Source: a virus | Length of the DNA: 56,162 bases | Strand: one strand, 5' to 3' | Virus record (IMG/VR): IMGVR_UViG_3300045988_083024 | Shown here: positions 1 to 56,162 of the stretch, in pieces | Layout: every line of letters starts with the position of its first letter | Position numbering within the stretch: the first letter of the stretch is position 1 | The notes under the pieces: model-generated | The model's input: only the letters and a program-made list of their open reading frames with translations | Database searches by the model: none | Told to the model about the DNA's origin: nothing | Position numbers and translations under genes: made by a program

Positions 1-9704: not shown

Positions 9705-10125
9705 CACTGAACAGCTGCGTTTGTGGTTTCGGAAATGCCCTGCCATCCAAAACAAGAATCGTTTTCGGGTCAACTTTCTTTCGGAAAGTCCTACGGAGTA
9801 CGCGATCTACTCCGTACCGTCCGAAATCAGAACGCATGAGAACATCATCGGCGAAATTGTTCTGGATGATATTCAGGTGCAGAATTTTATTTTTGCATCG
9901 AAAGAATCTTTCGGCCCTGACATTCAGCAGAGCCTTGCAAATCTGGGCTTTTATGATGAGGTCATGGCGTGGATTTATCAGCAGAACACGGTTCAGAACT
10001 TCCCGAATATCCGGGAGGGCCGGGTGAAGTCCATCGTTCCTACGCTGACTGCATATCCCGTTGAAGTTGGCAGCGGGGCTGCTAAGTATCAAATCCAGCT
10101 AAAAATGACTTATAGGAGGAAATAA
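9688..10125 (+). CDS. Tail completion protein
   Basis: 145 aa, directly upstream of the tail tube gene. Confidence 0.45.
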   Translation: MPELNSTEQLRLWFRKCPAIQNKNRFRVNFLSESPTEYAIYSVPSEIRTHENIIGEIVLDDIQVQNFIFASKESFGPDIQQSLANLGFYDEVMAWIYQQNTVQNFPNIREGRVKSIVPTLTAYPVEVGSGAAKYQIQLKMTYRRK

Positions 10126-10127
10126 GA

Positions 10128-10631
10128 ATGGCTAATAAGATCGAGCGCAAATATCTTGCGCACTTCATTGATGCCTCTTTCGGTACTGGCAGTGCCACCC
10201 CGAACTACGTCCGTCTGGGTGCCGATCTGGAGGAATACAACCTCGATCTGAACCCGGACGTTGAAGTGTCGAAGAACATTTGGGGTGAAAGCACCATCAA
10301 GCACAACGGCTACGAGCCGCAGAGCGAGGTGGACCCCTACTATGCAGTGGAGGGCGATCCGCTGTATGAGAAGCTGGAAGCTATCGCAAATGGTCGTCTG
10401 ACCGGCGATGACTGCAAGACTACCGCTGTCGATGTTCTGCTGAATGACAAGGGTGTTGTCACTTGGGCATACCGTGAGGATGTCATGGTGGTTCCCACCA
10501 GCATGGGCGGCGATACCAGCGGCGTTCAGGTTCCGTTCAGCGTCTACTACTGCGGTAATCGTACCAAGGGTACTTTCGATGTGACCAAGAAAACCTTTAC
10601 CGCTACCGCAAGCACCGTGTCCGGCAAATAA
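10128..10631 (+). CDS. Major tail (tube) protein
   Basis: 167 aa, RBS AGGAGG, followed by a terminator-like hairpin and the chaperone genes. Confidence 0.65.
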   Translation: MANKIERKYLAHFIDASFGTGSATPNYVRLGADLEEYNLDLNPDVEVSKNIWGESTIKHNGYEPQSEVDPYYAVEGDPLYEKLEAIANGRLTGDDCKTTAVDVLLNDKGVVTWAYREDVMVVPTSMGGDTSGVQVPFSVYYCGNRTKGTFDVTKKTFTATASTVSGK

Positions 10632-10655
10632 GGGGTAATCACCGTTTTTGTGCCG

Positions 10656-10692
10656 GGGGCGTGGTCTGAAAAGGCTGCGCCCCATTTTTATT
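10656..10692 (+). terminator. Terminator/attenuator after the tail tube gene
   Basis: Stem ggggcg/cgcccc followed by atttttattt. Confidence 0.45.
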
Positions 10693-10709
10693 TGTAAAGG
10701 AGATTCACT

Positions 10710-11192
10710 ATGTCTGATGAAATCAAGACCACCGAAACTATGGAAATCGTTGTCGATGACGGTATGCGGGATGTCCGCATCCGCAATCTGAAAGGTGAGC
10801 AGATTGGTCTGTTCAAGTTCCGGCCCACTGACATGGGCATTATTGACCGCTATAACAAGCTGGTCAAAGACTTTGATGCTATCACCGAGCCGCTGGCAGA
10901 TGTCAGCATCAAGGCTGATGGCACGGCGGAAAACGAACTGGACACCAGCAAGCTGAACGAGGCGGAGCAGCGTCTGTATGCCGCTTGCGATGAGATGTTC
11001 GGCGGTAACATGAGCGAGGCATTCTTTGGTAAGATGCACCCGTTTTCCCCTATCAACGGCGTGTTTTTCTGCGAAACCGCGATCTCTCAGGTTGGTAAGT
11101 TTATCGGCCAGCAGTTCGGTCAGGAACTGAAGAAGGTCAACACCCGCGTGGAACGCTACACGAAGAAGTACGCGGGCAAGGGCCGTGCATGA
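10710..11192 (+). CDS. Tail assembly chaperone
   Basis: Acidic 160-aa ORF between the tube and tape measure genes. Confidence 0.55.
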   Translation: MSDEIKTTETMEIVVDDGMRDVRIRNLKGEQIGLFKFRPTDMGIIDRYNKLVKDFDAITEPLADVSIKADGTAENELDTSKLNEAEQRLYAACDEMFGGNMSEAFFGKMHPFSPINGVFFCETAISQVGKFIGQQFGQELKKVNTRVERYTKKYAGKGRA

Positions 11193-11755
11193 TCGGACAA
11201 CTCCCGGAAAGTCTTTCTGTATCCGGCGTTGAGTACGGCATACGGACGGACTTTCGGGATGTCCTTTCCATTTTAGAGGCATTTAATGACCCGGAACTGG
11301 AAAACAGCGAGCGTGTGTACGTTTGCCTGTTTATCCTGTTCCGGGATTTTGATGCAATCCCCCCGGAACACTATGAAGAAGCGTTTAAGAGGGCCTTGTG
11401 GTTTATTGACTGCGGGGCTGATCCTGACCAGAAAACGCCAAAGACCAAGCCCCGGACGATGGACTGGGAACAGGATGAAAATATTCTGTTCCCGGCAGTC
11501 AATCGGGTAGCTGGCCGGGAAGTTCGCGCTCTGCCGTATCTCCATTGGTGGACGTTTTACGGATACTTTATGGAGATTCAGGAGGGCGTTTTTTCTCACG
11601 TTCTCAGCCTCCGCCAGAAAAAGGCATCTGGTAAGAAGCTGGAAAAGTGGGAGCGGGATTTCTGGAATGCGAATAAGGACATCTGCGAGCTGAAAACGAA
11701 ACTCACGGCAGAAGAACAGGCCGCAAAAGATCGCCTTAATGCTCTACTCGGTTAA
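11189..11755 (+). CDS. Gp15-family tail protein (second chaperone position)
   Basis: SVSGVEYGIRTDFRDVLSILEAF matches the Gp15-family signature as I recall it. ATGA overlap with the upstream ORF. Confidence 0.55.
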   Translation: MIGQLPESLSVSGVEYGIRTDFRDVLSILEAFNDPELENSERVYVCLFILFRDFDAIPPEHYEEAFKRALWFIDCGADPDQKTPKTKPRTMDWEQDENILFPAVNRVAGREVRALPYLHWWTFYGYFMEIQEGVFSHVLSLRQKKASGKKLEKWERDFWNANKDICELKTKLTAEEQAAKDRLNALLG

Positions 11756-11769
11756 AAGGTGGTGAAGCA

Positions 11770-14700
11770 ATGGCCGAACATTCTGACGGTTCTATCGTAA
11801 TTGATACCGAACTGGATCAATCCGGGTTTGAGGCGGGTAGCAAGGAACTGTTGCAAGCCATTCAATCCCTAACTTCTGAGATTAAACAGCTTAACGCGCA
11901 ATTCGGCTCTGCATTTGCCAACACCAGCAAGGCGGCAGATGATTCCAGTAGCCGGGTTCAGCAGCTGGAGGCTCAGGTAACACAGTTACAGTCGCAAGTG
12001 GACGGCCTGAACACTGCACTGGAAAACATGGAAAATCAGATGAACAGTGCGGAGGACAGTAATCTTTCCGGGGCATTTGATACGACTGCTGCCAAGCAGT
12101 CCGTGTCCGATCTCCAGAAAGACCTTGATTCTTTGACATCTGACCTTTCCAAATTGGAATCCTCGGCGGATAAAGCGATGGGCGTAACAACTACGCCTTT
12201 GGAACGCTTTAACGAGCTGGCGGATTCCATGCAGCAGCGAATTGACGATCTTTCGGATAAGCTGGAGGAACTTGCAGATTCTCAGGTTCCAACGGATGAT
12301 TATGCGTGGACTACGCAGGAAATCCAGAAAGCCGAAACCGAACTGGACAAGTTGATGGCGAAACAGGATAAGATGGATGCCACCGGGGTAAAGCATTCCT
12401 CCAAGGCATACCAGAATCTCCAGTACGACATTGACCAGACCAAGCGCAAGATCGAGGATTTGAGAGCTACACAGCAGATCCTCACCGATAACGGGGAGGA
12501 TTTTGTTTCGGGTGTGGATACCGAACAGTATGCCCAGTATTCCGCCCAGCTGGAAGATGTACAGGCCAAGTACGATGACCTTTGCGCTGAGGTTGATAAG
12601 TTCTTTGCTAAAAACACTTCCGTTTTCTCCGTATTGGGGAAAATGATCGGTTCTGCCTTTACTGCGGCAAAGGATACTGCTGTTGCCTGTATCCAGCGCA
12701 TTGCGGGCGAGGTCAAAGACCTTGCGGGCAGAAGCGTTTCGCTACTCGCGGATCAGGTGAAAAAGGCGGTATCGTCTTTTGTTGGGCTGAACAAGGGTTC
12801 TAAGTCGGCGAATGCAGGCTTTGGAACCAGCCTGAAAACTATTCTCAAGTATACATTTGGCATTCGTTCTCTGTTTGTGCTTGTGAACAAGCTGCGGGCG
12901 GCACTGGTGGCCGGATTCGGTAATCTGGCGCAGTATTCCAGCTCTACCAACAAGGCTATTTCGTCTATCACATCTGCTCTTACGCAGCTGAAAAACAGTC
13001 TGGCATCGGCGTTTGACCCGATTTTACAGGCAGCAGCCCCGGCCCTTACCTACCTTATTAGTAAGCTGGTAGAGGCCATTTCTTATATCGGGATGTTTAC
13101 GGCAGCACTGTCTGGGCAGAAAGTCTACAAAAAGGCAACCTCCATCCAAGAGGACTACGCCAAGTCGCTGGACAAGACCTCTAAATCCGCAAAGGATGCA
13201 AAGCGGCAGCTTGCCAGCTTTGATGAGCTGAATGTGCTGTCTGATAAGTCTACGAAAAAGGATGATGGGTCTGTTGATCCATCCCAGATGTTTGAAGAAG
13301 TCCCCATTGATACCAGTGTGACCGACTTTGTGGATCGTCTGAAAAAGGCTTTTGCCGATGGCGATTTCACCGGGCTGGGCAGGATCATTGGTGAAAAAAT
13401 CAATGCAGCTTTCCAGAGCATCAAGGACTTTATTGACTGGGATAACGTGGGCGGCACGATCACAAAATGGGTGAATGCGCTCTGTGATACCATCAATTCG
13501 ATGGTGGATACCATCGACTGGGATTTGATCGGCAGCACGTTTGCATCCGGCGTGAATACCATCGTCAACACGATGCACCTGTTGCTGACGGGCATCGACT
13601 GGGAAAACATCGGCAAGGCTATTGCAACGGGCCTCAATGCTGCCATTCGGGATATTGACTGGGCGAAACTCGGTCAGACCCTCGGCGAGTATTTTGAGGC
13701 AAAGTTGGATGTGCTACACGGTGTTATTACCAACTTCAACTGGCGCGGCCTCGGTGCAGCAATCGGTACTGCCCTTACGAACACCTTTGCAGCAATCAAC
13801 TGGGGCAAGGCGGGCGAAACTCTGTCCTCCTACGTCAAGGGGCTGCTGGACACGTTTAGTTCTGCCGTTGAAAATTTCGACTGGTTTGCACTGGGCGAGG
13901 ACATCCGAAAGTTCCTTGTCGGTATCGACTGGGGCGGTGTTGTTGGTAGCGCGGTAGGGGCGTTCGGCGCGGCTTGTGGTGCTATTGGCAGTCTGGTCAT
14001 TGGGTTCCTTAAAGAGCCTTGGGAAGAAGCTGTCAAGTGGTGGAAGGATACCGCTTACGAGGATGGACAGTTTAGCATTCAGGGGCTGTTTGAGGGTATC
14101 AAGAAAGCATTTTCTAATGTTGGCACATGGGTCATGGATAACATCTTCAAGCCCTTGTGGAACGGCATTTGCAGTGCGTTTGACATCCACTCGCCATCTA
14201 AGAAAATGGCCGAACTTGGCGGCTATATCATGGAAGGTCTGAAAAACGGCATCACGGGCGGTATTACCGCTGTCGTGAATGCGATAAAAGACCTCCCCGG
14301 CAACATCGTAACAAAGCTGAAATCCGTGAACTGGATTCAGCAGGGCAAGGACATCATTGGCAACATCTACAACGGATTTGTTGCGATGAAAGATAAGCTC
14401 CCCACCGCGATCAAGACTATCGGCGACAATGTGGTGACTAAGCTGAAAGGCATTGATTGGCTGGCAGCTGGTAAGGCCGTTATTGGGTTCATCTATAACG
14501 GCTTTGTCGCTCTCCAGACCAAGCTGCCGGACGCTCTGAAAACCATCGGAAACAACGCCGTCACCAAGCTAAAGGGAATCGACTGGCTGACGGCCGGTAA
14601 GGCTGTTATTGGATTCATCTATAACGGCTTTGTCGCTCTCCAGACGAAGATTCCCGCCGCACTGAAAACTATCGGCGATTCGGCTAAGAAGAAGTTTACG

Positions 14701-17160
14701 GACATCGACTGGCTGGGCGTTGGTAAGAACGTCATTCTCGGCATCTATAACGGCATCCAGAACACGCTGAAACGGCTGTCCGAGGCTGCCGGAAAGGCAT
14801 CCAACTGGCTGATTAACGCATTCAAGGATGCGCTGGGTATCCACTCTCCGTCTACTGAGGGCGCAGAACTGGGTTACTGGTTAGATGCTGGTGTGGCGCA
14901 AGGCATAGCCAACAATTCCGGGCTGGCGGAGGACGCGGCTGGTGATTTAGGTTTGGCGGTCTACACAGGTGCGGATGACGCATTGGACGGCAAGGGCACA
15001 CTGCTCGGCGAGGGCTTTGTGGATGAAACTGTCGATGCACTGAAAAACAACATGAATCGCATCTCTGATGCCCTTTCCAGCGGTGACGGTTTAACCAACA
15101 TCAAGGGCATCATTGACGCGGTGCAGTCCGGTGACTGGGCTACCGTAGCGAAAAACGTTGCGCTGGGCCTGTTCAACAGCATGGATAAGAATTTCCGTAC
15201 CAACGTCATCGGGTTTGTCGCTGATTCTCTGGAGGCTCTGAATAAGGGCTATGAGGAACAGGGATATGTCGGCATGGCAAAGGCTGCGTGGAATATCATC
15301 TCCGGGCTGAAAAACAACCTGTCCACCTCCGGCAATACCAATATTCTGGTAGAGGCTGGCAAGGGCATGGCGAACAGCATCACGGACGGCGTGAACGGTG
15401 GTCTGCCTGATCTCTGGTCGCTGATCTCCAGCATTCCCGGAAAGATTCTGGAACTGCTGTCGGGCGGCTTTGGGCAGCTGAAACAGTGGGGCGGTCAGTT
15501 CATTGACTGGCTCACGAACCTGTTCAAGGGCGGTTCTGGAAACATTCAGACCAACATGGGCACTACGCTCCAGAATATCGGCAACACGTTCAAGAATTTC
15601 TTTAACGGAACTTCTCAAAACGGCAGCTCGTTCATTCAGAATTTGGGGAACACGCTCAAGAATGGGCTGGGCAATATCCAGAATAATTCCTCTGGGCTGC
15701 TGAACGGCATCAAGAATCTGTTTAGCAACGGATTCAACAACATCGCATCCAATGCGGGAAATCTCTGGAACTCCGTCAAGGGATTTTTCAGCAATGGATT
15801 GTCCGGCGTGGCATCTAATGCGGGGTCGATGCTCTCCAACATCGGCTCGGTGTTCAGCAACGGATTCTCTAGCATAGCATCCGGCGCATCGGGTCTGTTC
15901 TCTAAACTCGGATCGCTATTCAGCGGTGGGCTGTCTGGCATCGCATCTACTGTCGGCGGCGGGCTGTCCAGCATTGCCGGGTCTGTGGGTTCTACCATCG
16001 GCGGCATTGCCTCCACCGTAGGCGGCGGGCTGTCTGGTCTGGTAACATCCATCGGCGCGGGCATCGGTTCTATCGGTGCAACGGTCAGCGGCGGTCTGGG
16101 TGCGCTGGCATCCGGCGCAGCTGGTGTGGCTGGCACAATCGGAACAACACTCTCCGGCGCGGTAGCTACGGCGGGTACTGCCCTCGGCGGTCTGGGTACT
16201 ACGCTGGCCGGACTTGCCACGGCGGGCGGGCCTGTCGGCCTTGCAATCGCTGGTGTGGGCGCATTAGGCGCGGGTCTAGTGACTGCCTATAACAAGTGTG
16301 ACTGGTTCCGCGATGGCGTTAATAACGCTTTTAACGCCATCAAGAATACCGTTACTAATGTTTGCAAGGGCGTTGGTAATGTGGTCAGCGGAATCTGGGA
16401 TGGCGCAAAAAATGTGGTTTCCGGCGCGGTCAATGTCGGCAAAAACATCATTACGGGCATCGGTACAGGCATTAAAAATGTCGCATCCGGCCTATGGAAT
16501 GGTGTGAAAAAAGTCGGCTCTGGCATCGTGAACGGCTTTAAGTCTTTCTTTGGCATCCACTCTCCCTCTCGCCTGATGCGGGATGAGATCGGCGAAATGC
16601 TGCCTCCCGGTATCGAAAACGGCATCGTTGCGGCTACTCCTGATCTTATCAAGGGTACGCAGCAGCAGATGGAGAAAGTTGTCGATGCAGCACAGTCCAC
16701 GCTGGCGCAGGCTGACACAAGCACCATCGGCTCCGAAACGCCTACTCTGGATTACACCGGGAATGTTGTTTCGGACAAGCTGGATGGTATGCTGTCCGAT
16801 TTCTCTAACAAGATCGAGGACAGTTTTACTACCCTGATTGACCGCCTGAACAGTATCGCAGACCGGGTGGCATTTGTCACCCCACAGGCTGCAACTGGCA
16901 CGGTCATGCCGTATGATGTCGCCGCGAAAGCGACAAACGGCGGCACGGCTACACTGGGCGATACCATCACATCGTCCAACGAGGAACTGGGTTCTGTCGT
17001 GATCCAGTCCGTTACCAACGCCACCTCCGCGATTGTTGATGCAATTCAGAAGTACAGCGGTACTACTGTAAATCTGGATGCAAACGGTATCACGGATATG
17101 GTGATTAAGGAAATCAACCGCAGAACTCGTGCGCAGGGCAGTTCCCCGCTGATCGGGTAA
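11770..17160 (+). CDS. Tape measure protein
   Basis: 1796 aa. Coiled-coil N-terminus, three IHSPS motifs, internal ~40-aa tandem repeats, and a Gly/Ser/Ala-rich hydrophobic segment. Confidence 0.9.
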   Translation: MAEHSDGSIVIDTELDQSGFEAGSKELLQAIQSLTSEIKQLNAQFGSAFANTSKAADDSSSRVQQLEAQVTQLQSQVDGLNTALENMENQMNSAEDSNLSGAFDTTAAKQSVSDLQKDLDSLTSDLSKLESSADKAMGVTTTPLERFNELADSMQQRIDDLSDKLEELADSQVPTDDYAWTTQEIQKAETELDKLMAKQDKMDATGVKHSSKAYQNLQYDIDQTKRKIEDLRATQQILTDNGEDFVSGVDTEQYAQYSAQLEDVQAKYDDLCAEVDKFFAKNTSVFSVLGKMIGSAFTAAKDTAVACIQRIAGEVKDLAGRSVSLLADQVKKAVSSFVGLNKGSKSANAGFGTSLKTILKYTFGIRSLFVLVNKLRAALVAGFGNLAQYSSSTNKAISSITSALTQLKNSLASAFDPILQAAAPALTYLISKLVEAISYIGMFTAALSGQKVYKKATSIQEDYAKSLDKTSKSAKDAKRQLASFDELNVLSDKSTKKDDGSVDPSQMFEEVPIDTSVTDFVDRLKKAFADGDFTGLGRIIGEKINAAFQSIKDFIDWDNVGGTITKWVNALCDTINSMVDTIDWDLIGSTFASGVNTIVNTMHLLLTGIDWENIGKAIATGLNAAIRDIDWAKLGQTLGEYFEAKLDVLHGVITNFNWRGLGAAIGTALTNTFAAINWGKAGETLSSYVKGLLDTFSSAVENFDWFALGEDIRKFLVGIDWGGVVGSAVGAFGAACGAIGSLVIGFLKEPWEEAVKWWKDTAYEDGQFSIQGLFEGIKKAFSNVGTWVMDNIFKPLWNGICSAFDIHSPSKKMAELGGYIMEGLKNGITGGITAVVNAIKDLPGNIVTKLKSVNWIQQGKDIIGNIYNGFVAMKDKLPTAIKTIGDNVVTKLKGIDWLAAGKAVIGFIYNGFVALQTKLPDALKTIGNNAVTKLKGIDWLTAGKAVIGFIYNGFVALQTKIPAALKTIGDSAKKKFTDIDWLGVGKNVILGIYNGIQNTLKRLSEAAGKASNWLINAFKDALGIHSPSTEGAELGYWLDAGVAQGIANNSGLAEDAAGDLGLAVYTGADDALDGKGTLLGEGFVDETVDALKNNMNRISDALSSGDGLTNIKGIIDAVQSGDWATVAKNVALGLFNSMDKNFRTNVIGFVADSLEALNKGYEEQGYVGMAKAAWNIISGLKNNLSTSGNTNILVEAGKGMANSITDGVNGGLPDLWSLISSIPGKILELLSGGFGQLKQWGGQFIDWLTNLFKGGSGNIQTNMGTTLQNIGNTFKNFFNGTSQNGSSFIQNLGNTLKNGLGNIQNNSSGLLNGIKNLFSNGFNNIASNAGNLWNSVKGFFSNGLSGVASNAGSMLSNIGSVFSNGFSSIASGASGLFSKLGSLFSGGLSGIASTVGGGLSSIAGSVGSTIGGIASTVGGGLSGLVTSIGAGIGSIGATVSGGLGALASGAAGVAGTIGTTLSGAVATAGTALGGLGTTLAGLATAGGPVGLAIAGVGALGAGLVTAYNKCDWFRDGVNNAFNAIKNTVTNVCKGVGNVVSGIWDGAKNVVSGAVNVGKNIITGIGTGIKNVASGLWNGVKKVGSGIVNGFKSFFGIHSPSRLMRDEIGEMLPPGIENGIVAATPDLIKGTQQQMEKVVDAAQSTLAQADTSTIGSETPTLDYTGNVVSDKLDGMLSDFSNKIEDSFTTLIDRLNSIADRVAFVTPQAATGTVMPYDVAAKATNGGTATLGDTITSSNEELGSVVIQSVTNATSAIVDAIQKYSGTTVNLDANGITDMVIKEINRRTRAQGSSPLIG

Positions 17161-17179
17161 GAAAGGAGGGCGTAAAGCT

Positions 17180-17554
17180 ATGGCGGTTCCTATGTTTGTC
17201 GTGAACGGTCACGACTATGCAAAGCTGATTACTGAGCTGAAACCCTCCCGGAACGATGTTGATTCTGACGGTAGCGGACGCAATCTGCTGGACGGTCTGA
17301 TGTACCGTTCGCGGCTTGCGACAAAGCGCAAGTGGTCGGTCACGTTTGGCCGTCTGGACGCTAAGACCATGATGCAGCTGGAGAATGATATGTACAGTGG
17401 TAAGGACTATATCTCTATCACCCTGCTGGATGCCCGTGTCAATCGCGGCGTTATCAGCAGCTATTATTTCTCCACCATCAATGAAGGTGTGCAGCGCAGC
17501 ATCAATGGCGAAACGTACTACGATGGCGTGACGTTTGACATCATCGAGAGGTGA
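17180..17554 (+). CDS. Distal tail component
   Basis: 124 aa, immediately after the tape measure gene. Confidence 0.45.
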   Translation: MAVPMFVVNGHDYAKLITELKPSRNDVDSDGSGRNLLDGLMYRSRLATKRKWSVTFGRLDAKTMMQLENDMYSGKDYISITLLDARVNRGVISSYYFSTINEGVQRSINGETYYDGVTFDIIER

Positions 17555-17558
17555 CGGG

Positions 17559-19193
17559 ATGAGAGGTAGGTCGAACCTCTGGGCGAAACTGGCGGCGCGA
17601 GGCCGCTTTCGCACAGAAGCAAAGCTCGTTTCGGGCGGCAAGGATTACACCACCATCTCCGCCCCGATAATCGTGCGAAAGTTGATGGCACAGCCGATGG
17701 CGGTAGGTAGCTGCATCGCGGCTACACTGTCTGTGTCGGTGCTGACCCCGGATCGAATCGAAAGCCCGGTCAAGATCATGGCCCGGATCACTGACGATGA
17801 GGCATACAGCGAATGGGCCAGCTTTGGCACGTTTTTCATCAATCAGCGTGATGATTCCCAGCACAATGGTCTGGTAACGCTGGATTGCTATGACGCTATG
17901 CTCATGGCAAATACTCCGTATCTGACCAGCGCGGATGATGCGTTGGTGTGGCCCCGGCCTATGATTGATGTTGTAGAGGACATCGCCGCCCGATTAGAGG
18001 TCGGAATTGACCCCCGCACAAAGATCAATACCGGGGCGGATTACATGATTCCGAAACCGTCTGCGGACAAAACAATGCAATCTTTACTGGTTGATATTGC
18101 GATCTGTCACGGCGGCAACTGGATCATAACCGAGGACAATTTGCTCCGGCTTATCCCTCTGACATCGGCAGCGGATGAAACATACCGCCTGATTGACGAG
18201 GATTTCAACGTCATCAAGGCAGCAGACGGTAGCACCATCGTTTACAAAGACGGCGGGGCTACCGTTGTTTCTGCCGATGATTCCGGCGGCGAAACCCCGG
18301 AAAGCCCCATCGTGGCATCCTATCATGTCACGGATGAACATGGTAACTCGATCATCACCCCGCAGGGCTATTATCTGGCATGGTCTAACGGCGAGGTCGT
18401 ACCCGCCGATGGTGTGCTGAATGTGCCCGTGGTTTGCGGCAAGCTTACGACTGGTACATCTGTCACCCTGTCTGGCATCTCTGCTACGGCGGGCAATGAC
18501 ACGCTGGGAGCCGGTAACAACTCCGGGTATGTGCTGGATATTTCTTCTGACTGTCTAACACAGAACATCGTAAATGACCTGTATGAGCGGCTGAAAGGCA
18601 TCACATACAGCCCATTTACAGCATCTAAGACGATCTTTGACCCGGCGGCAGAGCTGGGCGATAAGGTCATCATCGGCAATGCCGTGCGAAGTGTTCTGTG
18701 CGTTGAAACGCTCACCTTTGATATAGCTTTCCGCGCCGATCTCAACGCCCCGAACAGCGAGGAGTTGAGCGTGGAATATCCGTACAAAAAGGAATACCAG
18801 AAGTTGCAGCAGTCGCTGGCATCCCTCGACAAGTCTGTGAACAAGTCGATTGATGACCTGACCGATAAGGTCAACAGCGGCAGCGGTGAAACTGGCACTC
18901 TGGCGGCACAGTTAGAGGCTGAGATCATCCGGGCTGGGCAGGCAGAAATTGCGCTGTCGGATCAGATCAAGGCCGAAAAGGATCGGGCCGAGAAAGCCGA
19001 AAAGCAGATTCTGGAGGACGTGGCTGCTGGCTACACCACAAAGAGCGAGCTGTCGGATGCACAGACTGTGGTAGATCAGAAGTTTACCGATGTGCATACC
19101 GAAATTGAAGGGATCAAATCGAAGCTGGACATCATGGGGCCTTATAAAATGGTTGGTGGACGGCTCTGTTTTGTGACAAAGAAAAAAGCCTGA
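17559..19193 (+). CDS. Tail tip / tail-associated protein
   Basis: About 544 aa after the distal tail gene. C-terminal coiled-coil (EAEIIRAGQAEIALSDQIKAEKDRAEKAEKQ). Confidence 0.55.
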   Translation: MRGRSNLWAKLAARGRFRTEAKLVSGGKDYTTISAPIIVRKLMAQPMAVGSCIAATLSVSVLTPDRIESPVKIMARITDDEAYSEWASFGTFFINQRDDSQHNGLVTLDCYDAMLMANTPYLTSADDALVWPRPMIDVVEDIAARLEVGIDPRTKINTGADYMIPKPSADKTMQSLLVDIAICHGGNWIITEDNLLRLIPLTSAADETYRLIDEDFNVIKAADGSTIVYKDGGATVVSADDSGGETPESPIVASYHVTDEHGNSIITPQGYYLAWSNGEVVPADGVLNVPVVCGKLTTGTSVTLSGISATAGNDTLGAGNNSGYVLDISSDCLTQNIVNDLYERLKGITYSPFTASKTIFDPAAELGDKVIIGNAVRSVLCVETLTFDIAFRADLNAPNSEELSVEYPYKKEYQKLQQSLASLDKSVNKSIDDLTDKVNSGSGETGTLAAQLEAEIIRAGQAEIALSDQIKAEKDRAEKAEKQILEDVAAGYTTKSELSDAQTVVDQKFTDVHTEIEGIKSKLDIMGPYKMVGGRLCFVTKKKA

Positions 19194-19267
19194 TGGCTAA
19201 GAGGAAAGGACGGTGATGCCTATGATTGTCTAAAGCATTTCGCAAAAATCTTTAACAGGAGGTTTTT

Positions 19268-19762
19268 ATGGCAGATAAACGAATCCAAGATTTTGCAACG
19301 CTGGCAGAGGCGGCGGACGATGACCTGATTCTGGTATCGTCCAGTGGTGAAACCTATAACATCAAGGTTTCCACCCTGAAAGCCGCTGTGTCTGCGGCAT
19401 TGCAGTCTACTCTGGGCAGTCTTTCTACGGGCAAGGCGGATAAAACTACCGTTAATACTCTGGATCAGAATTTCAAGAACTTTGTCAAGGACACCAACAC
19501 CGCGCTGGCTGGTAAGGCAGACACATCTTCCGTGTCCACCCTTAATACCACGGTAGAAGGGCTGAAAAAGACCAAAGCTGATGCGTCCACCGTAAATGCC
19601 CTGAACGGCACTGTGGAAGGGCTGAACGGCACTGTGGAAGGGCTGAAAACGTCCAAGGCAGACACATCTTCCGTCACCAAGTTACAGCAGAGCATTGACG
19701 GGCTGGGCCTTGTTATCAAGGACGGCAAGCTCTGCATCAAGATCAAGAAGGAGGTTTCCTAA
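19268..19762 (+). CDS. Tail fibre shaft protein with heptad-like repeats
   Basis: Repeats of the form TxxxLxxTVEGLKxxKAD. Contains a perfect 21-bp tandem duplication. Confidence 0.5.
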   Translation: MADKRIQDFATLAEAADDDLILVSSSGETYNIKVSTLKAAVSAALQSTLGSLSTGKADKTTVNTLDQNFKNFVKDTNTALAGKADTSSVSTLNTTVEGLKKTKADASTVNALNGTVEGLNGTVEGLKTSKADTSSVTKLQQSIDGLGLVIKDGKLCIKIKKEVS

Positions 19763-21003
19763 TGGCTACTAAGAAAAATGCTGCTGCGGCTCAAGCCGCT
19801 ACCGAGGACGAAGCCATGACCACGGCAGAGGTCAGCACTCAGGCGGATGAGGTCGCAGAACCTATTCTGCTGGATAACACATTCAAGGATACCATGAACC
19901 AGACCAATGCACTGCTGGCTGCTATCGCAGGTCAGAACTACCCGATCACCAGCTGGAAAGCCGTGCAGAACATCGTCCGGCTGGGCCTTGCTCCTAGCGT
20001 GTTCTCTGTGGGCGATCTGTTCAAGGTCAGCAAGGGTTCCGAAACCCTGACCTTTGAGGTCGCTGGTTTCGATAGTGAAACTCTGGTGGACAAAACCAAG
20101 AAACACAGTATGCAGCTCCATCTGCTGAACGTCTACAAGCAGATGCAGTGCGACAACACCGAGGCCCTGTATTATACCAAGGACGGTCTGGCCGCTGGCA
20201 TTTACCACTTCACCCTGTTGCCCGGTTATGATACCACCTATGGCGGCGGTTCTACGTTCCAGTTCCAGCTGACCAAGCCCGTTCCCGCTGGTGGCATTCT
20301 GATGTTCCCGTGGGGCTGGAATACGCAGGCCAGCACTACCAAGATCAGCAGCTACACCAAGGTGACGGACACGGATGCAATCGAAACCGTGCCCGTTTCT
20401 CTGGGCGCGGGCGGCACTGATCTGGGCACGGCAGACGGCAAGACCGAGAACATGAACCATACGCACCGCATCCGCTACGGCTCCAACAACTGGAGCGAAT
20501 CTGCAATCCGTCAGTGGCTCAACTCTGATGGCGCGGCTGGTACGTTCTGGGTTCCCAAGACCGTTTTTGACCGTCCTCCCACATGGAATAGCTCTATGAC
20601 GGGCTGGATGAACGGCATGGATGCTGACTTCCTCGAAGTCATCGCTCCGGTCAAGCTGACTACCGCCCGGAACAATGTCAACGAGAACGGCGGCAGCGAT
20701 GTGACCATCGACAAGTTCTATTTCCCCTCCCGCCCGAACCTGTACATGGGCAAGGAAAACGGCATTGACGAAGGCCCCGAATGGCAGCGTTATTCCGCTT
20801 ACAGCGACAAGGATACCGTCAATACTGGCGCGGATTCTGCCCGCATCAAGCGGCTGAACGGCAATCCGCAGTGGTACTGGATCAGAACGCCGGGCACTGG
20901 CAGCGCGAACTATGTGCGCAGTGTCAACTCTGACGGTTCTCTGAACACCAACATTGCGAACAGCGGCAATGGCGGCGTGGCCCCGGATTGTACCATCGCT
21001 TAA
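19762..21003 (+). CDS. DGR target protein 1 (putative receptor-binding protein with a C-type-lectin-like variable C-terminus)
   Basis: Last tail gene. The C-terminus WIRTPGTGSANYVRSVNSDGSLNTNIANSGNGGVAPDC is encoded by VR1. Confidence 0.8.
   Translation: MATKKNAAAAQAATEDEAMTTAEVSTQADEVAEPILLDNTFKDTMNQTNALLAAIAGQNYPITSWKAVQNIVRLGLAPSVFSVGDLFKVSKGSETLTFEVAGFDSETLVDKTKKHSMQLHLLNVYKQMQCDNTEALYYTKDGLAAGIYHFTLLPGYDTTYGGGSTFQFQLTKPVPAGGILMFPWGWNTQASTTKISSYTKVTDTDAIETVPVSLGAGGTDLGTADGKTENMNHTHRIRYGSNNWSESAIRQWLNSDGAAGTFWVPKTVFDRPPTWNSSMTGWMNGMDADFLEVIAPVKLTTARNNVNENGGSDVTIDKFYFPSRPNLYMGKENGIDEGPEWQRYSAYSDKDTVNTGADSARIKRLNGNPQWYWIRTPGTGSANYVRSVNSDGSLNTNIANSGNGGVAPDCTIA
20888..20991 (+). repeat. DGR variable repeat 1 (VR1)
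   Basis: 104 nt align gap-free to TR 21522-21625. All 8 mismatches are at TR adenines. Confidence 0.9.
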
Positions 21004-21013
21004 TCTTACCAAT

Positions 21014-21031
21014 CCGCGCCGACAGGCGCGG
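21014..21031 (+). promoter_or_regulatory. Hairpin downstream of VR1 (ccgcgcc-GACA-ggcgcgg)
   Basis: 7-bp GC stem with a 4-nt GACA loop, 22 nt after VR1. A similar hairpin with the same loop follows VR2. Confidence 0.7.
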
Positions 21032-21067
21032 ACATTCAGTTAATCTAACGTAAAGGATGAATCTATT

Positions 21068-21631
21068 ATGGCAGTAGTCGCAGGAAAACGTAAAGACGGA
21101 GAACTGAAATTCCTTACCACCAGCGCACAGCTGGCCAAGTACACGATGGATATTTGTGGCAACGAAAAAAGTTTTCCGAAAAGATACCGCTGGTGTTTTA
21201 TCGGAAAAATCGTTGATGCCGCGATTGAAGTCTTTGTGGTGGCGTTCAGAGCGAACAAAGTCTACGTTGAACCCGGCGACATGGATGCTGCTATGCGGCG
21301 TTTCAATCTCCAGTCCGAATCCATTGAAGCCTCCTACCAGCTCGAAGCACTGGCGAATCTGGCATACATGATGTTCGGACTGGAAGAAAGCCGCATCGAG
21401 TTCTGGACGAAACTCATCAATGAGAGCCGCAACAAGCTGAGAAGCTGGCGAAAGTCCGATAAAGAACGATTCATCGACCCTTATGATACAAATAACGGGG
21501 TAACGGCTATGATGCAGCCTCCGCCGAACACTGGCAACGCGAACAATGTGCGCAATGTCAACTCTGACGGTTCTCTGAACAACAACAATGCGAACAACGG
21601 CAATGGCGGCGTGGCCCCGGATTGTGAGTAA
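21068..21631 (+). CDS. avd: DGR accessory variability determinant (Avd); the ORF stays open through the TR
   Basis: Helical basic protein between target and RT (KYTMDICGNEKSFPKRYRW..., LEALANLAYMMF). The Avd-like part probably ends near 21480. Confidence 0.7.
   Translation: MAVVAGKRKDGELKFLTTSAQLAKYTMDICGNEKSFPKRYRWCFIGKIVDAAIEVFVVAFRANKVYVEPGDMDAAMRRFNLQSESIEASYQLEALANLAYMMFGLEESRIEFWTKLINESRNKLRSWRKSDKERFIDPYDTNNGVTAMMQPPPNTGNANNVRNVNSDGSLNNNNANNGNGGVAPDCE
21522..21625 (+). repeat. DGR template repeat (TR)
   Basis: Asn-codon rich (aac/aat), 29 adenines. Matches VR1 and VR2 except at adenines, with one T>G exception in VR2. Confidence 0.9.
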
Positions 21632-21789
21632 TGCGAGAAAGTAGTAAGTTGTGCCTATTCTGAAAAGGCCCTCCGAACCGAGTGCGCTCACACAAGGAGC
21701 CGTTATCCCAGCCGATAAAGGCGAAAACAGAACGCCGATGCTGTCAGCTTTAAGAGCTGGTACAGCTATACACGGCGGATTTTTTATGT
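21522..21789 (+). ncRNA. DGR RNA (TR plus spacer region up to the RT start)
   Basis: 164-nt non-coding spacer between TR and RT. It contains an interrupted hairpin at 21740-21766 (gctgtcagct/agctg..acagc). Confidence 0.55.
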
Positions 21790-22884
21790 ATGGACGTAAA
21801 AACCAAAGTTTGCAGTTTTGAATCACTCTATAAAGCAATGATGATCTGCAAGTCAAATGTGCTGTGGAAAGACAGCGTAGCGGGATGGGTCAGTAATGGC
21901 TTGTCCAACTGCCTGAAACTGCACGATGACTTGTTGACGGGCAAGTACAAAATCAGTGCGTACAGCCGTTTCGTGATCTATGAGCCGAAACGCCGCGATG
22001 TCACAAGCACCCGGTTCAAGGATCGGGTTTTCCAGCGCAGCCTGTGCGACAACTATCTAACGGCAGAGGTATCCCGTTCCTTTATATGGGATAACGCCGC
22101 CTGCATGAACGACAAGGGCACACAGTTTGCACGGAAAAGGCTGAAATGTCATCTGCAACGCTACTGGCGCAAGTACGGATTGAACGGCTACACGCTGAAA
22201 ATGGACTTGCACAATTTCTTCGGCAGCACACCGCATTCCGTGGTGAAAGCCGCCATCGCAAAGCGCGTATCTGATCCGTGGGCATATAGCGAGGTTTGCC
22301 GGATCATAGACAGTTTTGACCACGGGCCTGATCCTACGGTGGGCATGGGGCTGGGCAGTCAGGTAACACAGCTAAGTCAATTAGCTGTACTGGATGACCT
22401 AGACCATTTCATCAAGGAGCAGCTTCACATCAAGTTCTATGTGCGGTACATGGATGATCTCATCCTATTGCACCCGGATAAGGCGTACTTGCGGTATTGC
22501 TGGATGGAGATAGAAAAGCGGCTGCAAGCTCTGGGGCTTACGTTGAATACCCGCAAAACTCAGATAGCACCCATCAAACAGCCCATCCGTTTTCTGGGCT
22601 TCTCGTTCCGCCTGACCGAGACCGGCAAGGTAGTGCAAAAGCTACTGCCGGAAAAGGTCAGCAGAGAACGCCGCAAGCTGCGAAAACTGGTCGGGCTGGC
22701 ACGGGCGGGCATTATGACACGGGAACACGTTGATGACTGTTTCCAAAGCTGGAAAGCCCACGCCGAGCAGGGCGATTGCTACCATCTGATTTGCGAGATG
22801 ACCGTTTACTACTTTAAGTTATGGGAGGAAAGCTATGGCATTCCAGTATGTTCCGCTGGCAAAGCAGGCAATCGAGCTGCGTAA
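21790..22884 (+). CDS. DGR reverse transcriptase
   Basis: YEPKRRDV, GLGSQVTQLSQ and the YMDD box (FYVRYMDDLILL). 364 aa, directly after the TR. Confidence 0.9.
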   Translation: MDVKTKVCSFESLYKAMMICKSNVLWKDSVAGWVSNGLSNCLKLHDDLLTGKYKISAYSRFVIYEPKRRDVTSTRFKDRVFQRSLCDNYLTAEVSRSFIWDNAACMNDKGTQFARKRLKCHLQRYWRKYGLNGYTLKMDLHNFFGSTPHSVVKAAIAKRVSDPWAYSEVCRIIDSFDHGPDPTVGMGLGSQVTQLSQLAVLDDLDHFIKEQLHIKFYVRYMDDLILLHPDKAYLRYCWMEIEKRLQALGLTLNTRKTQIAPIKQPIRFLGFSFRLTETGKVVQKLLPEKVSRERRKLRKLVGLARAGIMTREHVDDCFQSWKAHAEQGDCYHLICEMTVYYFKLWEESYGIPVCSAGKAGNRAA

Positions 22885-23026
22885 CACCGCCGCCGATGCT
22901 CACGCCAAAGCCGCCACGAACGAGGCGAATCTGTATTTCGCCGCGATGATGGCGGGTATTGATCTGCCCGAAGATGAGGCCGAAAATGGCCCCGAAAACG
23001 GTATGGAGGTGGATAACAATGTCTGA
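22835..23026 (+). CDS. Hypothetical small protein
   Basis: 63 aa, overlaps the RT 3' end, precedes the XkdX-like ORF. Confidence 0.4.
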   Translation: MAFQYVPLAKQAIELRNTAADAHAKAATNEANLYFAAMMAGIDLPEDEAENGPENGMEVDNNV

Positions 23027-23165
23027 TATTGAACACAGCAAGGACTTTGACAAGATCAAGAGATGGTATGACAACGGCCTGTGGAAGGTCAAGCACGTTC
23101 GCGCCGCTGTCGGTAAGAAGATCACCGCCGATGAGTTCAAGGAGATCACGGGCGAGGACTACTAA
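23019..23165 (+). CDS. xkdX: XkdX-family small phage protein
   Basis: MSDIEHSKDFDKIKRWYDNGLWKVKHVRAAVGKKITADEFKEITG is a typical XkdX pattern. Confidence 0.6.
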   Translation: MSDIEHSKDFDKIKRWYDNGLWKVKHVRAAVGKKITADEFKEITGEDY

Positions 23166-23198
23166 GCCCCCGCGCCGTGCTGAAAGGAGGTGCATAGT

Positions 23199-23855
23199 AT
23201 GGCAATTATCGACTTTGCACGGGATGACCCGCGCATGATTACTGCCAATTTTGGGCTGGCCGAGTTCCAGTGCCCGCCTACCTGTGGCTGCAATGCCCAG
23301 CTGATTGATGATGACCTCATCAAGCGGCTCCAGACCATCCGCGATAAACTGGGCGGCAAGATCAAGATTACCAGCGGATACCGCTGCATCAAGCACAATA
23401 AGCACGTTGGCGGCGGCAAAGCAAGCAAACATCTATATGGTGTTGCTGCTGACTGGCGGATGCAGGATCGTAGCATCAACCCGGTAGCACTGGGCATTGT
23501 GGCTACACGGTATTTTGGAGCCGTGGGCATCTACTGGTATGGCAATTCCGCCTTTGTCCATACCGATACCCGCAAGGGCAAGGCAACATGGCTCTGCACC
23601 GCTAAGGGCAAGTACGTTTATACGAGTTACCGTTCTTTCATTCTGCCCACGATCAAAAAGGGCTGTACGGGAGATGTCAACAAGTCCGCAACTCAGATGA
23701 TCCAGCGGCTGCTGGGCATCCCTGTGGATGGTAACTTTGGTATCGGTACAGAAAACGCCCTGCGGAAAGCTCAGGCGGCGCATGGGCTGACCGTGGATGG
23801 AATTTGTGGCCCCGCCAGCTGGAGAGCGATTTCCGGGGCGGATAAGTACCTGTAA
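23199..23855 (+). CDS. Endolysin: M15-type peptidase plus peptidoglycan-binding domain
   Basis: ITSGYRC..HN..VGG...SKHLYGVAADW, then a C-terminal PG-binding repeat (LLGIPVDGNFGIGTENALRKAQAAHGLTVDGICG). AGGAGG RBS. Confidence 0.8.
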   Translation: MAIIDFARDDPRMITANFGLAEFQCPPTCGCNAQLIDDDLIKRLQTIRDKLGGKIKITSGYRCIKHNKHVGGGKASKHLYGVAADWRMQDRSINPVALGIVATRYFGAVGIYWYGNSAFVHTDTRKGKATWLCTAKGKYVYTSYRSFILPTIKKGCTGDVNKSATQMIQRLLGIPVDGNFGIGTENALRKAQAAHGLTVDGICGPASWRAISGADKYL

Positions 23856-23862
23856 GGAGGGT

Positions 23863-24339
23863 ATGATGGAGGAGAACTTTTACAAGACCAAAGCGATTCT
23901 GTGCGCTTTGGTCGGGGCCGTTACGGGGTATCTGGGCGATCTGGCTATCCCGTTTTATCTGCTGGTGTTGTGCAACATCATCGACTATGCAACGGGTGTC
24001 ACCGCTGCACCGTACCGCTCTATCCGGCGCAGTAGCTACCGCTCCTTTCTGGGCATTCTCAAAAAGGTTATGCAGTGGCTGCTGGTGCTGGTGGGCTGGA
24101 TCATGGATCAGCTGATTACTTATCTTTCTTCCGGCGTGGGCTGGAACCTGAATGACAGCGTGGTCGTGGCCTGCGTGGTCTGCGTATGGTTGATGTGCAA
24201 CGAAATCATCAGCATCATCGAAAATCTGTCTGACATCGGCGTGAAAATCCCGCCGTTCCTCATCCCGCTGGTCGATTTCGTCAAGCGCACCACTGAGGAA
24301 AAGGGGGATTCCGCCGCTGGTAACTCCAAGGAGGGTTAA
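23863..24339 (+). CDS. Holin (multi-TM)
   Basis: Several TM segments and NEIISIIENLSDIGVKIP. Directly after the endolysin gene. Confidence 0.7.
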   Translation: MMEENFYKTKAILCALVGAVTGYLGDLAIPFYLLVLCNIIDYATGVTAAPYRSIRRSSYRSFLGILKKVMQWLLVLVGWIMDQLITYLSSGVGWNLNDSVVVACVVCVWLMCNEIISIIENLSDIGVKIPPFLIPLVDFVKRTTEEKGDSAAGNSKEG

Positions 24340-24341
24340 TT

Positions 24342-24734
24342 ATGGATTGGACTACTTTCTTCAAGGATATTTGTCTGGCTTTTGTGCCTGTCGTGGGTCT
24401 GTTTGCGTGTACCGCACTGCACAGCATCGCGGATTATTTCGTGGGCAAAACCAACGATACCACCACCCAGAAGTATATCCGTGAGATCGAGGATGCCATC
24501 ATCAAAGCGGTTCGGACGGTGGCACAGACCTACACGAAGAAGCTGAAAGCGCAGAACGCATTCGGCGAGGCGGAGGAAAAGATTGCAAACCGCAAGGCCA
24601 TCGAGGTGGCCCGTGCATCCCTGTCCTCTGGGGCGGTCAGTTACATCTCCAAGACCTACGGCGATGTTGACACGTTCCTGTCTAACGGCATCGAATCCAC
24701 CCTGAACGCCATCAAGGACGCAAAGAAGAACTGA
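24342..24734 (+). CDS. N-terminally anchored membrane protein (LL-H holin-like)
   Basis: One N-terminal TM helix, then a helical Lys/Ala-rich domain. Last gene of the lysis cassette. Confidence 0.45.
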   Translation: MDWTTFFKDICLAFVPVVGLFACTALHSIADYFVGKTNDTTTQKYIREIEDAIIKAVRTVAQTYTKKLKAQNAFGEAEEKIANRKAIEVARASLSSGAVSYISKTYGDVDTFLSNGIESTLNAIKDAKKN

Positions 24735-24740
24735 GCATCT

Positions 24741-24780
24741 GCCCCCGGTGAGCCTAACCAGCCCGCCGGGGGCTTTTTCT
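24741..24780 (+). terminator. Rho-independent terminator ending the late operon
   Basis: Stem gcccccgg/ccgggggc, then TTTTT. Confidence 0.7.
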
Positions 24781-24785
24781 GTTTT

Positions 24786-25030
24786 CCTAACATTCCGCCT
24801 AACATTTCGCCTAACGTCTAACGTCCGTGTTAGAATCGCGTCTAACAGCTAACATTTTTGTTATGACGTGTGTTAGGTGCGCTTTTTAACGGTGAATCGT
24901 TTTATTGTTTGCACCCTAACATTCTAACATCATTTTGTAAAAAAATTCAAATCTTACTAATTAGGGAAAACACCTAATGCCTGTGATGCCTAAATTCGTA
25001 TATCTATACGCGCGGGCGCGTGAGATGTTA
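24786..25030. repeat. Iteron-like block A: 10 copies of YCTAACR (both orientations) plus a conserved CCTAAT/CGCGC-palindrome tail
   Basis: Copies at 24786, 24798, 24810, 24817, 24828(inv), 24841, 24848, 24871(inv), 24915, 24923. The tail 24959-25030 is about 75% identical to 52692-52764. Confidence 0.75.
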
Positions 25031-25066
25031 TTGAGCAGAAAACTAAACAAAATACCCGCTTTCCTA

Positions 25067-25095
25067 TTGACATGAGCAGAAAAATGAACTATAAT
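25067..25095 (+). promoter_or_regulatory. Consensus sigma-70-type promoter (TTGACA-17-TATAAT)
   Basis: tattgacatgagcagaaaaatgaa is identical over 24 nt to the early promoter at 39778-39801. It is flanked by GAGCAGAAAA-type repeats at 25033, 25074 and 25116. Confidence 0.75.
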
Positions 25096-25140
25096 CACGT
25101 CAGAGCCTCGTGATTGAGCAAAAAATTAAACGAAAGGAAG

Positions 25141-25353
25141 ATGACCATGCTGTTCTACCGCCTCATGTGCTTATGGATGCCGGAATACCATGCCCGGTGT
25201 CTGGCACAGTTCCCGGACACGATGCTGTTTCTGGTTCTGCTGTTTCTGTCGCTGTGCGCACTGTACTATTATAGTCCGTTTCAGCGCACCTATCCGCTGG
25301 ATCGGCTGCTGAACGATGCAGCCCGCTGGCTGGATAAGGTGTTTCTGGAATGA
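25141..25353 (+). CDS. Small hydrophobic protein
   Basis: MTMLFYRLMCLWMP...LFLVLLFLSLCALYYY. RBS AAAGGAAG. First gene after the promoter. Confidence 0.5.
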   Translation: MTMLFYRLMCLWMPEYHARCLAQFPDTMLFLVLLFLSLCALYYYSPFQRTYPLDRLLNDAARWLDKVFLE

Positions 25354-26075
25354 TGCCGCCGTACAAGAACAGCGAGTATTACACCGATTGGACGGCTTAC
25401 AAGGCCATTCAAAATATAGAAAGGAAGTCTACCATGCTTATTTCATCTGTAAAGAATCCTCTCCCCGGTCAGGTGTACGAAACTACCTCGACCAACGGCA
25501 ACACTTTCACCGTGCTGGTGCTGGCTGCATCTCAGGATGATACCGTCAGCACTACCCGCGTCTACGATCAGCCCCGGCTCATCAACAGCCAAAACATCCG
25601 GGTGAACAATCGCATGATGTACATTGACCCGTCCAAGATGGGCTTTGCCCAGAACGCAAACCTGATGGGCCTGATTGGTACGCTGCCGCCGGAAGATATG
25701 ATTAAGGTTCGCCGCGCTATGGTGTCCATCTACAATCTGGGTACGGCTGCGGCAGACATTCCCGCTATCCCGGATGCTCCTGTCGTGGAAAAGCCCGTGG
25801 ACAAGGTGGAAAACAACGACAAGACCCGCATTAACGCTCTGGAAAAGGAACTGGCCGAAACCAAGGCGCAGGCAGAGCAGTACAAGCAGGAAAGCGATGA
25901 ATATGCGGAAAAAATTGAATTTGCGAACGCTGACCGTGATCTGGCTAAGGACTTTCTGAAAGACGCGCAGGATCAGATGGAAAGCTTGAAAAAGGAAATC
26001 GCGGCCATCACTGCCGAATCCGCTACCTATTCTAAGCTGCTCCATGAGCTGCTGGACAAGCTCATGCAGAAATAA
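25350..26075 (+). CDS. Hypothetical protein with a C-terminal coiled-coil
   Basis: 241 aa. ATGA overlap with the previous ORF (alternative start at 25434). The C-terminal 90 aa are heptad-rich. Confidence 0.55.
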   Translation: MMPPYKNSEYYTDWTAYKAIQNIERKSTMLISSVKNPLPGQVYETTSTNGNTFTVLVLAASQDDTVSTTRVYDQPRLINSQNIRVNNRMMYIDPSKMGFAQNANLMGLIGTLPPEDMIKVRRAMVSIYNLGTAAADIPAIPDAPVVEKPVDKVENNDKTRINALEKELAETKAQAEQYKQESDEYAEKIEFANADRDLAKDFLKDAQDQMESLKKEIAAITAESATYSKLLHELLDKLMQK

Positions 26076-26095
26076 TAACATTTGGAGGTTTTACC

Positions 26096-26665
26096 ATGGA
26101 TTACGAAAGCATTCAGAATCTTCACGCGGGCGACCACTTCAACTTTAAGGGGCTGGAGTGGGTAGTCCTCGACCCGGACAAGGAGGGCGGCGTTCTCGCC
26201 ATCACCGCTGACCTCTGGGCTGAGGATGTGCCGTTCAGTCAGGAGTATTTCGAGGGCTGCAACGACTGGCGCAAGTCCACTATCCGCGAGAAAGTTCGCG
26301 GGCTGATGCACAAGATCGGCGTGGATAATCTGCTGCCGCACATTGTCGATCTGGTGGCCGATAACGGCGATAAGCTGTACGGCACGATGGAGGAAATGGT
26401 TTTCCTGCTGACCTGTGACGAGTATCGCAAATACCGCGATGTGATCCCCAAGTACCGCCGCTGGATTTGGACGTGTACCCCGTGGACTACAACGTACACT
26501 GGCTACGCGAGCTATGTGCGCCTTGTCAGCGCTGACGGTTCTCTGTACAACAACCTTGCGAACTACGGCATTGGCGGCGTGGCCCCGGCTTGCATCTTCA
26601 ATCCCCGGAATCTCAAATTGCGCCGACAGGCGCAGTTCGTGGAATCGCCTACACATGACGATTGA
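26096..26665 (+). CDS. DGR target protein 2 (small, 189 aa, no signal peptide)
   Basis: WTCTPWTTTYTGYASYVRLVSADGSLYNNLANYGIGGVAPAC is encoded by VR2. Upstream NDWRKSTIREKV and FLLTCDEY resemble target 1 (NNWSESAIRQWL, FYFPSRPN). Confidence 0.8.
   Translation: MDYESIQNLHAGDHFNFKGLEWVVLDPDKEGGVLAITADLWAEDVPFSQEYFEGCNDWRKSTIREKVRGLMHKIGVDNLLPHIVDLVADNGDKLYGTMEEMVFLLTCDEYRKYRDVIPKYRRWIWTCTPWTTTYTGYASYVRLVSADGSLYNNLANYGIGGVAPACIFNPRNLKLRRQAQFVESPTHDD
26493..26592 (+). repeat. DGR variable repeat 2 (VR2)
   Basis: 100 nt align gap-free to TR 21525-21624 with 14 mismatches. 13 are at TR adenines; one is T>G at TR 21563. Confidence 0.85.
26619..26634 (+). promoter_or_regulatory. Hairpin downstream of VR2 (tgcgcc-GACA-ggcgca)
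   Basis: 6-bp stem with the same GACA loop as at 21014-21031, 26 nt after VR2, inside the 3' end of the target ORF. Confidence 0.65.
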
Positions 26666-26680
26666 GCGGAGGATCAGCAC

Positions 26681-27241
26681 ATGAGAGATACATTTTGGAA
26701 AGTGATCGTCACCGTGGCCCTGATCGCGGTTCTGACCTTTGGTGTGGGTCTGTTCATTGTACAGGGCGTGAAGAATACTGCCATTTCCTACGAGGAACAG
26801 GTAGCCGCTGCCCAGTCTGATATTCAGGTGCAGGAAAAACGCCGCTCAGACCTCATCCCGAATCTGGTTGAAACGGTCAAGGCATACGACAAGCACGAAT
26901 ACGATACTCTTATGACCGTTATCGCGGCGCGTGGTAGCAGTTCCGATGCTGCCGTGTCTGAGATTACCACCCAGATTGCAGCCGTGGCAGAGGCTTACCC
27001 GGAACTGCAATCCGCTGACAACTATCGGGAGCTGATGAACGAGCTGGCAGTCACCGAAAATCTGATTGCGAATTACCGCTCTGACTATAACCGCACGGTC
27101 AAGAGTTATCGGCAATATGTTCGCCGTTTTCCCAATAGCACGTTTTTGAGCCTGACCGGGTATGAGGTACAAAGCTATGCGCTCTTATCGTTCAACGTAT
27201 CGGAGGATGCTCCGTCTGTCGGAAACCTCTTTGGAGATTAA
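26681..27241 (+). CDS. lemA: LemA-family membrane protein
   Basis: N-terminal TM, then QVQEKRRSDLIPNLVETVKAYDKHE and AEAYPELQSADNYRELMNEL..NYRSDYN. Confidence 0.8.
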   Translation: MRDTFWKVIVTVALIAVLTFGVGLFIVQGVKNTAISYEEQVAAAQSDIQVQEKRRSDLIPNLVETVKAYDKHEYDTLMTVIAARGSSSDAAVSEITTQIAAVAEAYPELQSADNYRELMNELAVTENLIANYRSDYNRTVKSYRQYVRRFPNSTFLSLTGYEVQSYALLSFNVSEDAPSVGNLFGD

Positions 27242-27965
27242 CGGAAGCGAGATCACGTTCCGGGAGATTCTGGCAAGTGCCGTTATTGTGCTGGCGATGC
27301 TGATTCTGGGCACGGTCATTTCTGGCCGCATCAAGCAGATGGCAATGGAGCGCAAGCAGGAATATACCACCGCGATTGATATTTCTTCTGATGATCGGTT
27401 TGCCTACGGGCTGCGGACGGACGTTGGACGGGCATTCTGTTACGGTACACTGTCCGCCGTGGACACGGTATCGGAGGATCGGATCGGCGGGCCGTATATG
27501 TACATTTACTGCGAGGAACAGCACTACAATATGCACACCCGCACGGTAGCGCATACTGATGGCAAGGGTCACACCTATACTACCACGGAAATCTATTATT
27601 CGTGGGATTATGCGGGTTCTGATACATGGCATTCGCAGACTGTGCATTTTCTGGGCAAGGATTTTGACTACGGGCAAATAGATATGCCCAGTAGCGAGTA
27701 TCTGACCACAAAATACAGGGGTAGCAGCGTTCGATTTGAATACTATATCCGGCCTGTGGAGTACACGGGCACGATGTATGCCACGCTCACCGGGCACACG
27801 ATTCAGGATGCCGCGTTCCATGATGGAACTGACATTGACCAGACGCGGGAACTCCTGATGTCCGGCGCAGATGGCTGGGCAGTCATATTCTGGATAGTCT
27901 GGATCATTCTCACAGCGGCGGCTGTGTTCGGCTTCTGTACGCTTGAAAACGACTGGCTGAAATGA
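27177..27965 (+). CDS. Two-TM membrane protein with a central beta-rich domain (LemA partner; possibly GIDE-like)
   Basis: TM near each end (AVIVLAMLILGTVI; WAVIFWIVWIILTAAAVFGF). RBS GAGGT precedes ATG 27177. Overlaps the lemA 3' end. Confidence 0.55.
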   Translation: MRSYRSTYRRMLRLSETSLEINGSEITFREILASAVIVLAMLILGTVISGRIKQMAMERKQEYTTAIDISSDDRFAYGLRTDVGRAFCYGTLSAVDTVSEDRIGGPYMYIYCEEQHYNMHTRTVAHTDGKGHTYTTTEIYYSWDYAGSDTWHSQTVHFLGKDFDYGQIDMPSSEYLTTKYRGSSVRFEYYIRPVEYTGTMYATLTGHTIQDAAFHDGTDIDQTRELLMSGADGWAVIFWIVWIILTAAAVFGFCTLENDWLK

Positions 27966-27971
27966 GTATAC

Positions 27972-28007
27972 AGCCCGCAAAGGTATCCGCTTTTGCGGGC
28001 TTATTTT
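27972..28007 (+). terminator. Rho-independent terminator ending the VR2/LemA operon
   Basis: Stem agcccgcaaa/tttgcgggct, then TTATTTT. Confidence 0.65.
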
Positions 28008-28023
28008 GAAAGGGGTTTTACCT

Positions 28024-28734
28024 ATGGCTGTAAAAATCATCAAGGGCGATCTGCTCAACTGTGGGGCAGACATCATCTGTCACCAGACTAACTTTTTCGG
28101 CATGATGGGCGGTGGCGTGGCCGCGTCCATCTGGAATCAGCTGCTGGATCAGCAGGACAGGAAGGAATACTGCTCCCTGTGCCGCGATATGCGCGGCAGT
28201 CTGCTGGGCAGTGTCCAGATGCTCACTCATCATGGCAAGCCGTATGTGGCGAACCTGTTCTCCCAGATGGCAGAGCCGGATAAGTTCGACAGCCTGACCG
28301 ACTATCGCAAGCTGCGCCGTTGTCTGCATGAGGTCAAGATGTTCGCAAAGCAACGCGGCTACACTGTGGCGATGCCCGGATTTCTCGGCTGCGGCATTGC
28401 CGGTGGTAACTGGGATGAGGTGTATAAGATTATTCTGGAAACCTTTGAAAAGTACCCGCTGGACGTGTTCATTGTGTTCCTGCCCGGTATCACCATCCCC
28501 GGCGAGTACACGGTGGAGCTGTGGAAGGAACGCTGTGACCCGGTTCTGCACGAGTATCAGAGCCGCGTCAGCTTTGTCACTGGTCTGCCCAGTTTGGATG
28601 AAGCAACGGCCTATGTGCATCGGTACATTGCCGAAAACAATGACGGGGTAAACCTGTTCAAGATCATGGATTCCAAGAACCAGCAGATCAAGACGTTTTA
28701 CCGGGATGGCAATGGAAAGGTGGTACAGGAATGA
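28024..28734 (+). CDS. Macrodomain protein with an uncharacterised ~90-aa C-terminal extension
   Basis: IIKGDLLNCGADIICHQTNFFGMMGGGVAASI and AMPGFLGCGIAGGNWDEV match macrodomain ADP-ribose-binding loops. Confidence 0.7.
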   Translation: MAVKIIKGDLLNCGADIICHQTNFFGMMGGGVAASIWNQLLDQQDRKEYCSLCRDMRGSLLGSVQMLTHHGKPYVANLFSQMAEPDKFDSLTDYRKLRRCLHEVKMFAKQRGYTVAMPGFLGCGIAGGNWDEVYKIILETFEKYPLDVFIVFLPGITIPGEYTVELWKERCDPVLHEYQSRVSFVTGLPSLDEATAYVHRYIAENNDGVNLFKIMDSKNQQIKTFYRDGNGKVVQE

Positions 28735-29357
28735 GCGTAGAATTGAGGGATTGCCCGTTCTGTCATAGGCCCGCCGTATTTGTTGGTGTGCATGACAATG
28801 AGGGCAACTATAAAGGCGTTCCCGGATGCGAGTACGAAAGCGATCCGTGGAGTGGTTTGTCCTATGGCCTGCATCATAAAGGCTGGGGCGAATGTGTCCT
28901 TTGCACCTGCGGCGAAGATGCAGTTATGGGCGGTGTTCTGTTCGACACAGCAGAACAAGCTGCCCGTTATTGGAATTACGGAGGCAATCTTATGAAGAAA
29001 AAAGCAATGATTTCCCAGCCGATGAACGGCAAAACGGACAAGGAGATACTGGCCGTCCGAGATCAGGCCGTCAACACGCTTACCCAGATGGGCTATCGGT
29101 TTGTCAATAGCTTGTTTGAGGATGATGGCAAGGAAGAATACTGGTTTACCCCGGATGCCCTTAAAAAGCGCGGCATTGAGAACATCCCGCTGTGCTACCT
29201 TGCCCGCTCTCTGGAAGTTATGTCGCAGTGCCATGCTGTCTACTTCTGCAAGGGCTGGGATCAGGCTCGTGGATGCCGTTTGGAGCATGATGCCGCTGTC
29301 GCCTACGGCATGGAAGTCCTCTACGAGGACGGCGCAGCGCGGGAGGTAAAGGGATGA
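28731..29357 (+). CDS. Fusion ORF: Lar-like zinc ribbon (N-terminus) plus DUF4406 / nucleoside 2-deoxyribosyltransferase-like domain (C-terminus)
   Basis: N-terminus LRDCPFCH...CTCG...AEQAARYWN. C-terminus MKKKAMISQPMNGK...AVYFCKGWDQARGCRLEH. No stop codon separates them. Confidence 0.5.
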   Translation: MSVELRDCPFCHRPAVFVGVHDNEGNYKGVPGCEYESDPWSGLSYGLHHKGWGECVLCTCGEDAVMGGVLFDTAEQAARYWNYGGNLMKKKAMISQPMNGKTDKEILAVRDQAVNTLTQMGYRFVNSLFEDDGKEEYWFTPDALKKRGIENIPLCYLARSLEVMSQCHAVYFCKGWDQARGCRLEHDAAVAYGMEVLYEDGAAREVKG

Positions 29358-30085
29358 CATTTTGTGGTGTTCCGTCAATTCGCCCATACTGGAATGGATG
29401 CCAAAATCTAATGAATGGCAAGAGGTTGAAAGTTCTGGAACTTTTTGCGGGAACACGCAGTATTGGAAACGCCTTTGAATCGAAAGGGCATGAGGTGTTT
29501 TCCGTTGAGTGGGACAAGAATTTTGAAAATATCAATCTTTACGCCGATATTTTGAATGTCAGTGCGGACGATATTCTATCAAGATTTGGACACCCGGATG
29601 TAATTTGGGCAAGTCCAGACTGTACCACGTTCAGTATTGCCGCTATTAGTCACCACAGGAAAAGAAACCCGGACACAGGGAATCTTGACCCGGTGAGCGA
29701 TTACGCAAAGTTCTGTGATAAGGTCGATCAGCACGTTTTACAGCTTATAAAAGACCTTGACCCGGCACTTTACTTTATCGAGAACCCACGGGGGGGGATG
29801 CGGAAAATGGCTTGGATGAAGTCTTTACCGCGTTATACTGTTACATATTGTCAGTACGGCGATACACGGATGAAACCAACTGACATCTGGACAAATCACC
29901 CTGATCCTCAATTCAAGCCCATGTGTAAGAATGGCGATCCGTGCCATGTTCCAGCCCCCAGAGGGAGCAAAACAGGCACACAGGGCTTGAAAAACAGCAG
30001 AGAGAGAAGCGTTATACCTAAACTGCTTTGTCAACATATCGTTGATATTTCGGAACGATACTTTAAGGAGAACAGCCATGCGTAG
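29354..30085 (+). CDS. DNA cytosine-C5 methyltransferase (short form)
   Basis: VLELFAGTRS (motif I), SPDCTTFS (motif IV-like, catalytic Cys), FIENPRG (motif VI). Confidence 0.7.
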   Translation: MTFCGVPSIRPYWNGCQNLMNGKRLKVLELFAGTRSIGNAFESKGHEVFSVEWDKNFENINLYADILNVSADDILSRFGHPDVIWASPDCTTFSIAAISHHRKRNPDTGNLDPVSDYAKFCDKVDQHVLQLIKDLDPALYFIENPRGGMRKMAWMKSLPRYTVTYCQYGDTRMKPTDIWTNHPDPQFKPMCKNGDPCHVPAPRGSKTGTQGLKNSRERSVIPKLLCQHIVDISERYFKENSHA

Positions 30086-30602
30086 AGCAATCGCAATAGA
30101 CTTTGACGGTACTATCTGTACCAACGCATACCCGAACATCGGAGAACCAAAATGGGCACTTATCAATGAAGCCCTCAAGCAACAGAAAGCTGGTGCGGGG
30201 CTGATCCTCTGGACGTGTCGGGAGGGTGTTTACCTGTCTGCCGCAGTTGCGGCGTGTGAGAGTTGGGGGCTACACTTTGATGCGGTGAACCAGAGCCTCC
30301 CGGACTGGATCAAGGCATGGGGCACAAACCCGCGCAAGGTTGCTGCCAGCGAATACTGGGATGACCGGGCTATCAGCATCATCGGTGATACCGTCAAGTG
30401 GTTCTATGACGCGCCCATTGTTACCCGGTGCGGCCAGTGCAAGTATAGCGCAGAGGCATCCGCGCAGACCAAGCGATACGGCCATCCGGGAACAATGCTG
30501 TGCGAGAATCGGTTCAGCCCTTGCAATCACCGGTATGTCAATGTGCTTGACTTTTGCAGTTATGCAGAGAGAAAGGAAAAAGAAGATGGCAAGTCTGAAT
30601 GA
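30078..30602 (+). CDS. HAD-like hydrolase with a Cys-rich C-terminus
   Basis: AIDFDGTI (DxDGT) N-terminal motif. RBS AAGGAG. Confidence 0.5.
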   Translation: MRRAIAIDFDGTICTNAYPNIGEPKWALINEALKQQKAGAGLILWTCREGVYLSAAVAACESWGLHFDAVNQSLPDWIKAWGTNPRKVAASEYWDDRAISIIGDTVKWFYDAPIVTRCGQCKYSAEASAQTKRYGHPGTMLCENRFSPCNHRYVNVLDFCSYAERKEKEDGKSE

Positions 30603-30897
30603 AAAAGTGCGGCAACACGCCGCCGTGTGTAACGAACTGAATGCACTGTTTGCCCGCAAGAATGCGGACTATGGCGATGCGTTCCATACGTCCTTTTTGG
30701 ATGAGGGCTTGGCGATGGCCCGTATCCGGCTGGGCGATAAGCTGGCCCGGTTCAAGAATCTTTCCCGTTCCAACGTGCAGATGGTCAGTGATGAGGGTAT
30801 CCGGGATACCCTGATTGACCTTGCAAACTATGCCATTATGACGGTGATGGAACTGGACAATCTGGAACAGGAGGGCGCAGACCATGAAGATCATTAA
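30586..30897 (+). CDS. DUF1599-like protein (nucleotide-modification-associated helical domain)
   Basis: RKNADYGDAF...RIRLGDKLARFKNL...DTLIDLANYAIM. Start taken at the internal ATG. Confidence 0.5.
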   Translation: MASLNEKVRQHAAVCNELNALFARKNADYGDAFHTSFLDEGLAMARIRLGDKLARFKNLSRSNVQMVSDEGIRDTLIDLANYAIMTVMELDNLEQEGADHEDH

Positions 30898-31546
30898 CGC
30901 CAACGTGGAGTTTATCACACCTATCAATGGGGCCGTGATTTTGCAGCGGCTGGAGCAGTGCGGGCGTGTCTGCTACAAGTCGGAGGACAAGATCACCGAT
31001 ACCAGCGCAGAGGCGTTTGTCCGGGGCATCATCCGCCGGGGGCATGAGGCGGTGATGGAGCATTGCTCTTTCACGGTCAAGTTTATCTGTGATCGCGGCG
31101 TATCGCATGAGATCGTCCGGCATCGGATGGCATCTTTCTGCCAAGAATCTACCCGCTACTGCAATTACAGCAAGGACAAGTTCGATGGCGAGTTGACGTT
31201 CATCAAGCCGTGCTTCTGGGATGAACATTCCGATCAGATGGTTCTGTGGAAGTCCGCCATGACCCTTGCCGAGAATCACTATCTGGGGCTGTTGAAATAC
31301 GGCGCAACGCCGCAGGAAGCCCGCGCTGTGCTGCCGAACAGCCTGAAAACCGAACTGGTGATGACGGCGAATATCCGCGAGTGGCGGCACTTCCTGAATC
31401 TCCGCTGTGACCCGGCGGCGCATCCGCAGATGCGGGAGGTTGCACTGCTTCTGCTTGACAAGCTACACGATGCAGTGCCTGTGTGCTTTGATGATCTCTG
31501 GGAAAAATGGTATCAAGGTGGGATGAGCAATGGCCGCTACATTTAA
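30884..31546 (+). CDS. thyX: Flavin-dependent thymidylate synthase
   Basis: ThyX signature RHRMASFCQESTRY, plus a downstream REWRHFLNLR. Confidence 0.85.
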   Translation: MKIINANVEFITPINGAVILQRLEQCGRVCYKSEDKITDTSAEAFVRGIIRRGHEAVMEHCSFTVKFICDRGVSHEIVRHRMASFCQESTRYCNYSKDKFDGELTFIKPCFWDEHSDQMVLWKSAMTLAENHYLGLLKYGATPQEARAVLPNSLKTELVMTANIREWRHFLNLRCDPAAHPQMREVALLLLDKLHDAVPVCFDDLWEKWYQGGMSNGRYI

Positions 31547-31901
31547 GCTACTGCCCTGCCCGTTCTGCGGCGGTCAGGCGCGTGTCCGGGCCTACCAGAA
31601 GAACCGCACTTACTACATCGGCTGCGCTAAATGTGGCGCACGAAGCCGAGCCGTGGGGCGTATGCCGTGGCACGATAGTATCTACATCGCACAGGGCAAC
31701 GCTGCAAAGCTCTGGAATGATCGTGTAAAGGCTCAACCGAAGCCGCGTCCAGTGGCGCATTGGATTCAGTGCAGCCCGGATGATGATACCCGGTATGAAT
31801 GCTCTAGGTGCGGCTGTGAAGTATCTAACGAGTGGGATTATGACGATCCCGAAATGTTCAGCTTTTGCCCTATTTGCGGGGCTGTAATACAGGAGGAATG
31901 A
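31530..31901 (+). CDS. Lar-family restriction-alleviation-like protein plus a second zinc ribbon
   Basis: LLPCPFCGGQARV...YYIGCAKCGARS...AAKLWNDRV, then VAHWIQC..ECSRCG...FCPICG. Confidence 0.55.
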   Translation: MAATFKLLPCPFCGGQARVRAYQKNRTYYIGCAKCGARSRAVGRMPWHDSIYIAQGNAAKLWNDRVKAQPKPRPVAHWIQCSPDDDTRYECSRCGCEVSNEWDYDDPEMFSFCPICGAVIQEE

Positions 31902-31904
31902 CCT

Positions 31905-32234
31905 GTGGAGCAGTATCTTGATCGTGCGCTGGTTTTGCGAACTCTCAGATACACAACAATCCAGCCGCCCGCTGATGATAACATCATCGCACTTACCTTA
32001 CAAACCGCGCGGGATAGGGTTGAGAAACTTCCCACTGTCAGCCTGAAAAATGCCCGCTCTGTGGCGCATTGGATTTATTGCGGTGATGATAATACGATCG
32101 AGTGTGAGGAATGCACCGCCTCTTATAAGTTGTCACCTTATGAGAATGTTACAGATTTTTCGTACTGTCCGAATTGCGGAAATCCTATGGACGTGTTCAA
32201 TGTGAAAACACCGGAAGAAAGGAATAACCTATGA
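31905..32234 (+). CDS. Zinc-ribbon protein (paralogous to the C-terminal half of 31530-31901)
   Basis: VAHWIYCGDDNTIECEECT...YCPNCGNPM. GTG start with AGGAGG RBS. Confidence 0.5.
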   Translation: MEQYLDRALVLRTLRYTTIQPPADDNIIALTLQTARDRVEKLPTVSLKNARSVAHWIYCGDDNTIECEECTASYKLSPYENVTDFSYCPNCGNPMDVFNVKTPEERNNL

Positions 32235-32500
32235 CGAAAGAACCTGAATATCATGTCGGATGCGGCTTGTTCGGTATCTACGCGGGCACTCTGATGAAGC
32301 CCAAAAAAGACGGCATGATTATGTGGCGCAAGAAGTCGGATGTCACCGAAGAAGCAATCCATGCAGTTATGCAGTATTTCAAGCAGACAATGGATGGGCA
32401 CGATAAAACCGCTGCCAGCGCGTCCTACGAGTTCGCAGACGGGCGCACGTTGACAGTCAACTTTACGATTACCCAGCCGGATAATAAGGAGGGTGATTAA
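32231..32500 (+). CDS. Hypothetical protein
   Basis: 89-aa ORF, ATGA-coupled to the previous gene. Confidence 0.45.
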   Translation: MTKEPEYHVGCGLFGIYAGTLMKPKKDGMIMWRKKSDVTEEAIHAVMQYFKQTMDGHDKTAASASYEFADGRTLTVNFTITQPDNKEGD

Positions 32501-32501
32501 C

Positions 32502-32645
32502 ATGGTAGGAATTGCAATTTTTCTGTTCATCGTGCTGTTAGTGCTTTTCGTGTTTGCTCTGTGCTCGGAGTTTAAGCAGGCAGAGCAAGAGGGTGAACGG
32601 ATGGCCGCAGAATTTACCGCTAGGAGGAACCGCCATGAACACTAA
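32502..32645 (+). CDS. Small single-TM protein (47 aa)
   Basis: MVGIAIFLFIVLLVLFVFALC... RBS AAGGAGG 8 nt upstream. Not in the ORF track. Confidence 0.4.
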   Translation: MVGIAIFLFIVLLVLFVFALCSEFKQAEQEGERMAAEFTARRNRHEH

Positions 32646-33186
32646 AACCGTTATCGGAATCTCCGCCGGGCTGCTGGGGTCTACCCTGATCCTGTTCGGC
32701 ATTGCTGCACGGACGGCAAATGCCCGCATTGATGAGCTGACCGCAGAGCGTGACATCTATGCAAGCCGGGCCGCAAATGAGGCTAATAGAGCGGCGGATA
32801 TGGAGTATAATTACTCGGCCATGAAGCTGGCCTACGACAAGCTGAAAGCCGCGCACGAGGCCCTCTCTGACGGGCTGACGGCATCCTATGCGGGTGACTT
32901 CCTTTGCACGTCCTATGATCTGAATTGTGACGTGTGCCAGACCACCAACATCACATACAGCGGGGAGGCCCCGATACCCGGCTACACGGTTGCTGCTGAC
33001 CTGTCCACCTTCCCCATTGGCACATGGTTATACATTGAGGGTCTGGGCATCCGCCGGGTGACGGATACAGGCGGCGGCGTGGGCAAGAATCAGCTGGATG
33101 TGCTAGTAGCTGGGAACCACGATGACGCTAAGGCGTGGCAGGGCTACGGGATGCACCGTGTCTGGATTCTGGAGGGCGTGGAATGA
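32635..33186 (+). CDS. Membrane-anchored 3D-domain (RlpA/MltA-like) protein
   Basis: N-terminal TM and coiled-coil, then YTVAADLSTFPIGTWLYIEGLGIRRVTDTGGGV..NQLDV. RBS AGGAGG. Confidence 0.6.
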   Translation: MNTKTVIGISAGLLGSTLILFGIAARTANARIDELTAERDIYASRAANEANRAADMEYNYSAMKLAYDKLKAAHEALSDGLTASYAGDFLCTSYDLNCDVCQTTNITYSGEAPIPGYTVAADLSTFPIGTWLYIEGLGIRRVTDTGGGVGKNQLDVLVAGNHDDAKAWQGYGMHRVWILEGVE

Positions 33187-33578
33187 CCGCAAAAGATTTG
33201 CACGTTGGGCAGACCGTCTACGTTTATTATTGTGGGTACGATCCGCGCCGGGCTAAAGAGTTTGGTCTTAAACCCGCTACGATTAAAAGCATAGGCCGGA
33301 AGTGGTTCTATTTGGATGAGATTGGCTATCCGCTATGCTACCGATTCAGCATTGAAACGGGCGCGATTGATGGGCATGGGTATTCTAGCGAATACAAAGC
33401 TATCCTTGATCCTGCCAAGTATTATGACGCGATAGATCGCAGCATAGTAAATGATGTTACACGACAGATCGGCGCACTACGAAACTGCTCTATGGATCAG
33501 ATACGAGAGATCGCCCGTATTCTGGGTATCGAGAACAAATTCTGTGAGCGTAAATACAAAGCCAAAGAAAACGCTTGA
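33183..33578 (+). CDS. Hypothetical protein
   Basis: About 131 aa; the ATGA start overlaps the previous stop. Confidence 0.45.
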   Translation: MTAKDLHVGQTVYVYYCGYDPRRAKEFGLKPATIKSIGRKWFYLDEIGYPLCYRFSIETGAIDGHGYSSEYKAILDPAKYYDAIDRSIVNDVTRQIGALRNCSMDQIREIARILGIENKFCERKYKAKENA

Positions 33579-33617
33579 CTTTTTGTGTGGTCAATAATAA
33601 TATAGTTGTACACACAA
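33575..33617 (+). promoter_or_regulatory. Promoter TTGACT-17-TAATAT with TTGT-N4-ACAA type palindromes
   Basis: -35 at 33575-80 and -10 at 33598-603. ttgtgtggtcaa (33583) lies in the spacer; ttgtacacacaa (33606) lies just downstream. Confidence 0.55.
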
Positions 33618-33638
33618 TATCGGAAAGGTGGATTTGTC

Positions 33639-33830
33639 ATGGCTGAGAAAATGGGCCGTCCGCTTTCGGAAAACCCCAAGACCACCCGGCTGGAAATCAG
33701 GGTAACACCTGACGAAAAGCAGGAAATCATGGAACTGGCTAGAGCGTCCGGCCACAGTCTGCGCGAGTTGTTGCAGATCGGCATTGAAGCCGTGCGGCGG
33801 GAAAACGAGCCGGATTGCGAGTATCATTAA
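33639..33830 (+). CDS. Ribbon-helix-helix DNA-binding protein
   Basis: Beta strand TRLEIRVTP followed by two helices (DEKQEIMELARASGHSLRELLQIGIE). Confidence 0.6.
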   Translation: MAEKMGRPLSENPKTTRLEIRVTPDEKQEIMELARASGHSLRELLQIGIEAVRRENEPDCEYH

Positions 33831-33857
33831 CGAAAACGGCCTGTTTTAACGAATGAA

Positions 33858-33903
33858 AGCCCTCAGAGTTTGGAACATTACCAGCTCTGGGGGCTTTTTA
33901 TTT
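33858..33903 (+). terminator. Rho-independent terminator
   Basis: Stem agccctcagag/ctctgggggct, then TTTTTATTTTT. Confidence 0.65.
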
Positions 33904-33977
33904 TTGTCCGCACAAAAAATATTTTGAAAAACTATTGACTTTTTGTGCGGACAAGAATATACTTACTGTGCGGACAA
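33904..33977 (+). promoter_or_regulatory. Promoter TTGACT-17-TATACT with three copies of a 12-bp palindrome
   Basis: ttgtccgcacaa (33904), ttgtgcggacaa (33943, in the spacer), ctgtgcggacaa (33966). -35 at 33935-40, -10 at 33958-63. Confidence 0.6.
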
Positions 33978-34005
33978 AAAGTAGAACAAGCCGCAGAAAG
34001 AAAGG

Positions 34006-34392
34006 ATGACCACTATGAAGCCTACGATTGAAATTCTCAGCACCCTGACCGATGACCAGTACACCACGTTCCGCATGATGCGCACCCGCTGCTACTGCTG
34101 GAACCCCGATGCCGAGAAGATCACCTTTGAATCCGACATCGGCGAGCAGACCATGACCTTTGACACATGGGAGGATGCCCGGAGATTCGCAGAAAGCCCC
34201 GACAAGAATCAGTACATCCGTAAATCCGATGTCGTGTCTATGCTGAACGAGCGTCTGGACAGCATTAAAACGGGCATGGACTATGCGAGGGATCGGATGG
34301 ATCACGAAGTATTCAGCCTCTACCATCGCCAATATACCGAGGTCAAGTCCATCCTGAGTGATCTGGACGATCTGGAGCAGCACGAGTTCTAA
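34006..34392 (+). CDS. Hypothetical acidic protein (the start may be ATG 34015)
   Basis: 128-aa ORF downstream of the operator-containing promoter. Confidence 0.5.
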   Translation: MTTMKPTIEILSTLTDDQYTTFRMMRTRCYCWNPDAEKITFESDIGEQTMTFDTWEDARRFAESPDKNQYIRKSDVVSMLNERLDSIKTGMDYARDRMDHEVFSLYHRQYTEVKSILSDLDDLEQHEF

Positions 34393-34455
34393 CCGATGCA
34401 AACCTGCCTGACGATGACCCGGCGGCACGGGTCGAAACACTCCCCCTAGTAGGGA

Positions 34456-34758
34456 GTGTCGCGGGAGCCAATACCGCAGAACACGGAGGGTTTTACCACG
34501 AAAAGAGTTACATTCACTTACGATTCCAAGGACATGAAGCACGGCATCAACGGCGAGATCGGCGAGGCTTGCGCGTCCATCTTGCTGGACGATGACCGGG
34601 CAGAGGAAATCCGCGCTGCATTCAACGAGAACCGCAAAGCCGCAGCCACTTACATCATGCGTGAGCGGGCAATCGGATTCTGTTGGAGCTGCGAGCATCT
34701 GCGCGGGCGTGGGTTTATCGAGGACAGCATCAGGAGCGTACAGGTTGAGGACATCTAA
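34456..34758 (+). CDS. Hypothetical protein (start unclear)
   Basis: 100-aa ORF with protein-like composition. Only a GTG start with no spaced RBS. Preceded by two hairpins (34416-34433, 34437-34459). Confidence 0.35.
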   Translation: MSREPIPQNTEGFTTKRVTFTYDSKDMKHGINGEIGEACASILLDDDRAEEIRAAFNENRKAAATYIMRERAIGFCWSCEHLRGRGFIEDSIRSVQVEDI

Positions 34759-34774
34759 CAGGGAGGGCAAGGCT

Positions 34775-35098
34775 ATGAGCATCGCAACTATTATTCTCGA
34801 TCAGCTGGGCGGGCCGGGATTTATTATGATGACTGGGGCCAAGAACTTTGTTTCGGACGGTAACACACTCCGCATGACCCTGCCGCGTAACGCAAGCGGC
34901 GCGAACCGTTTGTATATCACCCTCACCCCGATGGATGATTACACGATGCGGTTCTTCAAGCACACCAATGGCCGGATCACCCGCACGGGCCGCTGGATTG
35001 ATGACAAGAATACCGATGTCGAGGTGGTCAATGGTGTGTTCTGTGACACGTTGCAGGAGAACTTCACCCGTGTTACCGGGCTGGCAACTCATCTTTGA
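34775..35098 (+). CDS. Hypothetical protein
   Basis: MSIATIILDQLGG... RBS GGGAGGG 7 nt upstream of the ATG. Confidence 0.5.
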   Translation: MSIATIILDQLGGPGFIMMTGAKNFVSDGNTLRMTLPRNASGANRLYITLTPMDDYTMRFFKHTNGRITRTGRWIDDKNTDVEVVNGVFCDTLQENFTRVTGLATHL

Positions 35099-35169
35099 TA
35101 GGAGGTCTGAACGATGTTCAAGCCTATCACTATTACCATCGGTGTGAATGGCCGGGATGTGTGATAAAA

Positions 35170-35212
35170 ATGCCCCACTGGAAACCCTTTATACAAGTTT
35201 CTAGTGGGGCAT
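35170..35212. terminator. Bidirectional terminator between convergent genes
   Basis: 10-bp stem atgccccact/agtggggcat, with an A-run before it and a T-rich run after. Confidence 0.55.
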
Positions 35213-35218
35213 TATAGT

Positions 35219-35908
35219 TTACCACTGAATAGCTAAGATAGATGCGTTAGAATAGCTGTCAATTCCAGAGAACGGCTGAATTTCAAAGGCTCTGGTTTCT
35301 CCGGCTTTCAAATCATCGACAAACGTAGAATCCCCACCGATGGGCTTTTCTACACCGTTCTGATCTTTTTTAAGGTAGATAACAGTAACTCGCGCCATTG
35401 TATCGTGCTGGCTGTTGTTAGTGACTTTTCCTGTGTAATAGACGTTTGATCCAGTTCCTTTTCGTGCAACGTCAGATGTTACCAGTTCATTTGAACGAAT
35501 AATGTCATACCCATTCGGTGAAACATAATCATCGTAATCCGCCCAAACGCGAAAATCAACTCGATCAGGTACGGTTCCATCGTATTCGTAGGTGAAATAG
35601 TCTGCGTACCAGTAACTGTCATCAGCAGCAATCCATGATAACACCTGATCTTCTACCTTGATGACACTTCCATCCTTTGCCGAAACCGTTGTTTCGATAT
35701 GAGGATACATCACTGCTAAATTTTTATTCGTGTTCTCAATCTTAACAGCATAGAATATGCGCACAACGCCATCTCTTATAAGCGGGTACACGCCATAGCT
35801 TTTAATCCCGATGGGTTCATACTCCTGTGGCGAAGTGGCGAACGCAATGTCAGAAAAGCAAACCAGCGTTAAAAGAACCGCTATGGCCGCAACAATCTTT
35901 TTCCTCAT
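35219..35908 (-). CDS. Secreted beta-rich protein (moron on the opposite strand)
   Basis: Signal peptide MRKKIVAAIAVLLTLVCFSDIAFA/TS. RBS AAAGGAG. Own promoter and terminator. Confidence 0.7.
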   Translation of the reverse strand: MRKKIVAAIAVLLTLVCFSDIAFATSPQEYEPIGIKSYGVYPLIRDGVVRIFYAVKIENTNKNLAVMYPHIETTVSAKDGSVIKVEDQVLSWIAADDSYWYADYFTYEYDGTVPDRVDFRVWADYDDYVSPNGYDIIRSNELVTSDVARKGTGSNVYYTGKVTNNSQHDTMARVTVIYLKKDQNGVEKPIGGDSTFVDDLKAGETRAFEIQPFSGIDSYSNASILAIQW

Positions 35909-35954
35909 AATGACACTCCTTTTCATTTGAAAGATAGGCGCACGGGCTGTCTTT

Positions 35955-35983
35955 ACTATATCATGCGCAAGGGTATCCGTCAA
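35955..35983 (-). promoter_or_regulatory. Minus-strand promoter TTGACG-17-TATAGT for the secreted-protein gene
   Basis: Reverse complement of cgtcaa (35978-83) and actata (35955-60), 17-nt spacer. Confidence 0.45.
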
Positions 35984-36054
35984 ATGAAAGAATGAGCAAT
36001 TTTTTGAACTAGGCAACGCATTTTGTATAGATTTTTTGACTTTTCGATTTTCTA

Positions 36055-36097
36055 TTGACTTGTAGTGCGCTACAATGTATAATCGTAGTGCGCTACA
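36055..36097 (+). promoter_or_regulatory. Promoter TTGACT-17-TATAAT bracketed by two copies of GTAGTGCGCTACA
   Basis: -35 at 36055-60 and -10 at 36078-83. 13-mer repeats at 36062-74 (in the spacer) and 36085-97, each with TGTAG/CTACA dyad arms. Confidence 0.65.
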
Positions 36098-36113
36098 AAA
36101 AGGAGGTAAAACG

Positions 36114-36287
36114 ATGGCGCAACAGAGCCGTGCGGAGTATTTCAGAGAGCGCAGAAAAGAGAAAAAGCAGTTTTCTGTATTATCTTCCCGCGAATTAGTG
36201 GAACGCTTAGAAGCCAAGCTAAAAGAACAGGGTAAAACTAAGGTTCAGTGGTTCGAGGAAATGGCTAACGAAGAACTCCGCAAATAA
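36114..36287 (+). CDS. Small RHH-like DNA-binding protein
   Basis: 57 aa. KQFSVLSSRELVERLEAKLKEQG fits a strand-helix-helix pattern. RBS AAGGAGG. Confidence 0.5.
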   Translation: MAQQSRAEYFRERRKEKKQFSVLSSRELVERLEAKLKEQGKTKVQWFEEMANEELRK

Positions 36288-36338
36288 AAAACACAGGATG
36301 CCAACTTTTCCACGGCAACATCCTGTGTTCTGAACCCA

Positions 36339-36390
36339 TACCGAAAAGCACGGTACAAAATCCACATTCATTGTACCATGCTTTTCGGTA
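36339..36390. repeat. Long near-perfect inverted repeat (20-bp arms, 12-nt spacer)
   Basis: taccgaaaagcacggtacaa ... ttgtaccatgcttttcggta with one mismatch. No T-run follows it. Confidence 0.8.
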
Positions 36391-36418
36391 GCAATCAATA
36401 TTGAGAGGTCAAAAAACT

Positions 36419-36589
36419 ATGGATACTACCGTAAAAGAAAAAGTCATGGCAGAGATTGAGAACATCGACAGCATGATCTGTGTTATTACAGAGCATGAGC
36501 CGCACATGGGCCGTATCGCCGATGCAATGATACGCGAAATCATGGAAACCACTTCCTGCATTTTGGATATTCTGAAAAAGGCGGTGTGA
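36419..36589 (+). CDS. Hypothetical small protein
   Basis: 56-aa ORF immediately upstream of the Bro-N gene. Confidence 0.4.
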   Translation: MDTTVKEKVMAEIENIDSMICVITEHEPHMGRIADAMIREIMETTSCILDILKKAV

Positions 36590-36592
36590 GAT

Positions 36593-37297
36593 ATGGACGG
36601 ATTGCAAGTGTTCTCCCGCCCAGAGTTCGGAAACATCCGCACTCTTACTATTGAGGGCGCACCGTGGTTTGTCGGAAAGGATATAGCCGCCGCTTTAGGG
36701 TATAAGGACAGCGTGAACGCCTTAAAATCACACGTTGACGATGAAGATAAGAGGGGGTGGCGAGTTACCACCCCCTCCGGTGAACAGCAAGCAAACATCA
36801 TCAACGAAAGCGGTTTGTACTCGCTCATCCTGTCCAGCAAGCTCCCAGCTGCGAAGCAATTTAAGCGGTGGGTCACATCTGAGGTGTTGCCCGCTTTACG
36901 GAAAACAGGACAGTATCAGATTGTGCCTGAGCCAGAACCGGGGCAAGAAGCTACACGCGCTTTAACCACAGATGACTACATTACTGCCGCGCAGATTGTT
37001 TCTCGCTGCCGGAGTGACCGACTGCCCATTGTCCTGACCCTGTTAGACCGTGGCGGCTTTGACACGGCATTGATTCCGCAAGCTACCCATCGAACAGAAC
37101 ACCGCCGCCCCGGTCGTGCGTTGCTCCCAGTAGCTAACCCGGACAATGACGAGGTGATTGCGGTTCTTTCGCATTATGGTGTTCGTGAAGCGGCAGAACT
37201 GACAGGATTAAATCCGGGTTTGATTTCTGTCTATCGGCGGGGTATCCGCAAACCGCCAGCAGAACAGCGTGAACATATTCTTGTGGTTCTAAGTTAA
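36593..37297 (+). CDS. Bro-N domain antirepressor-like protein
   Basis: FGNIRTLTIEGAPWFVGKDIAAALGY...SGLYSLILSSKLPAAKQFKRWVTSEVLPALRKTG. Confidence 0.75.
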   Translation: MDGLQVFSRPEFGNIRTLTIEGAPWFVGKDIAAALGYKDSVNALKSHVDDEDKRGWRVTTPSGEQQANIINESGLYSLILSSKLPAAKQFKRWVTSEVLPALRKTGQYQIVPEPEPGQEATRALTTDDYITAAQIVSRCRSDRLPIVLTLLDRGGFDTALIPQATHRTEHRRPGRALLPVANPDNDEVIAVLSHYGVREAAELTGLNPGLISVYRRGIRKPPAEQREHILVVLS

Positions 37298-37306
37298 AGC
37301 ATAGCA

Positions 37307-37339
37307 AAAGGCCCGTAGGCGTTTAACCTACGGGCCTTT
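37307..37339. terminator. Bidirectional terminator between the Bro-N and integrase genes
   Basis: 13-bp stem aaaggcccgtagg/cctacgggccttt. Overlaps the integrase stop codon. Confidence 0.6.
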
Positions 37340-38918
37340 CTACTGTCATCACGAAACACATTTTGATGAGCCGCACATTGAGTTCGTATGTGCGTGTTAT
37401 GGTGGAGCATGACGCACGGTGTACGAACTTTTCAACGACACCATCCGCGATGTCCGCCAGCTCTATAATCTCTGGTTTTTCACATGAATCCGTGAAATTG
37501 AACGCCAGTGTGATTTTGTCATCGTACAGATACACGGCATTCACGAATGTTTTTACCAGCCGTTTCCGGCTGTCTACGTCATCCATATCTAGCCCGCGCA
37601 TGGATTCAAGGAAGAACAGGATGCGATCTTCTGTGAGGTCGAAAGATTCCTCTGACAGCTTGATTTCAGCCAGCGTCCGGGTGAGGGCCGCTTTCTGGTT
37701 TTCCAGATCATCCAGCCGGGATTTTGTGGATGCACTGAAAATGCCCGCCTCCATCGCCCGGATCAGATTGTCAATAGAACTTTCCACGCTGGACAGTTGC
37801 GCCTTTATCGCGGCGGACTGATCCAGCTTTTTCTTTTCCTCCAGATAATAGGTGTAGGCCTTATGCGCGATGAACTCCAAGAACTCTTGATCGAACAACA
37901 CTCGGCGAATCTGTTGTAGCACAACTTTCTCTATCCAGTCCTGCCGAACCGCTTTCTTAGAGCAGTTCCGTTCCCTCTTTTTCCCGGCGCAAATGTAGTA
38001 GTTGTACGTTGCGCCCGTTCGGGATGTGCCGCATTCGCCCACCATCTTAGAGCCGCAGTGCCCGCAGAACAGCTTATCCGTCAGCAGATACGTTGCCCGG
38101 TTCCATGTGTTCACCGGGGATCGGTGATTGATCTCCAGCATCTCCTGCACCTTGTCGAATGTTTCACGGCTGACCAGTGCGGGGATTCCGCCCTCTACGC
38201 GCACCTCATCTTTGAACAGGTATACTCCCGCATACCGTTCGTTCTTGAGGATCGTCCAGAGGGAGTTTTTAGTGAACGGCTTGCCCCGGACGGTACGCAG
38301 CCCTTTCTCGTTCAGCAGCCGCACGATGTCCATGCCGGTGTAGCCCTCCGCGTATTTCTCAAAGATCAGCTGCACCGTGGGGGCAGTGTCCGGGTCAATG
38401 ACATACTTTTTCGTTTTAGGGTCAATCGCGTATCCCAGCGAACAATGCCCGCCGATGGCTTGACACTTCTCCGCGCTGGCACGGATGCCCCGGCGGATGT
38501 TCTGGGCAAGCTGCAAGCTGTAATACTCTGCCATGCCCTCCAGAACGCTTTCCAGAATGACACCCTCCGGGCTGTCTGGAACGGCCTCGGCGATGTATTC
38601 CACCCGGACATCATTCTTTTTGCAGCGGTACTTGTTGAACGTGATTTCTTCACGATTTCGCCCGAAACGGTCTACCTTCCAGACGATGATGACCGAAAAC
38701 TCATGCTTTGCCGTGTCGGACAGCATCTGCTGGAAAGCCTCGCGGTTGTCGTTTTTACCCGTTTTAGCCCGGTCAACATATTCTTTGACGATGGTGTATC
38801 CCTTGGCTTTTGCATATATCTGAGCTGCGCTTATCTGGCCCTCTATGCTCTGTTCTGTTTGCGAATGGGATGAGTACCGGGCATAGACAACTGCCCGGAT
38901 TTCGCTCTCTTTTTTCAT
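37323..38918 (-). CDS. int: Large serine recombinase (integrase)
   Basis: N-terminal resolvase domain VYARYSSHSQTEQSIEGQ, a recombinase domain and a Cys-rich zinc ribbon (CGHCGSKM...YYICAGKKRERNC). 531 aa. Confidence 0.9.
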   Translation of the reverse strand: MKKESEIRAVVYARYSSHSQTEQSIEGQISAAQIYAKAKGYTIVKEYVDRAKTGKNDNREAFQQMLSDTAKHEFSVIIVWKVDRFGRNREEITFNKYRCKKNDVRVEYIAEAVPDSPEGVILESVLEGMAEYYSLQLAQNIRRGIRASAEKCQAIGGHCSLGYAIDPKTKKYVIDPDTAPTVQLIFEKYAEGYTGMDIVRLLNEKGLRTVRGKPFTKNSLWTILKNERYAGVYLFKDEVRVEGGIPALVSRETFDKVQEMLEINHRSPVNTWNRATYLLTDKLFCGHCGSKMVGECGTSRTGATYNYYICAGKKRERNCSKKAVRQDWIEKVVLQQIRRVLFDQEFLEFIAHKAYTYYLEEKKKLDQSAAIKAQLSSVESSIDNLIRAMEAGIFSASTKSRLDDLENQKAALTRTLAEIKLSEESFDLTEDRILFFLESMRGLDMDDVDSRKRLVKTFVNAVYLYDDKITLAFNFTDSCEKPEIIELADIADGVVEKFVHRASCSTITRTYELNVRLIKMCFVMTVERPVG

Positions 38919-38950
38919 ACCATCACCCGCCCGCCAGTGTGCGGGCTTTT

Positions 38951-39253
38951 TTATTGCCGCAGATAATCGCCCACGTTATCCCGGAACTTGCCCAGTTTCA
39001 GCCGGATCAAGTCAGGCACGTTGAAACAGGCCAGCAAAAACAATACCCATAAAGAAATAAGTTTTTCGCTACCAGCACCCTCAAAAAGTGCGGCTAGTAC
39101 GCCCATCCAAAATACAAAGCCGATAGCCGCATGAATCAGCCCGGCCTTGATCCGGCCAACGTAGAAGTAGTGTAGCCCGATTCCGCCACATAGTAAAAGC
39201 TTGATCGCCTTATCCTTTGACTTGTCGCTGGTGCTAGTTGTATAGTTTGCCAT
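38951..39253 (-). CDS. TM2-domain membrane protein
   Basis: LLLCGGIGLHYFYVGRIKAGLIHAAIGFVFW. Lies between the repressor and integrase genes. Confidence 0.65.
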   Translation of the reverse strand: MANYTTSTSDKSKDKAIKLLLCGGIGLHYFYVGRIKAGLIHAAIGFVFWMGVLAALFEGAGSEKLISLWVLFLLACFNVPDLIRLKLGKFRDNVGDYLRQ

Positions 39254-39309
39254 TTTATAATCCTCCCGTCCTTTTTCCGAAATCTACATAGACTAAGTTA
39301 CCTACTGCT

Positions 39310-39708
39310 TTACGCACCCGCCTGTGTGTGCTGCACCACCCGATACTTTTCATTTGACAGCAGATAGTCCATAAAGGATTCCGCCTTTTTCCGATCTTCG
39401 TCATCGAGGCTTAAATACATATCTATAATCTTGATTCCAGTCTGATCCTCATTGGAATCAGTTTTTGCTTGATCTGGTACGCCTTTGCTGTAATCAGTTT
39501 TATCATCGGTGCGCTCTAACAGATAATCGGTGGATACATGAAAATAATCCGCAATCTTTACCAGTTCGGTCTGTTTCGGTGCGATTCCGTTTTTCTTCCA
39601 TCCGCTAATAGAACCTCTTGAAACACCCCAAAGATTGGCCAGCGATTCCGAATGTGTGCTTACACCCATTTCATCACAGCAAGCCTTATACCTGTCGAAA
39701 AAAGCCAT
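39310..39708 (-). CDS. XRE-family (CI-like) repressor
   Basis: HTH LANLWGVSRGSISGWKKNGIAPKQTELVKIADYFHVSTDYLL. Divergent from the early operon. Confidence 0.8.
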   Translation of the reverse strand: MAFFDRYKACCDEMGVSTHSESLANLWGVSRGSISGWKKNGIAPKQTELVKIADYFHVSTDYLLERTDDKTDYSKGVPDQAKTDSNEDQTGIKIIDMYLSLDDEDRKKAESFMDYLLSNEKYRVVQHTQAGA

Positions 39709-39779
39709 GTGCCCTCCTGTTCAGTTTTCCGCACAAGGCCGTAAAGAGCAGCTCTGTTTAGTTTTCCGCTCAATTAGTA

Positions 39780-39807
39780 TTGACATGAGCAGAAAAATGA
39801 ATATAAT
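39780..39807 (+). promoter_or_regulatory. Early rightward promoter TTGACA-16-TATAAT
   Basis: Near-exact copy of the promoter at 25067. The GAGCAGAAAAATGAAT element lies in its spacer. Confidence 0.7.
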
Positions 39808-39910
39808 AGAGTTGTAGTTCAGAAAAATGCTCAAAACGGAACAAGACCCATCGGAAATCCCCATTTCCTGAGTTTTGTTTTGTGCTATTAAATTGTGTTG
39901 TGGTGACTCG

Positions 39911-39938
39911 ATTATAGCGCAAAAGAGCAGAAAATTCA
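39911..39938 (-). promoter_or_regulatory. Candidate leftward promoter for the repressor operon (TTGAAT-16-TATAAT on the minus strand)
   Basis: Reverse complement of attcaa (39933-38) and attata (39911-16). Overlapped by GAGCAGAAAATTCAAC at 39925-39940. Confidence 0.35.
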
Positions 39939-39981
39939 ACTGAATTATAGAAAAAACAGGAAAGAAAGCGAGGTGATAGCC

Positions 39982-40227
39982 ATGCTTGAGGCATGGACTG
40001 GCGAGGTTAAGGGTCGTTGCCATGTGGCACAGATCAAGATTGATGATCTGGCTGCTGCCTGTGACTTCTCTCCGACGTATCTGTCGCGTGTGCTGAACGG
40101 TCACGATTGTTCTGAAAAAACCAAGACGCACATTTTCGCGGCTCTGGATCGTCTGGAGGAAAAAGTCAGAGAGGAAGAAGCAAACCATGAAGATCATTCC
40201 GAAGCTGATCCCCCAGGCAGAAGTTAA
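39982..40227 (+). CDS. Cro-like HTH regulator
   Basis: IDDLAAACDFSPTYLSRVLNG. RBS GAGGTG. First ORF of the early operon. Confidence 0.6.
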   Translation: MLEAWTGEVKGRCHVAQIKIDDLAAACDFSPTYLSRVLNGHDCSEKTKTHIFAALDRLEEKVREEEANHEDHSEADPPGRS

Positions 40228-40351
40228 TCTGCTGGCCGCTACCGTTTTGCAGTCTGCAAAGGCGTTCTACGCTGACCCTCAGAACGAGGCCCGGTATCAG
40301 GCGTGGAAAGCCGAACGTGAAAGAAAAGGAGTAAATCACTATGGAGATTAA
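40187..40351 (+). CDS. Possible small ORF (54 aa)
   Basis: ATG with GAGGAAG upstream. Overlaps the 3' end of the cro-like ORF in another frame. Not in the ORF track. Confidence 0.25.
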   Translation: MKIIPKLIPQAEVNLLAATVLQSAKAFYADPQNEARYQAWKAERERKGVNHYGD

Positions 40352-41039
40352 GATTCTCATTGAGGCCCCCGAACTGGCCGCTGCCGTGAACAATCTGGCT
40401 ACCGCTGTTTCTAACTTTGGCGAGATCAAGGTTCAGCCCGTCATCAACGCCGCCGATGTCGCTGACAAGGTGGTGAAGCAGACCCGCCGCCGTAAGAGCG
40501 ATAAGCCCGTTGCTGAGGACGTTCCTGCACAGGTCGAGGCTCCCGGCGTACAGAATCCCGATACCCCGGCTACGGCCCCCGTTGAGCCGCCGCACACTGT
40601 TCCCGGCCCTGCACCCGTTCCGCCGCTTACCCCCGCATCTGAGGCCCCTGTTGCTTCCGTAGCGCAGCAGCCTGTGGCAAATCCTATCCCGGCTGCACAG
40701 GCTCCCGTAGTCCAGCAGCCCGTTGCACCCGCTCCGGCTCCCGTGGCAAACCCTATCCCGGCTGTTCAGCAGTCGGTGACTGCCGCACCTGTCACATCCG
40801 TTTCGCAGACTGTCCCCCCTGTTACTACGGGTTCCCTTGTTACTGAGCAGCCTCAGCCCCGCCAGTACACCATGCAGGACATCGCCAAGGTCGGCGCGGC
40901 ACTGCTGGACAAGGGCATGATGCCGCAGCTGTCCGCGATCTTGAACGAGATGGGCGTTATGGCAATTCCTCAGCTGCGTCCTGAGCAGTATCCCGTGGTC
41001 GCTGAAAAGCTCATCGCTCTGGGCGGTAAGTTCGACTAA
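40341..41039 (+). CDS. Pro/Ala/Val-rich hypothetical protein
   Basis: 232 aa, RBS AAGGAG. The central about 120 aa are low complexity (PVAxPxPA repeats). Confidence 0.55.
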   Translation: MEIKILIEAPELAAAVNNLATAVSNFGEIKVQPVINAADVADKVVKQTRRRKSDKPVAEDVPAQVEAPGVQNPDTPATAPVEPPHTVPGPAPVPPLTPASEAPVASVAQQPVANPIPAAQAPVVQQPVAPAPAPVANPIPAVQQSVTAAPVTSVSQTVPPVTTGSLVTEQPQPRQYTMQDIAKVGAALLDKGMMPQLSAILNEMGVMAIPQLRPEQYPVVAEKLIALGGKFD

Positions 41040-41048
41040 GGGAGGCGG

Positions 41049-42293
41049 ATGGATATGCCTACACCGAGTAAACACGCTCTCTGCTCCAGCAGTTCAGCCC
41101 ATCGCTGGCTGAATTGCACCGCCGCTCCGCGTTTTGAGTTGAATTTCCCCAGCAGCACCAGCAGTTTTGCCGAGGAAGGCACACTGGCTCACGAATTTTG
41201 TGAACTGTATGCCCGGTACAAGTTTGGGCAGTTGGATAAGAAGAAATTCAACAATGCCCTCAAAAAGTTGCAGGGCAAGCCCTACTACGCTGACGAGATG
41301 CTCCACTGTGCTGAGTTCTACGCGGATCACCTCATGGAAAAGGCGAATGGCTATTCTGTGATGCCGTACACGGCAAGCGAGGTACACGTTGACTTTTCTG
41401 TATTTGTGCCGGACGGTTTCGGCACTTGTGATAATGTGATGATTGGTGATGACATCATCGACATCACCGATTACAAGCACGGAAAGGGCGTTCCCGTTTC
41501 TCCCGTGGAAAATCCGCAGATGAAGCTGTACGCCATCGGTGCGGTGGAAAAGTATAAAGCGATGTACGGTGACACAATCAAGCGTGTTCGCATGACCATC
41601 GTTCAGCCCCGTATCACTGAGGATGTTCACCCCTATGAAACGACTGTCGAGGCTCTGTATGAATGGGGCCGAAAAATCGTACAGCCCGCAGCACAGGCCG
41701 CTTTTACGGGCAACGGTGCGCAGTTTAATCCCGGTGATTGGTGTCGGTTCTGCCGTGGCAAGGCCCAGTGTCGTGCCCGTGCCGAACAGAACACTGCACT
41801 GGCTGAGTTTAAGGATTGCGTTCCTGTCGGTCAGATTCCGGCTGGTGAATGCGCTGATCCGGCTGGTCGTAAGATGCTGGGTCTGCCGCCCATCCTGTCC
41901 GATGATGAAATCGGTGATCTGCTGACCGTGGGCGAAAACCTCATCCACTGGTACGGTTCCATCAAGGACTATGCGCTGGATCGGTTGATGCAGGGTCATC
42001 CCATCAAGGGCTATAAGTGTGTTGCTGGTCGCAGTGTCCGTTCTTTTGCTGACACGGATACCGCCATCAAAACGCTGCTGGACAGCGGCATTGACCGCGC
42101 TCTGATCTACGATTATAAGCCGAAAAGCCTCTCCGAATTGGAAAAGGTCATCGGCAAGAAGCACTTTGGCGAACTGCTGGAGGATCAGATCGTGAGGCCG
42201 ATGGGTGCGCCTACACTGGCAAAAGAGAGTGATAAGCGGCCCGCATACAGTTCGGCCGAAGCAGACTTTGCGGGTGTAAAGCATGAAGATTGA
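41049..42293 (+). CDS. DUF2800-type PD-(D/E)XK (Cas4-like) nuclease
   Basis: N-terminus SSSAHRWLNCTAAP, core DITDYKHGKG, C-terminal Cys cluster WCRFCRGKAQC. Confidence 0.7.
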   Translation: MDMPTPSKHALCSSSSAHRWLNCTAAPRFELNFPSSTSSFAEEGTLAHEFCELYARYKFGQLDKKKFNNALKKLQGKPYYADEMLHCAEFYADHLMEKANGYSVMPYTASEVHVDFSVFVPDGFGTCDNVMIGDDIIDITDYKHGKGVPVSPVENPQMKLYAIGAVEKYKAMYGDTIKRVRMTIVQPRITEDVHPYETTVEALYEWGRKIVQPAAQAAFTGNGAQFNPGDWCRFCRGKAQCRARAEQNTALAEFKDCVPVGQIPAGECADPAGRKMLGLPPILSDDEIGDLLTVGENLIHWYGSIKDYALDRLMQGHPIKGYKCVAGRSVRSFADTDTAIKTLLDSGIDRALIYDYKPKSLSELEKVIGKKHFGELLEDQIVRPMGAPTLAKESDKRPAYSSAEADFAGVKHED

Positions 42294-42708
42294 TGCCCTG
42301 TCGTTTTCATGCGTTGACTGGTTCCACGGCATCAACTTTTCGTATTGTGGTGATTTTGCAAAGGTGATTCATACCGTTACACAAGATAAGTATACGAAGT
42401 TGATTCGCCTGATGTTCAAGAACGCATGGGATAACAGGCAGGCGATCTCTTGTCTTGATCTCTGGTTCCCGGATGAGCAAGTCCGCACAAAGGAGCAGTG
42501 GAAAGAGGCCGAGCGCATCTATGAACACTGCTACCGGGATACCGATAATCTGCATGGTGTTGAAAAGGCCATTGCAAATGCTCAAAACGATGACCTTTAC
42601 CGTGACATCCAGAAAACCAAGAAAACGTATGAGCGGATCGTAAAACGCCGCTCAATTTACAATGATTTCCGAAAGGAATTTCCAGACTACTACTTTTTAG
42701 GAGGTTAG
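42283..42708 (+). CDS. Hypothetical protein
   Basis: 141-aa ORF overlapping the upstream stop. Confidence 0.45.
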   Translation: MKIDALSFSCVDWFHGINFSYCGDFAKVIHTVTQDKYTKLIRLMFKNAWDNRQAISCLDLWFPDEQVRTKEQWKEAERIYEHCYRDTDNLHGVEKAIANAQNDDLYRDIQKTKKTYERIVKRRSIYNDFRKEFPDYYFLGG

Positions 42709-42713
42709 CTAGT

Positions 42714-43478
42714 ATGTTCCAGAATGATCCTTGTAAGGTTCTGACTGATGAAGTCCGCCTGTCCTACGTCCACATCAATGAGGCGTATGCCAGCCCCTCT
42801 ACCCCCGGCGCAACGCCTAAGTTCAGCGTGTCGCTGCTGATTCCCAAGACCAATACTGCACTGGTGGAGCAGATCAAGGCAGCTATCCGCGCCGCAGCTC
42901 AGACCGCTGCATCTTCCCAGTGGGGCGGTTTCTGCCTGCCGGAAACTGCGCTGTTCTCCGTCCTGCATGACGGTGACGGCGTGAACCAGTCCGGCAAGCC
43001 CTACGGCCCGGAGGCTAAGGGCTGCTACGTTCTGGGCGCATCCAGCGCACAGCAGCCGCAGGTCATCCGCTGGCTGTTCGCCAATGGCACATGGAGCAAG
43101 GTTCCCGCCCAGCCGCAGGAGATTTACAGCGGTATGTATGGTCAGGTGACTATCCGCTTCTTTGGCACGAACAAGGGCGGTAACAAGATGTGCTGTGGTC
43201 TGAACAACGTCCTCAAGACCCGCGATGGTGAGGTTCTGGCTGGCCGTGCATCCGCTGAGGATGATTTTGCTGGTATCGAGGCTCCCCCGGCAAATGTCGC
43301 CGGACAGGTTACTATGGGCGCAGCGGCTACACCGGGCATGGCTCCTGTTGCTGCTCCGGCTCCCGTTGCCGCTCCTGTGGCGCAGCCTCAGCCCGTTGCC
43401 CAGCCTGCCGTGCAGGGTTACACTCCCTATCCGCAGGCGGTAAACGTCAACCCCATTACCGGCGAACCGATCCAGTAA
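42714..43478 (+). CDS. DUF2815 single-strand DNA-binding-like protein
   Basis: VRLSYVHINEAYA... and a Pro/Ala-rich tail. Canonical partner of DUF2800 and PolA. Confidence 0.6.
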   Translation: MFQNDPCKVLTDEVRLSYVHINEAYASPSTPGATPKFSVSLLIPKTNTALVEQIKAAIRAAAQTAASSQWGGFCLPETALFSVLHDGDGVNQSGKPYGPEAKGCYVLGASSAQQPQVIRWLFANGTWSKVPAQPQEIYSGMYGQVTIRFFGTNKGGNKMCCGLNNVLKTRDGEVLAGRASAEDDFAGIEAPPANVAGQVTMGAAATPGMAPVAAPAPVAAPVAQPQPVAQPAVQGYTPYPQAVNVNPITGEPIQ

Positions 43479-43496
43479 AGCGGCGGGAGGCAATCA

Positions 43497-45488
43497 ATGC
43501 ACCATCTTTCTATCGACCTCGAAACATTCTCCAGCGTTCCTATCAACAAGGCTGGGGCGTGGCGATACATCGATTCCCCCGATTTTGAGATTCTGCTATT
43601 TGCATACTCCGTGGATGGCGGACAGGTGCAGTGCGTTGATATGGCCAGCGGGGAGCAGCCTCCCCCTTGGCTTATCAGCGCATTGTTTGACCCGGACTAT
43701 ATTAAACACGCATATAACGCGGCGTTTGAGTTCGGGTGTTTGTCTAAGGTCTACGGTCAGCAGATTCCCGCCCAATGGCGTGATACCATGCTGCATGGTC
43801 TGTACTGTGGTTATACCGCCGGTCTGGGCATCACAGGCGCGGCGTTAGGCTTGCCAGAGGACAAGCGCAAGCTGGCAACGGGCAAAGCCCTTATCCGTTA
43901 TTTCTGTGTGCCTTGCAAGCCCTCTAAGGCCAATGGCGGGCGCACCAGAAACTATTACTACCACGATCCTGATAAGTGGGCATTGTTCAAGGATTACAAC
44001 TTGCAGGACGTTGTAACGGAAATGGAGATTGAACGCCGCCTGTCTAATGTGCCCGTGCCTGACGCGGTGCAGAAACAGTGGGAAACTGATCTGCGCATCA
44101 ATCAGCGCGGCGTGGCCGTGGATATGCAGCTGGTTGAGGGCGCGTTGAACATTGCCCAGACCGTGCATGACCGCTTTGTTGCAGAGGCGCAGAGCATTTC
44201 GGGCTTGAACAATCCGAACAGCGTTGCGCAGCTGACCGCATGGCTCAACGAACAGGATGACAGCATCGGCGTGGACAATCTGCGCAAGGATACCGTGAAT
44301 ACCCTGTTATCCCGTGAGGGTAACAGCGCATCCGTGGCCCGTATGCTGGAAATCCGGCAGGAGCTGGGCAAGACATCCACGAAGAAGTATAACGCGCTGG
44401 AGATGTGTGTTTGCTCTGATGGGCGTGTCCGGGGCCTGTTGCAGTTCTACGGTGCGAACCGTACCGGGCGATGGGCTGGCCGTCTAGTTCAGGTGCAGAA
44501 TCTCCCCCGTACATATATCTCGCTACTCGATCCCGCACGAAATCTGGTCAAGCAGCGGTCAGCGGATGGTCTGGGCATGATTTTCGGGAGTGTTCCCGAT
44601 ACACTGTCGCAGCTGATTCGCACAGCGTTCATAGCTACACCGGGGAACGTGCTGATCGACGCAGACTTCTCTGCAATCGAGGCGCGTGTCATCTCTTGGC
44701 TGGCTGGTGAGGAATGGCGGCTTGACGTTTTTCGCACTCACGGCAAAATCTATGAGGCATCCGCATCTCAGATGTTCAATGTGCCTATTGAGCGTATCAA
44801 AAAGGGAAACCCGGAATATGCGCTCCGCGCAAAAGGTAAGGTGGCAGAACTGGCCCTCGGTTACAACGGCGGGCCGAATGCCCTTATCAACATGGGTGCT
44901 TTAAAAATGGGCCTGCATGAGGAAGAACTGCCCGATATTGTCACCCGCTGGCGGTCTGCAAACAAGAAGATTGCCCAGCTGTGGTACAAGATTGACGATG
45001 CTGTGATGCACGTTGTTTCTGCTGGTGGTGCAAGAACGGTCAACGGTGTTACTTTTGCCCGTGAATATGACCCGCTGCAAAACGTATCCCTGCTGACTAT
45101 TCAGCTCCCGTCCACTCGGAAACTGTACTACGTTAATCCGCAAGTGGGCGTGAACCGTTTCGGCTCTGCGTCCATCAACTACATGGGGCAGAACCAGATG
45201 ACGAAGAAATGGCAGCGGGTGGAAACCTATGGCGGAAAGCTGACGGAAAACATCGTGCAAGCCATTGCCCGTGATGCTCTGGCCCTTGCCATTGAACATC
45301 TGGAGGCGGCGGGCCTGCCCGTTATTTTCCACATCCACGATGAGTGCGTGATCGACTGCCCCGCATTCGGTACGCCGGATGAGATGCTGGATCATGTCAC
45401 CCATCTTATGACGCAGCCTATCCCGTGGGCGCAGGGCTTGCCCCTCAACGCCGATGGATGGGTAGGTACGTTCTTCAAAAAGGACTAA
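43497..45488 (+). CDS. Family A DNA polymerase with 3'-5' exonuclease domain
   Basis: Exo I SIDLETFS. Pol motif A DADFSAIEARV, motif B KGKVAELALGYNGG, motif C IHDECV. Confidence 0.9.
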   Translation: MHHLSIDLETFSSVPINKAGAWRYIDSPDFEILLFAYSVDGGQVQCVDMASGEQPPPWLISALFDPDYIKHAYNAAFEFGCLSKVYGQQIPAQWRDTMLHGLYCGYTAGLGITGAALGLPEDKRKLATGKALIRYFCVPCKPSKANGGRTRNYYYHDPDKWALFKDYNLQDVVTEMEIERRLSNVPVPDAVQKQWETDLRINQRGVAVDMQLVEGALNIAQTVHDRFVAEAQSISGLNNPNSVAQLTAWLNEQDDSIGVDNLRKDTVNTLLSREGNSASVARMLEIRQELGKTSTKKYNALEMCVCSDGRVRGLLQFYGANRTGRWAGRLVQVQNLPRTYISLLDPARNLVKQRSADGLGMIFGSVPDTLSQLIRTAFIATPGNVLIDADFSAIEARVISWLAGEEWRLDVFRTHGKIYEASASQMFNVPIERIKKGNPEYALRAKGKVAELALGYNGGPNALINMGALKMGLHEEELPDIVTRWRSANKKIAQLWYKIDDAVMHVVSAGGARTVNGVTFAREYDPLQNVSLLTIQLPSTRKLYYVNPQVGVNRFGSASINYMGQNQMTKKWQRVETYGGKLTENIVQAIARDALALAIEHLEAAGLPVIFHIHDECVIDCPAFGTPDEMLDHVTHLMTQPIPWAQGLPLNADGWVGTFFKKD

Positions 45489-45491
45489 CGC

Positions 45492-45869
45492 ATGGATATT
45501 TTTGAGGTAAGTATTCTCAAAATCTCCCGTGTGCAACACGGAAAGCGCGGTGTGTTCGTGGATGCCGTCACGAATACATACGGGGTAACGACCGCAGAAA
45601 CCCTGTATTTCTCTAACCGTATCTGGCCCCGGATTCAAGCGCAGATGATGTTCTTGGAATCGGAAAGGGACAGCGCGGATTACGGCAGCTATGTCGAGCA
45701 TCTGCCCGATGATGAGTATTACCGCCGCTTTGAGCATGACATCCGCAAATTTACGGATGAGGAGCTGGTGGCCGAGATAAACAGACGAGTAAATGAAACC
45801 TCTATGTTTTCTGCTGGTCACATTGAGTTTGAAACAAAAGCGGTCTACAAAAAGACAAGGAGGAAGTAA
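45492..45869 (+). CDS. Hypothetical protein
   Basis: 125-aa ORF. Confidence 0.45.
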   Translation: MDIFEVSILKISRVQHGKRGVFVDAVTNTYGVTTAETLYFSNRIWPRIQAQMMFLESERDSADYGSYVEHLPDDEYYRRFEHDIRKFTDEELVAEINRRVNETSMFSAGHIEFETKAVYKKTRRK

Positions 45870-45871
45870 CG

Positions 45872-46060
45872 ATGCCTAAATACGCAAAGGACTTTGACGG
45901 CTATAAGATCACGTTTTCCGGCGTGGCTTATATTTCTTCTGACTACGCGAACAGCGAGGAAGAAGCAAAAGAAGCATTCTTAGATGATGACCCCGCCGCC
46001 TATAAGGAGTTGAACGTGGATTCCGTTGAACCTGTCGATGAGCTGATTTTCGACCTGTAA
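45872..46060 (+). CDS. Hypothetical acidic small protein
   Basis: 62-aa ORF. Confidence 0.4.
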   Translation: MPKYAKDFDGYKITFSGVAYISSDYANSEEEAKEAFLDDDPAAYKELNVDSVEPVDELIFDL

Positions 46061-46073
46061 AACGGAGGATCGC

Positions 46074-47459
46074 ATGGAAAACTATCTCGACTTTGTACAG
46101 CACAAGTCTGAAAGGGCTGTGCATACGGACAGCATCACGGTATCCGTGGATGACCTGAATCCGAATCTGTACAGCTTTCAGCGGGATATTGTTCATTGGG
46201 CACTTGCCAAAGGCCGCGCCGCTATCTTTGCGGATTGCGGTCTGGGCAAGACCCTGATACAGCTGGAGTTTGCGCACCGTGCCTGCGAGGATCGCGGCGG
46301 GATGGCCCTGATTGTGGCCCCTCTTGCCGTTGCCCCGCAAACGCTCATGGAGGGCAAGCGGTTCGGCATCCCCGTTACGATCTGCGAGAATGCGGATCAG
46401 CTGCAACCCGGCATCAATATCACCAACTATGAGAAGCTGGACAAGTTCAAGGGGCAGCGGTTCTCCGCCGTGGTACTGGATGAATCATCCATCCTGAAAT
46501 CGTTTACAGGCAAGGTGCGAAACCAGATCATTGATATGTTCTGTGATACTCCGTTCCGGCTGGCGTGTACGGCTACACCTGCGCCGAACGACTTCATGGA
46601 GCTGGGCAATCATGCAGAGTTCCTTGGCATCATGTCCTACTCGGAGATGCTGTCCATGTTCTTTGTGCATGATGGCGGGCAGACCTCTAAATGGCGGCTG
46701 AAGGGCCATGCTGAGGACGTTTTCTGGCAGTGGTTGGGTAGCTGGGCTGTCGTGATGAACAGTCCCTCAGACCTTGGTTATAGCCTGTCTGGTTACGATC
46801 TGCCGCCGCTGAACATCCATGAGATCATCGTGGACGGTGACGAGCCTATCACTGAGAGCATGACCCTGACCCAGCGCAGACAGGCCCGCAAGGACACGCT
46901 GGAGGCCCGGTGCGCCGCTGCCGCCCAGCTGGTCAACGATGACCCGGCGGATCAGTGGCTTGTATGGTGCGACCTGAATGCAGAAAGCGATATGCTGCAC
47001 CAGTACATCCCGGATTCCGTAGAGGTCAAGGGCAGCGATTCCGGGCTGTTGAAGTCCAATCGCATGGTGGGCTTTTCGATGGGCTTTAACCGGGTAATGG
47101 TGACTAAGCCCAGCATCGCCGGATTCGGCATGAACTGGCAGCTGTGCCACAAGATGATCTTCACCGGGCTGTCCGACAGCTACGAGCAGTATTATCAAGC
47201 TGTACGCCGCTGCTGGCGTTTCGGGCAGCAGAACCCGGTGGATGTCTACATTATTATCAGTGCCAAAGAGGGCGCGGTAAAGGCGAATATCGAGCGCAAA
47301 CAAGCTGACTGCGATAAGATGCGCACCGCGATGGGCGAACAGACCCGCGAGATCGTCAAAAAGGAGCTGCAAAGCACTTGCCGCCTGACTACGCCCTACG
47401 AACCGCAGACAGCTATGCAGCTGCCCGCATGGGAGGAATTTAACCATGAATGTGCTTAA
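46074..47459 (+). CDS. SNF2/DEAD-like helicase (methyltransferase-associated)
   Basis: Motif I DCGLGKT, motif II VLDESS, motif VI QAVRRCWRFGQ. Confidence 0.7.
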   Translation: MENYLDFVQHKSERAVHTDSITVSVDDLNPNLYSFQRDIVHWALAKGRAAIFADCGLGKTLIQLEFAHRACEDRGGMALIVAPLAVAPQTLMEGKRFGIPVTICENADQLQPGINITNYEKLDKFKGQRFSAVVLDESSILKSFTGKVRNQIIDMFCDTPFRLACTATPAPNDFMELGNHAEFLGIMSYSEMLSMFFVHDGGQTSKWRLKGHAEDVFWQWLGSWAVVMNSPSDLGYSLSGYDLPPLNIHEIIVDGDEPITESMTLTQRRQARKDTLEARCAAAAQLVNDDPADQWLVWCDLNAESDMLHQYIPDSVEVKGSDSGLLKSNRMVGFSMGFNRVMVTKPSIAGFGMNWQLCHKMIFTGLSDSYEQYYQAVRRCWRFGQQNPVDVYIIISAKEGAVKANIERKQADCDKMRTAMGEQTREIVKKELQSTCRLTTPYEPQTAMQLPAWEEFNHECA

Positions 47460-48423
47460 CCAGCTTATCGACAAGCAGCAGCGGTGGGCACTGTATCAGG
47501 GAGATTGCGTGGAAACCCTGCGCGGCATCCCGGATAACAGCATCCACTACTCCATCTTTTCGCCGCCTTTTGCCAGCCTGTACACCTACTCCAACTCTGA
47601 CCGGGATATGGGTAACAGCAGCGATGGCGGCGAGTTCCAGCAGCATTTCGGCTATCTGATCGCGGAACTGTACCGCGTTATCATGCCGGGGCGACTGGTA
47701 TCCATCCACTGCATGAATCTGCCTGCCATGAAATCCCGTGATGGCTTTATCGGCATCAAGGATTTTCGCGGTGACATCATCCGGGAGATGACCGAGTACG
47801 GATTCATCTTCCATTCGGAGGTGTGCATCTGGAAAAACCCAGTCACCGAGATGCAGCGCACGAAAGCACTGGGGCTGCTACACAAGCAGATTCGCAAAGA
47901 TTCTTCGATGTCGCGGCAGGGTCTGCCGGATTATGTGGTGACGTTCCGCAAGCCCGGCGAGAATCCCGAACCGATTCCGCATGACCATGAATCATTCCCG
48001 GTGGACGTGTGGCAGAAATACGCATCCCCGGTCTGGATGGATGTGCGGCAGTCCAACACCTTGCAGCGCAAGAGTGCCCGCGATGAAAAGGACGAAAAGC
48101 ACATCTGCCCGTTGCAGCTGGATGTGATCGAGCGTTGCATCGACCTGTGGACGAATCCCGGCGACATCGTGCTTGACCCGTTCGCGGGCATCGGCTCTGT
48201 ACCGTATCAGGCCGTTTTGATGGGGCGGCGCGGTCTGGGCATCGAATTGAAAGACAGCTACTTTGCGCAGGCCACGAAGAATCTGGAAAGCGCAGAGAGT
48301 ACCGCAGATACCGAGGGCGTGGATACCCGTGTGAGGCTTCGTTGCCCGAACTGTGGCGTGAAAGTCACTGACGGCAAAATTTGCCCCATCTGTGGCGTTG
48401 ACCTGATGGCTAAGGAGGAATAA
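47446..48423 (+). CDS. N6-adenine/N4-cytosine DNA methyltransferase (beta class) with a C-terminal zinc ribbon
   Basis: SPPF (motif IV) precedes DPFAGIGS (motif I). Ends in CPNCGVKVTDGKICPICG. Confidence 0.75.
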   Translation: MNVLNQLIDKQQRWALYQGDCVETLRGIPDNSIHYSIFSPPFASLYTYSNSDRDMGNSSDGGEFQQHFGYLIAELYRVIMPGRLVSIHCMNLPAMKSRDGFIGIKDFRGDIIREMTEYGFIFHSEVCIWKNPVTEMQRTKALGLLHKQIRKDSSMSRQGLPDYVVTFRKPGENPEPIPHDHESFPVDVWQKYASPVWMDVRQSNTLQRKSARDEKDEKHICPLQLDVIERCIDLWTNPGDIVLDPFAGIGSVPYQAVLMGRRGLGIELKDSYFAQATKNLESAESTADTEGVDTRVRLRCPNCGVKVTDGKICPICGVDLMAKEE

Positions 48424-48425
48424 TT

Positions 48426-48575
48426 ATGGCTCTGTTTTGCTTTATCTTTTATACCCTCGTTACCGTTCTGTTCCTGATTCTGTGCATCGGTGAGCGTAAG
48501 GCAGATGCAAAGGTGGTATACGCCGCCATTGCCGTAGCCGCTGCCGCTGCCCAGATTTCTATTGGCATCCGTTAA
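48426..48575 (+). CDS. Small hydrophobic protein (49 aa)
   Basis: MALFCFIFYTLVTVLFLILCIG... RBS AAGGAGG 8 nt upstream. Not in the ORF track. Confidence 0.4.
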   Translation: MALFCFIFYTLVTVLFLILCIGERKADAKVVYAAIAVAAAAAQISIGIR

Positions 48576-48587
48576 GGAGGGGCTACC

Positions 48588-48941
48588 ATGCTGGAATTTG
48601 AAAAGGACATCTGGCGCAGTCAGAATGACACGCCACCCATTGCCACCAAGATCGGAACTCCTGCGCTGCTTGAACAGCTGGGCGAGGAATGTGCGGAACT
48701 GGGAAAAGCCGCTTTGAAAGAGGCCCGGCGGCTGCGCGGGGAGAACCCTACACCCGTTACAGAGGCAGAGGCCCGCGCAAATTTGGCGGAAGAAGCGGCG
48801 GATGTTCTGAATTGCCTCGTTGAGCTTTCCCGCATCTATTTCGATGTTGACCAGTACGGCGCTATCCGTGAGCGTAAAGTCAAACGCTGGCATGAGCGTC
48901 TGACGGATTTCTTCAAAAAGAAAGAAGGCAAGAACAAATGA
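48588..48941 (+). CDS. mazG: MazG-like nucleotide pyrophosphohydrolase
   Basis: LLEQLGEECAELGKA...LAEEAADVLNCLVEL (paired EExxE/EExxD helices). Confidence 0.7.
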   Translation: MLEFEKDIWRSQNDTPPIATKIGTPALLEQLGEECAELGKAALKEARRLRGENPTPVTEAEARANLAEEAADVLNCLVELSRIYFDVDQYGAIRERKVKRWHERLTDFFKKKEGKNK

Positions 48942-49375
48942 ACCAGATTATCAGTTTCGATAAAGAGTACGCTTTCCTGAGCAACTTTTACCCCTGCACG
49001 GTGAACGCCTATAAGAACGCAGAGGCCGCATATCAGGCTCAGAAGTGCGAGAACCCCGCAGACCGAGAGCAGTTCACCGCGCTGGATGCTGGCCCCGCCA
49101 AGCGGCGGGGGCGCATGGTCAAGGTGCGTCCGGGCTGGGATGAGATGCGCGTGGACGTGATGCGGGATGTCGTTCACTCCAAGTTTAGCAGCCACCCGGA
49201 GCTGGCGTTGCAGCTGATCGCTACGGGTGACGCAGAGCTGATTGAGGGCAACTACTGGCATGATAACTTTTTCGGTGATTGTATCTGCCCTGTGTGCGCC
49301 AAGACCCCCGGCCAGAACTGGCTGGGCAAAATCCTGATGGATGAGCGCGAGGCCCTGAAAAACGCCAAAACCTAA
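48938..49375 (+). CDS. NADAR (YbiA/DUF1768) family protein
   Basis: YAFLSNFYPC...NAEAAYQAQK...W..MRVDVMRDVVHSKFSSHPELALQLIATGDAELIEGNYWHDNFFG. Confidence 0.7.
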   Translation: MNQIISFDKEYAFLSNFYPCTVNAYKNAEAAYQAQKCENPADREQFTALDAGPAKRRGRMVKVRPGWDEMRVDVMRDVVHSKFSSHPELALQLIATGDAELIEGNYWHDNFFGDCICPVCAKTPGQNWLGKILMDEREALKNAKT

Positions 49376-49396
49376 GCAACAAGGGAGGATTTACCC

Positions 49397-49786
49397 ATGA
49401 AAGCGCATTATGATGGGCTGACGTGTCAGCAGAAAAAGATCATCACGGATGTCGCGGTCAGGACAGCTACACGACTGGCGGATCAACAGAAAGAGGCCAT
49501 CGCCATTCGTTCCCAGTATCTTGTATTTGTTGCGATGCTGGAATGCGGGCTGTCGCCTAAGACCGTGAACCGTGTCGCCGCGATGCTCAGTCTGGTAAAG
49601 GACAAGTACGCCCATTATCAAGAGGACGATCTGGCGGAATATGTGTTTTACCAGCACTTGCAGGATCACGGTGTACACGTCAAAAAGACCGCAGAAGTCG
49701 ATTTTTCCCCGTTGCAGCCCAGCAAAGGCAAAGGTTCCAGTGCCCCGAAAGCCCCTAAAAAGCGAACGGAGGAACAGAAGAAATGA
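49397..49786 (+). CDS. Hypothetical protein
   Basis: 129-aa ORF with RBS GGGAGG. Confidence 0.45.
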   Translation: MKAHYDGLTCQQKKIITDVAVRTATRLADQQKEAIAIRSQYLVFVAMLECGLSPKTVNRVAAMLSLVKDKYAHYQEDDLAEYVFYQHLQDHGVHVKKTAEVDFSPLQPSKGKGSSAPKAPKKRTEEQKK

Positions 49787-49995
49787 ACCCCAAGAACCCT
49801 TTATCCAATGCGTCCGGGTATCCCGATCCCACGGCCTACTACGGTATGCAGCCTGTCGTGCAGCAGGAGGCCAAGCAGATGCAGACCATCTCCAGCTTGA
49901 TCCACTGCATCAAAACCATGACCGATTTCGCCGGATTCGAGGTAGTGGGTCGGATTGCCCTGCGTGATAAGGCTACGGGCAAAATCTTCAAATAA
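49783..49995 (+). CDS. Hypothetical small protein
   Basis: 70 aa. ATGA-coupled to the upstream ORF. Precedes the primase gene. Confidence 0.45.
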   Translation: MNPKNPLSNASGYPDPTAYYGMQPVVQQEAKQMQTISSLIHCIKTMTDFAGFEVVGRIALRDKATGKIFK

Positions 49996-50034
49996 GCCGT
50001 TACCCGCCTACTGGCGGGAGGGCTGAGGTGCAAT

Positions 50035-52506
50035 ATGGATAGACAAATCACAATCTCTGTCGGCGCAAGTCGGCGGGATACCCAATGGAAACAGCAACTC
50101 CTGAGCGTGTCGGAACTATACCAGCGGTTACAGCAGCCGATGCGCACAAATGAATCATTCGCGGCCTATTGCGCCATGTCCAAGGCTCAACAGTCTGACC
50201 TGAAAGATGTGGGCGGCTTTGTCGGTGGTGCGCTCATCGGTGGGCGGCGCAAGGCCAGCGCGGTGCAGTTTAGGGATGTCGTTACGCTGGATTTCGATAA
50301 CATCCCCGGATGGAAAACGGATGACATCATCGCGGCGTGTGACAAGATGATGGTCAGCTACTGTGTATACAGTACCCGCAAGCACTGTGCAAACAAGCCC
50401 CGGCTGCGCGTGGTGATCCCTCTGGATCGCAGTGTCAGCCCCGATGAGTACGAGCCTATCGCACGGCGGCTGGCAAGCTATATCGGCATCCAGTACGCAG
50501 ACCCGACTACTTTCCAGCCGGAACGCCTGATGTACTGGCCCAGTTGCAGCGCGGATGCTGAGTATGTGTATCATACTGGACTGGCTACCAGCCCGCTGGC
50601 ATCGGCGGATATGGTGCTGGGTACATACGCGGACTGGAAAGCGATTTCCAGCTGGCCGCAAGTACCGGGCGCGGCTCCCAATCTGCAAGTGCTGGCAACG
50701 AAACAGGGCGATCCCGAAAGCAAAAAGGGCATCGTGGGCGCATTCTGCCGGACGTATGACATTTACAGTGCCATGTCCACGTTTCTGCCGGGCATCTATG
50801 ATCCGGTGGACGGTGACGGAGTGCGGTTCACCTACACGGGAGGCAGCACTGCGGGCGGCGCGGTGGTCTACGACAATGGCAAGTTCCTGTACAGCCATCA
50901 CGCAACTGACCCGTGCAGCAGCAAGCTGGTGAACGCATTCGATCTGGTACGCTTGCACAAGTTCGGCGATCAGGACGATAACGCCGCCGAGGATACCCCG
51001 GTGAACCGTCTGCCCTCTTATACCGCGATGACCCAGCTGGCCCACGCGGATAAGGCAGTGGCGGACAGGCTGGCCGTTGAAGCCTATGACGCGGCTGCAA
51101 AGGACTTTGTGACCGTGCAGCCCCCGGAGGGTATTGTTGTCAATCTCCCGGCGCAGGGCACGTTAGGCCCCGCGCAGCCCACGGATGCAGAGCTGGAAGC
51201 AGCGGATAAGACGTGGCTCACGAAACTGGCCCGCAAGGATTCCGGCATGGTCAAGTCTACCATCGACAATGCGCTTATCATTCTGGAGAATGACATCCGA
51301 TTCAAAGGCCGCTTTGCCCTGAACAGCTTTTCCGGGCGCGGTGAGGTGCTGGCGGCTCTGCCGTGGAACGCTGACCGCAAGCGGCGGATGTGGAGCGATA
51401 CGGATTCCAATGGTATGTACTGGACGCTGGAAAAGCTCTACCAGATCACGGGACGCGCCGCCATTGATGCCGCGCTTGACATCCACGCCGCTACCCACGC
51501 ATTCAACGAGGTTCAGCAGTATCTTGACCCGCTGGAATGGGATGGAGTGCCCCGGCTGGATACGCTGCTGGTGGATTATCTGGGCGCAGAGGATAGCCCG
51601 TATACCGCCGCTGTCACCCGCAAGATGTTCACGGCAGCGGTGGCCCGGTGCTATGAGCCGGGAACCAAGTTCGACAATATGCTCATCCTGTGCGGGGCGC
51701 AGGGTCTGGGCAAGTCCACGCTGCTTGATAAGATGTCGCATGGCTGGTTCAATGACAGCATCCGCACCTTTGAGGGCAAGGATGCCTCTGAACTGCTGCC
51801 GGGTGTCTGGCTGGTGGAAGTGGCCGAACTGGATGCGTTCCGCCTGTCGGACGTTTCCCGCGTCAAACAGTTCCTCAGCCTGCGGGCTGACCGCTACCGC
51901 GCCGCGTATGGCCGGAACGTGCAGGAGCTGCCCCGGCGATGCGTGTTTTTCGGAACGTGCAACGAAACTACCTTTCTCCGGGATACCACAGGAAACCGCC
52001 GTTTCTGGCCTGTCAACGTGGGATGCCACGATACCGAGAAAAAGGTATGGTCTGACCTCACGGATGATGTGATTGCACAGGTCTGGGCAGAAGCTAAGAT
52101 GCGCTGGAAGTGCGGCGAAAGCCTGTATCTGTCCGGCGAGATTGAGTTTACAGCCCGTGCCGTGCAGGAGGCACACCGTGAAACCTCTCCGAAAGAGGGC
52201 CTGATCCGGGATTTCCTTGCAAAAGAAGTGCCGGATGACTGGGCAAAACGCGATCTCTCCCGGCGTAGAGATTTCTGGGCTGGCGGTGACAGGGGAAGCT
52301 ACACGATGATTAAGCGCGACAGAATCTGTGCGCTGGAGATTTGGTGCGAGCTGTTCAACGGCGCGGCGAAAGACTGTAAACCGGGGGATGTTCGGGAGAT
52401 CAACGCGGTGTTGAACACTCTCCCGGAATGGCGGCGGAGTGAAAAAGTTCTCTGGTGTGGCCCCTACGGTACACAGCGCGGATTCGTTGAAGTGAAGCCC
52501 GAATAA
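50035..52506 (+). CDS. Primase-helicase (N-terminal primase-polymerase-like region plus VirE/P-loop domain)
   Basis: Walker A CGAQGLGKST, VFFGTCNETTFLRDTTGNRRFWPV (VirE signature), N-terminal VTLDFDN. Confidence 0.8.
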   Translation: MDRQITISVGASRRDTQWKQQLLSVSELYQRLQQPMRTNESFAAYCAMSKAQQSDLKDVGGFVGGALIGGRRKASAVQFRDVVTLDFDNIPGWKTDDIIAACDKMMVSYCVYSTRKHCANKPRLRVVIPLDRSVSPDEYEPIARRLASYIGIQYADPTTFQPERLMYWPSCSADAEYVYHTGLATSPLASADMVLGTYADWKAISSWPQVPGAAPNLQVLATKQGDPESKKGIVGAFCRTYDIYSAMSTFLPGIYDPVDGDGVRFTYTGGSTAGGAVVYDNGKFLYSHHATDPCSSKLVNAFDLVRLHKFGDQDDNAAEDTPVNRLPSYTAMTQLAHADKAVADRLAVEAYDAAAKDFVTVQPPEGIVVNLPAQGTLGPAQPTDAELEAADKTWLTKLARKDSGMVKSTIDNALIILENDIRFKGRFALNSFSGRGEVLAALPWNADRKRRMWSDTDSNGMYWTLEKLYQITGRAAIDAALDIHAATHAFNEVQQYLDPLEWDGVPRLDTLLVDYLGAEDSPYTAAVTRKMFTAAVARCYEPGTKFDNMLILCGAQGLGKSTLLDKMSHGWFNDSIRTFEGKDASELLPGVWLVEVAELDAFRLSDVSRVKQFLSLRADRYRAAYGRNVQELPRRCVFFGTCNETTFLRDTTGNRRFWPVNVGCHDTEKKVWSDLTDDVIAQVWAEAKMRWKCGESLYLSGEIEFTARAVQEAHRETSPKEGLIRDFLAKEVPDDWAKRDLSRRRDFWAGGDRGSYTMIKRDRICALEIWCELFNGAAKDCKPGDVREINAVLNTLPEWRRSEKVLWCGPYGTQRGFVEVKPE

Positions 52507-52783
52507 GAGCAGAAATTTTATCTAACAAAAAACCTAACATCTGCCTAACATTCTAACAAAACCGTTAGGGCGTGTTCTAACACCTAACAAAAATGTTAGA
52601 TGCAGATGTTAGCCATTTTTTGCTGTTTCATCGTCAAAATCTAAGTTTCTAACATTCTAACATATTCCGTTAAACTTTAGAAAAAATAGGCAATTAGGGA
52701 AAATCGTTAATACCTAATACGCCTAATTCTATATGTCTATACACGCGCACGCGCGAGTGTTAGGACGTTTGGCCGGAATACAG
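52507..52783. repeat. Iteron-like block B: 12 copies of YCTAACR (both orientations) around an AT-rich core; candidate replication origin
   Basis: Copies at 52521, 52533, 52544, 52552, 52563(inv), 52576, 52583, 52594(inv), 52607(inv), 52648, 52656, 52758(inv). The tail is paralogous to 24959-25030. Confidence 0.7.
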
Positions 52784-53170
52784 ATGGGAGGCCAAGAAGT
52801 GCAGAACCAAAAAGCAAAGGGCGGCGTGGTCAAGCTGGAAAGCTCTATCGAGCGGCAGTTAAAGCGGACTGTCGAGGAGCTGGAGGACAGGATCATGTGC
52901 CTAAAGTTTGAAAGCCCCGGCATGAGCGGTGTACCAGATCGGGTCATCCTGTTACCCGGCGGGCATACCGTGTTCGTGGAACTCAAGCAGCCGGGCAAGC
53001 GTGAGCGGGCAAGACAGGAGTATGTGCAGCAGAAAATCCGGGATGCCGGGTTTACTGTGTTCTCTGGAGTGGACAGCCCGGAGAAGATCAGACAGGCGGC
53101 AGACTATTGCCGCTACCTCATGGATCAGGATTTCTTCAAGATGACGGAGGACAGCCCCGATGACGTGTAA
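52784..53170 (+). CDS. VRR-NUC domain nuclease (the start could be GTG 52799)
   Basis: ESSIERQLKR...GVPDRVILLPGGHTVFVELKQPGKRERARQ. Confidence 0.7.
   Translation: MGGQEVQNQKAKGGVVKLESSIERQLKRTVEELEDRIMCLKFESPGMSGVPDRVILLPGGHTVFVELKQPGKRERARQEYVQQKIRDAGFTVFSGVDSPEKIRQAADYCRYLMDQDFFKMTEDSPDDV

Positions 53171-56162: not shown

Follow-up and report, generated by a model that had tools for sequence, protein, structure and literature searches.

A complete DGR with two targets in a human-gut phage genome

The locus described here is almost certainly a phage-encoded DGR with two targets. It lies in a human-gut phage of ~56 kb (we use "window" for the whole 56,162-nucleotide stretch of DNA that was analyzed), and it is a complete, canonical DGR, a textbook case of a well-known system with nothing new in kind. 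The original prediction had placed a complete cassette at 19762 to 22884. The cassette is indeed complete, but the system is larger than that extent: the second target and both hairpins were left out, and a structured spacer RNA also belongs to it (Table 1).

Table 1. Coordinates of the DGR components and associated RNA elements in the window
Feature	Position	Strand	Remarks
Large DGR target gene, 413 aa	19762-21003	+	Final tail-module gene; C-terminal DUF6273 domain
VR1	20888-20991	+	Variable repeat; encodes large-target residues 376-410
Hairpin after VR1, TCCGCGCC-GACA-GGCGCGGA	21013-21032	+	Putative target recognition
avd, accessory variability determinant	21068-21631	+	Conserved domain ~residues 1-136; ORF runs through TR
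Upstream strand GGGGTAACGGC	21497-21507	+	Complementary to 21699-21709; analogue of BPP-1 avd:Sp "cPRT Stop" duplex
TR, template repeat	21522-21625	+	104 nt, 29 A
GC-rich block GGCGGCGTGGCCCCGG	21605-21620 (TR copy)	+	IMH-like 3' homology; identical in TR, VR1, VR2
TR-3'-end strand TGTGAG	21623-21628	+	Putative template:primer duplex with CTCACA 21687-21692
Structured TR-RT spacer RNA, 164 nt	21626-21789	+	Rfam RT-2 family match
Spacer core CTCACA-CAAGGA-GCCGTTATCCC	21687-21709	+	Strands pairing TR 3' end and upstream segment flank CAAGGA
Spacer helices	21711-13/21720-22, 21733-37/21773-77, 21740-44/21762-66, 21745-49/21755-59		
DGR reverse transcriptase (RT), 364 aa	21790-22884	+	YMDD 22447-22458; LGSQVTQ 22351-22371
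Small DGR target gene, 189 aa	26096-26665	+	Essentially standalone DUF6273-like domain
VR2	~26495-26592	+	Second variable repeat, internal to small target, 24 codons before stop
Hairpin after VR2, AATTGCGCC-GACA-GGCGCAGTT	26616-26637	+	Putative target recognition; within coding sequence

The TR and VR1 align without gaps over their full length and differ at exactly eight positions, all eight of them TR adenines (TR 21527, 21528, 21537, 21545, 21555, 21582, 21588, and 21597) and none of them another base (hypergeometric P = 1.7e-5 for 8/8 mismatches on 29 adenines among 104 positions). The homology ends abruptly at both sides. Pairwise realignment reproduced the TR and the list of mismatches as first reported. 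In the VR frame, each of the 29 TR adenines is the first or second base of its codon, and no A-to-N change in the TR can reach a stop codon. The statement that the TR is built largely of AAC and AAT codons holds for its adenines, 26 of 29 of which lie in such codons, but not for its codons, of which they make up 13 of 34 (9 AAC and 4 AAT).

A third copy of the repeat, VR2, shows 17 mismatches to the TR in the 104-nt frame (26490 to 26593), 13 of them at adenines. Because three of the four non-A mismatches sit at the extreme ends of this frame, we assigned VR2 the narrower bounds given in Table 1, which retain the 13 A-site mismatches and one internal non-A mismatch. The latter is a G opposite a T at TR 21563, a site that is itself polymorphic in the TR and is A in relatives. 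This coincidence suggests that VR2 was last written before the change in the TR.

Variation among related phages follows the same pattern. Among five near-identical phages, whose RTs are 97 to 99% identical, the flanks differ by 3 to 4.5% and VR1 by 12 to 22%; the TR differs at no more than 1 of 104 positions, and the spacer carries 0 to 1 substitutions per 164 nt (0 to 0.6%). Seven distinct VR alleles from these five phages place 93 of 96 mismatches at TR adenines and hit 28 of the 29 A sites, so in neither comparison are mismatches spread evenly over the four TR bases. Other cassettes of the lineage have A-specific mismatches too (e.g., 16/16 and 15/15). We also computed entropy in two 90%-identity clusters (1,498 and 896 members, with 15 members sampled per cluster), obtaining 0.98 bits inside VR1 versus 0.08 outside and 0.97 bits inside VR2 versus 0.07 in its flanks, an inside-to-outside ratio above 12-fold. 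The AAY codons are exactly the hypervariable residues in the sampled members. These comparative and population data show that in nature the VRs are hypervariable at TR-adenine positions only and that the TR is conserved. Rare non-A substitutions in the TR (T>C in L004; T>A in L001-3) are also found in the cognate VRs, and the VR2 of L001 bears the T>A variant of its own TR, a pattern that shows, at the sequence level, co-transfer of rare TR variants to the VRs.

The predicted YMDD reverse transcriptase was confirmed. It matches Pfam RVT_1 and phrog_1423 (306 bits), and its best PDB match is 8ub7_A (E = 3.8e-28), a chain that is 100% BPP-1 Brt. Retron and group II RTs in the same comparison reach E = 1e-7 or weaker, and by these matches the enzyme does not group with them. 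The closest solved relative is Brt, the prototype DGR RT, at only ~30% identity over the aligned region. The window's RT has R at the position aligned with Brt R74 and L at that aligned with Brt I181, and its motif LGSQVTQ, IGSLTSQ in Brt, has T in place of S. The Avd-like ORF upstream of the RT was likewise borne out: its residues 3 to 136 match phrog_3206, "Avd protein of DGR," at E = 6e-15. This Avd has no Pfam match of its own, and hhalign against the single BPP-1 Avd sequence found no similarity; Pfam bAvd (PF22296) is matched by 7 of 11 Avd homologues in the lineage (37 to 46% identical). Together, the Brt match of the RT, the PHROG match of Avd, and the confinement of hypervariability to VR positions at TR adenines support the adenine-specific mutagenic retrohoming that had been proposed.

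The large target matches Pfam DUF6273 (E = 2.4e-17; 63.8 bits, cutoff 23.5; residues 233 to 412) and phrog_19280 (E = 1.8e-61). Its AF2 model has a pLDDT of 81.5, and a Foldseek search matched phage DUF6273 proteins with E down to 2e-25; no similarity to Mtd of BPP-1 was detectable. Upstream of this gene lie a tape measure gene (11770 to 17160) and a tail protein gene (17535 to 19193), and its position behind them suggests a receptor-binding tip. The small target matches phrog_9958 (E = 5e-51) and, weakly, DUF6273 (16.3 bits, under the cutoff). It has 1,867 homologues, some annotated with PF19789, and hypervariability in the family alignment is confined to the VR block. Both targets may bind ligands and may have a C-type-lectin fold.

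The GC-rich block described as invariant at the 3' end of the TR and both VRs is identical in all three copies. The hairpin after VR1 has a perfect 8-bp inverted-repeat stem around a 4-nt loop and lies 21 nt past the VR1 end (-17.4 kcal/mol), and that after VR2 follows at ~21 nt (-14.6 kcal/mol); a GCGCC-GACA-GGCGC core is common to both. The stem of the VR2 hairpin varies within the family by a compensatory change, TTGCGCC/GGCGCAA to TTGCACC/GGTGCAA, which at the protein level gives LRRQAQ versus LHRQVQ. Both hairpins agree with the published consensus, a GC stem of 7 to 10 bp with a GRNA loop, 4 to 34 bp from the VR (PMC3240598), and by analogy with BPP-1 they may act in target recognition. 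A hairpin repeat of this type was sought 3' of the TR and none was found there.

The spacer matches RF03077 RT-2, an orphan motif tied to RT genes (Weinberg et al. 2017), at 21629 to 21800. The match covers the full model (positions 1 to 222) directly before the RT start codon but scores 32.5 bits, under the gathering score of 40. Of eight diverged cassettes, five have the motif, and among the cassettes only L092 (42.3 bits) passes. Our own covariance model detected the spacer structure in 19 cassettes, and 14 of 19 helix pairs covary (score, 0.594 versus 0.212 for shuffles, with 0/500 reaching it). Within the spacer core, CACAAGGA is unchanged across 11 to 12 lineage members and CAAGGA is invariant. 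Pairing of TGTGAG with CTCACA is predicted by RNAalifold and forms helix 1 of our model (92.9% of cells paired; compensatory change in two pairs). Pairing of the upstream segment with the spacer is homologous in 14/14 cassettes examined, with a covariation of 0.736 versus 0.289 for shuffles (0/500 reach it) and at most 0.22 for slid controls. Covariation is thus evidence for a TR:spacer and an upstream:spacer duplex, as in BPP-1, both of which lie beyond the RF03077 model, and the helices may have the functional roles of their BPP-1 counterparts.

We propose that a transcript of the avd 3' end, the TR, and the spacer would fold and assemble with the RT and Avd as a ribonucleoprotein. The spacer would pair with the terminal TR bases (TGTGAG:CTCACA) and with the segment just upstream of the TR (GGGGTAACGGC:GCCGTTATCCC), and so bring the 3' end of the TR into position for reverse transcription primed in cis, a priming chemistry that we infer from BPP-1. 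In copying the TR, the RT would be faithful at every base but adenine, opposite which it could insert any nucleotide. The mutagenized cDNA would then take the place of either VR1, where the tail-module protein has its C-terminal tip, or VR2, which lies 5 kb downstream in the standalone DUF6273 protein. Targeting would rely on the shared GC-rich 3' block and the GC-rich GACA-loop hairpin; because this hairpin follows each VR and not the TR, information would flow from TR to VR only. Because every adenine lies at codon position 1 or 2, mostly in AAC or AAT codons, at most ~10^17 protein variants could arise, never with a stop.

It is unlikely that the DGR, though real, has since lost its activity in this genome, leaving the TR/VR pattern as a fossil and the cassette in decay. 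Decay could account for the avd ORF, which has lost its usual stop codon and runs on through the TR (187 aa), a read-through seen only in the window and L001 to L005; 12 other lineage members stop 120 to 167 nt before the TR end. It would also fit the internal non-A mismatch of VR2, if no rewriting followed the TR mutation, as well as the unmutated TR-encoded Asp kept in VR1 (APDC, versus APAC in 15/15 sampled cluster-mates) and a published study in which reads gave no DGR signal for certain related Faecalibacterium phages (PMC11792537). However, the RT with its YMDD motif, the Avd domain, the TR, the spacer, and both hairpins are intact, and the spacer is under strong purifying selection. Read-through occurs in all five relatives, yet their VR1 alleles all differ at A sites, which indicates that diversification went on after it arose, and BPP-1 Avd stays active with C-terminal fusions (preprint 10.1101/2023.10.23.563531). 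Moreover, VR1 agrees with the current TR at the polymorphic site and so was written after the TR change.

The possibility that only the tail-module target is diversified, VR2 being a passenger pseudo-target, a homologous copy no longer rewritten, we consider highly improbable. The four non-A mismatches in the 104-nt frame, the shorter homology at the 5' end of VR2, and its location 5 kb away in a non-structural neighborhood beside LemA would be in keeping with it. Against this, VR2 is as noted hypervariable in its cluster, with variation at AAY codon positions, the TR variant of L001 recurs in its VR2, and the GC block and GACA-loop hairpin are kept, the latter by compensatory change inside coding sequence; non-adjacent targets are, besides, common in phage DGRs (PMC5758913). 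As for the absence of any DGR, the repeats would then be ordinary paralogous segments that gene conversion or recombination had homogenized, with an RT belonging to a group II intron, retron, or DRT/Abi defense system. P0260, an apparent chimera of both targets, hints at VR recombination or mis-assembly, and group II, retron, and DRT models of NCBIfam and PADLOC are matched via the shared RT domain, but all far under their cutoffs (TIGR04416, 78 bits versus 300; retron, 27 versus 235; DRT, at most 67 bits). An Rfam search found no group II intron RNA. This reading is effectively refuted by the adenine specificity of the mismatches (93/96), by Brt as by far the best solved relative of the RT, and by the presence of Avd, spacer RNA, and VR hairpins in canonical order.

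The two-target DGR of the window has the gene order of the BPP-1 prototype (mtd-avd-TR-Sp-brt): target, avd, TR, Sp, RT, two small ORFs, and endolysin. In both systems the TR and VR differ at adenines only, a hairpin (8-bp GC stem, 4-nt GRNA loop) comes after the GC-rich 3' block, and the spacer RNA pairs with the TR 3' end and an upstream segment in matching TR:Sp and avd:Sp geometry. Unlike BPP-1, the window has a DUF6273 protein rather than an Mtd-like target, a second, non-adjacent target, a spacer of Rfam RT-2 instead of RT-10 (the only such motif with an explicit DGR link in the papers searched), a TR/VR of 104 rather than 134 nt, an avd that reads through the TR, and a gut Clostridia bacterium rather than Bordetella as host.

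DGRs with two DUF6273 targets also occur in human-gut phages of Clostridia (Faecalibacterium Lelie/Toutatis and CP11; Roseburia Shimadzu; nd4/nd12). In such DGRs a single TR supplies two DUF6273 targets, one large and one small, and the VR lies where the domain ends at its C-terminal side (PMC11792537); a C-lectin-like fold has been predicted, in which a beta-hairpin at the surface carries the VR (PMC10743442). The window had no nucleotide-level match among deposited phages. In Lelie the order is avd, TR, RT, and then a target with an internal VR, whereas in the window the target precedes avd, TR, and RT; neither orf29 nor orf47 of Lelie is homologous to the window's small target. The "tentaclins" of nd4/nd12 have an N-terminal lectin domain followed by Ig domains, and the targets in the window are built otherwise. 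The RTs of these gut Clostridia phages are the nearest annotated phage relatives of the window's RT, at 35 to 44% identity.

The locus is a diversity-generating retroelement (DGR), and the original prediction of a complete cassette was correct. The reverse transcriptase (RT), the accessory protein gene avd, the adenine-specific differences between the template repeat (TR) and the variable repeats (VR1 and VR2), the placement of TR adenines within codons, the hairpins 3' of the VRs, and a spacer RNA between TR and RT are all in place. Gene order is the same as in the prototype DGR of Bordetella phage BPP-1, in which Brt, Mtd, Avd, and Sp are the RT, target, accessory protein, and spacer, respectively.

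Features of the DGR cassette, its two targets, and neighboring genes
Feature	Coordinates	Strand	Description
Tape measure gene	11770-17160		Followed by tail genes, a 164-aa fibre-like ORF, and the large target
Large target	19762-21003	+	413 aa, Pfam DUF6273 (PF19789)
VR1	20888-20991		Within the large target gene
VR1 hairpin	21013-21032	+	GC-rich, 21-22 nt past VR1, GCGCC-GACA-GGCGC core
avd	21068-21631	+	187-aa ORF adjoining TR and reading through it
Upstream:spacer duplex	21497-21507 with 21699-21709	+	GGGGTAACGGC with GCCGTTATCCC; first strand just upstream of TR
TR	21522-21625		104 nt
TR:spacer duplex	21623-21628 with 21687-21692	+	TGTGAG with CTCACA; last TR bases; covariation
Spacer	21626-21789		164 nt between TR and RT
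RT gene	21790-22884	+	YMDD at 22447-22458
Two small ORFs			Downstream of RT
M15 endolysin	23190-23855		Downstream of RT
Holin			Downstream of RT
Small target	26096-26665		189 aa, DUF6273-like
VR2	~26495-26592		Within the small target gene
VR2 hairpin	26616-26637	+	Same GCGCC-GACA-GGCGC core, inside coding sequence, 21-22 nt past VR2

When TR (29 A, 30 C, 28 G, and 17 T) was realigned with VR1, the two paired without gaps and their homology ended sharply on either side. The eight mismatches fell exactly where they had been claimed, all of them at TR adenines (21527, 21528, 21537, 21545, 21555, 21582, 21588, and 21597), an outcome with a probability of 1.7e-5 given 29 adenines in 104 positions. 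Every one of the 29 adenines occupies codon position 1 or 2, 13 of the 34 TR codons are AAC or AAT, and no A-to-N change in TR gives a stop codon; ~10^17 protein variants are reachable from this template.

A scan of the whole window revealed one further copy of the repeat, at 26490-26593, with 13 mismatches at TR adenines and 4 at other bases. Given that three of these four lie at the extreme ends of the copy, we placed the true bounds of VR2 at ~26495-26592, within which 13 of 14 mismatches are at TR adenines. The GC-rich block described as invariant, GGCGGCGTGGCCCCGG (21605-21620), is indeed the same in TR, VR1, and VR2. The sole internal mismatch at another base (T at 21563 in TR, G at 26531 in VR2) falls at the one TR site where relatives are polymorphic, with A in three of the five closest (L001-L003). 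Because the mismatch sits exactly on this polymorphic site, VR2 was probably last written from an A-bearing TR, and the pattern suggests that VR2 is older than an A-to-T change in TR that is already present in VR1. At the codon for residue 409 of the large target (21621 in TR, 20987 in VR1), VR1 of the window keeps the TR adenine unmutated and encodes Asp, so that the peptide reads APDC. The base at this VR1 site is C in each of the 15 cluster-mates sampled and in the five relatives, whose peptide reads APAC, and Ala is near-invariant at this position across the family. Position 21621 thus lies inside the copied region; the window's APDC may be a recently written, possibly less fit VR1 allele.

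In five IMG/VR contigs (L001-L005), whose RTs are 97-99% identical to that of the window, flanking genes differed from the window by 3-4.5% and VR1 by 12-22%, with 0 to 1 differences in the 104 positions of TR (≤1%) and 0 to 1 in the 164 of the spacer. Among seven distinct VR alleles, 28 of the 29 A sites were mutated in at least one, and the replacement bases were G (49), T (24), and C (20). The rare TR substitutions at other bases were copied as well: a T>C change in the TR of L004 is also present in its VR1, and the T>A change of L001-L003 is also present in their VR1 and VR2. Such sharing indicates that information flows from TR to VR. We then grouped the targets into 90%-identity clusters (1498 sequences for the large target, 896 for the small) and sampled 15 members of each. 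In these samples, column entropy was 0.98 and 0.97 bits in the VRs versus 0.08 and 0.07 outside them, a more than 12-fold difference, and the hypervariable residues in both clusters were exactly those encoded by AAY codons. The same A-specific pattern was found in nine more diverged cassettes (RTs 45-65% identical) from Clostridia metagenome-assembled genomes (MAGs). One member of the small-target cluster, P0260 (169 aa, on a 2.7-kb contig), joins the small-target N-terminal part and VR to the large-target C-terminal ending (…GVAPACTI-A) and is either a VR2/VR1 recombinant or a chimera that arose when reads were assembled over the repeat common to both.

Simple gene conversion between the repeats is ruled out as an alternative by where the mismatches fall: when the seven VR alleles are compared with their cognate TRs, adenines account for 93 of the 96 mismatches, a distribution that, with the 8 of 8 in VR1, also contradicts an even spread over the four TR bases. 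A different origin for the RT itself can claim some similarity, as models for group II, retron, and DRT proteins (NCBIfam, PADLOC) do match it, through the generic RT domain alone and far under their cutoffs. The group II RT/maturase model TIGR04416 scored 78 bits against a cutoff of 300, and no group II intron RNA was found in the 19- to 28-kb interval; the retron model St85 scored 27 bits against 235. Among DRT/UG/Abi RTs, Drt3a reached 49 bits against 200, and the PADLOC DRT models reached at most 67 bits. The window RT matched phrog_1423 at 306 bits, and its best PDB match was 8ub7_A (102 bits, E 3.8e-28), followed by retron, group II, and Cas-RT chains at 34 bits and 1e-7 or weaker. We identified 8ub7_A by sequence, its aligned fragment being 100% identical to Brt. 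Group II or retron kinship is thus contradicted by both the family-model scores and the Brt match, and judged by these comparisons the window RT is a member of the DGR RT clade.

The catalytic YxDD motif reported for this RT is intact. Of the Brt residues, R74 and I181, which a study on mutagenesis at adenines named, have R and L as their counterparts in the window RT, and Q187 aligns to Q; the IGSLTSQ motif of Brt corresponds to LGSQVTQ in the window. The nearest annotated phage RTs, from human-gut phages, are 35-65% identical. A search of genome contigs with the RT alone returned no relatives, and the lineage cassettes were gathered by a second search of genome contigs that used the large-target alignment as the query. 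None of 50,697 phage records matched the cassette by megablast.

The ORF predicted to be Avd-like matched the PHROG family "Avd protein of DGR" (phrog_3206) over residues 3-136 (E 6e-15). Window Avd had no matches in Pfam, and 7 of 11 lineage Avd homologues matched Pfam bAvd. No similarity was detected when the Avd profile was compared by hhalign with the single BPP-1 Avd sequence, and a search of PDB sequences with the Avd lineage profile found nothing. In the window and L001-L005, avd lacks the usual stop and runs in the VR frame across the whole TR to a stop at 21629-21631, which adds a read-through tail of ~50 aa terminating in the unmutated VR peptide. Twelve other lineage members have an avd stop 120-167 nt short of the TR end; in the three that we inspected (L098, L107, and L109), it is inside a (T)AGGGTA(A/G) motif that also serves as a strand of the upstream:spacer duplex. 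Given that the VR1 alleles of the relatives have gone on diversifying and that Avd-Fae C-terminal fusions are active in BPP-1 (preprint 10.1101/2023.10.23.563531), the extension is probably tolerated. The TR-encoded tail, a feature of this phage group alone, might serve a separate function.

No hairpin follows TR. The published consensus for DGR target recognition is a GC stem of 7-10 bp with a 4-nt GRNA loop, located 4-34 bp from the VR (PMC3240598), and the hairpins after VR1 and VR2 both fall within it. We regard the GC-rich IMH and these hairpins as the putative target-recognition elements. Across the small-target family, TTGCGCC/GGCGCAA in the VR2 stem gives way to TTGCACC/GGTGCAA (LRRQAQ versus LHRQVQ at the protein level), and one G·T intermediate occurs, implying that the target hairpin is kept by compensatory changes even within coding sequence.

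The spacer matched the Rfam motif RT-2 (RF03077) over its full length (21629-21800), but its 32.5 bits (E 1e-4 over 9 kb) fall short of the gathering score, which is 40. The motif also lies directly upstream of the RT in five of eight diverged cassettes: the L092 spacer (6501-6662) exceeded the RT-2 gathering score at 42.3 bits, and the other four (L113, L098, L089, and L094) scored 27-34 bits at the same position. At Rfam gathering thresholds RT-2 was absent from nine small-target loci, which mostly lack an RT within 8 kb. Weinberg et al. located RT-10 in the spacer of BPP-1 and raised the idea that further RT motifs might act in other DGRs. In the searchable literature, no paper links RT-2 to DGRs, RT-10 alone being tied to one. 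On the basis of these matches, the orphan RT-2 motif can be assigned to the TR-RT spacer of this DGR lineage.

RNAalifold recovered only two helices from a plain MAFFT alignment, and realignment with a covariance model was needed. With a model built from six seeds, the spacer element was found in 19 cassettes. In the resulting alignment, 93.9% of cells in the spacer helices were paired (73.7% in shuffles), 14 of the 19 spacer pairs showed double-sided changes, and the covariation score was 0.594 versus 0.212 in shuffles (0 of 500 as high), with slid controls no higher than 0.112. The TR:spacer and upstream:spacer duplexes extend beyond the 5' boundary of the Rfam model. Long internal loops inflate RNAduplex energies and made z-scores relative to shuffled sequences uninformative, so we used a fixed-register search. 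The upstream:spacer duplex was present at the homologous site in all 14 cassettes examined; in a register picked by best complementarity, which coincides with the conserved TAGGGTA motif, its covariation was 0.736 versus 0.289 in shuffles (0 of 500 as high; slid controls, ≤0.22). Both duplexes match the cryo-EM picture of TR:Sp and upstream:Sp pairing in BPP-1, and covariation points to a spacer RNA that would use them for cis-priming. The priming or branch nucleotide is predicted to lie at or just 3' of A21692, within CACAAGGA. The BPP-1 RNA architecture, with duplexes around a conserved core, recurs with strong covariation in a distant lineage of Firmicutes phages. In one Oscillospiraceae MAG contig (L117), the spacer match (6287-6442, + strand) is downstream of the target and the RT tblastn match (6451-7485) has the opposite, - orientation; either an inversion of the RT with respect to TR and spacer or a misassembly of the contig may explain this.

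The large target carries DUF6273 at 63.8 bits against a gathering cutoff of 23.5, and its AlphaFold model is confident (pLDDT 81.5). In a whole-protein Foldseek search, the model resembled other phage DUF6273 proteins and the N-terminal DUF6273 domain of 9qa6, an IgA protease from Thomasclavelia; matches to C-type lectins in the PDB were too weak to count, and the DGR targets Mtd and TvpA were not recovered from the PDB. Comparison of the target profile with the single BPP-1 Mtd sequence by hhalign likewise gave no similarity. The small target scored 16.3 bits for DUF6273, under the same cutoff, yet many of its homologues are already annotated with PF19789, and it can be aligned with the large target in the VR region (E 9e-10). 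Its AlphaFold model was poor (pLDDT 45) and was therefore left out of the fold search.

The small-target gene lies downstream of the lysis cassette. Directly 3' of it is a LemA-family gene (26681-27241, E 1.8e-33), overlapped by a 267-aa ORF without a family match (27162-27965), a neighborhood kept only in close relatives. At ~75 other phage loci, the small target has unrelated neighbors and usually no RT within 8 kb. The protein lacks both an obvious signal peptide and a tail-attachment domain. We consider it unlikely that the small target is a portable accessory DUF6273 module rather than a virion receptor-binding protein. If it were, one DGR would diversify an adhesin at the tail tip together with a second function, for example a lysogenic-conversion factor, a superinfection-exclusion factor, or a binder of host structures or mucus. 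On one unrelated phage contig (L036), a tRNA (10292-10363) and a D12-methyl RNA (10703-10766; RF02950, 91 bits) lie ~2 kb downstream of a small-target homologue.

In phage DGRs it is common to find more than one target, and common for targets to lie away from the cassette (PMC5758913). Large and small DUF6273 target pairs have been described in Faecalibacterium phages Lelie and CP11, and two targets in Roseburia phage Shimadzu (PMC11792537). The gene order of Lelie is unlike that of the window, and neither Lelie orf47 nor orf29, which we tested as small-target homologues, proved to be one. The window cassette leaves the current understanding of DGRs unchanged; as a clean natural two-target DGR with all cis elements recognizable, its value is mainly corroborative. 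DGR-based protein engineering could make use of the compact cassette (~10^17 variants) and of its natural series of alleles.

The window has a perfect direct terminal repeat of 119 nt (1-119 and 56044-56162) and is probably a complete phage genome of ~56,043 bp, with either circular assembly or terminal redundancy behind the repeat. MAGs of Ruminococcus, Oscillospiraceae, Acutalibacteraceae, and Christensenellaceae contain relatives of the large target. This uncultured gut phage probably infects Clostridia, with a probable host among the Oscillospirales. It encodes a terminase, portal, DNA polymerase, primase-helicase, two helicases, and a thymidylate-synthase-like protein; the window has no tRNA, and no integrase was seen among the ORFs scanned. 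Within the tape measure ORF (1796 aa), several in-frame tandem repeat families with periods of 126, 81, and 66 nt lie within 13431-16057. A separate 66-nt element, AATTAGGGAAAA…TATACGCGCGGGCGCGTGAG, occurs twice with 73% identity, at 24959-25024, between ORFs downstream of the lysis genes, and at 52692-52757, and may be regulatory. Finally, a 32-nt repeat, AAAACGCTTGACTTTTTGTGTGGTCAATAATA, is found at 33568-33599 and 33928-33959, 360 nt apart and 84% identical; with TTGAC inside, it looks like a promoter or operator.

Follow-up and report, generated by a model that had tools for sequence, protein, structure and literature searches.

A small DUF6273 phage protein as the second, remote target of a tail-module DGR

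Introduction

The window analysed here is a 56,162-nt stretch of viral DNA (IMG/VR record IMGVR_UViG_3300045988_083024) that encodes a DGR beside its tail genes and, kilobases away, a second variable repeat, VR2. This repeat lies in g3, the third of five genes packed between a predicted promoter and a terminator-like hairpin (Table 1). The locus raises the question of whether VR2 is a working DGR target and, if so, what kind of protein is diversified in the company of a LemA-family gene and genes for membrane proteins. The explanation that we consider probable, with appreciable room for doubt, is that one DGR serves two targets, that g3 is a cytoplasmic accessory binder, and that the LemA pair and g1-g2 are separate cassettes.

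Table 1. Features of the DGR, the g1-g5 unit and their surroundings (positions in the window)
Feature	Position	Strand	Remarks
Primary DGR target, large DUF6273 protein	19762-21003	+	413 aa; PF19789, E 2.4e-17; phrog_19280
VR1	20891-20990	+	8 mismatches to TR, 8/8 at TR adenines
Hairpin 3′ of VR1	21013-21032	+	core GCGCC-GACA-GGCGC at 21016-21029; DNA fold and exact-pattern search
Accessory ORF in Avd position	21068-21631	+	187 aa; 3′ end reads through TR
TR	21525-21624	+	29 adenines; in the VR2 reading frame every one falls at codon position 1 or 2
DGR reverse transcriptase (RT)	21790-22884	+	364 aa; PF00078
Lysis cassette	23190-24734	+	endolysin 23190-23855; holins 23797-24339 and 24342-24734; PHROG matches
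Block rich in CTAACA repeats, upstream of promoter	24786-25024	+	duplicated at 52530-52757
Predicted sigma-70 consensus promoter	25067-25095	+	TTGACA, 17 nt, TATAAT; 12/12 match
g1, one-TM protein	25147-25353	+	68 aa; only in same-lineage loci
g2, C-terminal coiled coil	25350-26075	+	241 aa; only in same-lineage loci; weak coiled-coil-type matches
g3, stand-alone DUF6273/C-type-lectin-like protein	26096-26665	+	189 aa; phrog_9958, E 5.4e-51
VR2	26493-26592	+	inside g3; copy of TR
IMH-like GC-rich 3′ boundary	26573-26588	+	GGCGGCGTGGCCCCGG; same 16-mer in VR1, TR and VR2
Target-recognition hairpin in g3 coding sequence	26618-26636	+	core 26620-26633; 29 nt past the IMH-like run
LemA-family protein, N-terminal TM	26681-27241	+	186 aa; PF04011, E 1.8e-33; phrog_1383
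g5, two-TM protein, ~180-aa loop domain	27207-27965	+	phrog_3886, E 1.7e-69
Terminator-like hairpin, predicted from consensus	27972-28001	+	13-bp stem; closes the unit
Macro-domain (DarG-like) gene	28006-28734	+	PF01661; PADLOC DarG 4.6e-10; NCBIfam DarG 8e-9

Organization of the DGR and the g1-g5 unit

One DGR, consisting of an accessory ORF, TR and RT between 21.1 and 22.9 kb, diversifies two genes. The primary target gene directly follows the tail genes, behind a 1796-aa ORF of tape-measure size. The RT has 36% identity to its published counterpart in the Lelie DGR and 57-65% to the TR/VR-adjacent RTs of three other loci (L021, L039 and L049), in which homologs of the accessory ORF lie just upstream of the RT. 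The accessory ORF has no match in Pfam or NCBIfam, and position alone makes it a putative Avd. VR2 begins 3.6 kb past the stop codon of the RT gene, at a distance of 4,968 nt from TR. The lysis genes (endolysin and holins) and a terminator-like site (24760-24774) lie between the DGR and VR2, as the sequence-only reading had described, although the terminator-like site is weak.

Family and TM searches recover the gene order given by that reading (one-TM protein, coiled-coil protein, VR2 protein, LemA, two-TM protein). The starts of g1 and g5 are most likely at 25147 (68 aa) and 27207 (252 aa), corrected from those first assigned. The g2 start overlaps the g1 stop (ATGA), and the TM segments of g5 span residues 15-33 and 216-234. 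Searches of Pfam, PHROG, defence and NCBIfam families returned no match to g1, and g5 has homologs in 26 phage records. Beyond the unit, an accessory/DNA-modification block opens with the Macro-domain gene.

The -35 and -10 hexamers of the promoter are kept, with a divergent spacer, in five sister loci (L004-L008), and g3 is plausibly co-transcribed with LemA and the membrane proteins from this promoter of their own. The 12/12 consensus at 25067 stands, but the proposal that the promoter was copied from the early switch does not, as only the upstream CTAACA-rich block is duplicated. The second block lies between a primase-helicase gene and a nuclease/SNF2 gene; the integrase/repressor switch is at 37-41 kb.

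VR2 as a retrohoming target

Alignment of TR and VR2 gives 14 mismatches per 100 nt, 13 of them at TR adenines (binomial P = 1.0e-6 at 29% A), which bears out the match as first described. The three-copy family of TR, VR1 and VR2 was also recovered independently by repeat detection. By mismatch count VR2 is indeed more diverged than VR1 (14 versus 8), but this does not make it older, because every retrohoming event re-randomises the adenine positions.

The hairpin core GCGCC-GACA-GGCGC is present in exactly two copies in the window, each 26-29 nt past a VR, and an exact-pattern search of the whole window found none at TR. Across target subfamilies the offset of the hairpin from the VR is constant and the stem covaries (GCGCC/GGCGC versus GCACC/GGTGC), a compensatory change that alters two amino acids and keeps the pairing. 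Experiments have shown that an IMH and hairpin are enough to target a heterologous gene, and that structure rather than sequence matters in the hairpin stem while the loop is sequence-dependent (Guo et al. 2011, PMC3240598). VR2 is equipped as a retrohoming target, with about 100 nt of TR homology, a VR1-type GC-rich boundary and a VR1-type hairpin. In the proposed mechanism TR RNA would be reverse-transcribed with random nucleotides opposite adenines. Homology, together with the IMH-like run and the hairpin, would then direct the cDNA in trans to VR2, which it would replace. Some 16 residues on the beta-hairpin face of the g3 lectin-like domain would be re-randomised.

The g3 family and its possible role

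The g3 product is a single-domain DUF6273 (divergent C-type-lectin) protein. Its AF2 model has a pLDDT of 94, and Foldseek matches include DUF6273 phage proteins and the IgAse N-terminal CTLD. TM prediction finds no TM segment in g3, which upholds the earlier description of a soluble protein of non-structural appearance, though not its placement in a diversified module with LemA and membrane partners. It falls within a large family of small phage proteins that recur as additional DGR targets, at distances of 5-17 kb. Loci L021, L039 and L049 have the same two-target architecture, with 13/13, 18/24 and 11/12 mismatches at TR adenines, respectively. In DGRs that co-target small DUF6273 proteins, the primary target is a larger DUF6273 protein beside the RT.

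An N-terminal signal peptide or TM segment was found in 0/114 diverse family representatives, and the N-terminal fusions that occur in the family are to HTH_3, Lar restriction-alleviation, YopX and zinc-ribbon modules. Annotated neighbourhoods of homologs hold early, replication or DNA-modification genes, and a serine integrase lies about 1 kb upstream of the homolog in 16 loci. The early or accessory location of the family, its missing export signals and its HTH, Lar and YopX fusions suggest that these proteins act in the cytoplasm. Gene position and domain context thus point to a non-virion role, one not yet proposed in the literature for small DUF6273 targets. The g3 protein may be a cytoplasmic early or accessory ligand-binding protein rather than a virion receptor-binding protein, and its specificity might change alongside that of the tail protein. 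In this phage g3 is located past the lysis cassette and outside the early operon, a position that counts against this reading.

A doubtful alternative, which nonetheless carries some weight, is that g3 belongs to the virion as a second, Mtd-like receptor-binding protein or adhesin whose gene lies away from the structural module. Such a protein would be produced in the cytoplasm, mounted on the tail or head at assembly, and diversified for wider host or mucus binding. Proteins free of signal peptides can still join virions by cytoplasmic assembly. The VR template is common to g3 and the tail-adjacent target, although similarity between the two proteins is limited to the VR itself. The C-type-lectin fold is that of Mtd and other receptor-binding tips, and some of the structural matches carry receptor-binding protein or tail-collar fibre annotations, yet g3 is a single domain without an N-terminal attachment domain, and HTH, Lar, YopX and zinc-ribbon fusions would be unexpected in virion fibres. 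Published readings favour Mtd-like receptor binding for small targets (PMC10743442; bioRxiv 10.1101/2024.10.15.618418), and the core status of the Toutatisvirus gene speaks for them. The genomic setting argues otherwise: the RT or accessory ORF of a tail-module DGR is absent from the flanks in about 90 of some 100 loci, no structural gene adjoining the homolog was seen in about a dozen loci with annotated neighbours, and the homolog is often the first sizeable gene past the integrase/repressor region.

Evidence that VR2 is being diversified

Whatever the role of g3, its repeat varies among close relatives. The window protein was compared with its 13 nearest relatives (≥81% identity). Across these 14 sequences the entropy is 1.96 bits at adenine-templated codons and 0.25 elsewhere (p = 2e-11), and a 182-aa subgroup has the same pattern. 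VR2 differs in almost every one of the near-identical genomes, while scaffolds and flanking genes are 94-99% identical. Hypervariability in near-identical phages that is confined to adenine-templated codons implies an active target, and on these sequence comparisons VR2 is confirmed as a genuine second, remote DGR target.

It is quite improbable that VR2 is instead a frozen relic in this genome, with the diversity between genomes left by past activity or recombination. Such a relic could account for the single internal non-adenine mismatch (T21563 to G) and for two differences from TR just 3′ of the GC run (21621 and 21625). However, the TRs of sister loci L004 and L005 carry adenine at the T21563 site (ACT versus TCT), and this adenine would explain the internal mismatch by a later change in TR or by exchange with an adenine-TR relative. 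Decay of this sort does occur in the sister lineage L007/L008, where the IMH-like run carries mutations, the loop of the hairpin is flipped, and VR2 has 10 non-adenine mismatches and recurs unchanged in two samples. Some subfamilies are also frozen, one VR being common to 9 loci and another to 5, and for phage Lelie the authors saw no read-level variation (PMC11792537). In the window, by contrast, the IMH-like 16-mer and hairpin core of VR2 are identical to those of VR1.

Association of g3 with LemA

The sequence-only reading had treated the five genes as one module built around LemA. A homolog survey of 95 rows, representing 93 distinct loci outside this lineage with flanks covered up to ±10 kb, found LemA, the two-TM partner, g1 or g2 near the homolog in 0/93 loci. 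LemA and the two-TM partner are adjacent in 5/5 other phages examined (Enterococcus, Lysinibacillus, Latilactobacillus and gut phages), and the 4-10 kb of flank examined around them holds neither a g3 homolog nor an RT. The adjacency of g3 and LemA is a quirk of one phage lineage; the LemA/two-TM pair and g1-g2 are separate accessory cassettes that share a promoter with g3 by happenstance.

Within the lineage, the arrangement is conserved in the five sister loci, and packing is tight and operon-like: the genes overlap or lie close together, between a single consensus promoter and a single terminator-like hairpin. In L007/L008, a nonsense mutation (Q51*) truncates LemA in two independent samples. 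It coincides with the decayed cis-elements of VR2, perhaps a hint that the two were lost together; the target gene, however, is intact there. That g3, LemA, the two-TM protein, g1 and g2 form one membrane-associated module (for a sensor, superinfection exclusion or host manipulation) is hardly credible given these independent distributions, the lack of a membrane anchor or export signal in g3, and zero matches to defence libraries.

Comparison with known systems

Although the sequence-only reading knew of no characterised equivalent of g3, small single-domain DUF6273 second targets kilobases from the RT are an already published class to which it belongs, with homologous examples in PMC10743442, PMC11792537 and bioRxiv 10.1101/2024.10.15.618418. 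The nd4_tgt2 protein of human-gut myophage nd4 (Baykov et al. 2023, PMC10743442) is homologous to g3, with 34% identity over 88% of g3 (E 4e-17). Like g3, nd4_tgt2 and nd12_tgt2 (the latter from human-gut myophage nd12) have a single DUF6273/C-lectin domain with a near-C-terminal VR forming a beta-hairpin, and share their TR with a larger DUF6273 target; an Mtd-like receptor-binding role was proposed for nd4_tgt2 by the authors (PMC10743442). In nd4, by our own check, VR2 is 11.7 kb away from TR, beyond the lysis gene and amid replication genes. In the primary target of nd4, a 'tentaclin', the VR is N-terminal, whereas in the 413-aa protein of this phage it is C-terminal; nd4_tgt2 has 234 aa versus 189 aa for g3 and, unlike g3, no nearby LemA cassette.

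The 'small target' orf58 of Faecalibacterium phage Lelie (PMC11792537) is a g3 homolog as well (32% identity, E 6e-7), and we verified its VR against a TR 16 kb away, with 15/17 mismatches at TR adenines. The second VR gene of Toutatisvirus, which lies 17,480 nt from TR, encodes a DUF6273 protein and is core, being present in 98.8% of phages (bioRxiv 10.1101/2024.10.15.618418). Both VRs of prophage CP11 vary across cognate genomes; for phage Lelie the same study saw a read-level signal at neither VR (PMC11792537). These phages belong to another genus, with a more distant TR, an early-region rather than post-lysis location and no LemA neighbours, and the studies left the hairpin, gene neighbourhood, export signals and domain fusions unanalysed.

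The LemA pair has its own counterpart in Enterococcus Schiekvirus phages such as EFDG1, which carry the same two genes in the same order (phrog_1383 and phrog_3886), with LemA 42% and the two-TM partner 32% identical to those of this phage. There the pair lies among nucleotide-metabolism genes, and the flanks examined (4-10 kb) hold no DGR, g3 homolog, g1 or g2.

The DGR of Bordetella phage BPP-1 (PMC3240598) resembles the present one in its adenine-specific TR-to-VR transfer, its GC-rich IMH-type boundary, its downstream hairpin with a 4-nt loop at VR but not at TR, and its variable protein of C-type-lectin fold. The single, adjacent target of BPP-1, Mtd, forms the trimeric tip of a tail fibre and has N-terminal attachment domains, whereas the DGR described here has two targets, the second of which is remote and single-domain, with its hairpin located within the coding sequence.

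Genome layout and components of the DGR

The first and last 119 bases of the window (1-119 and 56044-56162) are identical, and the contig is therefore circularly closed, giving the whole genome of the phage at 56,043 bp. The reverse transcriptase (RT) of its DGR matches PF00078, has relatives among DGR RTs both published and inferred, and shares 57-65% identity with the RTs of three other loci that carry a homolog of the VR2-bearing protein (L021, L039 and L049). The accessory ORF that occupies the Avd position has no match in Pfam or NCBIfam; its position upstream of related RTs is conserved, and it reads through the whole of TR in the frame used by the VRs, its last ~35 residues being TR-encoded (NTGNANNVRNVNSDGSLNNNNANNGNGGVAPDCE). 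A megablast search with window positions 19-30 kb found no close relative in the GenBank phage collection.

Two copies of a promoter-like element (AAAAC..TTGACTTTTTGTG.GG.CAA.AATA), 84% identical and 360 nt apart, adjoin three minus-strand ORFs for which there were no PHROG matches.

Coordinates of features in the window and in related loci
Feature	Position	Strand	Remarks
Block 1	1-24.7 kb		packaging, head and tail genes, DGR, lysis cassette
Block 2	25-33 kb	plus	accessory genes
Block 3	33.9-41 kb	minus	includes the two genes that follow
Serine integrase	37323-38918		in block 3
CI-type repressor	39310-39708		in block 3
Block 4	41-56 kb		early and replication genes
VR1-bearing DUF6273 protein	19762-21003		413 aa; DGR component
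VR1	20891-20990		in the 413-aa protein
Accessory ORF	21068-21631		Avd position; 3′ end holds TR (21525-21624)
RT	21790-22884		DGR component
CTAACA block, copies 1 and 2	24786-25024; 52530-52757		intergenic, ~240 nt
Promoter of the five-gene unit	25067
g3 residues 40-75	26213-26320		variable block
g3 residues 121-122	26456-26461		hypervariable
VR2	26493-26592		in g3
Terminator-like hairpin	27972
Genes directly after the unit	28006-30085		DarG-like Macro protein, 208-aa DUF4406 protein, C5 DNA methyltransferase
Promoter-like element, two copies	33568-33599; 33928-33959
ORFs adjoining the promoter-like elements	33898-34782; 35219-36217; 36409-36876	minus
TR of L004 / L005	5424-5547 / 3395-3518		sister loci; compared with window TR position 21563
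L007 features	10394-10560; 10586-11146		LemA Q51*, mutated IMH-like run, inverted loop; L008 is the same lineage
L009 RT-containing stretch	10001-12121		g3 homolog, 87-aa ORF, 427-aa RT

VR2 as a target of the DGR

VR2, which lies within the 189-aa protein referred to here as g3, aligns with TR without gaps and differs from it at 14 positions, 13 of which are TR adenines; for VR1 all eight mismatches are at adenines. With 29 adenines per 100 nt, the chance that at least 13 of 14 mismatches fall at adenines is 1e-6, so the second repeat with adenine-directed mismatches, proposed in the sequence-only reading, is real and far beyond chance. In the frame of g3, TR adenines are found at codon position 1 (n = 14) and position 2 (n = 15), and never at position 3 (n = 0). 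Confinement of TR adenines to the first two positions, in codons of the AAY type, is the classic design of a DGR and avoids stop codons.

The sole internal mismatch at a non-adenine position is T21563 to G. The same codon reads ACT in the TRs of two sister loci (L004 and L005) and TCT in the TR of the window, and the mismatch is best explained as an adenine-site change that predates the TR change, or that predates an exchange with a relative retaining the TR adenine. The TR is thus polymorphic among sister phages at one codon, and TR drift therefore alters which positions are diversifiable.

Cis-elements for recognition of VR2

A GC-rich 16-mer (GGCGGCGTGGCCCCGG) is identical at VR1, TR and VR2, with the sequences parting 5-10 nt further on. 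The VR2 differences from TR at 21621 and 21625 lie past this IMH-like run, and sequence by itself does not fix where a functional boundary of IMH and IMH* would fall. A hairpin with the core GCGCC-GACA-GGCGC is located 26-29 nt 3′ of both VR1 and VR2; within the window the exact core occurs at these two sites only, and is absent after TR. The VR2 copy is inside the g3 coding sequence, where it encodes ...LRRQAQ.... In an abundant subfamily of 182-aa g3 homologs the hairpin is found at the equal offset as GCACC-GTCA-GGTGC, a compensatory double change that keeps the pairing and alters two amino acids (RRQAQ to HRQVQ), which suggests selection on the structure of the DNA. The g3 family retains its own target-recognition hairpin within the coding sequence.

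In BPP-1, the IMH and a hairpin of this kind are sufficient for retrohoming into a heterologous gene, with the stem acting via its structure and the loop via its sequence (PMC3240598). VR2 of the window resembles the BPP-1 system in having a hairpin downstream of the VR and none at TR. It is well supported that VR2 is rewritten through retrohoming in trans, for which homology, the hairpin and the IMH-like run act as guides.

Family and predicted fold of the target protein

The g3 protein matches phrog_9958 (E 5e-51) and, weakly, DUF6273. It belongs to a large and widespread family, with 1,597 representatives after clustering at 50% identity, most of them 170-300 aa in length; the class as described consists of single-domain proteins, about 180-290 aa long, that carry the VR close to the C-terminus. 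An AlphaFold2 model built from a diverse alignment of 114 sequences reached a pLDDT of 94 and a pTM of 0.88 (an earlier run with 39 similar sequences gave a pLDDT of 54 and was discarded). The model is of one globular domain with the VR at residues 133-166, and VR2 spans a beta-hairpin (strands 140-144 and 150-154), as is likewise reported for the VR of nd4_tgt2, the small second target of phage nd4 (PMC10743442). Foldseek matched the model to DUF6273-annotated phage proteins (TMq up to 0.70) and, in the PDB, only to an atypical C-type-lectin-like domain at the N-terminus of the IgA peptidase from Thomasclavelia ramosa (9qa6, E 1e-6); a profile search of PDB sequences returned chance matches only. 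VR2 is thus predicted to be displayed on a domain with the C-type-lectin fold.

One family representative, P0168, is 6,979 aa long and has 17 separate stretches that match the family profile, most of them covering the first two-thirds of the domain; this is probably a giant repeat protein built from the g3-family fold.

Diversification among related phages

Across 27 relatives with 66-93% identity, the scaffold of g3 is nearly invariant, and residues templated by the AAY codons of TR take many values. Among the 14 closest sequences (the window protein and 13 relatives), entropy is 1.96 bits at adenine-templated codons versus 0.25 elsewhere (p = 2e-11). In the sister loci, the RT, the lysis genes and the genes that share a unit with g3 (g1, g2, LemA and g5) are 94-100% identical, whereas g3 is only 75-92% identical. 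At the level of comparison between genomes, VR2 therefore appears to be actively diversified in nature, with variation confined to adenine-templated positions.

A sub-lineage sampled twice independently (L007 and L008) serves as a natural control for the VR2 cis-elements. Here the IMH-like run carries mutations (GGCCCCGG to GGCCCAAG) and the hairpin has its loop exactly inverted (GACA to TGTC) on a stem that is retained and lengthened to 9 bp; VR2 has 10 non-adenine mismatches and is the same in both samples. A nonsense mutation in LemA (Q51*) co-occurs with the mutated run and the loop inversion.

Variation in g3 also occurs in blocks outside the VR among near-identical phages: residues 40-75 exist as three or four 'alleles', and residues 121-122 are hypervariable. 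Neither stretch is adenine-templated, which points to recombination or to selection acting on another patch of the surface.

In two clusters of homologs the segment equivalent to the VR encodes an invariant peptide and no hairpin comes after it, across nine loci (L079, L080, L084, L085, L087, L089, L091, L092 and L095) and five loci (L065, L066, L070, L072 and L097); these subfamilies look like retired or never-diversified paralogs. A strict rule equating the hairpin with VR diversity was dropped, since a few other clusters without a perfect hairpin still vary; the two features are linked only in part.

The five-gene unit and its linkage to LemA

The VR2 gene is the third of five, following g1 (68 aa) and the coiled-coil protein g2 (241 aa) and preceding LemA (186 aa) and g5 (252 aa). 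The sequence-only reading described this arrangement correctly: the gene order, the 12/12 promoter and the terminator-like hairpin are present, and transmembrane (TM) segments are predicted for g1 (one), LemA (one) and g5 (two), with none in g3. The -35 and -10 hexamers are kept in five sister loci, with a differing spacer. CTAACA / CCTAACATT repeats in both orientations pack a duplicated intergenic block, one copy of which is just upstream of the promoter and the other between the primase-helicase and nuclease/SNF2 genes; these repeats may be iterons, or an array of sites bound by a regulator of the phage. The suggestion that the promoter had been copied from the early switch did not hold, as the duplication is limited to the CTAACA block upstream of it, whose second copy is away from the lysogeny switch.

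The same reading suggested that g3, co-transcribed with LemA and membrane proteins, serves in a module with them. Loci with a g3 homolog were collected from viral contigs, genomes, metagenomes and GenBank phages (101 rows, with flanks of up to 10 kb on each side); in the viral-contig scan an alignment of close relatives gave patterns that were too specific and recovered 3 loci, and a broader alignment recovered 80. LemA, the two-TM partner g5, g1 and g2 are found near a g3 homolog at only 6 loci, all of the window lineage; the remaining 95 rows, which represent 93 distinct loci, have none of them within flanks of up to 10 kb. LemA is encoded directly upstream of a g5 homolog in Enterococcus phage EFDG1, Lysinibacillus phage LC76P1, Latilactobacillus phage TMW 1.46 P1 and two human-gut phages, and in all five the flanks examined contain neither a g3 homolog nor an RT. 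In L007 and L008, LemA is interrupted by the premature stop Q51*, with g3, g1, g2 and g5 intact. Within these flanks linkage is confined to one lineage, LemA and g5 are autonomous, and LemA is not always co-retained with g3; a conserved module centred on LemA is not supported, and the 'five-gene unit' is therefore a mosaic of three parts that here share one promoter, namely the lineage-specific g1-g2 pair, the widespread small DGR target g3 and a widespread cassette of LemA and its two-TM partner. The association of g3 with LemA is a lineage-specific juxtaposition and of no further importance. None of the five proteins matched PADLOC or NCBIfam, and g1 and g5 had no match in Pfam; the labels 'TMEM43' and 'RING E3' on g5 homologs are depositors' annotations only.

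Genomic context and possible roles of g3

The usual reading of phage DGRs is that they switch tropism by altering tail fibres. The g3 family is encoded in non-structural regions. Prophages L014 and L015 carry the homolog as the first gene of any size beyond a divergent integrase and a small HTH-like ORF, and genes for a RecU/Hjc resolvase, a DEAD helicase, a Tad2-like protein and ERF come after it; the integrase-proximal position is common to 16 loci. Neighbours in other subgroups include DNA methyltransferases, a CCA-adding enzyme, RNA ligases, and late-activator-type regulators or a transposase. Among about a dozen annotated loci, homologs are found in early, replication or DNA-modification regions, or after the lysis cassette, and none has structural genes as neighbours.

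An N-terminal signal peptide or TM segment was found in 0 of 114 diverse representatives. In the family representatives P0236, P0169, P0233 and P0245, the DUF6273-like domain is fused at its N-terminal side to one of four modules, namely an XRE-type HTH (HTH_3, E 7e-15), a zinc ribbon of the Lar restriction-alleviation type (E 9e-14), YopX (E 3e-10) and a further zinc ribbon, all of which are cytoplasmic-type phage early-gene modules. In the window, the genes directly after the unit, within 2-3 kb of g3, look like a counter-defence cluster, and g3 homologs elsewhere often adjoin methyltransferases and Tad2-like genes. The DUF4406 protein in this cluster has a Cys-rich N-terminus (CPFC...) that by eye resembles a Lar-type zinc ribbon.

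From this context we favour the view that the g3 family are cytoplasmic early or accessory binding proteins rather than virion fibres. The alternative is that g3 is a virion receptor-binding protein like Mtd; published accounts of its relatives have either left their function open or likened the protein to Mtd (PMC10743442, PMC11792537, bioRxiv 10.1101/2024.10.15.618418). This is somewhat unlikely for g3, given that it is a single domain without N-terminal attachment domains, that its similarity to the tail-adjacent VR1 protein is restricted to the VR, and that homologs in the dozen or so annotated loci lie outside the tail and structural modules; nd4_tgt2 likewise has no attachment domains (PMC10743442).

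A more specific form of the cytoplasmic reading is speculative and, taken as a whole, unlikely: the small stand-alone DUF6273 targets, g3 among them, would be early proteins of the cytoplasm that use their DGR-randomised surface to bind variable partners inside the cell, in effect a phage-encoded hypervariable 'intrabody'. Such partners may be components of host defence or restriction, or proteins made by rival phages. This is hinted at by the switch-proximal early location, the lack of export signals, the Lar, HTH and YopX fusions, and the methyltransferase, Tad2-like and DarG-like Macro neighbours. If it were true, a DGR would act on two fronts, in adsorption via the tail target and in an intracellular arms race via the small target. 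If g3-type proteins are not virion components, the accepted view of phage DGR targets would need widening. The remaining interest is in the binding partner of a DGR-diversified protein that is encoded in an early region and carries no export signal.

Relation to described small DGR targets

A tblastn search of GenBank phages with g3 recovered nd4_tgt2 (WRQ08026.1, 234 aa; 34% identity, E 4e-17), orf58 of Faecalibacterium phage Lelie (32% identity, E 6e-7), and also FP_Toutatis. We verified that the VRs of nd4 and Lelie orf58 are 11.7 kb and 16 kb from TR and that mismatches are adenine-biased in both; in both phages the gene is located among early genes, beyond those for lysis or integrase. 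In the window 5.0 kb separate TR from VR2. The separation is 6-10 kb in L039, L049 and the Ruminococcus MAG L021, which also have the two-target architecture, the larger co-target being a DUF6273 protein adjoining the RT. Relatives of g3 have been described as 'target2' proteins (Baykov et al. 2023, PMC10743442) and as 'small DGR target proteins' (PMC11792537). In Toutatisvirus, a second VR gene is 17,480 nt from TR, and is present in 98.8% of genomes as compared with 68% for the DGR (bioRxiv 10.1101/2024.10.15.618418). In the largest DGR survey, where contigs were short, remote targets were undetectable (Roux et al. 2021, PMC8144416).

At L009, a homolog 69% identical to g3 is followed by an acidic ORF and an RVT_1 reverse transcriptase. 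The arrangement resembles a compact 'target + accessory + RT' cassette, but it is not counted as a primary-target example, as the RT is unrelated to that of the window and no TR copy was found in the 15.8 kb of sequence.

The window provides a clean and complete example of one DGR with two targets, and g3 adds one more protein to a class of small, remote DGR targets that earlier work had described. Like nd4_tgt2, the Lelie target and the Toutatisvirus protein, it is a single domain with a C-terminal VR, encoded kilobases from TR and RT and co-targeted with a larger DUF6273 protein.
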